DNA of 62,793 nucleotides, the filler included, from Asterionella formosa (lineage: Eukaryota): assembly GCA_002256025.1 (NCBI GenBank). It is 14 parts of 14 records of this genome, joined end to end, with 100 filler letters (N's around TTAATTAATTAA, not from the genome) between each part and the next. Parts side by side here need not be neighbours in the genome. Positions count along the whole stretch, not along the records: positions 1 to 22,471 come from NKIB01002721.1; 13 more parts are not named here. The stretch is one strand, 5' to 3'. Of the stretch, positions 1-62,793 are shown piece after piece. The notes under the pieces were generated by a model. The model was not told the DNA's origin. It did no database searches and saw nothing but the letters and a program-made list of their open reading frames with translations. The translations under genes and the position numbers were made by a program. The first letter of the stretch is position 1, and the number at the start of each line of letters is the position of its first letter.

Positions 1-315
1 CACATCGTGAAAAGTAAGAAGAAGAAATTCTTCAATATAAAGCCTCCACCTGAGACGACGTTGGACCTGAGATGACGTTGATTGTCTGTGTAGGGTATTA
101 TAAATAAATAAAAATGCTCAGTGTGAACATGTAGAACCACATTCAATAACATAGAGCAAAACTCTTTGAAAGTTTCTCAATTGAAAATCAGAGCCATCAG
201 TAAAAATATGGAAAGGAAAATTACGATCAGGATAACGCTTGAGTGTATCTGCAACTAACAATGCTTTCATCGATTCAAAAGCTTGTTGATGTATGCATAA
301 GTAACCAGACAAATG
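1..315 (-). repeat. Repeat containing a Gypsy RNase H fragment; inverted copy at 22161-22471
   Basis: 1-315 is the near-exact reverse complement of 22161-22471. It translates to HQQAFESMKALLVADTLKRYPDRNFPFHIFTDGSDFQL (Ty3/Gypsy RT-RNase H linker and TDAS-like motif), then loses similarity. Confidence 0.85.
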
Positions 316-712
316 GACCAGTTTCATTTAAATCCTTTAATAATTTTGAAGACAAAAATTTGAGGTCAGTTGGAGTTTATCAATATCCCAATGAGTCAGT
401 CAGTTTCGTCAACAGACCATTTCATTTGGAATTTTGCTTGATGACTTATGGTTGAATAAATTTTTTTCAGCCATAACAGCAGCTTTCCGTATCTGTATAG
501 TTTGCAGCTTTATTGTTCCATTTGTAAACATAATCCTTGATAGAATCTCAGTTCCTTGTTAATGGCATCCGTTGCAAGCGTTTCTCCCTCTTAACACACA
601 CAGGAGTAGTATTTAACTAGCTGTTGAGAGACCAGTACTCACGGTAATTAAGCACTTACAGGAATTTTGGTAGGATATACAGAGTAACCGGTATATGGTA
701 CCAACACCCTCC

Positions 713-990
713 TCAAGTGAGAAAATTTCCATGAGATGGGACAATAATATTGCGGAGGCGGAAAAAATGGGCATCATCTTTATGATGTTCTTTGGTGAAC
801 AGATCAGCAACATTGGTATCTCCTGGGAGGTTGATGACAAAGATTTCGGAAAACCGGTGAGCGTCACGCACAGCCAAATTGCGGATATTAATATGCCGCA
901 TCTTTTTGTTAGCACAGTTGTGGAACCAGTCCAAAGCACCTCACCAGGTACCCTGGTACCCGATGGATGGCTAATATAATGGTAGTCACG
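713..990 (-). mobile_element. Decayed Ty1/Copia RNase H remnant
   Basis: KKMRHINIRNLAVRD...PGDTNVADLFTKE matches the Copia RNase H KHIDxR...ADxxTK motifs. The upstream part is disrupted by a GGTACCAGGGTACCTGG tract. Confidence 0.7.
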
Positions 991-1436
991 AAAATTGTGG
1001 ACTCGATTATAGTCCAATGAATCAACTGGAGCATTCCCACTACTGGTAGCTTGATATTTCAGATCAATCAGAAGAAGGTTTGCATCAGCAAAAAGGGACA
1101 CGAAGAACAGTTTCTCAAAATGATGAATGGGATTGAAACTAGGTTTTTAGAGAAAGCTTATATTAATTTAAGAAACAGTGAGAATTGAAAGAGAAAGATG
1201 AAAAGCGAAAACTAGCAAGAAAGCTAGCAACAATAGGTTTAGTAAGTACTGTTACTACAACAGGTAAGTTCAACGTAAGGAGATAACCACACGCAGGAAT
1301 GAGTACAAAGCTTTTAACATGGCAGATTAGCATGTATAATACTTCATGAATGGCCTGCTTATGGAAAATAATGCATGCTAGCATAGGCATGACATGCATG
1401 CAAAACATTAATTAGATCCGGAAATAGCGGTATATG

Positions 1437-1513
1437 TGATTCACTCTGGTCTAGCTACATGCCAGGTGGTTTGATTCACTCTGGTCTAGCTACACCATGT
1501 CAGGTGGTTTGAT
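1437..1513. repeat. Two-copy ~36-bp tandem repeat
   Basis: TGATTCACTCTGGTCTAGCTACA(CCA)TG(C/T)CAGGTGGTT occurs twice in tandem, ~50 bp before the Copia 5' LTR. Confidence 0.85.
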
Positions 1514-1561
1514 GACGTGGCTACAGTAATACTATCCATTCGAAAAACTCAGGAATAATGG

Positions 1562-2026
1562 TGTCAAGATTTAGTACTGCGTGCATATTAGTTCAGTCGA
1601 ACTAATCAATCTTGAATAATATTCCAGCCTAAATCCCATATTGAAATGCTGTGAAAATTTGAAATTGTATTGATTGCCAAGAACTTTATCAGCAAACCAA
1701 GGTAAATATTCGAATGGAGAATGTTCTAAGTAATCAATATTTCAATGAAGGAAAGGTATATATGCAATGCAGATAGCATTGAATATTCACGATTGTTCTG
1801 CTAAGTGAGTGGAGTTGAGTTGTCAGTTGAGAATTGAATGTCTAACAACACAATGAATATCTAAAAACAAATTTGGGAAGAGAACTTTAATAGTTGATCA
1901 TGTGAACGATTACAAGATAGATCAAATAAGCTCACAATAAGGTGGGACTAGAACAGAAGGTTTTAATACACTGAGCTTGCCTAGAAAAATGCTAGCATTG
2001 TAGTCAGACTGCAGAAGAATTTAACA
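1562..2026 (+). repeat. 5' LTR of Copia element
   Basis: TGTCAAGATTTAGTACTGCG...GAAGAATTTAACA; direct repeat of 6439-6900. Confidence 0.95.
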
Positions 2027-2058
2027 TGCTTGAAAGCGGATCAACTTCGTTATTCAAC

Positions 2059-5000
2059 ATGACTGAAGACAAAGGTGATACCAGCCATTCGTCTTGTGAA
2101 GTTTGATGGCAAAGACGCCAATTGGCATGAGTGGAGTGTGAAGACACTGGCACTAGCCAAGACAAGAGGATTAAAGAATGCCTACATGAAGGATACTACC
2201 AATCCATGCAGCGACGCTGTCTACAAAACTACAGACAAAGACGATGTCAAGAAGATCTACAAGATGAACGATCGCGCATACCAACTCCTGGTTATGAGTT
2301 GCACTGGGATTGCGTTCGGTTTCGTTAACCAAGCCAAGACAAAGAATCATCAAGACGGTGATGCATTCCTTGCTTGGACCTACCTCAAGGCTTGCTATGT
2401 TCCGAATGCTACAAGTGACCTAATCCAACTGTCAGGACAAATCAACAAGAACATCTGTGAGGGGAAGATGCAAGACCCAGATGAATGGTTCATCCAACTC
2501 GAGTTGTTGAGGAACCGAATGGCAACAATTGATTCTGCCTACGAAAAGAAGGATCTCGAGATGATTACCCACATACTTGACAAACTACCTAAGGAGTACT
2601 CCGAAGTCGTAACAATGGTTGAGGCGATGCCCTCTTTGACACTAGAAGACCTTAAGGCCAAGATACCCGCGTTCTTCAAACGCAAGTTTAAGAACGAAAA
2701 GTCGGATGGCGAACTTGCTCTTGCTGCCTTTGGAACTAAGTTCAAAGGACTCTGCCGCTCTTGTGGCAAGCAAGGACACAAGGCAGCCGATTGTCGAGTC
2801 AAGAACAAGACGCACAGCGACGGAAACAGGCCTCCTCCGAAAGGCGTCAAGTGTTTCAATTGCAACAAGCATGCCGGACATATCGCAAAAGATTGCCCTG
2901 AACCCAAACGAAAAAGTCCTACAACGAAAGAGACTGGCATGTTTGTTGGCATGTGTACGATTGACTACGAAGACATCGAAGCAAAAGAAAAGAAACAAGA
3001 TACGAATGACAAGTACAACAAGAACGACGATAATGAGTGGACTTTTGTTGGTATTTGCAAGGAAATTATTGATGATTGTGATGTAAAAATTAATAATAAA
3101 GAGTTTTGTGCCGCCTCTGCAGTTGCTCCTCGCTCTATTGCCCTACAGGAGAATTGGCTCGCTGATAGATCATACTGGAGCTACTGCCCATATCACAATG
3201 AGTGATGCCGGTATGACAAATGTACGCCCAGTCAGTGTCCCAGTCGTTGTTGGCGATGGCTCTGAAATTAAATGCACAAAACGCGGTGACATCAAGCTCA
3301 CCAACGGAGAAAAGACCATGACATTGAAGGATGTCCTGTACACGCCTAAGTTTCACAAGAACATCGTCAGTTTGGGCGTCCTAATCCGTGACGGTTTTGA
3401 CCTTTCAGTCACGGGGTCTACAATGACAGTTAAGAAAGATCGTGGAGGACATATTTCATTTAACAGAGAGACCAATTGAGCTCTCTATTTTTTTTAAAGA
3501 AAGTCGCGCGAGTTATGCCGATGTCGTATCCATGGTTATTGCCCCATTGTCCCAGGGGGCCGATAGTACCAAAAACTTGTCTACAAACCCTCATACAGTT
3601 TTGAGTGGGGAGGACAAAATGACGAAGTCACAGGACATCAACGAGGCACACGATGTCTACGGGCGTATTGCTGGGGAAGCTGCACTACGTGCTACGTTCA
3701 CAGAACTGAAGATAGAACTTGCTGGTACCCTCCGGACCTGTGATGGATGCTCTAAGGCAAAGACGAAATCAAAGGCAGTTTCAAAAGTGCCAACTGTACA
3801 GGCTGTACTACCCGGTGAACGGATTTTCGTAGACACTTCAGGGCTGTACAAAAAGTCCATTGTGGGAAGCAATTACTGGACACTTGTGGTTGATCAATTC
3901 TCTGGAAAGTCATGAGCTTTTTGTTGAGCTAGTTATCAAGCTATTTGAAGCAAGTTATGTCATCAAGTATCTACGATGTGATAATGCAGGTGAAAATCTC
4001 TAAGATTTGTCATCTGTATGCACCAAGCATGGTATTCAGATGGAATACATGGCATCAAATACACCTCAGCAGAACGGTGTTGCTGAGCGCAAGTTTTTCA
4101 CAAAATGTGATAGAAGCTGTGCTGCTATGATCAATGCAAAGCTAAATGATGAGTTTCAAGGACTTCTTTGGGCAGAATGTGCCAACACATTGACTCGAGT
4201 GACAAATGTGGTTTCGAATTCAAGAAATATCAAGTGTCCTGATTGGCCATGGTATGGTAAACAACCTACAATCTATGAACACTTGATCCAATTTGGACAA
4301 ATTGGATATGTCACCATAAGAACTCCTGTGAATAAGCTTGATGATAAAGCAATTAAATGTGTCATGATTGGATACTCTGATAACCACTCAGGTGATACCT
4401 ACCAGCTCTTTAACCCTATAACCAAGAAGGTGATTCAGAGCCATGATGTAAAATGGATAGAATGGCATGGAGAAAAAAAACCTACCGATGATCTGACCAT
4501 GTTCAAGACTGGCGTGGGATTGATGAAATTGAGTTTGAGGAGGAACTTGACCAACCTGTTGCACCAACTCCGACTGTGATCCCAGATGATGAGACTGGAT
4601 CACTTTCGACTCTTAATGACTTGCAGGTCTCTGAAGCAGGGAGGAATGAAGCTTCAAATACTTCAAAACCTGCTATTACAAAAGCTGAACGAGAGCTCAA
4701 GAAACTTGGTCATGAAACTTCTCCAACAATGTCTACACTACATTCTAGAAGTTTGCATACTATTGTAGATGATGATCATGATCTGGATTCTAAGCCTACT
4801 TCATCCATGGAAATTCATTACATCAACAGCTCCACACTCGCATCAGATCCAGGTGAACCCAAGACCTACAATGCGGCACTGGAAGCAGATGACAGAGAAA
4901 AATAGATTCCAGCAATCAAAAGTGAAATTAATAATTTTTTTAAATGAAAAGTCTGGTCAAAATTTTCACGATCAGAATTGCATGGACGCAAGCCGCTTTG

Positions 5001-6430
5001 GAGTCGATGGGTCTTCAAGAAAAAGAAGGAACAAGACTTGACTACACTCTACAAGGCACGTGTGGTTGTCAAGGGACATTTCCAAATCTCCAGTGTTGAT
5101 TTTACCGACTTGTTTGCACAGATACAAGTATCAGAGTTGTCTTTGCAATCACGATGCACAAGAAGACATGGACTTTGGAGGTCATTGATGTCGAAGCATC
5201 CTTTCTTGAAGGAGATTTAGAGGAAGACATCTACCTTGAATGGCCTAGAGGCGTTGTTGAGTTTGGTTTTGAAGATAACAAGGTTGTCTCAGAAAATTGT
5301 ATTCTTCTAAGTAAAGCCATGTATGGAACAGTGCAGGCTGAATGACAGTGGTCCAAGAAACTTGTGGAGCATCTGATTCTCATTGGAATGAAACAGAGCA
5401 AAGTGGAACCATGCATTTTCTTCTTGAAATGTGATTTGAAACTGGTTCTAATTGTTTGTATCTATGTTGACGACTGCATTGTTGCAGGAGAACAATCCGA
5501 TGTTGACTGGCTTAAGGCTGAAGCCAAGAAGCATTTCACCATAAAGGAACTCAGACCAATCAAGAAACATTCAGGAGTTTGGTATGACATGCTGATGGAA
5601 GCTTTCTTGAATCTACTATGGAGGATTTCGTTCAAGGAACATAAGAAGATTATAAGAATCTCTTTGGACGTTATCCCGCAATTGCACCAACTCCCGGATT
5701 GCTAGGTACAAGTTTGTCCAAGAATGATGCCCACACTGTTCAACATAGTGAATACAGATTCATGGTTGGAAAATCTTACACTTTGTAAAGAAGATATCTC
5801 CAATTTGTGTCAATGAATGTCGAGAATTGTCTCAGCATCTGGAGAATCCAGGAGAGGCTCATTGGAAGGCGGTTGAATGTCTGTTGGGATTCATATATGC
5901 AGATAAGAAACATCGGCGTATGAAGATGCGAACCCCAAAAGAATTGCACCCAATGGATGTTGTTGACAGTGCATTTGCAATTAATCCTGATACTCGCAAA
6001 AGTAAAGTGCATATCTTGGAACTATTGGAGCACGCTCCTTGGTGACTTGGTCATCCAAAGGACAGAACATTGTAACAACATCAAGGATGGAAGCTGAGTA
6101 TGTGAGTCTAAGCGATGGTGTCAAGGATACTACATTTGTTACAAATCTATTGGGTGAATTCTACTATGTGGAACTGCCAGCAAGAATTGCTGAGGATAAC
6201 ACTGGAGCGATTTTCCTAAGCAAAAACCAACAAGTTGGATCAAGGGCAAAGCATATTGATGTCAGATATCATTTTATACGTGAGAAGACTGAAGATGGAT
6301 ATGTTGTTGTGGTCTATTTACAAACATGTGAAAACCCAGTGACCTGCTGTCAAAGAATGTAACTCAGAAGGTGCATGAATCGCATGCATATGATATTTGC
6401 AATGGGACAATGGATTGTTGGAACTGGAAC
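2059..6430 (+). pseudogene. Copia gag-pol with multiple frameshifts and stops
   Basis: Gag with two CCHC knuckles (CRSCGKQGHKAADC, CFNCNKHAGHIAKDC); protease WLAD/TGATAHIT; integrase PQQNGVAER; RT LYKARVVVKG and IYVDD; RNase H AEDNTGAI...RAKHIDVRYHFIRE. Split over many ORFs in different frames. Confidence 0.92.
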
Positions 6431-6438
6431 AGGGAGGA

Positions 6439-6900
6439 TGTCAAGATTTAGTACTGCGTGCATATTAGTTCAGTCGAACTAATCAATCTTGAATAATATT
6501 CCAAATTAAATCCTGAGTTGAAATGCTGTGAGAATTTGAACAGCATTGATTGCCAAGAACTATATCAGCAAACCAAGGTAAATATTCGAATGGAGAATGT
6601 TCTAAGTAATCAATATTTCAATGAAGGAAAGGTATATATGCAATGCAGATAGCATTGAATATTCACGATTGTTCTGCTAAGTGAGTGGAGTTGAGTTGTC
6701 AGTTGAGAATTGAATGTCTAACAACACAAAGAATATCTAAAAACAAATTTGGGAAGAGAACTTTAATAGTTGGTCATGTGAATGATTACAAGATAGATCA
6801 AATAAGCTCACAATAAGGTGGATTAGAACAGAAGGTTTTAATACACTGAGCTGGTCTAGAAAGAGCTAGCATTGCAGGCAGACTGCAGAAGAATTTAACA
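6439..6900 (+). repeat. 3' LTR of Copia element
   Basis: Direct repeat of 1562-2026, preceded by the polypurine tract. Confidence 0.95.
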
Positions 6901-7060
6901 TCATGGACTATACCCAGTTTTGTCTACATGGTGCTTGGGGGTACTGGTAATCGATAGATGGACCCTTTGTCTCAAATTAGCTACATAGTCTACCTGGTTC
7001 CTGGTACCTGGTACGATACTTCACCTCATATTTAATGGCTCGAACATATAACATGATAGT

Positions 7061-9473
7061 TTACGACTCAGAGTATGCCTTCGAGATAGATCCGGCCATT
7101 TTCGAATTCTTCATCCAATCTACAGTCATACCTGGCTTAATGATCAGGTCATTATCCATCCCAACATCGTACCGATAGTCAAAGAATAGCTAACGGAAAA
7201 AGAGGCACAAGGACACAAAGGTTCAGGAAACGTTGGGCTGATGAACGCTTGACAATCACTTGCTCAATGGCTTGCAATAAACTTACCTCACTTTGTGCTT
7301 CAATGTCGTCTTTTGCATACAATCCAATACGCACATCACCATTTACGATTACCATCTTGGTGTAGCAATTTGGCTTTTGAGAGTGATTTGCAAATCTAGA
7401 CTTATTCCCCTTTCGTGACGCGTCGACGACTAAGTCAGATGTCAAGTTGAACAAGTAACTTCGATTGACCTTGTCATATATTCGGCCTCTACGTTCTGCT
7501 TCTTCTTGGGATATTACTTCTCCTACATACTCATGGACAAAGTCCCCTTTTTTCAGTGCAGTTTTAGTGTAGATGCCCCATCCAGCGTCCTCAATAGTAG
7601 ATAGTCCCAAGAGCAGGTGGCAATGGCGTCTCATTCCAATATTATCATTTCGACACCGTTGCTGGGTAGCTGGCTTATTCGGGGGATCCATGCAGGCCTC
7701 GCATGCTGTGCATAGATCTGGATCGCACTCTCGCTTTGCTGCAAAGCACGAACAAGCTCCTGTTGTACAACGACCCTTGCATGCACATCCCCGAAAACAG
7801 TTTCGTCCTTTCAATCCCCAAACGCAATGCTTAGTACAGAAGAAAGCATTTTTGATACAGCTGCAGTTTTCCTCGGAACATGGTCCATCGTGATCACACG
7901 GGATAAACATGGGATGAATCTCGGCGCCTTCAACTCGTTTGAGCCATGCCAGATTGTAATTGTTCATCGACTTGTCAAAGTTCCTTTTCTTCTTTCGTTT
8001 CTTTGCTTCATTTTCAATGTCCTCCTTGACATCTTCGTAACCTTGGCACTTCACATTTGCCGAATTAACATATTCTTCCACAAGCGCTCGGGGCGCACCC
8101 AAAACGGAAGCAATCTTGTCGATGTCGCCTTGGAAAATGAAAAAGGCTCGCTCGCACAAGACTTTGTCAGTCGCTGTAAAGCTAGAAATAACAGGAGAAA
8201 TTATTTCGTCATGTACTCGTTTGTTTCCTAAAGTTTCTGCATATGAAGCTGCGGTGGATTCTATGGAGCGCATTTCAGTGTCGTTGATAGCCTCAACTTC
8301 AACTAATAATTTCTTCCCACCATCTTGTTTCCCTTGTTGTCTAGATTCGTTCCAGAACCCTTCGAGTTCTTTTCTCAAAGCCAAATCGCCTTGTATCTCC
8401 AGACTAGGCTTGCCCAAGTTCCCATGCATGTTGCAATCGTAAACGAAGCAGCGGCGGCAAAACAAATTGCGATAGGTGTCAACTGCTTCGAGATAGGATG
8501 GGATAACTTTCGGTTCATTTTCCACGATTTCTTCCTGATACTCTCTTTCTTCTTTGCAAAATAGTAACTGACAACGCTCATGAATCCGATCCAAATACTC
8601 GTCCATGATATTTGCCAGACTCTCGTTCAGTCTGGTTTGCAGCGGAGTTCGTTCCTTTTTCATGTCTTCTGTGACCACACCTCTTTCCTGTAATTTGCTG
8701 CACATTACAGCTAGAGTTTCATCGATTATGTCATTGGTATCGCGCTCTTGGTATTCCGATCCAAACTCCATTTGCTTTTCACGATCTTCCAAGTTGTAGA
8801 GCTCGGATACTACATCCTCCTTGTCATCATCTCCAAAATAAGGAACGTACTTGAGCTTTTTTTCGTCTTCAGTAACATAATGTGTCTTGAGAAAAATGGT
8901 GGCCGACGAGAACGGCCGGGATGTGTGAGTACCTTGAAGTGTAATAGGAGCAGGCAGGCTCACAAGGCAAGTCTTATCCTTGACACTTCCCCCTCTCATT
9001 TTCACCGTGAATTTCTTTGTCTTATCGCCCAATGTGTCATTCTTGCTGTATCTGTTGCTTTTCTCTACAGGATCATTACATGTTTCTGAATCAGGATTTG
9101 CTTTGTCGCTCGTAGTGTTCTCTCGACTGGATCTTTCATTTTCGCAAGGTCGACAGTAAAGACTCAAAAGAACGTCAGGTGCCGGTGTAGCATTTGTGGG
9201 AAGTCTATTGAACATATTTTGTTTGGGAAAAGGAGCCAAACTCAAGACATTATCTCTAAATTTGAGCAGATATTTCCTGAGAACGTCCGTTTTGATGGAG
9301 GACCGCCGCTTCATAACTTGGTCGTAGGCTTGCTGGACGAATTCATAAATTGCTTCGTCCGTGTCGAGTTTGCTTCCCAGCGCATTCTGCTTCTTCCCTT
9401 CTTCCTTTGAATTTTCTTCCGTAGTTGATGTAAGTCTGCGTTGATCTCTTGGCTTTGCCATGATTATTGGCAT
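7061..9473 (-). CDS. EZH: Enhancer of zeste, PRC2 H3K27 methyltransferase; 2 exons (intron 7190-7286)
   Basis: LKYVPYFGDD, FCRRCFVYDCNMHG, a Cys-rich CXC domain, and SET motifs GWGIY, EYVGEVISQEEAERRG, RFANHS. Splicing the GTAAGT...TAG intron restores E-LFFDYRY and gives a stop at 7061-7063. Confidence 0.95.
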
Positions 9474-9749
9474 GATGGGAGGACGTCGGGCACTTTATGC
9501 TGCGGCAATGATCATGATGTTTCCCAAATTTCTTAAAGGTACACTCATGATTCATGATAATACTCAAAAATAATCATGACAGCGTACAGGTCTACTACCT
9601 ACAGGTAGTCTAATGTTCCATTGTTCGAAGTACCTGATCGTTGTCTACCAGTAGACTACTTTAGCTACGTATGCGAATTGTATGTATTATTGCTGACCGC
9701 AAGACAAGCACGAGGCGGTCTGTATTCATAGATTCGACTATCCATATGT

Positions 9750-10450
9750 CATATATACAAGGGCTAAATTTCATTGGGCGTGAGCACATCATCATTCCCA
9801 TCCACACTACCTGGTACCTGAAATGAATGAACAAAACACAGATCAACAGTTCATTCATTACTGCTACAGATTGCTTGTTGATATACCTTGCAACTTCATT
9901 GGAAACAACAGGAAAAGGTGAACAGAAGATTGCCATGGTAGGTCAAGGGAATATGTCAGAATCGTCAATTGTTGGGTAGACAATAGCTAAATGCGTGCTT
10001 TCTCTTCAAGTGATTCTATATCTGATTATATGAAGGATCAATTCACACTAGAAACATCTGTTTGAACATAACTAAATAACACGTTCTTTTTAATCTATGG
10101 GGATATTTGTATACAAAGAGTATATGTAAGAAGTTCTAACCAACAGCATGTGCACAATTTATTCATGAATACTTTCTGCGAAATTTGACTCCTACATTAT
10201 TTTACAGGAATATTTGAAAAGAACATGGATTTGTTGTGGTAAGGTTAATACAGTGACTTGGACTGCATGTTGTAATCTGAGCAAAACAAGCCTAACAAAC
10301 AATTGATTCCCATTTGTTAATACACTGAACAAACGAAATGAATAAACTGACACATTGTTTTATGGAATCATGCAAAAAATAATAAGATTTGCGGTATGTG
10401 AGGATAGAATGGAACTGCATGCTTTCGCATATGCAAAACATGACTGACAA
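9750..10450 (-). mobile_element. Possible highly decayed Copia integrase-region remnant
   Basis: AT-rich and stop-riddled. Short minus-strand peptides such as LQHAVQV resemble the Copia integrase WxxAxxxA region. Limits are approximate. Confidence 0.25.
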
Positions 10451-11815
10451 GTTATTGCTTCGCATTTGCTACAACATGAAATCAACAATCATGAAGGATG
10501 ATTCAGAAACGGAGTACAAGAAAATAGGGGGAGAGGAAGCCCGCTATCAGTAAGTGTTGTATTTCAGAATCAGAGTACAATAGACGACTAGCAGTATCAG
10601 TGTCTGTATCAGGTCAGCAGGGATATCGACAAGAGAGCGAGGATAGAGACGGAAGTAAAGGGGGAGCATTGTGTAACAATTCTATGTATAGATACATAGA
10701 AATTGTTTCTAAATATTATAGTTAAATTTCTTACCACTTCAACCTGTTTTGGACAATTAGTTTCGATATAAATTCAAATGTATTAATGTAGGTGTAAGAT
10801 GAATGAGTACACATTATAGGATGACATTAAGCTAAATGGTGATGTAAATACAATTAGTTTTCCATCATCATGAGAACAGCGATTGAAGTTCAAAGAGAAA
10901 TGACGATTTTGACGTGAATTTTTGTATTACAATCATTGTATATGATGTGATAACTTATTATTATAATTATGAGTCACAATATTCTGTACGACGATAAATA
11001 TTATACATATTAGATGATAAATCGAATTTATATGGTCACATGATTGTCATTATAAGATGAATCACAGGAATAAGATGTTTTCTATTTGCAGATGAATGCA
11101 ATAGTGTTGCTCCATGAGGATCTGTTTCCAATGGATTGACTCAATATAAGAGAAGTAATTGAACCAAGCAAGTTGTATCATTTTGACTAGTGTATTGTGT
11201 TGTCCATGAGGTGTCGTCCTCATCTTCCTTTTGACATGCACTTATTACTAGTCCATGTTGAAAGACAATATCTTATGCTTTGACATGAGCGGTCTCAATG
11301 AATTTTTGGTGTAATTGAATTTCGATTTGTCATAGTCATTTCAGTTATGATGATCATCAGACAGGTTGTTGTATAATTGATGAAGTGCACATGATCCCTT
11401 TATTTTGCTGAAATGTGATGCACATGTTTGTGGAGACACACAAAAAGGGCAAACTGTTTTGCCATTACTGAGATATAGTTGTGAAATGTGTCTCTGTAAA
11501 GATTCATTTTTTCTGAAGATACAATAAATAATAATAATAGATTATTTGTATCTCTGTTATGATCGCCCCTTATTTATGATTGTTTGTACGCACACCGTCA
11601 AAAAAATATATTTACCGGTAGGTGAAGTACAGACCTCGGTTGCGGCCCCCGTAGTTTTTGTATATACACGGGTTTTTATCACGGCTCGACCAAGAGTAAT
11701 TTTTCAACACTAAGACAAACAAAGTGATGCATCCATTCGATTTAGTTGCCGCCGTCAGTTTCATCAAGTAGCCTCGAATTCCTTACATTCTGCCTCGGTC
11801 TTAAGCATCATCATC

Positions 11816-13474
11816 ATGAACACTAACAAACGATTCCAATCCACACTATCGATCAAGTCCCGAAGGCGACAACTAACGCAAACGCGGTTGAATCCATGGA
11901 AGGACACTTTCGAGCTTGACACTTGCGGGCAAGACTTGTTACTAGCCGCTTCCACCGAGAACATCGAGAATGAAAAGCTGTATAGTGCACTTCAGTTGGT
12001 CCAGACTTGGAAGCTGCGCTGCAACGAAAAGCTCCCTCATGCTGTCGACACAACGCACAACTTGGCACATGTTCTGTGGAAAGACTATGCCTGTGGGCAC
12101 TCGGATATGCGGCCAATGTACGCCATGGCATTGATTCGAGGAATTAATGGACTGGCAGACATCATGCAGCAACAAAGATCATTTGCGGGTAGTGTTGCAT
12201 CTCTGTGTGCCGAATTAGGTCTACCTGGTTGGCTGGTCGATCTTCGACATGATGCATCACACAATGACCTTCCTTCACTGCCCACTCTAAGACTAGCCGC
12301 GCAAACATTTCTGTCCTTTTTAGGAGAGCGCTTTTGGAAGCCTCTTCATGAATCGCATACTGGTCAGCGGCAGCAAGCTTACAAAATATTGTTGGAATAT
12401 GAAGCTGCCACCAACAAAGTGGGCGATGGAACCGATTCTGAGGTCGCCCAGGTTATGCAAGATCCGCACGAAGCTATTGAGGACGACGATGACGAATCAA
12501 GCGACGAAGAATTTGGAGAAGATTCAAATGAATTGGATGTATTGCTAGGTATGAATTCGGGAAAAACCATGAATAGGTTCGCTGCACTAGAAGAGAGAAA
12601 GAAGCAGAAGGTAAAGCACCCCAAGCGAAGAAGGCGGAAGGTCATCCTTGCTCCCACCAATCCTTTGGACATTGCCCGCCAGTATGTCAAGATTATGCCC
12701 ATGGATGTTGGTCTTTATGTGGCATTATCATTCTTGATTTGGGGGGCAACTGGCGATGTACCATTGGGATGTGGGGCCTTGGTTCCTTCATCCGCTACCT
12801 TGATTCCGGCCAGCCAAGTTGGCATCGATCGTATTAGACAACGATACAAGCCACTCTTATTCGCCCTTGCACAAGCATGGCCCGGATTCGTGCATTCTTT
12901 CACGGTGCATTTAGTAAATTGCTGTTTGTCGATAGAAGCAACGGGTGATATCACAGACGTTGGAGCTGTTCGCAAGCTGTACTTTCTCACTTCCTGGATC
13001 CGGTTTTCCCTTTCGCGAGACTTTCATCGTTGTCATGATAGATACCTTTCTATTATAAATGGATCACTAGAATTAGGCAAGCGAGCAGTTTCGATATGGA
13101 AATTGACGGAGCGAAAGTTCATGGAACAACCAGCACCTCTCGAAACCCTTCGAGCAGCAAATCTACCACTGAACAGCCTCTGTGATCGATGTCTCGACTT
13201 CAAAGGAACGAACAGCCAAGACCTTGCTAGTTTGTTCGCTAAAATTCTCGGAAACGAGCGGATTCTCAATTGCGGCATCCATCACGGAATTTTTCCTCCG
13301 AATAGTGACGTCGCCCCACTTGAAGAAATGAATTTCGCAATGTCATTGGTCACGGAATTAGAAGTCTATGAGAAAACGAGCAAACAAAGCCAACATGCTA
13401 CGAAGTTACTTTGGACACAATGTTCCTCATGGGATTCGTGCGCAATTGGCAGTCTCCCTGGTCGACCAGTATAA
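11816..13474 (+). CDS. LAS1: Las1-like pre-rRNA ITS2 endonuclease (HEPN)
   Basis: LPHAVDTT, YAMALIRGINGLAD, LGLPGWLVDLRHDASHNDLPSL (RHxxxH HEPN motif), C-terminal W..CAIGSLP; 552-aa open ORF. Confidence 0.9.
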   Translation: MNTNKRFQSTLSIKSRRRQLTQTRLNPWKDTFELDTCGQDLLLAASTENIENEKLYSALQLVQTWKLRCNEKLPHAVDTTHNLAHVLWKDYACGHSDMRPMYAMALIRGINGLADIMQQQRSFAGSVASLCAELGLPGWLVDLRHDASHNDLPSLPTLRLAAQTFLSFLGERFWKPLHESHTGQRQQAYKILLEYEAATNKVGDGTDSEVAQVMQDPHEAIEDDDDESSDEEFGEDSNELDVLLGMNSGKTMNRFAALEERKKQKVKHPKRRRRKVILAPTNPLDIARQYVKIMPMDVGLYVALSFLIWGATGDVPLGCGALVPSSATLIPASQVGIDRIRQRYKPLLFALAQAWPGFVHSFTVHLVNCCLSIEATGDITDVGAVRKLYFLTSWIRFSLSRDFHRCHDRYLSIINGSLELGKRAVSIWKLTERKFMEQPAPLETLRAANLPLNSLCDRCLDFKGTNSQDLASLFAKILGNERILNCGIHHGIFPPNSDVAPLEEMNFAMSLVTELEVYEKTSKQSQHATKLLWTQCSSWDSCAIGSLPGRPV

Positions 13475-13686
13475 TAATACTAAAGAAGGATGATTTATTT
13501 GTGAAAGTACAGATCATGTGCTCGGAGGCGACAAAGCATTCAATTTCACGATGACGGATGTGACAAAGACTGCATCTAGCTGAAGAATATTCTTTGATCA
13601 TTGAATTGCTATCTGGTAGGTGGCAGTTCATCCCCATACTCCGGGACAAATACAGCGCTTCGTTTCCACCCAAAACAATAGTATGG

Positions 13687-15033
13687 TTACACTCTAAGGT
13701 TCTCTGCCTTGATTCGAATTATTTGGCTCGCTGACAACTGAATATCGTATCGGTTACTTTCCTTATTCCACCCTTTAATCGTTCCCCACTTTCCGTTTAA
13801 CTCTGGCTTGGAATTCAAGGCGGTGATCTGTCCAACGGTGCCTTCCTCCAAAATAACGTTTGTCGGCTTTAGACTGACTACGTGCTTTACTGCCATGACA
13901 TAGATATTGTAGCGGCCAGTCGCTGTGTTCCACGTAATGACGGTTCCCATCTTTCCATTGAGTTCAGGTTTGCTTTGTAGACCATGTACTCGAACATGCA
14001 CATGCTGTAGCAAATTGGATGCCTTGACACTCATGGTTTCGTCAGTATCTTCAAGTTCCACCACATAGCGCCCTGTAACGGCATTGTAGGATGAAATTTT
14101 ACCCCTGTCGCCATTTCGGTCTGCAGCATTGACGAGACCCTTCAACGACACAATAGTACCAGCGGGGATAGCATCGTATCTCATTGGTTCGCGATGCATG
14201 GAGGTGCGCATGCCCGGCATACCGGTACTCCCTCCCATTGGTCCACTCATTCCTTGAGCACCTCCAAAAATTTGAAAAGGATCTCCTCCTTGCATGGAAC
14301 CGCCTGATACGGAGACAAACGGACTTCGTGTTCGTCTTGCTCCATGCATGCTACCGGCATTTCCAAAGCCACTCATAAAGGGATCCGATCCACCGAAAAA
14401 GGTCGAGAAGAAGGCCTGTGCTTCTGCTTCACTCATGCCCCCATGATGACCACCCCCCATTCCTCCAAAATGTGCTCCTGGTCCATGGAAGTGACCACCT
14501 CCCGTAGGCATGTCGCCGCCATTCTGTTCAGCAGCATTGACTCCGTCCAAACCGTACTGATCGTATACTTTTCTTTTTTTATCATCTGATAAAACAGCAT
14601 ACGCTTCCGAAATCTTTTGAAAGTTCTTCGTAGCTTCTTCGTTGCCCGGATTCTTGTCGGGATGCCACTATTGACAAATGAACGGGAGGATAGAAGTCAG
14701 TGTTGTTGTGTCAGCTTGACTCCTCAACTAAATGGGACGACAGTAACAGGCAGTACAAGTCACAACAGAACAGTTCATGGGTGAATAAATCAGCAGAGGA
14801 ACTGGAACGTGATTTTACTACCAACAATCGACGATTAGCGCACATCATGGTCGACAATGCAATCTAGATTCCCCTATTCAACTCGGCGCCAACGACCGTC
14901 ACAGGCAGTAAGGACAACCTCAGCTCACCTTTACCGCTAATTTTCGATAAGCTTTCTTCAGGGCTGCTTCATCAGCAGATTTGGGACATCCCAGAATCTG
15001 GTAGTAGTCGTCTGAATTGAGATTTGGCGCCAT
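13687..15033 (-). CDS. DnaJ/Hsp40 protein with G/F region and three C-terminal SH3/KOW-like repeats; intron 14668-14928
   Basis: Exon 1 [35 protein letters not shown] splices (GTGAG...TAG) to [28 protein letters not shown], giving a J domain with HPD. Confidence 0.92.
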
Positions 15034-15959
15034 CTTGTTTGCTTCCTTCTTCTCGTTGCTTTGCGATTTGCTCTAGTTTTGCTATTGTGTTCGGGAATTT
15101 TTTGCTTGCAAGACTGTGCATGCATGGAATGTCTCCTTGCTTGATTGATGCATCGATGTCACCAGTTCCCCACTCGGCGCACTTTTTCATGTGGGTCTGT
15201 TTTTTACCCTAGTACCAGGTGACCTGGTAATACCTGGTACCTGGTACCGGCATTCATTCTATAATATATACCTACCGGTAGTATCATCCACAAGCAAGTC
15301 TAACTAATTATTAAAAGTCCTATCAATTACTCTGCCATAAACTATGTACAGCAAGTATATACCGGTAGGATTTGCGTATTCTAACAGCAGAGGAGTTGTG
15401 CGATACGCGCAGACACGACTATCTGTACCGTCTTGGCCCTACGTACATACGTTCCTGACACCCTAGTAGTCAATAAGAAACGAAGGAGATAGTACCTGTA
15501 GCAATCATTTGGGGATGGCAAACCGGTACTGTACGAGGTACAAGGTGCTACTTACCGGTAGTAGGAGTTCCTGGTCCTGGTACCTAGCGGTAGTACCAGG
15601 TACCACACTATGTATGACTCAACCGGGAGTAGACAACTACTGTATATTGTGTGGGTTTACTGTACCTGGTATCTGGTACTCCATGTTTCAATAATATTAT
15701 GTACTGGTATGTGTGTGCAACACTGCTGACTTCGAAGACATCAAAGCCCCATCATTACTATGATGTCGTATCCGAGTGCTACCTGGAACCTGGTACCAGG
15801 GTACCTGGTGCTAAGTCAACAAAAGCACTCTTCGATCGAACTCTATTTTGAGCAGTTCGACCCTGGACGAGACGAGCACCAAGGGCACAACATACATGGT
15901 ATGGGTAAATGTTTGATCATTATGGGATTTTTTAAAACGGAGCTCAGCTTTTGCCGGAC

Positions 15960-18660
15960 TAGTTCCAATTAAATCTGTAAGTGGTCCAAGAACATGAGAT
16001 CGTCTAGGAAACATGTCTCGATAGTACATAATAGCACCAAGAAATGATCTGACTTGTTTAAGATTGGTAGGTGAAGACATATTAATCAATGCTCGGACCT
16101 TTTTAGACCAAGGTTTCAGTCCATTACTAGGAGTTAACCAATAGCCTAACCAATCTGTCTCTTGGACTGCCCATTCACACTTATATGGATTAATTGTAAA
16201 ACCATTTGCCTGTAAACGATGTAAAATAGTGTCCAATAGATGAGGAATGTGATCCGAAAATTTCATTGAAACACAACCCACATCATCAATATAAATTTCC
16301 ACATCATCTAAATCACTAAGAATCTGTTCCATAGTTTCTTGTGCAATATCAGATGATTTTTTCACCCCAATAGGGAGACGTAAATATTTATATAAACCAA
16401 ATGGAGTGGAAATAACGCACAAATTTTGACTCTCCACATCTAATGCGAAAGTGTAGTATTGCATAGTAGAAACATCCAATTTGGTGAAAATACATATCCG
16501 GAACGTTTAGTGAGAATAGTTTGTATTCGAGGCAAAGGATATATATTGCGATTGATGACATTATTGAGTTCATGAAAATCTGATATCCATCGGACACTTC
16601 CATCCTTTTTAGGAATAATAAAAGTGGGAGACGCCCATTTAGAAGCACCACATTTTTGTAGGACTCCAATATCACACAATCGTTGTAATTCGGTTTTGAA
16701 AACTTCTAAATGAATATGAACGATCGGATATGCTCGTTGATGACGAGGGATGGCATTTGATGATAATTCAAAATGTACTTGTTTATGAGGATAAACTTTT
16801 AATTTTCCATCAAATAATGTTTGATATTTAACCAATATAGTTCGCAAACATGAACATTGCATTGTTGATAAATGCATCTGTTTATTCAGCACTGTATCAA
16901 TATTCACATAATTATATTCAGCAGCTTTAATTTCCAGCGCATATGAAGATTCCACAATCATAGGTGCATCAAAATACAATAATACATCATATAAATGTTC
17001 TCCATCATCAAAGAATGTGAGAGGATGCATAGGAACAATCATATCCATACAGGACATGGTGTTATTTTCGAAATCAATGGTTAAACCAACTTGACGAAGG
17101 AAATCACGTCCTAAAATAGCATCAAATGTGCATAGACCATTAAAAACTTGACACTTTTGTTGTAAAACACGAGCAGATCGATTAAATTCAGGTAGAATCA
17201 GGTCATATAAAATAAAACTGGCATGAGATGAATAAGTACCAGCTATGGTGTGTACTAATTGGGAAGTCTCGTTAGACAAAGAAATACCTTGAGGTATAAC
17301 CCGTTCATGTATTAAGGATAAGGATCCTCCACTATCAAAAATACTCGTAGTATTTTATGCATAGACATAGCATCCACCAATCATGGCACTAAAAGAGACA
17401 TCGGAATCAGATAAATTGAGGTTAATAAATCCTTAGAAGTAAAACAGGAAACCGGAATTGGTCCCTGATATGTATGTGGAATGTCATGTCCATCGATGCA
17501 TTTATAGATGTCCCGCGTTACAGCAACAGTGGTATCCATAGTGTATTCAACCTGTATATAAACAATATTATCCAGGTGATGACTACCGGTAACGTTAGAT
17601 ATACTCAACAAATCATTATAAATAGCATCACCATTATCGCACATACCTCTGTAATGGCGATCAGCAATCTGCTGTTGTGTAGTAGGGACAAAAGTCACTA
17701 TCTGACCAACAGGAGGGTTCGTGACCACTGAAATTTCCTGGGCAGATGTATTCTCGGTAGGATCGGCATGTGGCATGGTACCCCAACCGGATAGATGAGT
17801 ATCATGACCCCATGTATTTAACATACGAGCAAGTGGAGCAGGCACAGGGTTAGCAGTGTCAGTATGGTAGCTTTCCGTAGGATTACTCTGTGAACCGCCA
17901 CCACAACCACCAAAATGTCCTCGTCTACCGAAACTGGAACGGCCACGTCCATTATGACGACCAGCCATGCGACCTGCTCGACTACCTTAAGTACGAGGAT
18001 TCTGAAAACAATTGCCCCAAGTGTGTGTACCTTCAGGATGTACCGGGGGCAAGGGCCACGATGATCATGGTACGTACGACTGGCTTGTAGAGCTTGATGA
18101 CAAACAGTCGCCTGATGATCCCATGTGCGACCGGCTGCATCATCAATAGCATGCGCTCTTCCACGACCACTTGGAGTAAAATCATTGTTGTAGAATTGAC
18201 GACTGACACGCTCGTTTTCTTGACACATCACACAATCGCCTTCAGCAATAGGAAGACGACTTTGTGTGATTGTTTGAAAACTGTTCTTGGGAAGGTGCTT
18301 GTTTCGATCCTTAAACGATTGTTGACTCTCGAAGTAAGCGAGAACCAAGCGAATCGATTGTTCTGAAGTTTTGGCATGATTCAATTCAAACTCTTGTTGC
18401 CACTCATCGGGCATAGAACAGACGATGATAATCCGCATATCTTCTTTTGACAATCCGTTTAGATCTTCTGGATGAGGCATTTGTCTGATTGATTCACTCC
18501 GATCAACAATGCTTCCACAGAGCTTCCATTGATTACATCTTGATCAAACGATTCAAACCTTCCACTGGTTAAAGCAACTCTGAATGTTTTAGTCTTTATA
18601 GTCAATACACTGTAATCTTTGATCAAAGGAATGACAGGAACCCTTGAATACATTGCCATG
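15960..18660 (-). mobile_element. Truncated, degenerate Ty3/Gypsy retrotransposon (gag-PR-RT; no integrase or LTR pair recognised)
   Basis: Gag-like MPDEWQQEFEL; protease region FDSGGS and DAILGRDFL; RT WASPTFIIPKKDGSVRWISDF, YPLPRI, TPFGLYKYLRLPIG, YIDD, WLGY, VRSFLGAIMYYRD. Contains frameshifts and breaks off before RNase H. Confidence 0.9.
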
Positions 18661-19191
18661 TTCGTTTTCTTCCAATTGGACTCTTTTTTAATTCAAAGTC
18701 AAGTATCTAACTAGAAGTAGTAGTATTTGTTGAATATATGAGCTAATTAATCTTATGTAAAACTTGTTTCCCAAGTTGACATCAAAGTATACAATAAACA
18801 TCGGTGTTAGTCGAGTTCTGATATATTTGGTAGAACCCTAATCCTACATACATCTGTATCGATGTGCAGGATCACTCACCAGGTATCCTGTGCTCCGGAG
18901 TACCAAGTACCCTGGTACCATCAGGAAACATGAATTCAAAAAGAATACTGGGTTTTTGCAATTCTCGCTAATGTGATTTCCACAACGACACAAAGTATTC
19001 CCTTTGCAAAGGATTACTTGGCAGATGGGTTGACAAGGTTATTGACAAGCATTGTCAAATGAATTCAATTTGAAATGAAACGACTCTCATTTTCAAAGCT
19101 ATCGAATGACAATGCTCAAAACTTTCGAAGAATAGATTATTCAGTCGCCTGAAGATCATGGGCTAAGGTACACCCACAATTTTGTAGTTAA

Positions 19192-20252
19192 GGTTCCTGC
19201 ATTTCAACCCTAGATTTGAGGTAGGGATAAAAATGAAATATTGAGTCAGACTAATCAAACACATAATTTTCACGTCTAAACTAAATATGTATATTACTAC
19301 TCGGAGCTTTCACCATTGGACACCCTTTCCATATGCTTGGATACCGTCATTGATCAAAGTAGGGGTAAGGGTAAACTCTATATAACGTCAGTATATAGGA
19401 TCTGGCCAGAAACTGCAGAAAGGAACTTCGGTTTTTTAACTATGCTGAAAATAGTGGATTTTTACCGGGCCAACTCGTTTATTTGGCCTAATAAAAAAAC
19501 CGAAGTTTCTTTCTGCAGTTTCTCGCTGAAAGTTAACTTCTGGGGCTATATGAAGATTACCTATGTACTTAACTCTTTTTCAAACCCAGCCAACGTTGAG
19601 CTGTTGTCCCCCCCCAAAATTCGACAAAATCGGCCTTTTCAACGGTCTCCAAAATGTTGGAATCAGAATCACTAATCGCCGAAACGTCATCATCGGAATG
19701 TAGTCTTGTGCTAAAATATTTAGTCGTAAAATCCCCTGTACAAAAAATTCCATTGTATGTGCCTGTTTCACTACAAATATTTTGATTGGTCAATTTCAAT
19801 TACTTACCGATATTTGATTGGCCCGGTTTGCGAGGTCTTGCAAACCCACACCGGCCACCCTTGATACACATTTAATAATTTCTTGGGTGATCGCCGGTAC
19901 CCCGGTACCTGTGACCATATCCAATACAGGTAACGGTAGATGATTATCATTTGGTGCACGTGTACCACTCTTAGAAAGCACTTCAAATATTTGCCGAGCC
20001 GCCGAGTTGTATCACACATAAACCGTCGATTGGTGTATAGAGTGTATATCGGTATATATAGAGAGAGATGTACAATCTATATCTATATATTTACCGAATT
20101 CGAAAAGGAATCTATGCAAATTTCCAATGATTTGAATATTTCAAATGGAATCATGTCATTTTAAAAAGCTCATAAAAATTCTTAGTTCCAGGGAATTTCG
20201 GCAAACCTAAGCAATATTTTAATTTTTGCCTTAGGGTTGAAACGCAGGAACC
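19192..20252. mobile_element. Non-autonomous DNA transposon (MITE-like), probably Kolobok superfamily
   Basis: 21-bp TIRs GGTTCCTGC(A/G)TTTCAACCCTA with TTAA on both sides (19188-19191, 20253-20256). RR...YY ends plus TTAA fit Kolobok rather than piggyBac. Contains a peptide remnant similar to ORF 42748-43383. Confidence 0.8.
19408..19523. repeat. 30-bp inverted repeat (hairpin) inside the MITE
   Basis: AGAAACTGCAGAAAGGAACTTCGGTTTTTT ... AAAAAACCGAAGTTTCTTTCTGCAGTTTCT, one mismatch. Confidence 0.9.
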
Positions 20253-20822
20253 TTAATCGAAAGTATCAATCTGATACCTGGAACAATTATTCACAGCCAG
20301 TCAACAAATTTTTCTCCGGCTCAGAATATTTAGGATGTTATCTTTCAATGGCAGGGTTCAGTCTTATATGTAGTCCTACCTTTTGCCTTGTGAATTGTTT
20401 TCTTTTAAGCGTGGTTTTATTCCTGGCAAAGTCAGTTATTGATATTGCCTTTTCTCCGACAAGACATGAACTCATGGCGCTCAGCATTATCAGTTGTTTC
20501 CTAGATATTTCTATGGTTAATCTTGGTTACGATGGATATTTGGGTTCTTGGACGGCTCTTGGAAATACTCTAATTAGCCTTAGAGAACTAAATCAGCTTG
20601 TCTTAGCATGAATATTCAGATCATGATCGCAGCAAGGCTGCAAGTCAGTGGAGAGTTGAGGTGAGATTTCCAATACTGAGTCTAAATTTACCCCAGCTGC
20701 TTAAATTCTCGAGTTTGTCATTGTGCTTTTCTCATTTCTGAGTTCTATTCATTAAGAACAGAATACAAACAAAGTTTTAGATTTGTTGGATTGCACTTTA
20801 CGGGCAATCCAGGTTCGTTACA

Positions 20823-21357
20823 GTGCCCAACTTGAGCGCATTATTTGATTCTTTACGAGATCATCAATCTCACCGAAATATCTCTCGTGTTTTTTCGACA
20901 AGTATCGAGAAGAATGAAGAACAAGCCATGTATCTAGCAAGAAATGATGAAACCTATGATCGCAATGATGATGACGAATTTTTCCTGTCCTATCAGGTCC
21001 TGTTGAAACTGGCCTCGACAGCACTGCCCTTGCCCCTGTTACAAATGGGCTGCACATTTCTTTTCTTGTGGAGGACGTTTTCCATGCCCTTGGTTCTTCA
21101 GAGTCCCTTTGGTGATACCAGTGAATCAATATTGTTTCTCTTCTTTTTGACTTATGGCTTCATTGGGATGGAACTCGTGGGCATGCAAATGATGTCTCCA
21201 TTTGGTATTTACCTTCCTTGATTGTGTAGGTTGCAGCATTCATGTTGCCGTTGGTACAATTTTCGAAATCATAGCTCAGAGACTAGACAAACTCTCATAT
21301 TCTCTCATATATCAGGTGGTGGCTTGCATGATTTGAACATTGCTGGAATGAGAGAGG
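20823..21357 (+). pseudogene. Bestrophin-like (UPF0187) channel fragment
   Basis: PLPLLQMGCTFLFLW...MPLVL...FFLTYGFIGMELVGMQMMSPFG, continuing after a probable intron as GGLHDLNIAGMRE (ExxxxxxxxPFGxDxNDL-type motif). N-terminus not found. Confidence 0.6.
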
Positions 21358-21843
21358 TCAGGCATTTTGAATTGTAGATTGTCATGCTCATGTGTCTCAC
21401 ACTTCCTTTGGAACTCGCAAATCTATCTGCAAATTCACTCAGATTGTTCTCTGCAAATTCTCATAACGGACTTTTCCTTTCTTATGCAACCATTCTTGGA
21501 ATTCAAAATGATAATACTGCAATTTGGATTAGTAGCTAAAGTTACAAAGCCATGAGTCAGCAAAGACTCTTATTCACAGGCCACAATAACTTGGAGATTT
21601 ATGCTGCTGGCATGGTGTCACACCATCAGGAATCAAGTAACTCCATGTGTATTTCAATGGGGCCCTCACACTGTGGCTATATTTGGGCCTACAATTGTAT
21701 GAACTCAGCATGCCTGATCATTTGCAGTTGGCACTCCAACCCAAAACTTAATTTTGTCAAGTAATGTTGATGGTTTTTTCTTGTTCTGAAAGAACGCACC
21801 AATTTTTGTATGGAATGAGGAGTCTTGTTCTAAACTGATATAA

Positions 21844-21965
21844 GGTTGCAGCCCCAGATTAACCCTAGTTTGGAGTAAAACATCACTAGGGTTGTTAAAT
21901 TGATATACCCGTAGAACAAGAAAATATTTGCATGTTCATTCCAAAGAATCATGTATCAGTTTTAA
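21844..21965 (+). mobile_element. Isolated Kolobok-type terminus related to the end at 44392
   Basis: ATAA|GGTTGCAGCCCCAGATTAACCCTAGTTTGGAG...CTAGGGTTGTTAAATTGA closely matches the reverse complement of 44330-44396. Confidence 0.7.
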
Positions 21966-22160
21966 TCTATACAAGTGTGGGACTGCAAATATTTAGAGAA
22001 TGTGAAAGGTTTGCTGGAAGTAAGATCAAAGTTTTCAGGCATGATCAATTGTCCTAATCTTTCTTGGCTTTGTGGAGGTGAAAGAGACGTTGAAGTTTTT
22101 TTGTCAAGATCCAAGCGGAAATTCACTCAGACTTTTTACCACGGTAAAAAAAATTCTTTG

Positions 22161-22471
22161 CATTTGTCTGGTTACCTACACATCAACAAGCTTTTGAATC
22201 GATGAAAGCGTTGTTGGTTGCAGATACACTCAAGCGTTATCCTGATCATAATCTTCCTTTTCATATCTTTACTGATGGCTCTGATTTTCAATTGAGAAAC
22301 TTTCAAAGAGTTTTGCTCTATGTTATTGAATGTGGTTCTACATTTTCACACTGAGCATTTTTATTTATTTATAATACCCTACACAGACAATCAACGTCAT
22401 CTCAGGTCCAACGTCGTCTCAGGTGGAGGCTTTATATTGAAGAATTTCTTCTTCTTACTTTTCACGATGTG
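22161..22471 (+). repeat. Inverted copy of 1-315 at the scaffold end
   Basis: Ends in ...CTTTTCACGATGTG, the reverse complement of the window start CACATCGTGAAAAG. Confidence 0.88.
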
Positions 22472-22571
22472 NNNNNNNNNNNNNNNNNNNNNNNNNNNNN
22501 NNNNNNNNNNNNNNNTTAATTAATTAANNNNNNNNNNNNNNNNNNNNNNNNNNNNNNNNNNNNNNNNNNNN
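22472..22571. other. Artificial contig linker (N-TTAATTAATTAA-N); recurs 13 times
   Basis: Identical 100-nt N-padded spacer with stops in all six frames, also at ~45043, 46523, 48002, 49481, 50960, 52439, 53920, 55399, 56878, 58357, 59836 and 61315. Confidence 0.98.
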
Positions 22572-23957
22572 TATGTTGGCCATGAGTTTGAAGTCCGTGA
22601 ACTCGCTAACGCCAAGACTGGGGAATGCTACGGTGGAGAGCAGACCTGCAAGATTGGGCACTTCGCCATTTCAGAAAATGACGATCAAGGTAAGTCACAC
22701 TTTCGCCTGATTATTTGAAGAGTCATCTCCTGTCCTCCCATCTATCAGCTTCATTTTCGCTGCCTTCGTATGTACTTTCGTCTTGATCGCAAAGAGTCGC
22801 TAAAGTTATCCTTTGTTGGACCTTTTTCTGCTATTTCGCAGTCATCCGCATAAAGCCTGGCATTCAGATTGAATTTTCCGACAATAAAGTAGTCGCTGAA
22901 GAAGAGGCCGCCGACGTCGTCAGCGATTGTGAAGATAAGGCACGTGAAATGTTAGAAGCTTCGGGGGGTAGCGAAAGGGTCGCGTTGCTCGCCATGGAAG
23001 AGCTGGCTAGTTGCGTCGAAGCTGCCGTTGCTAGAAAGTTGGAAATTGCCAATGAAGAGATCGCATTTCAGGCTCAAGTTCGAACTGACATTGCTGCCTT
23101 GTTGGAGAATTATACCTGCACTGATGAGGGAAGTGTCACAACACCAGATATTTCGACGGACGTATGGCTCCAAGGCGATGGGATAGAGCGACCAGTTCAT
23201 GTGAAGCTCGACCGCCCTGCTAGCCGTATTCATGTGGTCGAGAACTTTATTTCTGAGGAAGAATGCAAGGCGATGGAAGACGAAGCAGCAAAAACCTTGC
23301 ATAAAGCTACGGTTGCAGATGGGAAGGGGGGGTCACAATACTCCGAAGCTCGCAAGGCCATGCAAGCTGGAATCAAGGTTAAGTGGGATCGAGAGGGTGA
23401 TGGTGATGCTATCGCTCGCCTTAGTCGGCGTGTGTATGATTATGTGAATCACGTGTTGGATCTAAACATTCGGGAAAACGGTCAGGAAGACTTGATGAGC
23501 ATTCAGGTAAGTCAATTCAAGTCATTTCTTGGTCGCACTGGTCAGTGTTCTCATATAATTCCAATTTTAGTACTTTGGAAGGGGGATGAACGATACAGAA
23601 CCCGATCGTTATACCCCTCACTGTGACGGTGAGTGCACCGGTCTCAAACACAAGCCCGGGACTCGAATGGCAACCATGGTTATGTATTGTACACTTCCCG
23701 AAAAAGGTGGGAACACCAATTTTAGGAATGCAGGCGTTCATGTTAAGGCTGTCAAGGGAAATGCCATTTTCTTTGGTTACATCGATCCTAAGACCATGAC
23801 AATGGATAGCGGTTTCACCGAACACAGTGGCTGCCCTGTTTATGAAGGAGAAAAGAAAATTGTTACTCAGTGGGTCCGTCTTGGTGTTGATGACGCTAAC
23901 CCGTGGAATTCGTTCAATACTTTGGGAATCAAGAATTCAGAAGCTGACAACCAATAG
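22572..23957 (+). CDS. Prolyl 4-hydroxylase-like 2OG-Fe(II) oxygenase, 5'-partial; introns 22690-22841 and 23507-23570
   Basis: IHVVENFISEEEC, YTPHCDG (HxD), RMATMVMYC, GGNTNF, TEHSGCPV, KKIVTQWVR. Both GT-AG introns keep the reading frame. Confidence 0.88.
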
Positions 23958-24462
23958 TGACGGGGCAAGACCCTAATGCAAGAGCAAAACATTTTAGGAA
24001 GATTTGGAAAATTTAGAATAGTAAAATGTTGACTCGAAACGGGTTTATCATTTTAGGGAATTGAAGCAGTTTCCTCTTTCCTTAGTTTGCATCAATTACT
24101 TCTATTTGGGATCTTGTAGTTGTCAGCCAAATGTGAACCAACCGCAACAATTCGCACGCTACCTATTCGGGAAGAAACCCATCTTGCATATAGGTCACTG
24201 TCGGAGTTACTGTCCTTCATTTCTGGCTGCACCATTCACGGTGGAACTAGGAACACGCCCAGAGGTCCAAAGCCGGAAGACTCATCTCTCTAATCCTTTC
24301 ATTCGAATTTTTATCCAAGTAGTGCATGCAGATTAATTTAAGAAAAATAATTGTCGAAGGTCATAAATTGTCATCGCGCCTCTACAGACGTGTCTATGAG
24401 CACTGCTCCGACCAACAAGACGTAAGCGTTAAGTAAAGGTAAATTATTCATGTTGAGGGGAA

Positions 24463-25092
24463 TTATGGAATCCAGGACTCGGCAAATTCATCCCATTCGT
24501 TCTCACCAACACACTTCTTTGTCAAGGCAATACCATTCTCAAAAGGAACACCTTCCCATCCCGTTTTCATGAAATTACGAATATTCGCGTGGTCGGTACC
24601 ACTTGGATTGGCAAGAACTTCTCTGTAGTACTGTCCCCAAAGCTTAAGGGTAGTGGCTTTATCCATCTCACTAAGCGCGGCGTAGCTCAACAATTTGGCA
24701 GATCCTTCATTTTCGCCCTGTTGATTGACAATCTCACCGTTTTTGAACTCAATTAGTCCATATTCATAGTGGACATCGATAAGCTCAATGACATCTTCAA
24801 ACTTCAACTCATCGGCAGACATCTCAACGTTTGCATTAAATAATTCACAATCGCTAGGAATCGTTTCTCCAACAGCCCGGATATCAGCAAGCATGCGAGC
24901 AGGCTTGGAGTCAACAACCGCGCCTCCGAGAGCAGTGCTTCCATCCCATCCAAATCTTAAAGTCTCGGCCTTATCAGACGGTTTACGAATTTCAGCCTGA
25001 AGTTCAGTAGTCGAAGACCGGGTGAACGCAGGGGCTGGAGCAAATGCCGAAGCGCTGCTGGCGACAAGCAGAGCAGCGGCGATGAATTTCAT
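24463..25092 (-). CDS. HopJ-family protein with bipartite plastid-targeting presequence
   Basis: MKFIAAALLVASSASAFAPAPAF (ASAFAP motif). HopJ-type motifs FEDVIELID, FKNGEIVNQQGENEGSAK, WGQYYREVLANPSGTDHANIRNFMKTGWEG. Confidence 0.85.
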   Translation of the reverse strand: MKFIAAALLVASSASAFAPAPAFTRSSTTELQAEIRKPSDKAETLRFGWDGSTALGGAVVDSKPARMLADIRAVGETIPSDCELFNANVEMSADELKFEDVIELIDVHYEYGLIEFKNGEIVNQQGENEGSAKLLSYAALSEMDKATTLKLWGQYYREVLANPSGTDHANIRNFMKTGWEGVPFENGIALTKKCVGENEWDEFAESWIP

Positions 25093-25623
25093 TGTACCAC
25101 AGCAATTTACGACANNNNNNNNNNNNNNNNNNNNNNNNNNNNNNNNNNNNNNNNNNNNNNNNNNNNNNNNNNNNNNNNNNNNNNNNNNNNNNNNNNNNNN
25201 NNNNNNNNNNNNNNNNNNNNNNNNNNNNNNNNNNNNNNNNNNNNNNNNNNNNNNNNNNNNNNNNNNNNNNNNNNNNNNNNNNNNNNNNNNNNNNNNNNNN
25301 NNNNNNNNNNNNNNNNNNNNNNNNNNNNNNNNNNNNNNNNNNNNNNNNNNNNNNNNNNNNNNNNNNNNNNNNNNNNNNNNNNNNNNNNNNNNNNNNNNNN
25401 NNNNNNNNNNNNNNNNNNNNNNNNNNNNNNNNNNNNNNNNNNNNNNNNNNNNNNNNNNNNNNNNNNNNNNNNNNNNNNNNNNNNNNNNNNNNNNNNNNNN
25501 NNNNNNNNNNNNNNNNNNNNNNNNNNNNNNNNNNNNNNNNNNNNNNNNNNNNNNNNNNNNNNNNNNNNNNNNNNNNNNNNNNNNNNNNNNNNNNNNNNNN
25601 NNNNNNNNNNNNNNNNNNNNNNN

Positions 25624-26697
25624 CTGAGAGCCTTTACCTCGCTGCGAGCTGCGGTTTTGCAAGATCCGACATTTTCACTTCCCGACACAAGTTCGATTGA
25701 TGAGGTGGCCTGCAAAGACACTGCTTCGCGAATGCGGCGCGTCTTGGTTCCAGTCTCTGCAAGCGTCAGCCTAGCCGGAGAAGTTGGCGTATCCTATGTG
25801 CACTGGCCAGCCGAAGGCAAGAAGACCTCTAACCTCCCTCTCATTCTTCTTCACGGATTCGACTCAAGTTGTTTGGAATACAGACGACTTGGGGCAAAGT
25901 TGGCTGCCAGAGGTATCGATACATACGCGGTGGATTTGCTAGGATGGGGATTTACGCAACTGGAGGGAGTCGCAAGCTTCTCGGCTGCCAGCAAGGTAGA
26001 AGCCTTGGAATCATTTGCCAAGACAGTCTTGGGTGGGATGCCATTTGCTGCTGCCGGGGCTTCCTTGGGAGGGGCATCGGCAATTGAATTGGCGTCTGCT
26101 AATCCTGGACTCTGCGCAGCACTCATTCTCATTGATGCTCAAGGATTTGTTGATGGCGTTGGTCCCATGGCTGCTTTACCCAAGCCGATTGCTCAACTGG
26201 GAGTGCAAGTCCTGAAGAGTGTTCCTCTTCGCCAATCGGCCAACAAAATGTCGTACTTTGATCCAGAAACGTTTGCGACAGAGGATGCCATGCGCATTGG
26301 TCGTCTCCACTGCACAAGGGATGGATGGTCTGATGCTCTTGTGTCATTTATGCTGAGTGGAGGATTTTCTCCATCGCTCAAGGTGTCGACAATTGAAGCT
26401 CCTTCGCTCGTGCTTTGGGGTCGACAGGATGGTATTTTAGATGGCAACGAATTTGCAAATAGATTTATTGAGACTCTGCCTAACGCCAAGCTACAATGGA
26501 TTGAAGAATGTGGACATGTGCCTCATTTGGAGCAGCCGGAAGTGACTGCTGATGTAATAACCGAGTTTTTGTCTGTTCATGTCCGCCAACAAAGTGCTAG
26601 TGGACCAGTCAGCACTGGCATGTTTCCTTTTGCTGCGGTTGGTGCTGGCATCGCTGGAGTAGCTGCTGTTGCAGCAGGAGCAACTGTACTTTTCTAG
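25624..26697 (+). CDS. Alpha/beta hydrolase, 5' end in assembly gap
   Basis: LILLHGFDSS, VDLLGWG, GASLGG nucleophile elbow, LWGRQD, CGHVPHLE; hydrophobic C-terminal tail. Confidence 0.9.
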   Translation: MRAFTSLRAAVLQDPTFSLPDTSSIDEVACKDTASRMRRVLVPVSASVSLAGEVGVSYVHWPAEGKKTSNLPLILLHGFDSSCLEYRRLGAKLAARGIDTYAVDLLGWGFTQLEGVASFSAASKVEALESFAKTVLGGMPFAAAGASLGGASAIELASANPGLCAALILIDAQGFVDGVGPMAALPKPIAQLGVQVLKSVPLRQSANKMSYFDPETFATEDAMRIGRLHCTRDGWSDALVSFMLSGGFSPSLKVSTIEAPSLVLWGRQDGILDGNEFANRFIETLPNAKLQWIEECGHVPHLEQPEVTADVITEFLSVHVRQQSASGPVSTGMFPFAAVGAGIAGVAAVAAGATVLF

Positions 26698-26722
26698 AAA
26701 ACGAAGTAGAAATAATTATTTT

Positions 26723-28390
26723 CTAATACGTTTGCCTGTGAGCAGCTGCTAACATTCCACCAATACAAAAGATGGTAGCCCAAGCAACCAGTTCTCTCAT
26801 GATCGCTAAGTCGCTGTTTTGAGACATATCATTTGGAAGGTCAAAAATTCTTCGATTGATGATAGAGCCATCCACATTCATGTCTTGCATTTCGATTCCT
26901 TCCTCGTCCATTGTATCACTACATCGTCTCAACTGTGCCTTGACTGTGTCGACTTCACCACATGACTTGATGGCTTCTAGCTCGAACCGCAACACTCCCC
27001 ACAAGGTGCGGCGAATAATCTCTGCCGAAGCAATCGCAGGCCCTAGAACTTTTGAAATGTCTCCGTCAAACGAAGATTGTAAGACTCCTGCCTTGGTAAG
27101 ATAGCTTTGTGGCATAAAGGAGAGGGTCCAACAAAAACGAAGAAGGAAATTGATCATGAGAATCGTCCAATAAATGGACTTTGCTGGATACAATCGCTTG
27201 TTTCGAATCTTTACTTTGCCACCATTTAGATCCAACAATTCCCAATCCATAACGACATCCCACCATATTTGATAGAGCGTAGCCCCAATAAACGCTATTA
27301 TGAAGGATGCATTCTCCTTTTTCTCTGGAGAAAAGACACCAAACATGGCCACTTCAGCGGCCACTAGGTACTTGAGTGCATTTCCCAAGTATGGCCATCG
27401 CTTCTTGGTATCATAGGCTTGCCGCAAATTTTGCAAAAATCGCCACCACAGAGGCGACACCATGCATGCGGGAAGGAGGCACGTTCGTAAAATCCAAGAG
27501 TGCTCAATCGGCGTGGCCGCCTCATCAATCGAATAAGAGCTGGTCCACCAGCCTTGCAGTCCGGATAGCACGTAAAAGGAAGTGAAGCACAAGTCTTGCA
27601 AAGGCCGTACAGATGATGTGAGGACATCTCCCAAGAATCCATCGCGAAAGGTAACCTGGTAGAAAGGAGCTCCAACCGTATATGATAGAACGACCCAAAA
27701 ATGTTTTCGTCTTTTCCATGGCAGTAATGTGAATGCACATGTTGCCAGAAACAATAGCAAAGGAAATATGGGCGCTGCAACATGTGCCATGGACTGAAGA
27801 GGGGTCAATATATCTGGAACGCCATCAATGTAGCGACCGCCTTCAGCAGAAGTGAGAGTAAATAGGAAGAGACAAACCAATACAAGAAGAAGCAAATCAA
27901 GAGCTGCTGAGCAGACCGAGGATGCCGATGGCAATTCTGGTGCTGGCAGACCACTGTTTGCCCCTATGCGGCCAATAGTGTACTGGTACTCAGCATTCCC
28001 GTCATCTTCTACCCAGTCAATCGGCTCGTCGCAGTCACCAGCTTGGTCGTCGCTCTCTTCTTGAGCCGAAAGCAGCTGATATGAAATCGGTTGATTTGGC
28101 ACCCCTGCCTTTTCTTGCTGTTGAACCTGGAACAACAACGTCCCGACGACTTGAGTCCCCACAGTCGCGGTCCATATACGAAGCGACAACGCCGCTCCAA
28201 ACAGAAGTAGCGTCAGCTCCAAGAGAGCCCGAAACACGCGCACCGTAGGAGGATGGCGACTCAGTGCTGTCCATACAGCCAGATGATGAGGATTGTCTAG
28301 TAGATTCGTTTCGTCGTCCGTCAAGAGCCACACGGCCAACAGCAATGGAGGGACAAGAGAAGCTTTTTTGCAAATCGACAGGGTAGGCAT
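26723..28390 (-). CDS. EXS-domain membrane protein (PHO1/XPR1/ERD1 family) without SPX domain
   Basis: VTFRDGFLGDVLTSSVRP, PLWWRFLQNLRQ, YLGNALKY, YQIWWDVVMDWEL, NFLLRFCW, EIIRRTLWGVLRFELE. Confidence 0.9.
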   Translation of the reverse strand: MPTLSICKKASLVPPLLLAVWLLTDDETNLLDNPHHLAVWTALSRHPPTVRVFRALLELTLLLFGAALSLRIWTATVGTQVVGTLLFQVQQQEKAGVPNQPISYQLLSAQEESDDQAGDCDEPIDWVEDDGNAEYQYTIGRIGANSGLPAPELPSASSVCSAALDLLLLVLVCLFLFTLTSAEGGRYIDGVPDILTPLQSMAHVAAPIFPLLLFLATCAFTLLPWKRRKHFWVVLSYTVGAPFYQVTFRDGFLGDVLTSSVRPLQDLCFTSFYVLSGLQGWWTSSYSIDEAATPIEHSWILRTCLLPACMVSPLWWRFLQNLRQAYDTKKRWPYLGNALKYLVAAEVAMFGVFSPEKKENASFIIAFIGATLYQIWWDVVMDWELLDLNGGKVKIRNKRLYPAKSIYWTILMINFLLRFCWTLSFMPQSYLTKAGVLQSSFDGDISKVLGPAIASAEIIRRTLWGVLRFELEAIKSCGEVDTVKAQLRRCSDTMDEEGIEMQDMNVDGSIINRRIFDLPNDMSQNSDLAIMRELVAWATIFCIGGMLAAAHRQTY

Positions 28391-28867
28391 GATTGTGTCT
28401 GGTTGTGGCAGTCAGACAGTCCGGAGTAGTAGTATTTCTAGTGCCTTCTCTCGCTCTCGCTCTCGCTCTCGCTCTATCGTTGCTGGTTGTTGTAGGACAG
28501 GTTGCCGCAGTTGCTGGTGTGTCGAATGTTGATTGCTGTTCCGATGGAATTGTCTGTGTGAGGACATGAATACCGGTAGTTTTTAAGACAAAATCAGTAA
28601 AAATTGATAAAAATGACTATTATGACAATTATTATATTGCTTTTTGCCTGCCTCTTGCCAATGACAGCGGTATCATAACAAGAACTACGATATACCTGGG
28701 AGTTTTTGGCTCTACATACCAGTATATGTATACCCGGTACCGGAAGGTATTTTGCTCTATATACCGGTATGTGTACATTTATGTATACCATGTACCGGAA
28801 GTTTGTTGTTGGAAAAAATTTCATTCATACTAAAACAAATGCATTTTATAGTGAGAAAAGATTCACG

Positions 28868-29536
28868 ATGACGGAATCATCGGCAAAGCTGCCATCAGCA
28901 AGAATGAATGGTCCTCTTGTACAAATCGGAATGGCAATAGGACTAACAATATGGCTCAAACGAATTGTGTTGAATTCATTGAGAATCACAGTCATCGAAA
29001 TGGCCCACCTGGATCCAACAGAGATCATCGGTCGTGCATATCCCGTTGACGTCTTGTCTTTATTCGTTGGAGGCGCTACAACGGCCTTATTTCTACTTTC
29101 TGTGCCTTGGTGGGATTTCATTATTCTAGTAAAACAATTATTTCAATTTATTCTGACAACGATTCTACTTTGGCTGTTCTTTATACTTTCTGGAGCCAAC
29201 CCACTGCAAAACTATGTTCAGACTGGCTTGGCCAGTCTTTATATTGCCTCCTTGCTTTGCTGGAATCCAGGCCAGCCACTTATATCCTTCCTCGACTGCA
29301 AAGAGCCCATCAGCCGGCAGTTCTTAACTATCAAACGATACGCCACACTCATTACCATGGTACCATGTTCGATATTGCACATTCTTGACTGGGGTGCGCA
29401 GATACAACGTTGGCCCATACCACTATTGATCGGAAGCACGATTGGTTTGTTGATTGGTACTTTACTTGAAGTGGCAAGGGATATCATGACGCGGAAACTG
29501 GGACCAACTGTCAAACCAATATCAAAGGCAACTTAG
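28868..29536 (+). CDS. PIGF: PIG-F/Gpi11-like GPI-anchor biosynthesis protein
   Basis: Multi-transmembrane ORF with ILSGANP and LDWGAQIQRWPIP, resembling the PIG-F GAP and LDWxxxWQxWP motifs. First ATG placed at 28868. Confidence 0.65.
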   Translation: MTESSAKLPSARMNGPLVQIGMAIGLTIWLKRIVLNSLRITVIEMAHLDPTEIIGRAYPVDVLSLFVGGATTALFLLSVPWWDFIILVKQLFQFILTTILLWLFFILSGANPLQNYVQTGLASLYIASLLCWNPGQPLISFLDCKEPISRQFLTIKRYATLITMVPCSILHILDWGAQIQRWPIPLLIGSTIGLLIGTLLEVARDIMTRKLGPTVKPISKAT

Positions 29537-32500
29537 TAAGCAATGCAACAAAAGAAATTCAACCTGCGAAATCACCCCATCAAAAAGATTGATGAAAACA
29601 AAAAATAAGTTAGTGAGCGAAAGTTATTCATAAATAAACGATGAAAATATTAAGGCCCCATGCCAAACTCTTTCAGCAGCAAAAACGATCGTCTCCTTCA
29701 TCAGTCGTCTACATGTCAATACATCTGGAATCATCGTGATGATGGTCCATAACATAAGAGGTGTCAGAATTTTAATAGTGTCTCATCAAGTGAATGAGAG
29801 AGTCGAATATTGCTATTGTCAGGATGAGAGTTTGTGTGTCATGCTCAACGTACCTCGCCAGTCGTCATTTCAACGGTAATGAACGATCTGCAGTTCAGTG
29901 GTTAAAAATACCTACATTAAAAAATTGTTAGAAACATGAAATGGACAGTAGTATCAGTACGATCCAAATTTTACATTCTCCAGATTTCAGGTGTTAGTTA
30001 GATCCTGCTTGTCTCATACTGGTAGTGTGAGCGTCCAATGTTCAACCTTGCCATTTTGGCAAGGATCTTAAATTCGGCATCACCCAGATCGAAAGACCGT
30101 CGTGAAATAGTAAAGGTGGTGTTCATCATTTGGAGATAATCGAATAAATTCACGCCATATAAGCGAGCTTGTGTATACAGTGTAAAATTTTGGCTCACCT
30201 CACATCTTTGAACTGCAGCCACCTCAAAGGATGGCTCAAAGTAACGGCATTCCAAAATTAAAAGGCTCTGTGTGCAATTGTAGGATTTTCAATCATTTCA
30301 TTGTTTAGTATGTTCACAGATGATTGGCGTCACGACAGATGACATCTGGAATGATGAGTACGATACCCAGTCTGTTCCGTTCCATTATCATTGCCTGATG
30401 TTGATATGATGGTTACCGGGTAAGGCAATTATGAATTGAATTGGAAATCATTCAACAGCCTTGCCAACGACCACAAAAAATGCTGGCAGCAGAGGATCTA
30501 CCGGTAATGGTATTACTATTTTCGTGGTTGTGGCGGCAGTGGGTGGTGCATCCATCACCAGCCCATACGCCTTACATACCAGGGTACCTGGTATCTGGTA
30601 CCAGTACCCTTATCCTTCAAATCTGCACGTGCCCGACCCTGCTGGGAAGGTCCGGCAATCGAGCTATTTAGCTATTTATCTTTTCCGAAGTAAAAAACGT
30701 GTTTTCCTGACCTTTTTCTTGTCTAAACTTCCTTGCTTTGTCATGACTTGTCCTTGACATACTATCCGTGCACCTCCACTTGGCATGTGAATGTCATCGC
30801 ACATGAGCTAACAAAAAGATTCCTCATTCTATTGATGAATACCATTACACATGCATGGCACATTCAGATGCCAGGGCCTGAAAATGCTTACCAGCAAGTT
30901 GCAGTATTTTTGCTGAAATGGACAACATGATGCAGGACAGGCACTCAAAAAGACTGCCGGAAAATAGAGAGCACAACTCGACAGTATCACGATTTGTTCA
31001 TGACATGTAGGTTTTATGCTAACTATTTTGTCAAAACATCGAAACATCGAACTGAGGCAAATCAAACGAGTGAAAACAGAAATGACAATGACCAGGGCAA
31101 TAGAGGGGTGGCTCCAAACTCAAAAAATCCTCCTTTCTGGCTGAAGTGATGAAAACAACCAATAATGAACAGTTCTATATCAATTAGGAGTTGAATATTC
31201 ACATGTTACCATCATCATATGTAACAACTTGTTGTGCCTGATAAAACTATTATACCATCCTCAAAAATGCTGTGGATTAAAACAGTGGAAACATCCTTCA
31301 AGGCTTGGACTACAGACTTATGACAGCCAAGCGCCACAGGTGGAAAATTTGGAGGATCGCTGTCCTCAGGTTCATTTTCGCCCCCCACCATAACTCCTTC
31401 TTTCTCTCCTCCCTGTGTCCTCTTGAGCACAAGTGCGATTAGTAGCCTAGCTAGGTTTAATGCATTTTAAAATTTCATTAAACAACCACAACACAGTACC
31501 ACCATATGCATGTTGGCTTGACTCATGCTGCTCAGCCAGCAGGGTACCTGAGGTAGTAGCACTCATAAGCGCTTGTAGTAGTATATAATTATTTAGCTTT
31601 GATTATTCGATTCTTTTAAATAGACTGAGATATACCAGTATAGTAGTACTATGGAGTTTTATGTAGTAGTAGTCATGACCGGCTGGAGAATGCATGGTGC
31701 ATGTTGTTGTGGCCTTGACTATCACAAAAAATAATGAATATCTCAATGAAAAATGAGAACAACGCTTTGCTATTTGGTACATATATTAAGAACAATATAG
31801 AAAATGCAATCGTAAAAGAATAGTTGAAATAACACTAATATTGACAACGAAAATTGAAATAGTCCATGGCGCATTTTTTAAATGAAATTTATAGATTCAC
31901 AATTCAAAGCGACGATGTTACTATCAGTAGATTTGACACTTTGACAGTAAATGTGCAACGAATAATACAACGACGATTAAAACAATATATCACATGATTA
32001 ATTAAAGCAAAAGATGTGAAACAAGCTTTTTATAAGCTTAGATTTGATTGCTTGTATCAACGCCGCCAAAAGCATGAATTGTGACATTGGAATGATGGAA
32101 GGGTGATGGTGATGAGATTTAAAAATTGTTTGCTTACCAGTAGTACAAGTACCGGTACACTATTACCTTCATTAGTCAACAGTCAATCTAGTATACATAA
32201 CATGCACATGCACTGTACATACATAGTTTATAAAAATCATATTCTTTTGTTGGTATGATGATGCTGGCAGTTACAAATTTACAATCCCAAAGACTTATAA
32301 ACCGTTAATTAAGATAGATTGTTTTCATCACTTGGGTGGAAAACAAGAACGAGAATGAGAATGATTTTGAGTCTGAAGAGTATAAAGCGAAGTAAGCAAG
32401 ACTTGCTTACTTTTGCTTTGGGCCACCCCTATATTGACCCGGTCATTGTTGCGTTTAGATGCTTCCCTGTTTTGAAGAATAAAATTAGCGTAAAACCTAC

Positions 32501-33708
32501 GTCACTAAGTGGTGATCATACCACAGATGATTTTAAAGAGTGAATTGATGACATTTAAACGCATGCCCTGCATCGTGCTATCAATTTCAGAAAAATGACC
32601 AAAACTTACAGAAATTCATAACTTTGATGAAGATACATTTTCATCAAAACAAGCTATTGTACTGCTTAAATCACTCATGAATCGAAATTTGGGCTATAGT
32701 ATGATTTTGCTTTGTAAATTAGTAAAAACATGATCATCTACAATTTTCTCCTACATGGCTATAGATAATCACAATGAACACTTACACATTTGAACACAGC
32801 ATGGAANNNNNNNNNNNNNNNNNNNNNNNNNNNNNNNNNNNNNNNNNNNNNNNNNNNNNNNNNNNNNNNNNNNNNNNNNNNNNNNNNNNNNNNNNNNNNN
32901 NNNNNNNNNNNNNNNNNNNNNNNNNNNNNNNNNNNNNNNNNNNNNNNNNNNNNNNNNNNNNNNNNNNNNNNNNNNNNNNNNNNNNNNNNNNNNNNNNNNN
33001 NNNNNNNNNNNNNNNNNNNNNNNNNNNNNNNNNNNNNNNNNNNNNNNNNNNNNNNNNNNNNNNNNNNNNNNNNNNNNNNNNNNNNNNNNNNNNNNNNNNN
33101 NNNNNNNNNNNNNNNNNNNNNNNNNNNNNNNNNNNNNNNNNNNNNNNNNNNNNNNNNNNNNNNNNNNNNNNNNNNNNNNNNNNNNNNNNNNNNNNNNNNN
33201 NNNNNNNNNNNNNNNNNNNNNNNNNNNNNNNNNNNNNNNNNNNNNNNNNNNNNNNNNNNNNNNNNNNNNNNNNNNNNNNNNNNNNNNNNNNNNNNNNNNN
33301 NNNNNNNNNNNNNNNNNNNNNNNNNNNNNNNNNNNNNNNNNNNNNNNNNNNNNNNNNNNNNNNNNNNNNNNNNNNNNNNNNNNNNNNNNNNNNNNNAAGA
33401 GTGCGTATAAAAATGCTCATGGACTTGCAAGAACGACGACAGCCAGAATCGATCGAAAGCAGAATTATCGACAGCGATACACCAAATCCAACCTCAGATT
33501 AACGTCCATTCGTTGCACTGCGCCATCAACCGCTTCACTTTCACTACCTGAGTGGTGAGCAATCCAGCCAATAAGCGAAGGACAACCGAAGCAAGTGTCA
33601 GTCATTTTGAATCTGTTTCTGTTTCTTCGCACATTGTATCCGGAAATAACATTGATACTTTGTATCCATAGCCGTGTTTATTGCCCAAAACTATCGGGAT
33701 CGAGCAAC

Positions 33709-35072
33709 ATGAAGAGCTGGGCAGACCATTGCTCTTCGGATGACGAGTCAGACGAGGAAGCTGTCGTTTCAGACGATGAAGAGACACACACGCCTCAGCC
33801 GGGACACAACGAGGATGACAACAATCAGGAATCTGAACATTCAAGTGAACCAATCGTGAAGCCAAAAGAATACAGTTTACCTACAGAGCCTCCATTCAAA
33901 GCGTATGTTGGCAATGTTTCCTTTGTAATTAAAGAAAGCAAGCAATTGGGACAGGAAATTACGAAGCTCTGTTTGGATCGTTTCCAGGACAAAATTAAAG
34001 TTGTTAGATGCCAAGTGGCCCAGGACCAGCATACTGGACAACTGAGAGGTTTTGGTTATGTAGAAGTGGAAACTTTGGAAATGGTGCGTTTAGTACTGCA
34101 AGCGTCGCGCTGACTAAAAAATTACATTGAGGCCACTTTCGACTCACTCATTCATTTTTTCGACAGCTGCAACAGGTCCTGAAGCTCAATGATGGCAACT
34201 CACAGATTGGCGGACGAAAAATACATTTGGATGTTGCACAATTCAAAAGTGTTGGTTCCAACCGTTCCACCCCAGGAGGATCCGATCGATCACTCGTAGG
34301 GAGTGGTCGAGGAGGCGGTCCAATAGATGGATCGTCGTTTCGTGCCGGCCGATACAATTATAATGCAAATGACTCGAAATCCAATGGTCCCCCACGAAGC
34401 CCCATGCAACGCGAAGAAATTGGAGGTGAAACGAGCGTGACACTTCCCACTGCTGCTCTTCCTGCTCAACGAACAAGCTTGAAATTGAAGCCTCGATCGC
34501 AGGGGCGAGATGATTCTAGTACAGCAAAGTCGGAGATTTTTGGTGGTGGGAAGAAACAAGATGCTGGAGAATGGGAACAGCGTCGTAAAAATACGACGAA
34601 GGAATCGCATGGGCAGATTGCAACGAAGGAACCACATCGGCAAATTGAGGCGAAGGAACCACGCCGACAGAGTGAATCGAAGGAACAGCGTCGACCGAGT
34701 GAGACTAAGGAAACTCGTGCGCGGGTTGATGCGAAAGAGCAGAGTGTGCAAGGTGACTCGAAAATTGCGAAAGACAACAGCGCCAAAAATAACGAGAAAA
34801 ACGAGCGTCGTCAATCAGGGCGAGGAGGACGCGGCGGAGTTACAGTCGGACGCAATAGTCATGATAATGGTGTGAAGGGTGGACGTGGTGGACGAACAGG
34901 GGGAAGAGGCGCTTCCAAGGATGGCAAGAAATCTGACGCGCCAAAGCCAGCAATCAAGGCCCCTATACCTATACCTGCACCACCTGCTAAATCGGCGGAA
35001 ATCGAGAAAAAACCAAAGGTGGTGAACAAGTTCGCGGCTCTGGCGTTTGGGGATGATTCCGACTCGGATTGA
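33709..35072 (+). CDS. eIF4B/eIF4H-like RRM RNA-binding protein; intron 34084-34166
   Basis: SWAD, LPTEPPFKAYVGNV, RGFGYVEV (RNP1), GGRKIHLDVA, SLKLKPRS, SEIFGGGK, RGG boxes, C-terminal NKFAAL. The intron joins the two ORFs in frame. Confidence 0.8.
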
Positions 35073-35221
35073 GGACAGTGTTGTCACCGAGCAAAAGACT
35101 CAGGACTCCCATTAGATACCCAAGCTAAATAGTAGCTTCTTCGCAGCGTGAGATTCTTATACAAAGCACAAGACTGAGGAGTGATGACTAAATCTTGGCA
35201 TATGTTGTCATCTATCCTATA

Positions 35222-36803
35222 TTACGAAACTCGTCCAGTAGCAACAGCATTTTTTTCAGTCACAAAGTCGCGAATTGCAGCGAGGTTGGTGCAAAGATCA
35301 CTAACAATCCGACCTTCTACAAAAGAAACTGGAAGGTAGGCTCTTGGACTCACTTCAACAGCATATGTTAATCGCATAGCCTCCTTTCCATCTGGAGCAC
35401 ACCCCTATGCGAAGGAAAAGGAGTGGCCATTGGTAAGCATGGTAGTGATGAGGTCGATCGAACCAAACAGCTGATGTGATATCACTTACCGGCAACGGCT
35501 GCATGCGCCAGACTCCTTGATACATGCGGAATTCCCCGTTATCGTTCTCAATCGACTGCATCGAAATGTCTCTCGTGGGTAAACTTGACAGTGCAAACGG
35601 GCGAGGAAACTTGTAGCGCTCCAATTTGACACGTAAATTGTCCGAGACTCGAGCATCCCGTGATTTGCCTTCAAAAACTGGATCTTGAAAATGAGCAAAG
35701 TCTGGCATACCCAAGGGCCACTCTCGGACTTCCAGTGTCGTGCGAGCCGAAAAGTTAATCCCAACTACCTTGGCGCCGCCGACTTGACGTAGCATGGCGC
35801 CCTTTAGCATTTTGCTCATTGCTTCGCATTGTTCCGTATCTGATAGTGAAGCATCAAGAGTAAAATCAGCAATGGAGGGCGATCCTTCATACAGCTTCAA
35901 CACCTCATTGACAACAAGATTCGGTACCACCTTTTGTAGGTTGGCATAGTCTGTCAATACTTTCCATACAGTATCCACGCTAACGGGTATGTCGATGCCA
36001 GCGAAGATGCGTCTTGAATTCTCAGGTGCTTTTTCCAAACGCACCACGGCTTCACCAGGAACCAAGCACTGTGCTTCATCCAAATAGGGAGGCGCCATTT
36101 CTGATTGTTGGTAGTTTACATCATCGTAGGTGAGACTTGAAACATCCAATGGAATCTCGTCGTAAATATCTGCCATTACCTTTTGTGTTGCCGTTTCTTC
36201 CGCAGCCGCCACAGCCGTCGCTGCTCCCTCGGCTTGAGCAATGGCAGCTGCTTGGACAGCTTCAATCGCCTGAATGGCTTGCGCCTTCGCATCTTGCATG
36301 GAGATTCTGGCTCGTTTCAATGCTGTTTCCACGTCGGCTAAGGAGTCTTCCATTGGGGAAAAGGCTTCGTCAATAAGTTCAGTAATGGAAACCGCCAGCG
36401 TCCCATCCGCCTTGCTGTTGAGCCCGGGACCTCGTCGCGCCATAACTTCGTCGACAGCTAATTCGACAGCGCCTAGAGTGGCATCTTTAAGAACTTCCAA
36501 AATGGCGCGAGGCATTGGTGCAGCTGTGGAAATGGGTCGGAGGACGATGCTTTTGGCAAGGCGTGACACTCTGTCTCGAATACGTTGCTTTCGGCTTGTT
36601 TCCGAGATTCCTTCGTGGCCTGGTTCATCCTCTGAGGAAAAGAAACCATGGACAACCACCTTGTTGCGTTCAGTTGCAGAGCTTCTTCTGCTGACTTGAC
36701 CTCCAGCATATCCAACAGGCGCAAAGAATGCCGACAAACTCCTTCCAGCAAAAGCGGAATTGGTACAAATAGCGATCAGAACCAACGTGTCGAGTAGTCT
36801 CAT
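35222..36803 (-). CDS. Polyketide cyclase/START-like (SRPBCC) protein with signal peptide; intron 35405-35489
   Basis: RRIFAGIDIPVSVDTVWKVLTDYANLQKVVPNL and GEFRMYQGVWRMQP; spliced exon 2 LTYAVEVSPRAYLPVSFVEGRIVSDLCTNLAAIR; N-terminal SAF-type presequence. Confidence 0.85.
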
Positions 36804-37521
36804 TGTTTATTCGAGCGCTAGCAGTCTCGCTTGCTTCCAATCTCCCTGTGACTGTGAGGGCAAGCTAACTAACGATGTGTGCTATAACTGAAGAAGGGTG
36901 GCTTGAATGAACACCATGACAAAAATAACACTATGAGCGATAACGAGAGCGAAGGACGCAGCTGGTACCAGGTAGTTCAGCTGACGAAAACACGGGAAGT
37001 TGACACGACGCATAATGCATGATTCATATCATTGGATTTATTCATACGTAACTGCCTGTACGTAGTAATTATAACGGTATTGACCCATCCAAATGCATTC
37101 GACATACGTACATACCGACATACATAGACCATAGACCTATAAATAGCAATACCAGGGATTCTTTTTGAATGTTGACTACATGTCGTTGGGGCTACTGTTA
37201 CATAGAACACTTCAGTTCCAAAATTCAGAACCTGGTACTTGGTATGCTGACGACACTATGATTTGTGGACATACATACGTTTGCATATTCACCCCACGAC
37301 GAAATACTGTACATTGAAAATGATATCCTCAAAACCACAACATCACAATTGTCCTTTTGCTGATGCTTCGTTGTTCACACGATCATACAATATTGGTTTA
37401 TACTTTCTTGTTGCATTGATACTCTGCTCCAGGCGCTCTATCGGTTCTACCACAGAAGTACAATAGCGATAGCGATAGAGATAGAGAAATAAGAATCATT
37501 TGATACAGTCTACTTTATCTG

Positions 37522-38359
37522 ATGGCCAAAACAAAATACTACGCTGTCGCTGTCGGTCACCAACTGGGTATTTTCAACTCGTGGTGCGAGTGCGAGGCCC
37601 AAGTGAAGGGCTTCAAGGGAGCAAAGTTCAAAAGCTTTGCTTCTAAAGCGGAAGCTGAAAATTTTGTCGTGGCAAACAAGATTGATACAACAAAACAATC
37701 CAATCCTTCGTTATGCAAAAAATCACCACTTCCTAAACGAAGGAAGATAGAACCAACTCGTAAGATATTGATCGGAATTCATTTTGACGGCGGTTCACGC
37801 GGAAATCCGGGTTTATCTGGAGCTGGATCGGAAGTTGTGGTTACGGAGCAAACATTATCTGGCCACACCTTGAAACAGCAAAAAATACATGTTCGAAAAT
37901 ATCTAGGCCGAGCCACCAATAATGAGGCAGAGTATAATGGCGTATTGTGTGGCCTCTTGGAAGCTAAAAATGCTATATCTAATATTTCAAAAGGCGAGCA
38001 TAATTGGATTGCTTACATTGAAGTGAAAGGAGACTCGAACTTAATAATTCAACAACTAAGTGGCACCAATGAATGTCGAAGTCCCAACCTAGTGCCCCTT
38101 TACCATAAAGCAAATTCAACCTTGAGCAAAATCAGATCCCTCTTGCCACTACAAGTGTCTTTTGAACATGTGTATCGAAAAGATAACTGTGTTGCCGATG
38201 GTATGTACCAGCATTTTTTCCTATTAATGGTCAATACACATTTGCTCCAACTGACCCACACTGCTTCACTCAGGACTTGCAAATGATGCTATGGACTCAA
38301 AGCGAAGCTATACTACCATTATCGACCAGCCAACTGAGCAGAATACTGCGGATGTCTAA
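37522..38359 (+). CDS. RNASEH1: Ribonuclease H1: hybrid-binding domain plus archaeal-type RNase HI; intron 38201-38273
   Basis: KYYAVAVG..GIFNSW..C..QVKGF.GAKFKSF (HBD); FDGGSRGNPG, TNNEAEY, GDSNLII, HVYRKDNCVAD-G-LANDAMD after splicing. Confidence 0.9.
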
Positions 38360-38859
38360 ATCTCTGACAGTAGACTAGAGCTATCTACTTTTCTGAAGAA
38401 TAATAAGTGGTATAAAATATTGTGAGGACAAAGTGACCAATGAAGTGACTGAAGTACTTCGTGTTGATCATTTATGTGGGATTTCACAATATTCAATTCC
38501 TAGTCTTGAATATTATCGAAAGGTGAAAGAAAAGCCACAAATTCTGAAATCCGACATCAAAGGGGTGAACTGGTTTTGTAGTAATGGGGTCAACAACATA
38601 ATGGGGTGCTAGGGAGCCAGCATTGGGGAGACGAGGAGAGGAGAGGGGGCTAACAGTTGGCAAGATTGGTAGCAGTGGGCGACTACAGGTCTGGGGTGCT
38701 GCATGAAGAGGTTGGTTGCTCAGAATGCTTCTTTTTGTTCAGTGAGTGGTCAGACATAGCCAGTCTGAAAAGGAGGAGTTCACAATGGCAATTTTTTATT
38801 TCAAATTACTACAAGGACATGCTAGTATTCTGTGATACATAGTCCAGAAGCAGAGATGC

Positions 38860-39410
38860 AGTGATGCACAAAAAATCAAATCCATTTTTCTCCACCAATT
38901 TGCAGCCAATTTCTATCTGCTTGTTAAGTATTTGATTTACATGAGATCAATTTCGAAATTTTGAGTATCAATATGCTCAGAATGAATGTATATTGAGCAA
39001 ATTAGGCATCAGCATGTATACTATTTTTGGTGCTTGTGGACTGATGATCCATAATGCAGCCACAAAATATATCAAATCCATTTTCTCCAATTTGCAGCCA
39101 ATTTTTATTAAGTAAAGTATTCTATGTACAAGAGATCAATGTCTACATTTGGAGTACTGATGCTGAGAACAAATGCATATTGAGCAAATTACCTGTTAGC
39201 ATGTATGCTCTTTTTGGTGCTTGTGGACTAATGATCTGTAGCCACAAAAATTAAAAACATTTCTCTCCACCAATTTGCAGCCAATTTCTATCTACTACAG
39301 GATTCAATGTGCACAAAATCACTGTCTTCTTTTGGAGTGTCGATTCGCTCAGAATGAATGTGTATTGATAAAATTAGACATCAGCAAAAAGTTTTTGGAG
39401 TTGTGGACTG
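38860..39410. repeat. Three degenerate ~190-bp tandem units
   Basis: Recurring CCAATTTGCAGCCAATTT, GCT(C/G)AGAA..AATG.ATATTGA..AAATTA and TTTTTGG.G.TTGTGGACT blocks starting near 38890, 39080 and 39270. Confidence 0.8.
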
Positions 39411-40329
39411 GTGTGCAGAAAAAGTCCCTAATGCGTAAAAAATTGCGAAAACTAGAGATATTAGAGATGATAAGTACATTGAAGATGATCATCCTCAGTA
39501 CATGGCGGTTCTATGCTTTGTTTACCACATAGTACTTTTCATTGTACATTAAATGTAGCCAGTCCTAAAAGGACCTAAAAGGAAGAGCCCATAGTGACAT
39601 GTTTTGAATCACCATGCACTAGGACATACTATTGATCCTAAACCAATATTTCTATAGAAATGACAAGTGCTCCATGTGTTACATTTACCAATATTATGTG
39701 TTTACTTATCTATTGGGAGTGGGGCACATAGTTTTCAAATCTGTGGGGGGACCAGTATTGTTAGCAATATTTTAAAACATATATATTGTAGTCCCGAAAT
39801 TCTGTGAAGTTATTATTTTCTGGCAGGCCTTGGTAGTCTTCAACTGAGGACAGAAAATACCTCCCAAGGTATTGGCAAATATTTACGTGGTCACTATGAG
39901 GGACGTACAAGCTCAAAATTCTTCCGAGTAGAATTTCTACCTCGTTTAGGTAGTATATTCTACCAATCATGATAACTAGGTTAGGGTTAACAGTGACATT
40001 TTCAAGAAAATTCTTCCATCAAGGAAAAGGAGAGCGATACCGGTATATTATCTACCGATAATACCAGTACCGGTAGTCTAGTCTATAGTTACTTCACTGT
40101 TCATTATACTCGCTGCTATTCTATACAAGGCTCCATGGACGCAAGATTGACACACGAGGATGATGGTCTTTTGAATGGTAAGGAAAAGATGGAAACACAG
40201 TATGTACGCCCTGCTCGCTCACATCTGCTCCCATCGAGCACGACACAGCAACAATCCCGCAGATTCAGCAGCACATGGTGCATTAGTCATGTGGAAGCAT
40301 CGCCCTCCAAGCACTGCAAAATGCTGCCA

Positions 40330-41000
40330 CCAACCTAAGGTCGGTCGCTTCCATTGCATTGCAGGCTATGTACTGAATCGTTCACGCCGTGGACCAGCCG
40401 CCGCAAAACCTGGCTAATTCTGGGATTCAAGACGAGCTAAGGACGGATCCGTTTCTGGGAGTGGAAGTCAACCAAACAGAACGTGAGCCCGAAAGGATAG
40501 AGCCTGAACTCAAAGTGGTGCTGCGTGAATTCAACAGACTGCCACACTTTCTTGAGCATCATCTTGAGCCTTCATATACACCAAAACTATTTGAACTGTT
40601 TTACTCAGTCTGAAATTGTGACAACTTTTGGAAGAATCTGGTGCTCATGGGTGGTTCACTTGGAGCAGTTTTATTGGTCTTTGCTGCACTTAACAATGCT
40701 ATTTTTCTCCACTTCAAGATTGGCGATTGGAATCTTCTAGTATGGTATGTTGGTGTGCTGGGAATAATTAACTCGACAGAAAAGGCTATGCTCCCAGATC
40801 CAAAGATTCACCCCTGATACACTCACAACCTCTTTGCCAAGGTTGAAAACTGCCTTGCTTTTGCAGTTTGTAGTTCATATCCATTTCTATCCTGACATTT
40901 GGAATGGGTGTGGTTGGGGAAAAGTGTATATAACCATGTACCATGCAAAACTATTCGCTTGTCCATGAAGGTTTAGTGGTGATGGCATTCCTCCTGTTGT
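40330..41000 (+). pseudogene. ATG9-like pseudogene fragment
   Basis: Across frameshifts: LREFNRLPHFLEHHLEPSY, GGSLGAVLLVFAALN, IGDWNLL.YVGVLG..KAMLPDP, resembling ATG9 REFNELPH...GS..AVL..LWY motifs. Many stops. Confidence 0.5.
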
Positions 41001-41873
41001 ATTGGTTCCAATGGACATGACAGCACCATCTACAGGTGGAAATAGTGTAAATGTTGAGGGGCAAATTCAACAATTAACAAGCCGGACAACGATTTGCAGT
41101 TAGAGTTGGACCTCATTATGGTTCTGGCCTACAAGCAGCTGCGCGTATGTAGTCTCAGCAAGACTCCAAAGTCAGAAGGACTTTGTGAAGTTGGAATTGC
41201 AAAGAGAAAGGCAGCCAGGCTATTTACAAGGCTTGAAAGGGGGGGGGAATAAGTGTTTCCATTATTGGGTAAGTTACAGAGCAGATTACTGGTAGTTGTG
41301 GTTACAGTGCTCATAAAATGATCAACAGAATATATGTGGCATATTGTCAAGAACTTTCAGTGACCCACATTTTCAACAAAATGCTTATTGATTGATGCAC
41401 AGGTGGAAATCCACAACTATGTATTTAGTTAATTACTACAGTAACTATCATTCAGGTTATTACATTCTCATTTTTTCCATTTAATGTTATACATTTGATT
41501 TGCTTTACCAAAGTGTTAATATGTGTAGTTTTGTAGGAGTACTATATTATAGCTGACACATAATTAGTGATCACTGTACATGTACTGGTAAATATATTGC
41601 ATTGCACGAAGATACCCTGGTGTTGGTACCTGGTACCTGTTGTGAGTAAAGGTACCAGGGTACCTGCAAGTTGCGTTAATTTTGCTTTCTTGTGTCATTC
41701 CCCCACCAGACAGATGCGTTCCGACTTGGCAGGCTTTGAGAAATCTTAGTTTGAAACTTATAACGGGTGGCACCGCCAGCCGAAACAAGCAAAGACTATG
41801 CAAAATTCGATATTTTTAGATAATTCAGAAAAAACAGATTTGACGAATCGTCATTTCGGGTTAAAGTAATGAA

Positions 41874-41976
41874 GGACTATTTTAGTTTAAGCAAATGGGC
41901 TCTACTTTAAGCAGTTTAAGCAAAACTACCGGTGCGTTAAGCAATATTTTGCTTAAACTACCACTGGTAGAAGTCC
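41874..41976. mobile_element. Tiny (~100-bp) MITE-like inverted repeat with GG...CC ends
   Basis: TGAA|GGACTA..TAGTTTAAGCAAA ... TTTGCTTAAACTA(CCACTGGTA)GAAGTCC|TTAA, with internal TTAAGCA repeats. Confidence 0.5.
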
Positions 41977-42747
41977 TTAATTCATATTCTGGCTGCTAAC
42001 AAAACTATGTACCGGTAGACAAACATACCTACCGGTATACCGGTGAACCTTATTTCATATGTACCTACCGGTATAGCTGTCTGCATCACTAATAGAGAAG
42101 GAAAGTAATTTACCGGCTATGGTACCAGTATTGCAATTCGAGACATCGGCTTTCTATTCTGGTGTCCCTACATCATCGCAACTTCTAAGTTGTGGTATTT
42201 GTAACATTCTTGTTTACAGTGGTACATTTACCGCTTTAACTGGTGTTACTGCCGTGAACGCGTTTGATGGAAGCCTGTTCTTTGACAGCCATATCATTGT
42301 ATATTGCCAACACATTCTTCTCCATCATGCTGTGACCATCGTTTCTTTCCTCGTTTCGTTTTCTCTTGTTCTTCGTGTTTTGGATGGGTACATAGTGTTC
42401 CAATTCAGCAGGGTTGAAACTGTAAGTTGAAATACTTGCACCATCATTCTTTTGACCTCATGTTGACTCTTTCCACCCTGCCCAGACCATGTTTGTCATT
42501 TTCTTTCTGTTTATCAGGATTGAGCATAGAAGATTCCAAATGCTGTAAAACCGAATCATTTGGCATCCCATCCTCATCACCATGGTTGTTGACACACAAA
42601 AATGGCCTGAGAGTTTCATCAGTAGAGCTGGTGTCCAAACAATTGCTGTAGCCAGCTAAAAGTTCCACTAGCAATGGATTAATGAATGCCATTCCTAATA
42701 GTAATGAATGAATGAAATTTAGTATCATTATTTCTTGTATAGTACTA

Positions 42748-43383
42748 TCACTTCTTTCCTATCACCATTCTAGAAATACGGTTGTGGGCTTCTGTAAGGT
42801 CGTCTTCATCAGAAGCTTGACCTCTCCAATGATAATCAACTTCCACATTTAAAAGGGCGCTGTAAGAAAAGACTCCATGGTAAGTTCCCACGTCACTACA
42901 CATATTCTGGTTCGTTGAATTGAGTTTACTCACCTGCTCCAGACTGGCCGGATTATCCCAATCTTGTAAAATTACGCCAGCCATACTTGAACCACATGTA
43001 TTAGATGCATCAGTAAAAGCAGTACTAGTACCAGTAGTTTCATGTTGGACCCCCTGAACAAGAGGAGGAGGTGCTCTCGTGTTGCTGTTGTTGAATGGAC
43101 ATCGTGCATTCGTCCTTCTCAAATGATCGGTAAGTCCACAATGGTTGCATTTCTTGGTGGCAGGAGGTTGAACACTTCCGTCGGTATCCTCTTTGACTGC
43201 TATACATGATTCGTGAGTTCTTTTCTTGTCAGTCTTTTCTTGTTTAAAAATTTCAAATCTTGAACTATGGATTACTTCGATTTGTTTGCGTTTCCTTTTT
43301 GGGGTTTTCTTGTATTCCGCATCATTTCTTCGCTTTTTCTGCTGTTGACTCCAAAAGGTTTGTTGTTGGGTTGACATTGTCAT
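42748..43383 (-). pseudogene. Basic/zinc-knuckle C-terminal fragment of a putative Kolobok transposase
   Basis: KKTPKRKRK basic tract, CNHCGLTDHLRRTNARCPFN knuckle, and TNQNMCSDVGTYHGVF shared with the 19192-20252 MITE. No DDE core present. Confidence 0.5.
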
Positions 43384-43632
43384 TCCCTTCCTTTGCCGCC
43401 ATTTATAATCGAGGCAAGGAGACGAGTTCGGTTACCTGATCTCGTCATTGTCTTTTGTTTGAAATGTAGTAATGATGTCATAAATTAATGAGGATTTTAA
43501 TTGTTCATTACCTATGATTGCAATGTTTAAATATTCGAAATATTCATTGATAAGATGGAACATGATAGATATTTTCAAAAATGTAATGATGACTTGAAAT
43601 GTAAACTAATAAAATTAATAGATGACAAACAT

Positions 43633-44052
43633 TTATTTGCTACTTTGTTTAATCCTTTTAGACACTGGTTGATAACCAGTGTACTTTTCTTTAGGATCCT
43701 TATTCTTGAAAAGCGACCAAACCCCCTTCAGACAACAATCTGGAAGTTCCATGCGGATGCCTTTCCCAAGTGAACCACAGAGTGTCTTGACCAGAAACTT
43801 ATAAATAATGTTTCTTCCTTGACCTGGCGTGATAGCATCTTCATCAAGTCGAAGCTGAACCAAGTCCATTTCCGTGTAATGCTCAACTAACTCCTCCATC
43901 TCGTCCCATTGACATTGACACTCTGGGCATGCGAAGTCACAGCATTCGCAGAAGATGCGATTCCCACAGCCTGCTACTTCTGATTTGTCAATGACACGAT
44001 CAACACAAATAGGGCACGGAACATGATTATACGGAAGAGGATTGGCATTCAC
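43633..44052 (-). CDS. KolX-like protein (P2X7 C-terminal ballast-like, Cys-rich)
   Basis: Cys clusters followed by RNIIYKFLVKTLCGSLGKGIRMELPDCCLKGVWSLF...YTGY, matching the RxxxY...GxLGKGxRxxLPxC...YTG(F/Y) signature. Start codon uncertain. Confidence 0.75.
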   Translation of the reverse strand: MNANPLPYNHVPCPICVDRVIDKSEVAGCGNRIFCECCDFACPECQCQWDEMEELVEHYTEMDLVQLRLDEDAITPGQGRNIIYKFLVKTLCGSLGKGIRMELPDCCLKGVWSLFKNKDPKEKYTGYQPVSKRIKQSSK

Positions 44053-45142
44053 TAGCTAGTAGGGGCGATCCAACAGATCTCATGGTTGATTGTTGCATTG
44101 TTCGACGTTATTCTGTTGCTCAAATAAGCTCGAGGTGTATAACTAGAGTCTATACGTGTGTTCTGGTGGGGAGTATAATTATATCTAAATTGAGCAATGT
44201 GGATATAACATAAACGTCTTTATTCTTTTTGAAAAGGAACTCTGTCAATGTGGCGCCATTTTCTACTCAGTTTAAATATTCAAACAGGTACTTGCATCAT
44301 GGGAATACACAGAAACAAATTCTCTGTTCCTCGTCAATTTTACAACCCTAGCGATTTTTTCTTCAAACTAGGGTTACCCTGGGGCCGCAACCTCAAGCAA
44401 AATGACCGCAACTTGCAGATAGTGACAGAACAGGTCAATTTGTAAATTGTATCTTATGTTATCAAAGGGTAACCTGGGGAATGGCTTAGTGGTTATTAGC
44501 ATGCCTTTTTCGGTAGCGGATTCAATTCTTGCATTCTCCACCTATCATTTAGGGTTCTGGCATGTGTGGCTGACAAAATGACAGGTCCCATAGAACCAGT
44601 TTTAATTATTTCCATTCATACACGAATAACCAGTCCAATATCAATGCCTTCACATATATCAGCTCGAGGGAGAACATTGCGAATTCTGTGATATTAGAAA
44701 AAACACTGCTTTGTCTTTTGGCTTGCAGTGTTTGCATATGTTGTCCATTATACTGGACCCAGAAATCCTTGGACATCTTTTTCCTTGATTACTAGCTAAT
44801 GGTGACCTTGCATTTGTGGCAAACTCGTTTTGAAATGTTTTCCCCTATCATAGAAAAACTTGATTTGGCTGAAATTTTTTAGTGTGATCATACTAGTAAG
44901 CTCGTTGGATGCTGGGCTGGCTCAATCTATTTGAGTGAGTCAAATCTGAAGATAGTTTCAGCAAATCGAAAGTAGCTTCAGTACAACTACTGCCTAGATA
45001 GTATGATTCCATGAGAGTCAGAGACAATGATTTCTAAAATCANNNNNNNNNNNNNNNNNNNNNNNNNNNNNNNNNNNNNNNNNNNNTTAATTAATTAANN
45101 NNNNNNNNNNNNNNNNNNNNNNNNNNNNNNNNNNNNNNNNNN

Positions 45143-46522
45143 AGGCATATGATACGGTGCCCCACGAGGCGCTCTTTGCGAAACTATCCCGGTTTGGGAT
45201 TAGGGGACGTTGCCTTGCTTTTCTACGTGCCCTTTATCGCAGCAGTACAATCAGGGTACGAGTGGGGGGTGGCTTGACTGCCCTTTACTCGGCCCCCTGC
45301 AGACTGTTGCGAGGTGTGCGGCAGGGTTGCCCTCTTTCGCCTATACTGTTCAACATCTTCATTGATGACTTGGCAGTGGGGACGGAGGAGAGCGGTGCCC
45401 TGGTACCAACTGGGGACAGTCGCACATGGCGGAACTCCACACCCACACTGACAGTGGGATGTACCCTCTTTGCTGATGATGCGGCCGGAATCTGCCCCTC
45501 CCTGGAGGCGGCCAAACGGTTCTGTACGCACGTTACCAACTGGGTTACAGCTAACGAGATGAGTGTGGGCATAGGGAAGTGCGGGCTGATGGAATTCCTA
45601 CCGCCAGACCCAGGTTCGGCCACCGAACCGCTTGTCCCTGGACAAGATGTGGCTGGACTGGAACTGGAGGGACTTCCACTCCCTGTTGTGGACAGATATA
45701 TGTATCTGGGTGTCCTCATGACACCAGGTCTGTCTATCTCGTCTATGGTGGACCATAGAGTCAAGCAAGGGCGGGCCACAGTTGCCACCTTGGTACCGTT
45801 TCTACGGTGCCCGGTGGTACCAATGGCCATGCGTTTGCTGACTGTTGCAGGAGTAGTTGCCCCCCGCCTCCTTTTTGGGGCTGAGCTGTATGGTATGAAC
45901 CGTCACCTTACGGACAAAATGCAGGTTCTTCTGAACCGATGCCTTAGGGCTAGCATTGGAGCCAGGAGGGCAGGGGGTGTGCCATCAGTAGGCCTTTGGA
46001 AGGAGGCACGGATGTTGCCAATGTGTGCCTTGGCGGGTGCCCGACGGGCCAGAGCTTATGCCAAGGCCTCGGGTCTCAAAACCTGGCTTCAGGAATTGGT
46101 CCTAAGACCATTCCGAAGTCAGAAATGGACATGGTGCTCAGGGGGTCCGCGCTGGCTGAAACGCTATGCGCTCCCCCATGCACCGGTGTCTATTGTGGAG
46201 AGGTACTTGGGTGCTGGATGGCAGAGCCTGGAACCAAAGGTACTGGCTGAGGTAGTGAAAGCATGCATCTTGGAGAGAGAGTGTGGGATCCGACGGAACT
46301 TGACTCGTCCGTCGGGGGCCCGCACAGTGTGGTATGAGGGAGCCGGATTTGACAAGCATCCACTCACACGGTCACGTGTGGGGGGCAGTCCCAACGACCA
46401 AGCAGGACTGGCTTTGATAGTTCGGTGTCGGATTGGGGCATTTGTAACTGTCCCCACCTTGGTGGGGTGGAAGCGAATGCCTCATAGGTATTTGAGGAAG
46501 TGTCCATTTTGTGGTATGGATG
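45143..46522 (+). mobile_element. Non-LTR retrotransposon (LINE) reverse transcriptase fragment
   Basis: AYDTVPHEAL, GVRQGCPLSPILFNIFIDDL, LFADD, KCGLM, YMYLGV, start of the CPFC zinc finger. Open frame across the whole contig; GC-rich. Confidence 0.93.
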
Positions 46523-47576
46523 NNNNNNNNNNNNNNNNNNNNNNNNNNNNNNNNNNNNNNNNNNNNTTAATTAATTAANNNNNNNNNNNNNNNNNNNNNN
46601 NNNNNNNNNNNNNNNNNNNNNNGCAACTATGGAGGTTCCGGTGGAAAGGAGTAGGAGGGAACGCAAAAGCATCATGGTAATGACAATGGTAGGCTAGTGG
46701 GTTCCACTTGATTCCCAGTGGAGGAATAAAAATGTGCAGGATGGTCTTTCTTAATGTGTTGTCCATTTATCATGATACATCATTAATGTAATACCGGTAG
46801 TTGGTCGGGGCACTTAAAAATTACATATAGAGGCGAAGGAACTGGTACACATTTAGCTAGTTGATTTCTTCGTTGAACGTGGACCGGTGTTCTATGCAAT
46901 GTGGTACTCGTTGAACATTATCCCTTCAACATGTATCATATCTACATGCCTTCTCGTTCGATTGTACCAGGTACCTGGCACAAGGGATGGTGATTACTCG
47001 TCCAAGCGAAGTTCGTTTGGGTTGTTTCTCACACTTTTTTTTTCTTCCCTCCTGGGCACAACAACTACCCCAAATCTCCCATTGAAATACCTTAAATAAC
47101 CATACATAATTGAATGCCAAACTGAATGAGCGACTTGTGGGTTTGGACTCACCATCAGTATGCACTCTTAAAGGGTCATACAGTTATGGATATTTTTATC
47201 GACAAAGAGGGACATTTAGGCCCGAATCCTCGCGATCTATTATTTGCTTTGTTGTACATGAATACATCGGTAGTATACCATATCAAAGATAGGTTATATA
47301 TATTGTTTAATCGTGAACTTTCTTTTTTCAATTCATTCTGTTTGGGAAAACCAGCGATTCGGCACGGGCCCATGATACATTGATTTCGGTACTCGTAGAA
47401 CCACTTTCCTTTTCTACAAAAGGTCATCAAAGCCCCTCTCCGTTCATATACCAGGTACCAGGTACCCTGGTAACAATAACTGATGGGGAACCTAGATGAT
47501 GTACAGGTAATGATTTTTTATGATATTATCTGAGTAGGGGGGTTTTAATTTATCGGTTACCGGTATTATGGGAAAG

Positions 47577-47644
47577 GTAGCACTGTAACATACTACCGGT
47601 AGTACACAATTTATGTAGCACTGTAACATACTAGTACACAATTT
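47577..47644. repeat. Two-copy 30-bp tandem repeat, one copy carrying a CCGGTA insertion
   Basis: GTAGCACTGTAACATACTA[CCGGTA]GTACACAATTT followed by GTAGCACTGTAACATACTAGTACACAATTT. Confidence 0.92.
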
Positions 47645-48101
47645 CCTTCATTTGTCTTGAAAAGGTCATTCGCTCCCCAAATCAAAAATGATAAGAACGA
47701 CCCTTAGCCCAACTACCGGTAGATAATATGAGTGACAATCTACCGGTATGTCCCCATTTCTACGGAAAAACCGTATTGTATTATTGCCATGAAGGTACAT
47801 AAGACCAATTACTAAGGCAAGAAGAGGTTAGCTGCCAAGAAATATTGGATATATGTACGTAACGATCTTAAATTTTTTGCTTTCGGGTTGTTTCATTTCG
47901 CCGTCGAATTCAATTCTGAGCCATTTTGCACAAACTATTCTCCCACATTCCTTCTGATTCTCTACCGGTAACTCATAATCATGCATTCTCTCTTGACAAC
48001 TNNNNNNNNNNNNNNNNNNNNNNNNNNNNNNNNNNNNNNNNNNNNTTAATTAATTAANNNNNNNNNNNNNNNNNNNNNNNNNNNNNNNNNNNNNNNNNNN
48101 N

Positions 48102-49480
48102 CTTCCTGAAATCCATCTCAAATGCTCCTCCTTGGGTACAGCAATGACGTCACTGGCTGAGCATGTATTGGAAATTATCTCGTGGCGTATTTTTTCTTCA
48201 ATTTGCCTTAACATGCGCCCTTTAACTACATACGTTTGCTCTGGGACAATGTTGTTTGTCAAGAACTGAGAATCCATATCCGTGTGTCCATAGGTAGGGA
48301 AATTTGGGGAATTCTCGACTGGCACTTGGTGAGGTACAAGAATGGAGGGGTGTGACTGCTGATTATGGGTTTGCACTTGATCTAATCCTCGAACCCCTAT
48401 ACTTTGCAGTAAAGGATACGTAGGTACCAGGAACTCCTCATTCTCGAGTGGCACATGCTGAGGTACAAGAATGGAGGGGTGCGACTGCTGACTTTGAGGT
48501 TGCATTTGATCTAATCTTCGAACCCCTGTATTTCGAAGTAAAGATAACGATGGTACCAACAACTCCTCTGGCATACTAGGGGTGGCGACCTTGTTGTTAT
48601 CAATGTCGTCAGCATGAAGTGGGTCACATGAATCTGAAACCGTTGATGGTGCTCTTCTGCCTGTAACATCCTCTGCTACTGGGAGCATTTCTTCTGTGGA
48701 CTCATCAAAAGAGTCTATGGACTCCGATTCCAAAAAAGCAGGTCCTCTTACTGAGAAAGCTCCTGGTGTTACTGAATTGGGTAAAACACTGTGTAGTGCA
48801 GGAGCAAAGTATGGTACTGATGATTTGGGTTCCACTCTGTCTGATGCAGGAGCAAAGCCTTCTGAAGAAAAGGTGGAATTTGATTTGTTGTTGCCATCTC
48901 CCAGAGAAGAGTTAAGTAGTTTTTCTGCATTGCACTCAGCCTGCCATCGCTCTCTAGTGATTCGTAGACGTGCCTGAACTTCTTCGGCCTTATCCCATTG
49001 CTTATCTTCCATGGCTGCCTTAAATTCACCACACAAATCAGATATAGCAGAGTCAAGCATCTCGATTGAAGGAAGATGATCTCGCTTGCTCTGAAGCCAA
49101 CAAATTCTACCATGAGTTGTCTTAGCGCTGTAAACGTCTTCATCTGCAATTGCCTTTACTAAAGCAACGTTAAGCTTGTGAATTTCCGATTCAACCTCTG
49201 CCCTACTTCCATGTTCCTCCTGTTTTCCTTCATCGGTACTAATCCCAAAATCAGTTAAAGCCTGTCGTTCGATCTTAATTTTGGCCTTCAAGGATACGCG
49301 TTGTTCTTTCAGTCTGTTTGCAGTATTGTAGTCTTCCGCTTGGGTAGCAAGTGCTAAGTCCGAGGCCGTTGAGGCAGCTAATGAAATCAAAGATTCAAGA
49401 TCAGGCATGGACTCTCGCACAAAATTGATTTCATCAATGATATCTTTGCATTCTTTGGCATACAGAAAATCTTCGGCCTT
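48102..49480 (-). CDS. Partial protein with several UVR-type coiled-coil repeats and a PGAF motif
   Basis: AEDYNTANRLKEQ, AIADEDVYSAK, AAMEDKQWDKAEEVQ repeats; TPGAFSVRGP; internal 43-aa duplication. Open across the contig. Confidence 0.65.
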
Positions 49481-51179
49481 NNNNNNNNNNNNNNNNNNNN
49501 NNNNNNNNNNNNNNNNNNNNNNNNTTAATTAATTAANNNNNNNNNNNNNNNNNNNNNNNNNNNNNNNNNNNNNNNNNNNNCTTTGCTGCTTCCATCCAAC
49601 GCCTGGGCTAGGCTACATTCATTGCCAAACAAAGTGGCCTGAGTGATTTACACCCAAACATTGGCTCCCTGCCACATCTGGCCACCTGTCTATTAGACTC
49701 CCTCTGGAGTCATGGCAAAAGAATACATTTTTTGCATGAAAGTGTTGGAAAATGAATAAACGGTCAGTCAGGGGAGTTCATGATCATTTCTGCAATGCGA
49801 AGTTTTTATTCTCATAAATAACAAGCAGTGTATTTTTGAATGGCTGAAAGTAATTCTATAGTAAACTGTCAAATGACCTTATCAAGATTCCATAGAAATA
49901 TGGACCACAACAATTAGTGTGTACATGAAAGTCCTCACTACAAAACTGATGTAGAGGAATATGTTGCATCTTGAAATGTTCTTCCCTCTCCAAGAATACT
50001 GTTGCACAAAATTTCTCATCTATTTTTACAAAACATAGAAAACCTTATCTAGTCAAAGTTATCGAGCCAATCACGGGCTTGCGGACTCAAAACTGTCGCT
50101 ACTTTGGTCATATCTTCAAAACTGAGCAAATGACAACCAAAAACAACTTCCAGTGCTGATTTGAACTTTTTGTTGTCAATACTGGTGCAAATTTTTTTTT
50201 TCAACGATAATCTTGTCTATGTTAGTCTACATACACGTGTGAAACAATAATTGTTCATTGTCAATATTCGTGAAGATATTCAACTCCATAATTTTGTCAT
50301 GGTCAAGATGGAGTTGCTGTCTCATCGACCCCATACCACAGGCAGCTGTACAAACACACATGCAAGTACTGGTAGTGCATATTCACTACCCAGTGGTATG
50401 TATGCCAAGCATACATAATATAGATCACTATTTACATGTGTTGTGGTACCAGCAGTTGGAATTCACATGTAACTCTGCACCATCCACACTGTTATATAGT
50501 ACAAATCAATAAGCAATTGCATTCTACACAATTGCAACATAAAACAATAATAAATTTTTTAATGTGGCCATAAACAGTCGTTGCATGGAAAACATATACT
50601 GGTCTGATCCGGTATCAGTAACTACCAGTAATACTTGTTATAGATGAATAGTACTGTCGACAGCTCTTGCAATGAAGCAGGATGAAGTAGACTCTTAAGG
50701 TTGTTCTAAGAACTTGTAGAAGCGGAAGGTTTGTAATGACGACTAATTCCTAAAGTATTTATTAGAAATTATGAGCTATATATTATATATGCCGGAAGTG
50801 ATGGCGGTACAGGTAATGATGGCAGTATATGCGATTCAAAACCAAATATCCAATGCTGACATCATCTTATGATATTCCATGGTAACGGTCCTATAACCGG
50901 CAATGAAATAATAACCATATGTACATACATCACTCATACTTTCGTTACTCTCCCTCTCANNNNNNNNNNNNNNNNNNNNNNNNNNNNNNNNNNNNNNNNN
51001 NNNTTAATTAATTAANNNNNNNNNNNNNNNNNNNNNNNNNNNNNNNNNNNNNNNNNNNNTAGTATCAGATGTACAAGTAGGAGACAGGAGCATGAGGGAG
51101 GACAGGAATACATGATTTACAGTAGACATTTCTGATAGCAAAGCCTTTTTGTTACAATATGCAAAGTGTTCTACTTGGA

Positions 51180-52337
51180 CTATTTTGTACATATTGTTGA
51201 AAAAGCATCTGGTAATCCTAGTGGATAGGGCACTCGCCGAACTCGGCCAAACATTTGAACAATCCATTTTTCCTCCAAAGGTGGTGGCAGAGACTCATGT
51301 GTGGTTCGGTCATCAGCATTCAAAGTATCCCAGTGTGAAGGGAAGAATACCAAGGCACAGCCTTGTTTTGGAGTGACACCAAACCCAAGTTTGTCAAAGT
51401 ATGTTTCACCTCCCTGGTGGATGTCATTGAGATAGCAAATACAGGTAATGATGCGTTGCCCGCCCAAATCTTCCCATTCTGACCCTCTTGTCGGAGATGC
51501 ATCACTGTGTCTGGAAAAGGTGGCACCCGGTGCATATCTTGTCACAACTGGAGCTTCCCAGCAGTCCCAGGGATGTCCTGTGATGTCCTGGACACGATTA
51601 ATGAACTCCTTAACAAAAGCCATGTCTTCGATTAGGTTCAAGGCCATAGCATCTGAGGTTCGTGCTGCACGATTGGACAACATTTGAGTCAAGGGCAGAG
51701 CCAGGTATGCCAAGCAGACTGTGACTCCAAATGCAATCAGGATGGGTGGCACAATGGCAGCTTTAATTTCTGAGAAGCTTGCACCATGATCTATGTTAAA
51801 AAGTTGTGGAATACCAGCCAGCAGTGACAGAATTGGAAGAGGCCATAGTTTTTGAATATTAATAGTCACTTCAGGAGGGTTGGACCTCGTCATCGTTCGA
51901 TTTTGTAGCTCGAGATTCTCGACGTACTGCTGATATGCTCGGCATTCAGATGATGAAAGCAATGACGGAACGACGTAGACTAACGGGTCTCGAGAGAGCA
52001 CGTCGATCCCGGGAGGCAGTTCCCTGCGAGGAAATGCCTGTTCTGGGGCAGCCGATCCACCCGGCATTATTGATCTCGTCGCGTATGATAGCGACCGAGA
52101 ATACGTGGGTCTGGCTCGCGGCATATTACGCCATCGATTGGTTTCTTTCCAGCGCATTGGCTCATTTGCAGAATGCAATGCCGCATTTTCTATTACATGC
52201 CTGGTGAATAGGAACAGCAAGCATGACAGAGACTTCATCGCGTGACACCAGCCATAGACTCGTTTTGCGTACAACAATCGGCGGCGGCCACTATAGGCAA
52301 ACTTGCACTTCACTTCCTCGATGAAATTGCCTCTCAA
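51180..52337 (-). CDS. Prolyl 4-hydroxylase-like 2OG-Fe(II) oxygenase with inserted hydrophobic segment
   Basis: LSRDPLVYVVPSLLSSSEC, ARTS, VVTRYAPGATFSRHSDA (HxD), GGQRIITCICYLND..GGETYF, HESLPP..EKW. True start uncertain. Confidence 0.85.
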   Translation of the reverse strand: MRGNFIEEVKCKFAYSGRRRLLYAKRVYGWCHAMKSLSCLLFLFTRHVIENAALHSANEPMRWKETNRWRNMPRARPTYSRSLSYATRSIMPGGSAAPEQAFPRRELPPGIDVLSRDPLVYVVPSLLSSSECRAYQQYVENLELQNRTMTRSNPPEVTINIQKLWPLPILSLLAGIPQLFNIDHGASFSEIKAAIVPPILIAFGVTVCLAYLALPLTQMLSNRAARTSDAMALNLIEDMAFVKEFINRVQDITGHPWDCWEAPVVTRYAPGATFSRHSDASPTRGSEWEDLGGQRIITCICYLNDIHQGGETYFDKLGFGVTPKQGCALVFFPSHWDTLNADDRTTHESLPPPLEEKWIVQMFGRVRRVPYPLGLPDAFSTICTK

Positions 52338-52744
52338 TGGAAAACTATGGCAAGCAACTCAACATCCCAGCTTTCTTTGTTCCATATATTAAATTATTTT
52401 TATTAAAGCAAAAATGTTGCGGTAATTTTGCTGAACTANNNNNNNNNNNNNNNNNNNNNNNNNNNNNNNNNNNNNNNNNNNNTTAATTAATTAANNNNNN
52501 NNNNNNNNNNNNNNNNNNNNNNNNNNNNNNNNNNNNNNCTGGTCCAACAATAATTTATTTTAACTAGCTAATTTAACTAATTAACTTTATTGAGTTGTTT
52601 CCAGAGCTTGAAAGCAGCTGATTCCGAAGCTTGCTTCTTTAACAGGAACTTCGACACCACCAGTGCGTGGGGAAGGGAAAATCAAGAAGGAGGACATTCC
52701 TACTATCATCAAGACCCCATTCCTTGGTGAAAGCGCTTTGTTAC

Positions 52745-52818
52745 AAATTCCATACTGGTCCGATGCGATGCGCACGCCTCTGGAAATTCCATACTGGTCC
52801 AATGCGCACGCCTCTGGA
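52745..52818. repeat. Short two-copy tandem repeat
   Basis: AAATTCCATACTGGTCC...ATGCGCACGCCTCTGGA occurs twice. Confidence 0.8.
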
Positions 52819-53095
52819 CAATGATCCAACTGTAGTAGGTTGTGGTATGCATGGTGCCGTGCCGGTGGGGCTGGTATGATGGTATTCTTCTTCATATCTT
52901 GTACAGAAGGCAGGTGCACCTACACCTAGCGAAGGGGAGATTGAGACTTGGGAGGAGGCATTCGATTTTTGTTCCTTTGAGTGTTGGTGAAACTGGTCCG
53001 CTAAAGTTGATTGTCAAGATAGGTCATGAGTGAGTCACGCTAGAACAAAAAACGGATTCAATAAGCAATCACGAAAGAGACTTTGACTTTGCCAA

Positions 53096-53311
53096 TCCGC
53101 TCCGCTCCGCTCCGCTCCGTTGCCTGCTTGCTTGCTTGCTTCCTTTCCATTGACCAGAAGAAGCAATAAAACCACTCTCCATAGTGGACACGAACAAAGC
53201 TCGATCGCACAAGCGCGGCACTCACATCAGCAACCCGTTCTGTTCTGTTCTGTTCTGTTCCGTTCCGTTCCGTTCCGTTCCGTTCCGTTTCGTCGCGTTC
53301 GCGTTCGCGTT
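53096..53311. repeat. Compound microsatellites (CTCCG)n, (GCTT)n, (GTTCT)n/(GTTCC)n/(GTTCGC)n
   Basis: Read directly at 53096-53142 and 53237-53311. Confidence 0.9.
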
Positions 53312-54019
53312 GACGTGAATCTCAGTTACCACCGGTCACCCATTGCGCCGTGCATCGCTTGCTTTCATTTCTCGTCATGCTCACACTGGAGAATACCGGC
53401 TCAGCAGCCCACTCGCCACTCGCCGTATTCGTCCTCCAAAAGTCAAAGGTCCCTCCCGAATCTCGCCGGTTCCCACTGAGTCGATGAAGAAAGCAAGAAG
53501 CACCCGTGTGTCAACCGTAACAACAAAGTATGCCTAGCGGGAGACCGCCATCGAGGTTGGACCACAGGGAGCCAGCCTTTTTTTTGTACGAACAAGCGCG
53601 CAATAAGACAAGCGTTAGATGCGATATTTAAAAAAGCATCAAGATTTCGCATGTGGATGGTTTGTTTGTACTTTACATTTTATAGGTTTTTTATTTATTT
53701 TATGAACAAAAGCGCAAAAGTGTACCGGAAATAATATTCTCATTATTATTACCGGTATTATTAGACTACTGATCACGATGATTTGTGAAGAAGCATTTGA
53801 ACAGATCGCCCACCATGACGGCACTGTTTTTCTTGCATCGGCACTAAAATACAAATGTCATAGAGCAAGAATGACGACGCAAAGGAAGGTACCAGTACTG
53901 GTAGCAGGTACCTGGTACCNNNNNNNNNNNNNNNNNNNNNNNNNNNNNNNNNNNNNNNNNNNNTTAATTAATTAANNNNNNNNNNNNNNNNNNNNNNNNN
54001 NNNNNNNNNNNNNNNNNNN

Positions 54020-55398
54020 GCAGGTGCTGGGCAATGCGGTTGAGTGGTATAAATCCTTGGGATTTGTACACTGCAATCCTATTCCTTGGATGGACAGGAT
54101 CAATCATCCTCTTGAAAACCTTCTTCATGATGAGAGGAACAAGAACAATGGCGATGTTGATTCATACAATTATGGACCTGATATGCCAGAACCAGCAAAT
54201 TTCGAGACCTTTCCTATCGTGCGTTTGCGAACAAATATAGCTGGGAGTCTTCTTTCAGCCACTCATTATGATCTTCTTGATCATCAATTGGAAGAGCAAG
54301 CCTATGTGTACTCGATGTTTCTTCCCATTGGGGGTTTCATCTACAAGCAACCAAAAGGTATGTTCGTTTACTATGTATGCTGTATTCATATTCATTTATT
54401 CATTCACACATTTCTTTTTTTGCATTCATCGCCTGACAGAGGTGATGAATGCGAAGGCAGCTATCAGGTCAGAGTATGCCCGCTTGGAAGCGCCTTCTTA
54501 CGCGCTCGGAAAGCGTGCGAAGAGAGGCACTTTGCAGATGGCTGCTTCTATAGTTACAGCAGGATCAACACAGGCCCAATCCCGAGTGTTGCAGAAGAGT
54601 GTTCCAAAGAAAGCTGCAAAGACGAGGATGAAGGCTCCTCCAAGAGCTGTTGCTGCAAAAGCTGTTGCACTCAAGCCTTCTGCCAAGGCTACTCCCAAGC
54701 ATGATGCTACCAAAGCCATCACATCCAAGGCAGGTGCTTACAACGCTGCGAAGTCAACAGCCAGGAGCCGAGATGTTGCATCAATGCCTGTAACTAATCC
54801 TCACGAAGAATCTGAATCGGACTGCAAACCAGCCGCGATTCCCAGCAAAAAAGTATCGAAACCAGACTCTAAACCAGCTGCCATAAACAGGAAAAAAGTA
54901 TCCAAACCGGATTCCAAATCAGCTGCCACCTCCAGCAAATTGGTCTCCAAACCGGAGTCCCAACAAGTTGCTGTGCCAATAATCAAGAAACGATCGAAGG
55001 CTACCTGGTCCCCTTCTAGTTCTATTTCCAAGAAATCACGAATTTCTTCCAAGGACAATGATGTGATTAGTCTAACAGATGATGATAGTAGTGAGTCAAA
55101 GGCAACTGCCTCAAAGAATGACCTCCTCCATTGTGTCAATCCTGAACTACCTTCTGTTGCCAATTTCGACAAAAGTAACCAGAATGTGATCAAGCTGGAA
55201 CTCATCCTGTCCCACCATGGGATAAGGTCGAAACAATTTGACCTAGCAGGAATTCTTGCTTCACGCCGAGCAATCACCACTCAAAGGCTCAGCTCTCAAG
55301 GCAGTTTCAAGGGTGTCACTAACACAGCAAATATTTCAAGCTTGCTCTATCAGGCTGATGCAGCCTACCACCAATTTCGTCAGGAGTGCTTGCAGTAT
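54020..55398 (+). CDS. Multicopy unknown gene, variant 1 (partial; intron 54358-54439)
   Basis: Exon 1 (NAVEWYKSLGF...YKQPK) splices via GTATGT...GACAG in frame to EVMNAKAA..., a Lys/Ala/Ser-rich exon. Open at both contig ends. Confidence 0.75.
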
Positions 55399-55498
55399 NN
55401 NNNNNNNNNNNNNNNNNNNNNNNNNNNNNNNNNNNNNNNNNNTTAATTAATTAANNNNNNNNNNNNNNNNNNNNNNNNNNNNNNNNNNNNNNNNNNNN

Positions 55499-56877
55499 GC
55501 AGGTGCTGGGCCATGCGGTTGAATGGTATAAATCCTTGGGATTTGTACACTGCAATCCTATTCCTTGGATGGACAGGATCAATCATCCTCTTGAAACCCT
55601 TCTTCATGATGAGAGGAACAAGAACAATGGCGATGTTGATTCATACAATTATGGACCTGATATGCCAGAACCAGCAAATTTCGAGACCTTTCCTATCGTG
55701 CGTTTGCGAACAAATATAGCTGGGAGTCTTCTTTCAGCCACTCATTATGATCTTCTTGATCATCAATTGGAAGAGCAAGCCTACGTGTACTCGATGTTTC
55801 TTCCCATTGGGGGTTTCATCTACAAGCAACCAAAAGGTATGTTCGTTTACTATATATGCTGTATTCATATTCATTTATTCATTCACACATTTCTTTTTTT
55901 GCATTCATCGCCTGACAGAGGTGATGAATGCGAAGGCAGCTATCAGGTCAGAGTATGCCCGCTTGGAAGCGCCTTCTTATGCGCTCGGAAAGCGTGCGAA
56001 GAGAAGCACTTTGCAGAAGGCTGCTTCTATAGTTACAGCAGGATCAACACAGGCCCAATCCCGAGTGTTGCAGAAGATTGTTCCAAAGAAAGCTGCAAAG
56101 ACGAGGATGAAGGCTCCTCCTAGAACTGTTGCTGCAAAAGCTGTCGCACTCAAGCCTTCTGCCAAGGGAACTCCCAAGCATGATGCTACCAAAGCCATCA
56201 CATCCAAGGCAGGTGCTTACCACGCTGCGAAGTCAACAGCCAGGAGCCGAGATGTTGCATCAATGCCTGTAACTAATCCTTACGAAGAATCTGAATCGGA
56301 CTGCAAACCAGCCGCGATTCCCAGCAAAAAAGTATCGAAACCAGACTCTAAACCAGCTACCATAAACAGGAAAAAAGTATCCCAACCGGATTCCAAATCA
56401 GCTGCCACCTCCAGCAAATTGGTCTCCAAACCGGAGTTCCAACAAGTTGCTGTGCCAATAATCAAGAAACGATCGAAGGCTACCTGGCCCCCTTCTAGTT
56501 CTATTTCCAAGAAATCACTAATTTCTTCTAAGGACAGTGATGTGATTAGTCTAACAGATGATGATAGTAGTGAGTCAAAGGCAACTGCCTCAAAGAATGA
56601 CCTCCTCCATTGTGTCAATCCTGAACTACCTTCTGTTGTCAATTTCGACAAAAGTAACCAGAATGTGATCAAGCTGGAACTCATCCTGTCCCACCATGGG
56701 ATAAGGTCGAAACAATTTGACCTAGCAGGAACTCTTGCTTCACGCCGAGCAATCACCACTCAAAGGCTCAGCTCTCAAGGCAGTTTCAAGGGTGTCACTA
56801 ACACAGCAAATATTTCAAGCTTGCTCTATCAGGCTGATGCAGCCTACCACCAATTTCGTCAGGAGTGCTTGCAGTAT
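55499..56877 (+). CDS. Multicopy unknown gene, variant 2 (partial)
   Basis: Same 1379-bp extent and intron as variant 1, with scattered substitutions; spliced frame open. Confidence 0.75.
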
Positions 56878-56977
56878 NNNNNNNNNNNNNNNNNNNNNNN
56901 NNNNNNNNNNNNNNNNNNNNNTTAATTAATTAANNNNNNNNNNNNNNNNNNNNNNNNNNNNNNNNNNNNNNNNNNNN

Positions 56978-58356
56978 GGGTGGAATAGTAGTTGTTGTGG
57001 AGTATCTGCTAGCTGGTATGGGACTCCAAACTGGTAGTGGAGGTTTGCCAAGGCTTGCTGGTACGCTATTTTGTGGTGGTCATCATGGTTTGCGGTATGA
57101 TAAGCATTGTTGACTTGGGGATTTGGGGGGATCATGGGTATTCCAGAGAGCCTCGGGGGTTGTTGGTGGTAGTTGTTGGTGTTGGTCTCGGTGTAATGTA
57201 ATGGTTGTGGGTAGTTTCGTTGCTGGGAGACGTGGTTGGAAGGGTGGAGTTGGTGTGTTGGAGTGACTGTTGGGGGAGGTGCTGGTGGTGTGGTGTATGT
57301 GTTTGCTGTTGGATAGGATATTGGGTACGGGAATCCTCTGTGTTGAAAAGGTGGATCTTCCTGCACCAATTTTTGGGTTGGGGTTGCTGGTGTTTGGTAG
57401 GTCCGTTGGGATGAATATGGGTCAACCGGTGCTGGGTTGTGGCCAGTGTATTCCACAATATCATCCTCCGGGTCAGAAATTACGGAATCTGATGTGTCAG
57501 TTTGGAATGTGGACTGGTTGGGGGGTGCGAGATGTGGCAGTGGAGGTAGAATGAGAATCTTTTTTCTTGGGATTGGTGGTGTGAGGAGTGGCAACATTGT
57601 TGGTGTGGTGGTTTGTGGATGGGGTGTATCCTCGTCTCCAGCTCCTGTTGCATTGAGATTGTCTGGGTTGGTTGTTTTGGTGCTGGGGTAGAATTCCGCC
57701 AAAGGGTCGTTGGAAATGTTGTCAAGTGTGCTCTCGTAGATGGCTCGGTTAGAAGCGGATTTGCGGATCCAGTCTGCCATGGTTTGGCAGAGAAGAGTGA
57801 GCCATTTTGTTTTTGCTGTGGTATGAAGGACAGAGGGGGCGGTTTCATTTGTGTGGAGGCTGGAGGTTTGTTGGGGTTTTGTTGGGATGATCGCGTTTTC
57901 TACTAACCATTTCACATACTTGTGTTTTACAGGAAGGATAGGGTTCTCGATGTGCAGGGAGGTCCCCTTGGTATGTTCATAGAGGTAACGCCAGGCTGCC
58001 ACAAGATAGTGGAGGAAAGGGTGTTGGCCATCAAGGTTAGAGATGAAATCGTCGTCATCTAGTGTTCCTTCAGGTGGGAATGTAGGTGGAGCATCTAAAA
58101 TGGCTATGGTTGGAATAGAACCAAAGAAACCTTCAAGATCATGGAGTTCTACTGCATCAGGGGTATCAGAGGCAGAGTGGTATCCTGGCCAACCATCGGG
58201 GTTTGGAAGGCTGGTTGGTGTTTTTTGTAGTTTGAATTTTGTACCCTTTGGGATGCGACCATCGAAAGCTGAGCCTTCATCGACATGGTGTGGTTGCATG
58301 AGCAAAGACAAGGCTCCTGGGGCTAGGGCAATGACATTGGAAATGAGGTCAATGAC
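56978..58356 (-). CDS. Partial unknown protein with Pro/Thr/His/Gln-rich region, possibly a retroelement ORF1
   Basis: Reading frame open across the whole contig with strong C/A strand skew; no catalytic motif recognised. Confidence 0.5.
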
Positions 58357-58456
58357 NNNNNNNNNNNNNNNNNNNNNNNNNNNNNNNNNNNNNNNNNNNN
58401 TTAATTAATTAANNNNNNNNNNNNNNNNNNNNNNNNNNNNNNNNNNNNNNNNNNNN

Positions 58457-59835
58457 GCAGGTGCTGGGCAATGCGGTTGAGTGGTATAAATCCTTGGGAT
58501 TTGTACACTGCAATCCTATTCCTTGGATGGACAGGATCAATCATCCTCTTGAAAACCTTCTTCATGATGAGAGGAACAAGAACGATGGCGATGTTGATTC
58601 ATACAATTATGGACCTGATATGCCAGAACCAGCAAATTTCGAGACCTTTCCTATCGTGTGTTTGCGAACAAATATAACTGGGAGTCTTCTTTCAGCCACT
58701 CATTATGATCTTCTTGATCATCAATTGGAAGAGCAAGCCTATGTGTACTCGATGTTTCTTCCCATTGGGGGTTTCATCTACAAGCAACCAAAAGGTATGT
58801 TCGTTTACTATATATGATGTATTCATATTCATTTATTCATTCAAACATTTCTATTTTTGCATTCATCGCCTGACAGAGGTGATGAATGCGAAGGCAGCTA
58901 TCAGATCAGAGTATGCCCGCTTGGAAGCGCCTTCTTATGCGCTCGGAAAGCGTGCGAGGAGAGGCACTTTGCAGAAGGCTGCTTCTATAGTTACAGCAGG
59001 ATCAACACAGGCCCAATCCCGAGTGTTGCAGAAGAGTGTTCCAAAGAAAGCTGCAAAGACGAGGATGAAGACTCTTCCAAGAGCTGTTGCTGCAAAAGCT
59101 GTTGCACTCAAGCCTTCTGCCAAGGCTACTCCCAAGCATGATGCTACCAAAGCCATCACATCCAAGGCAGGTGCTTACAACGCTGCGAAGTCAACAGCCA
59201 GGAGCCGAGATGTTGCATCAATGCCTGTAACTAATCCTTACGAAGAATCTGAATCGGACTGCAAACCAGCCGCGATTCCCAGCAAAAAAGTATCGAAACC
59301 AGACTCTAAACCAGCTGCCATAAACAGGAAAAAATTATCCAAACCGGATTCCAAATCAGCTGCCACCTCCAGCAACTTGGTCTCCAAAGCAGAGTCCCAA
59401 CAAGTTGCTGTGCCAATAATCAAGAAACGATCGAAGGCTACCTGGCCCCCTTCTAGTTCTATTTCCAAGAAATCACGAATTTCTTCCAAGGACAATGATG
59501 TGATTAGTCTAACAGATGATGATAGTAGTGTGTCAAAGGCAACTGCCTCAAAGAATGACCTCCTCCATTGTGTCAATCCTGAACGACCTTCTGTTGTCAA
59601 TTTCGACAAAAGTAACCAGAATGTGATCAAGCTGGAACTCATCCTGTCCCACCATGGGATAAGGTCGAAACAATTTGACCTAGCAGGAATTCTTGCTTCA
59701 CGCCGAGCAATCACCACTCAAAGGCTCAGCTCTCAAGGCAGTTTCAAGGGTGTCACTAACACAGCAAATATTTCAAGCTTGCTCTATCAGGCTGATGCAG
59801 CCTACCACCAATTTCGTCAGGAGTGCTTGCAGTAT
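58457..59835 (+). CDS. Multicopy unknown gene, variant 3 (partial)
   Basis: As variant 1. A stop in the exon-1 frame falls inside the predicted intron, which supports the splice model. Confidence 0.75.
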
Positions 59836-59935
59836 NNNNNNNNNNNNNNNNNNNNNNNNNNNNNNNNNNNNNNNNNNNNTTAATTAATTAANNNNNNNNN
59901 NNNNNNNNNNNNNNNNNNNNNNNNNNNNNNNNNNN

Positions 59936-61314
59936 GCAGGTGCTGGGCAATGCGGTTGAGTGGTATAAATCCTTGGGATTTGTACACTGCAATCCTATTC
60001 CTTGGATGGACAGGATCAATCATCCTCTTGAAAACCTTCTTCATGATGAGAGGAACAAGAACGATGGCGATGTTGATTCATACAATTATGGACCTGATAT
60101 GCCAGAACCAGCAAATTTCGAGACCTTTCCTATCGTGCGTTTGCGAACAAATATAACTGGGAGTCTTCTTTCAGCCACTCATTATGATCTTCTTGATCAT
60201 CAATTGGAAGAGCAAGCCTATGTGTACTCGATGTTTCTTCCCATTGGGGGTTTCATCTACAAGCAACCAAAAGGTATGTTCGGTTACTTTATATGCTGTA
60301 TTCATATTCATTTATTCATTCACACATTTCTATTTTTGCATTCATCGCCTGACAGAGGTGATGAATGCGAAGGCAGCTATCAGATCAGAGTATGCCCGCT
60401 TGGAAGCGCCTTCTTATGCGCTCGGAAAGCGTGCGAGGAGAGGCACTTTGCAAAAGGCTGCTTCTATAGTTACAGCAGGATCAACACAGCCCCAATCCCG
60501 AGTGTTGCAGAAGAGTGTTCCAAAGAAAGCTGCAAAGACGAGGATGAAGACTCCTCCAAGAGCTGTTGCTGCAAAAGCTGTTGCACTCAAGCCTTCTGCC
60601 AAGGCTACTCCCAAGCATGATGCTACCAAAGCCATCACATCCAAGGCAGGTGCTTACAACGCTGCGAAGTCAACAGCCAGGAGCCGAGATGTTGCATCAA
60701 TGCCTGTAACTAATCCTTACAAAGAATCTGAATCAGACTGCAAACCAGCCGCGATTCCCAGCAAAAAAGTATCGAAACCAGACTCTAAACCAGCTGCCAT
60801 AAACAGGAAAAAAGTATCCAAACCGGATTCCAAATCAGCTGCCACCTCCAGCAAATTGGTCTCCAAACCGGAGTCCCAACAAGTTGCTGTGACAATAATC
60901 AAGAAACGATCGAAGGCTACCTGGCCCCCTTCTAGTTCTATTTCCAAGAAATCACGAATTTCTTCCAAGGACAATGATGTGATTAGTCTAACAGATGATG
61001 ATAGTAGTGAGTCAAAGGCAACTGCCTCAAAGAATGACCTCCTCCATTGTGTCAATCCTGAACGACCTTCTGTTGTCAATTTCGACAAAAGTAACCAGAA
61101 TGTGATCAAGCTGGAACTCATCCTGTCCCACCATGGGATAAGGTCGAAACAATTTGACCTAGCAGGAATTCTTGCTTCACGCCGAGCAATCACCACTCAA
61201 AGGCTCAGCTCTCAAGGCAGTTTCAAGGGTGTCACTAACACAGCAAATATTTCAAGCTTGCTCTATCAGGCTGATGCAGCCTACCACCAATTTCGTCAGG
61301 AGTGCTTGCAGTAT
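59936..61314 (+). CDS. Multicopy unknown gene, variant 4 (partial)
   Basis: As variant 1, closest to variant 3. Confidence 0.75.
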
Positions 61315-61414
61315 NNNNNNNNNNNNNNNNNNNNNNNNNNNNNNNNNNNNNNNNNNNNTTAATTAATTAANNNNNNNNNNNNNNNNNNNNNNNNNNNNNN
61401 NNNNNNNNNNNNNN

Positions 61415-62793
61415 TCACAACTCCCTCCGAGGAGCCATGCCAACCGTTGTTGGTCAAAACCGAGGGCGAAATTCGGCCCTAACGTCCGAACTTTCGCGAT
61501 CAATTCTGCCATGTGTGGCTCGGTACGTAGAACACGCCACCGACCACACGTGAACACTAAGTGTTCCAGCGTTTCTGGTTCATCCATACCACAAAATGGA
61601 CACTTCCTCAAATACCTATGAGGCATTCGCTTCCACCCCACCAAGGTGGGGACAGTTACAAATGCCCCAATCCGACACCGAACTATCAAAGCCAGTCCTG
61701 CTTGGTCTTTGGGACTGCCCCCCACACGTGACCGTGTGAGTGGATGCTTGTCAAATCCGGCTCCCTCATACCACACTGTGCGGGCCCCCGACGGACGAGT
61801 CAAGTTCCGTCGGATCCCACACTCTCTCTCCAAAATGCATGCTTTCACTACCTCAGCCAGTACCTTTGGTTCCAGGCTCTGCCATCCAGCACCCAAGTAC
61901 CGGTACCTCTCCACAATAGACACCGGTGCATGGGGGAGCGCATAGCGTTTCAGCCAGCGCGGAACCCCCGAGCACCATGTCCATTTCTGACTTCGGAATG
62001 GTCTTAGGACCAATTCCTGAAGCCAGGTTTTGAGACCCGAGGCCTTGGCATAAGCTCTGGCCCGTCGGGCACCCGCCAAGGCACACATTGGCAACATCCG
62101 TGCCTCCTTCCAAAGGCCTACTGATGGCACATCCCCTGCCCTCCTGGCTCCAATGCTAGCCCTAAGGCATCGGTTCAGAAGAACCTGCATTTTGTCCGTA
62201 AGGTGACGGTTCATACCATACAGCTCAGCCCCAAAAAGGAGGCGGGGGGCAACTACTCCTGCAACAGTCAGCAAACGCATGGCCATTGGTACCACCGGGC
62301 ACCGTAGAAACGGTACCAAGGTGGCAACTGTGGCCCGCCCTTGCTTGACTCTATGGTCCACCATAGACGAGATAGACAGACCTGGTGTCATGAGGACACC
62401 CAGATACATATATCTGTCCACAACAGGGAGTGGAAGTCCCTCCAGTTCCAGTCCAGCCACATCTTGTCCAGGGACAAGCGGTTCGGTGGCCGGGTCTGGG
62501 TCTGGCGGTAGGAATTCCATCAGCCCGCACTTCCCTATGCCCACACTCATCTCGTTAGCTGTAACCCAGTTGGTAACGTGCGTACAGAACCGTTTGGCCG
62601 CCTCCTGGGAGGGGCAGATTCCGGCCGCATCATCAGCAAAGAGGGTACATCCCACTGTCAGTGTGGGTGTGGAGTTCCGCCATGTGCGACTGTCCCCAGT
62701 TGGTACCAGGGCACCGCTCTCCTCCGTCCCCACTGCCAAGTCATCAATGAAGATGTTGAACAGTATAGGCGAAAGAGGGCAACCCTGCCGCAC
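61415..62793 (-). mobile_element. Second copy of the LINE RT plus C-terminal CCHC zinc finger
   Basis: Near-identical to 45317-46522 on the opposite strand; extends to CPFCGMDEPETLEHLVFTC; has a 6-bp in-frame insertion at ~61900. Confidence 0.93.

Follow-up and report, generated by a model that had tools for sequence, protein, structure and literature searches.

Noncoding DNA of the diatom Asterionella formosa was found to contain an excess of short words in which two TA dinucleotides enclose a CC..GG core. These words are probably excision footprints of a mariner-type (Tc1/mariner) element, present at unusual density and left by termini that approximate 5'-CCAG(G)...(C)CTGG-3'. The duplication of the TA, the polarity of the inner letters and their length spectrum all favor the Tc1/mariner reading put forward in the original prediction, but neither an element, nor an occupied site, nor cycling at TAs was found.

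The window, that is, the whole stretch of 62,793 nucleotides that was analyzed, is not one locus, as spacers consisting of 44 N, TTAATTAATTAA and another 44 N join separate scaffolds. It is made up of a 22.5-kb scaffold (1-22471), a second scaffold with two assembly gaps (22572-45042) and twelve contigs, each about 1,379 bases long; the examples at 47448 and 53888 thus sit on separate small contigs. Four of these twelve contigs are mutually 97.5-98.8% identical, and one pair is 98.8% identical in reverse orientation. Pfam analysis of 64 ORF translations identified host genes, all eukaryotic (an EZH2-like SET protein, LAS1, DnaJ, EXS, PIG-F and RNase H1), as well as retroelements (copia- and gypsy-type pieces and a LINE-type RT). 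A JGI entry is identical to the LAS1 protein, whose named relatives are diatoms. The public runs containing 6800-16000 are mostly lake or freshwater metagenomes, together with one "algae metagenome," and the window was accordingly taken as draft sequence from a freshwater diatom.

Over the whole window we counted 23 copies of TACCGGTA, 10 of TACCAGTA, 9 of TACTGGTA, 8 of TACCTGGTA, 5 of TACCAGGTA and 3 each of TACCAGGGTA and TACCCTGGTA, and the top over-represented hexamer was GGTACC (n = 45). Words were present at all 11 places that had been named as examples. TA-X-TA words with at least three occurrences in 54,878 non-redundant bases were then ranked against an order-2 expectation. TACCGGTA occurred 22 times in these 54.9 kb against 0.41 expected (54-fold), TACC(A/T)GGTA 13 times against 0.46 (28-fold), TACCAGGGTA and TACCCTGGTA together 6 times against 0.08 (72-fold), and TACCAGTA and TACTGGTA together 19 times against 1.97. 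A Markov background was simulated for the two long scaffolds (43,843 bases, 100 simulations per order). The 15 copies of TACCGGTA found there compare with simulated means of 0.18 (order 1) and 0.99 (order 3), and the 34 copies of TACC(N0-2)GGTA with means of 0.59 and 2.17; none of the simulations at either order reached the observed counts. At order 5 the excess of TACCGGTA was mostly gone (15 versus 10.1), because the hexamers themselves are then fitted. On the same scaffolds, the control palindromes ATCCGGAT, TTCCGGAA, AACCGGTT, GACCGGTC, CACCGGTG, TAGGCCTA, TAGCGCTA and TACGCGTA were each absent, as were NNCCGGNN palindromes of other kinds and other CCGG-centered or TA-flanked palindromes. 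The anticipated k-mer enrichment over a Markov background is thus strong, and the excess is specific to TA flanks. The flanks of the 23 TACCGGTA copies are unrelated and without consensus, indicating a constant donor rather than copies of a longer repeat.

The words are unevenly distributed between coding and noncoding DNA. The 24,969 non-ORF bases contained 54 strict words, as opposed to 5 for host ORFs (20,576 bases) and 1 for transposon bodies (9,333 bases), corresponding to an approximately 9-fold higher density in non-ORF than in host-ORF DNA. This bears out the claim that they are rare in intact genes, but not the claim that decayed transposon regions are full of them, as transposon bodies are poor in words. 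Strict words are present in 7 of the 16 window pieces, which speaks for a genome-wide feature. The focal spacer (15205-15812), which a truncated retroelement with an RT domain adjoins on the side opposite DnaJ, holds 9 strict words in 608 bases, whereas 1.3 would be expected from the non-ORF density (Poisson P of about 1e-5). Even so, describing this DNA as saturated overstated the case, since strict TA-X-TA units make up 93 of the 641 bases of 15190-15830. The features referred to here and below are as follows, all of them unstranded:

15205..15812, focal spacer, the densest TA-CC(N)GG-TA cluster of the window, upstream of a minus-strand DnaJ-domain gene
15213..15229, longest unit, TA-CCAGGTG/ACCTGG-TA, with 13 inner letters
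15231..15247, two CCTGG units with one common TA, TACCTGGTACCTGGTA (Tandem Repeats Finder period 7, 2.6 copies)
15273..15280, lone TACCGGTA, with more lone copies at 15360-15367 and 15553-15560
15794..15803, TACCAGGGTA unit at the right edge of the focal stretch
6991..7014, heptamer run TACCTGG, 3.4 copies, just past the 3' LTR of a copia-type element
17584..17591, TACCGGTA within a retroelement fragment; other copies or alleles are 6 letters shorter
28571..28769, words in the divergent EXS-family/PIG-F-like spacer
30577..30607, mixed chain of CCAGGG, CCTGG, (T)CTGG and CCAG
41610..42075, two word clusters, with 3 TACCGGTA inside 64 bases
46204..46205, plain TA, the empty site in the sister LINE copy (RVT_1 domain found)
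47449..47472, shared-TA chain CCAGG-CCAGG-CCCTGG, on its own 1,379-base contig with 10 strict words
53888..53919, chain CCAG-CTGG-...-CCTGG, reaching the end of another small contig
61898..61905, TACCGGTA within a LINE-type reverse-transcriptase ORF, 6 in-frame extra letters relative to the sister copy

The words had also been described as often chained through common TAs. Strict shared-TA chains amounted to only 5, with 6 adjacencies and 11 of the 62 strict units; the other 51 lie outside such chains, and most units are solitary, with flanks that are unrelated. Two of the 6 adjacent pairs consist of identical units, and the other 4 differ in length or orientation, so that the heterogeneous chains do not come from plain slippage. 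Tandem Repeats Finder detected only four period-7 TACCTGG arrays in 45 kb (at 6991, 15231, 30583 and 41624), of 2.3-3.4 copies. Head-to-tail arrays of one unit, the mark of a slippage satellite, thus did not go beyond these four and 3.4 copies. Slippage may extend some of the chains, but the class as a whole is beyond its reach. Repeated insertion and excision at the same TAs, as had been proposed, could be reflected in just the 6 shared-TA adjacencies.

The inner letters of the words are polar. In our model, the words combine prefixes of one element end with suffixes of its inverted partner, the ends being 5'-CCAG...CTGG-3'. Such a model would be expected to produce CC+GG, CCA+GG or CC+TGG, CCAG+GG or CC+CTGG, and CCA+TGG, with the mirror forms absent. 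The inner forms were counted as follows:

CCGG, 22
CCWGG, 13
CCAGGG/CCCTGG, 6
CCATGG, 1
CCCAGG/CCTGGG (mirror form), 0
CCTAGG (mirror form), 0

Judged from the letters themselves, this polar spectrum is consistent with element ends of the form 5'-CCAG...CTGG-3', although some units exceed 4 letters per side. There were only 2 CCSGG words and no CCCAG or CTGGG, which argues that CCWGG is not a product of CpG decay of CCSGG. In contrast, the 19 TACCAGTA/TACTGGTA words (CCAG/CTGG) may have come from TACCGGTA by CpG decay and need not be footprints in their own right, as the CpG observed/expected ratio is 0.72 and the CCGG>CTGG transition is about 6 to 10 times as frequent as the word's other transitions. 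The CCAG/CTGG words were for this reason not counted as evidence, and a polarity argument from 19 CCAG/CTGG against 6 CAGG/CCTG was dropped as weak, CCGG>CTGG being a CpG transition. The longest unit, 15213-15229, may be read as 7 plus 6 letters, that is, two inverted element ends joined between TAs.

We took advantage of Logan contigs from four runs belonging to four studies, which were placed on 6500-22471 and covered the clusters at single-copy depth. The focal stretch was partly covered by contigs of X2, X5 and X7 with 0-3 substitutions. The X5 contig over 14698-15260 had 3 letters changed and no gaps, the X7 contig over 14722-15415 had no letters changed and 6 gap letters, and X2 contigs extended over 11588-15468 and 15673-15985, the latter with no letters changed. 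Furthermore, at least 14 runs contained half or more of the words sampled from 6800-16000. An artefactual origin in sequencing, cloning or assembly, with linker or adaptor remnants as one example, can draw on the common cloning sites GGTACC and ACCGGT within the words and on an assembly broken into many 1.4-kb contigs. However, the same words recur in contigs of independent environmental runs, which goes against the refutation by artefact allowed for in the original prediction, four runs from four studies span the clusters nearly unchanged, and one artefact common to separate environmental studies is implausible. We consider this explanation extremely improbable.

Two insertion events were seen directly. 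Apart from substitutions (98.8% identity in an alignment of 1,213 bases), the LINE copies at 61415-62793 and 45143-46522 differ by a single indel, CCCAAG-TA-CCGG-TA-CCTCTCC in the former versus CCCAAG-TA-CCTCTCC in the latter; the alignment reads CCCAAGTACCGGTACCTCTCC versus CCCAAG------TACCTCTCC. The scar is in frame, and the RT ORF reads ...ERYRYLGAGW... across it. Similarly, at 17584-17591 the window has GAC-TA-CCGG-TA-ACGTTAGATATAC, whereas other copies or alleles have GAC-TA-ACG, six letters shorter. The contigs that extend beyond 17585 continue ACGTGAGATATAC, and all 4 of them (3 from X2 and 1 from X5) are without the 6 letters. Both events comprise 6 letters, and the only placement ambiguity that they have in common is the TA, which matches what a TA duplication requires. 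In both, the extra letters lie at a TA and are bounded by the duplicated TA, and the empty (TA) as well as the scarred state was observed. Only these two events inform the direction of change. No further copies of either retroelement were matched in genome contigs or in viral contigs.

The change from TA to TA[CCGG]TA had been expected to dominate among indels. It was seen directly in these two cases, but it was not dominant among the indels inspected. There were no motif inserts among the 12 listed of 46 indels between the four runs and 16 kb of the window, and there was 1 among the few indels between repeat copies within the window. The LTR pair had 1-letter indels only, the four near-identical contigs had no indels, and the scaffold ends had one 4-letter indel. 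Exactly 6 gap letters were present in the X7 contig over 14722-15415 (with no substitutions) and in the X2 contigs over 6865-9943 and 9933-11022, and the X2 contig over 11588-15468 had 9; these gaps are no more than suggestive of motif-type inserts.

As a rough check of the rate, we took the decay rate of an 8-letter word to be about 8-fold that of a single site. Upholding 2.16 words/kb would then need about 17 new words/kb per unit divergence. Across the comparisons of repeat copies (the LINE pair, the LTR pair, the inverted scaffold ends and the four near-identical contigs), this would roughly predict 1.8 events, and one was seen, indicating that the process can be ongoing and neutral. That young transposon bodies hold so few words (1 in 9.3 kb) is compatible with such a process.

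The source element had been predicted to lie outside the window, and our search agrees with this, as neither a transposase (64 ORFs) nor a TA-flanked inverted-repeat element was found in about 55 kb. None of the 64 ORF translations (17 + 47) matched a DNA-transposon transposase of any family in Pfam; the domains found were those of retroelements and host proteins only. The multi-copy ORFs at 54241-55398, 48104-49480 and 56977-58356 were considered as transposases and rejected, as they match no Pfam family and show nothing transposase-like. No convincing TA-CC...GG-TA inverted-repeat element or repeat family was found in the window. The inverted pair at 46792-47721 is weak: its match is 11 letters long, 6 of which are the word itself, so that 5 letters lie beyond two TACCGGTA, and we estimate a chance expectation of 0.1-0.2 for such a pair. 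Five TA-flanked segments were folded in comparison with shuffles. The folds of 15594-15671 (z -1.8) and 37150-37237 (z -1.6) were not significant, and that of 41927-42017 (z -4.0) came from an internal hairpin and not from the ends. None of the "skips" of about 100 bases in the run contigs, considered as MITEs, ends in TA-CC..GG-TA, and no element-occupied site was seen in the window or in the run contigs. A search for Mos1-like 13-mers gave one near-match (51069-51081), which 9 of 100 shuffles equaled and which is not significant. Finally, a LAS1-based scan of metagenome contigs yielded one 33%-identical match, on an unrelated contig of 58% GC without any words.

A constant CCGG together with a duplicated TA in unrelated sequence needs a constant donor, and the known mechanism that leaves a TA-duplicating constant insert is excision of a TA-targeting cut-and-paste element. 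Insertion of such an element would duplicate the TA. The element would then be cut out a few letters inside each end, and the donor would retain CC(A) after the first TA and (T)GG before the second. Trimming of both flaps followed by end-joining would give TACCGGTA, a one-letter overlap with an A:A mismatch would give TACC(A/T)GGTA, and four letters from one end with two from the other would give TACCAGGGTA or TACCCTGGTA, while TACCATGGTA would be a rare product. Mos1 cuts three letters inside its ends. A Mos1-like stagger would leave CCA and TGG flaps with a one-letter A:A overlap, and hence would yield CC(A/T)GG. The scars would last only where they are harmless, hence their build-up between genes, and local re-insertion beside an old site with slight slippage would give clusters and short chains; the clusters could arise equally well if open promoter DNA were a favored target. 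Scars as stereotyped as these would also require that the host joins ends cleanly. We infer the element as agent, the sequence of its ends, the stagger of its cut and its local hopping from the words and the two events.

What is known of excision footprints comes mainly from single events at marked loci and from untidy scars that distinguish closely related plant genomes. A Tc1 footprint, for instance, reads TACATGTA. Tc1/mariner footprints retain 2-4 letters from the start or the end of the element, enclosed by two TAs, as in TAC(A/T)GTA for Sleeping Beauty (PMC6943129). The words described here are like these canonical footprints in that two TAs enclose end letters, with variants produced by end-joining, among them an A/T center where non-complementary flaps meet (PMC6943129). 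In addition, what each event here inserts at a TA is precisely one more TA and 4 inner letters, as in canonical footprints. However, the inner letters are CC..GG, some units have 5-6 of them and one has 13, and in some units 4-7 end letters are kept, compared with the 2-4 given as usual (PMC6943129). Moreover, canonical footprints are experimental products at a marked donor, whereas here the non-ORF DNA carries a standing stock of putative scars, about 2 per kb.

The 5' inverted repeat of the mariner Mos1 of Drosophila mauritiana begins CCAGGTGTAC/CCAGGTGTACAAGTAGGG, its first 7 letters being CCAGGTG (PMC3419177). Mos1 also targets TA, and this start matches both the CCAG(G) end proposed here and the CCAGGTG at 15215-15221. 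Past these 7 letters, however, no Mos1-type repeat adjoins words in the window. The longest resemblance to Mos1 is TCAGATGTACAAGTAGG, 17 letters at 51065-51081, which is single and unpaired and lies at a contig end. Kinship with Mos1 is thus a candidate relationship only. Between the rices O. sativa and O. glaberrima, excisions of Mariner-type and other elements were mostly untidy, 8 of 94 being perfect and the others having deletions or filler (PMC4423477). In that study, excision of TA-targeting Mariner/Stowaway and other elements is regarded as a general source of small changes that set close genomes apart (Roffler and Wicker 2015; PMC4423477). Unlike those rice scars, the products seen here are so stereotyped that together they make up an over-represented class of words, and such uniformity is in itself unusual.

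Three further explanations were weighed against excision by a mariner-type element. The words might form a cis-regulatory family, in which a dimeric factor binds a palindromic site of the TACCGGTA type, promoter clusters are under selection and the inserts are incidental. They are indeed palindromic, strongly non-ORF and scarce in transposon bodies, and the densest clusters lie 5' of genes (15205-15812 for DnaJ and 28571-28769 for the divergent EXS/PIG-F pair), with another word at 11613, about 100 bases ahead of the LAS1 ORF. Clustering on the promoter side is equally expected for a regulatory motif. Unlike a palindromic site, however, the center varies in length from 4 to 6 (CCGG, CCWGG, CCAGGG) and is polar, words also occur 3' of genes and beside transposons (6991-7014), and the new copies are exact 6-letter inserts in retroelement ORFs, with no promoter role there. 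A literature search found no such site in diatoms. Taken together, we regard a regulatory origin as unlikely.

We see slightly less reason to think that the words are mini-elements, still or once mobile, made of two tips with almost nothing between them and spreading by insertion. The unit at 15213-15229 resembles two joined tips, TA-flanked CCAGG...CCTGG segments of 74-84 bases are present at 15594-15671 and 37150-37237, and each of the two events adds sequence at a TA, an outcome that a mini-insertion would reproduce identically. Nevertheless, 4-6 inner letters are far fewer than known transposase binding sites contain, and we know of no such site as short as four to six letters. The lengths CC+GG, CCA+GG and CCAG+GG fit variable end-joining rather than one replicated sequence, and the longer segments show no significant inverted-repeat fold. 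A process independent of transposons, in which a 7-letter unit slips during replication and/or the template is switched at palindromes of the GTAC type, appears more improbable still. It could account for the four period-7 TACCTGG arrays of 2.3-3.4 copies, for the identical units in 2 of 6 adjacencies and for the LINE event, which turns GTAC into the 10-letter palindrome GTACCGGTAC. Against slippage, no array exceeds 3.4 copies and 51 of 62 units are outside chains. Against template switching, the second event (GACTA/ACG to GACTACCGGTAACG) has no local CCGG template, and a palindrome-making process should enrich other palindromes, of which there are none.

Returning to excision by a mariner-type element, we propose more tentatively, and at somewhat less than even chance, a hit-and-run history. 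A mariner-like element of low copy number and frequent excision would have left tens of thousands of intergenic scars, about 2 intact ones per kb, and these would still be accruing, as suggested by repeat copies only 1.2% apart. To our knowledge, DNA-transposon activity is little documented in diatoms. In literature listings and abstracts, with subscription journals outside the coverage, no description of such a word class was found. The proposed mechanism is that of the known Tc1/mariner footprint; what would be new is the scale, with standing scars making GGTACC the top hexamer. If this is correct, excision would be a measurable, sequence-specific mutational force on noncoding DNA, even with the element rare or gone, and past transposition in a diatom could be counted from its scars. 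New GC-rich palindromic words in promoters would then stem in large part from the scars and not from the elements, and such words could be recruited as binding sites or serve as preferred landing pads for insertions. It would also follow, as a caution in motif searches, that a promoter word may be over-represented without having a regulatory role.

The original prediction had read short TA-CC(N)GG-TA words, which are abundant between genes, as excision footprints of a mariner-type transposon. The interval 46792-47721 (930 bases) is bounded by TA, and its ends form a perfect inverted repeat of 11 letters (CCGGTAGTTGG...CCAACTACCGG). It is possibly a non-autonomous element with CCGG ends, but 6 of the 11 repeat letters are the common word itself. 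The string TCAGATGTACAAGTAGG, at 51065-51081, forms the first letters of a small contig and is similar to the inverted repeat of the Mos1-type mariners (Mos1 being the mariner of Drosophila mauritiana), with 12 letters in a row identical to the published repeat (PMC3419177). In the window, this string was found as one copy, with neither an inverted partner nor a TA-CC start.

These coordinates run across separate scaffolds that have been concatenated, the final twelve pieces being contigs of about 1,379 bases each. The joins are as follows:

22472-22571, 45043-45142, then every ~1,479 bases up to 61414: filler spacers between scaffolds (N44-TTAATTAATTAA-N44)

Any apparent periodicity, or "tandem array," beyond 45 kb is an artefact of joining pieces with spacers. 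The ends of the first scaffold (1-315 and 22161-22471) form an inverted repeat of about 315 bases that is 96% identical.

Four of the contigs (54020-55398, 55499-56877, 58457-59835, and 59936-61314) are 97.5 to 98.8% identical, show no indels, and share the same first and last letters. All four carry a lysine/serine-rich ORF of 386 residues, for which no Pfam family was matched. They may represent either a gene present in several copies or members of a repeat that were left unresolved. The piece at 54020-55398 also holds one of the copies of the telomere-like word TAACCCTA/TAGGGTTA (4 observed versus 0.62 expected over the whole window), and the same word is present in its near-identical sister contigs. 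The focal stretch (15205-15812), the spacer with the densest word cluster, begins with the telomere-like ACCCTA at 15206-15211.

An ORF of another type lies next to an alpha/beta hydrolase gene on a diatom scaffold:

24466-25113, minus strand: ORF with a match to PF08888, the family of HopJ type III effectors (E 2e-40)

This ORF may be a bacterial-type gene within a eukaryote.

The first scaffold also contains a retrotransposon:

1562-6901: copia-type LTR retrotransposon (LTRs 1562-2027 and 6439-6901, 94.9% identical)

Its interior is decayed and frame-shifted, with pieces of gag, Pol_BBD, SH3_retrovirus, and RVT_2. In X2, one of the four public sequencing runs compared with 6500-22471, the summed word depth at 15561-20357, 6500-7032, and 10764-11829 exceeded that of single-copy sequence (~157) by a factor of 25 to 900, indicating that these intervals are part of high-copy repeat families in natural populations.
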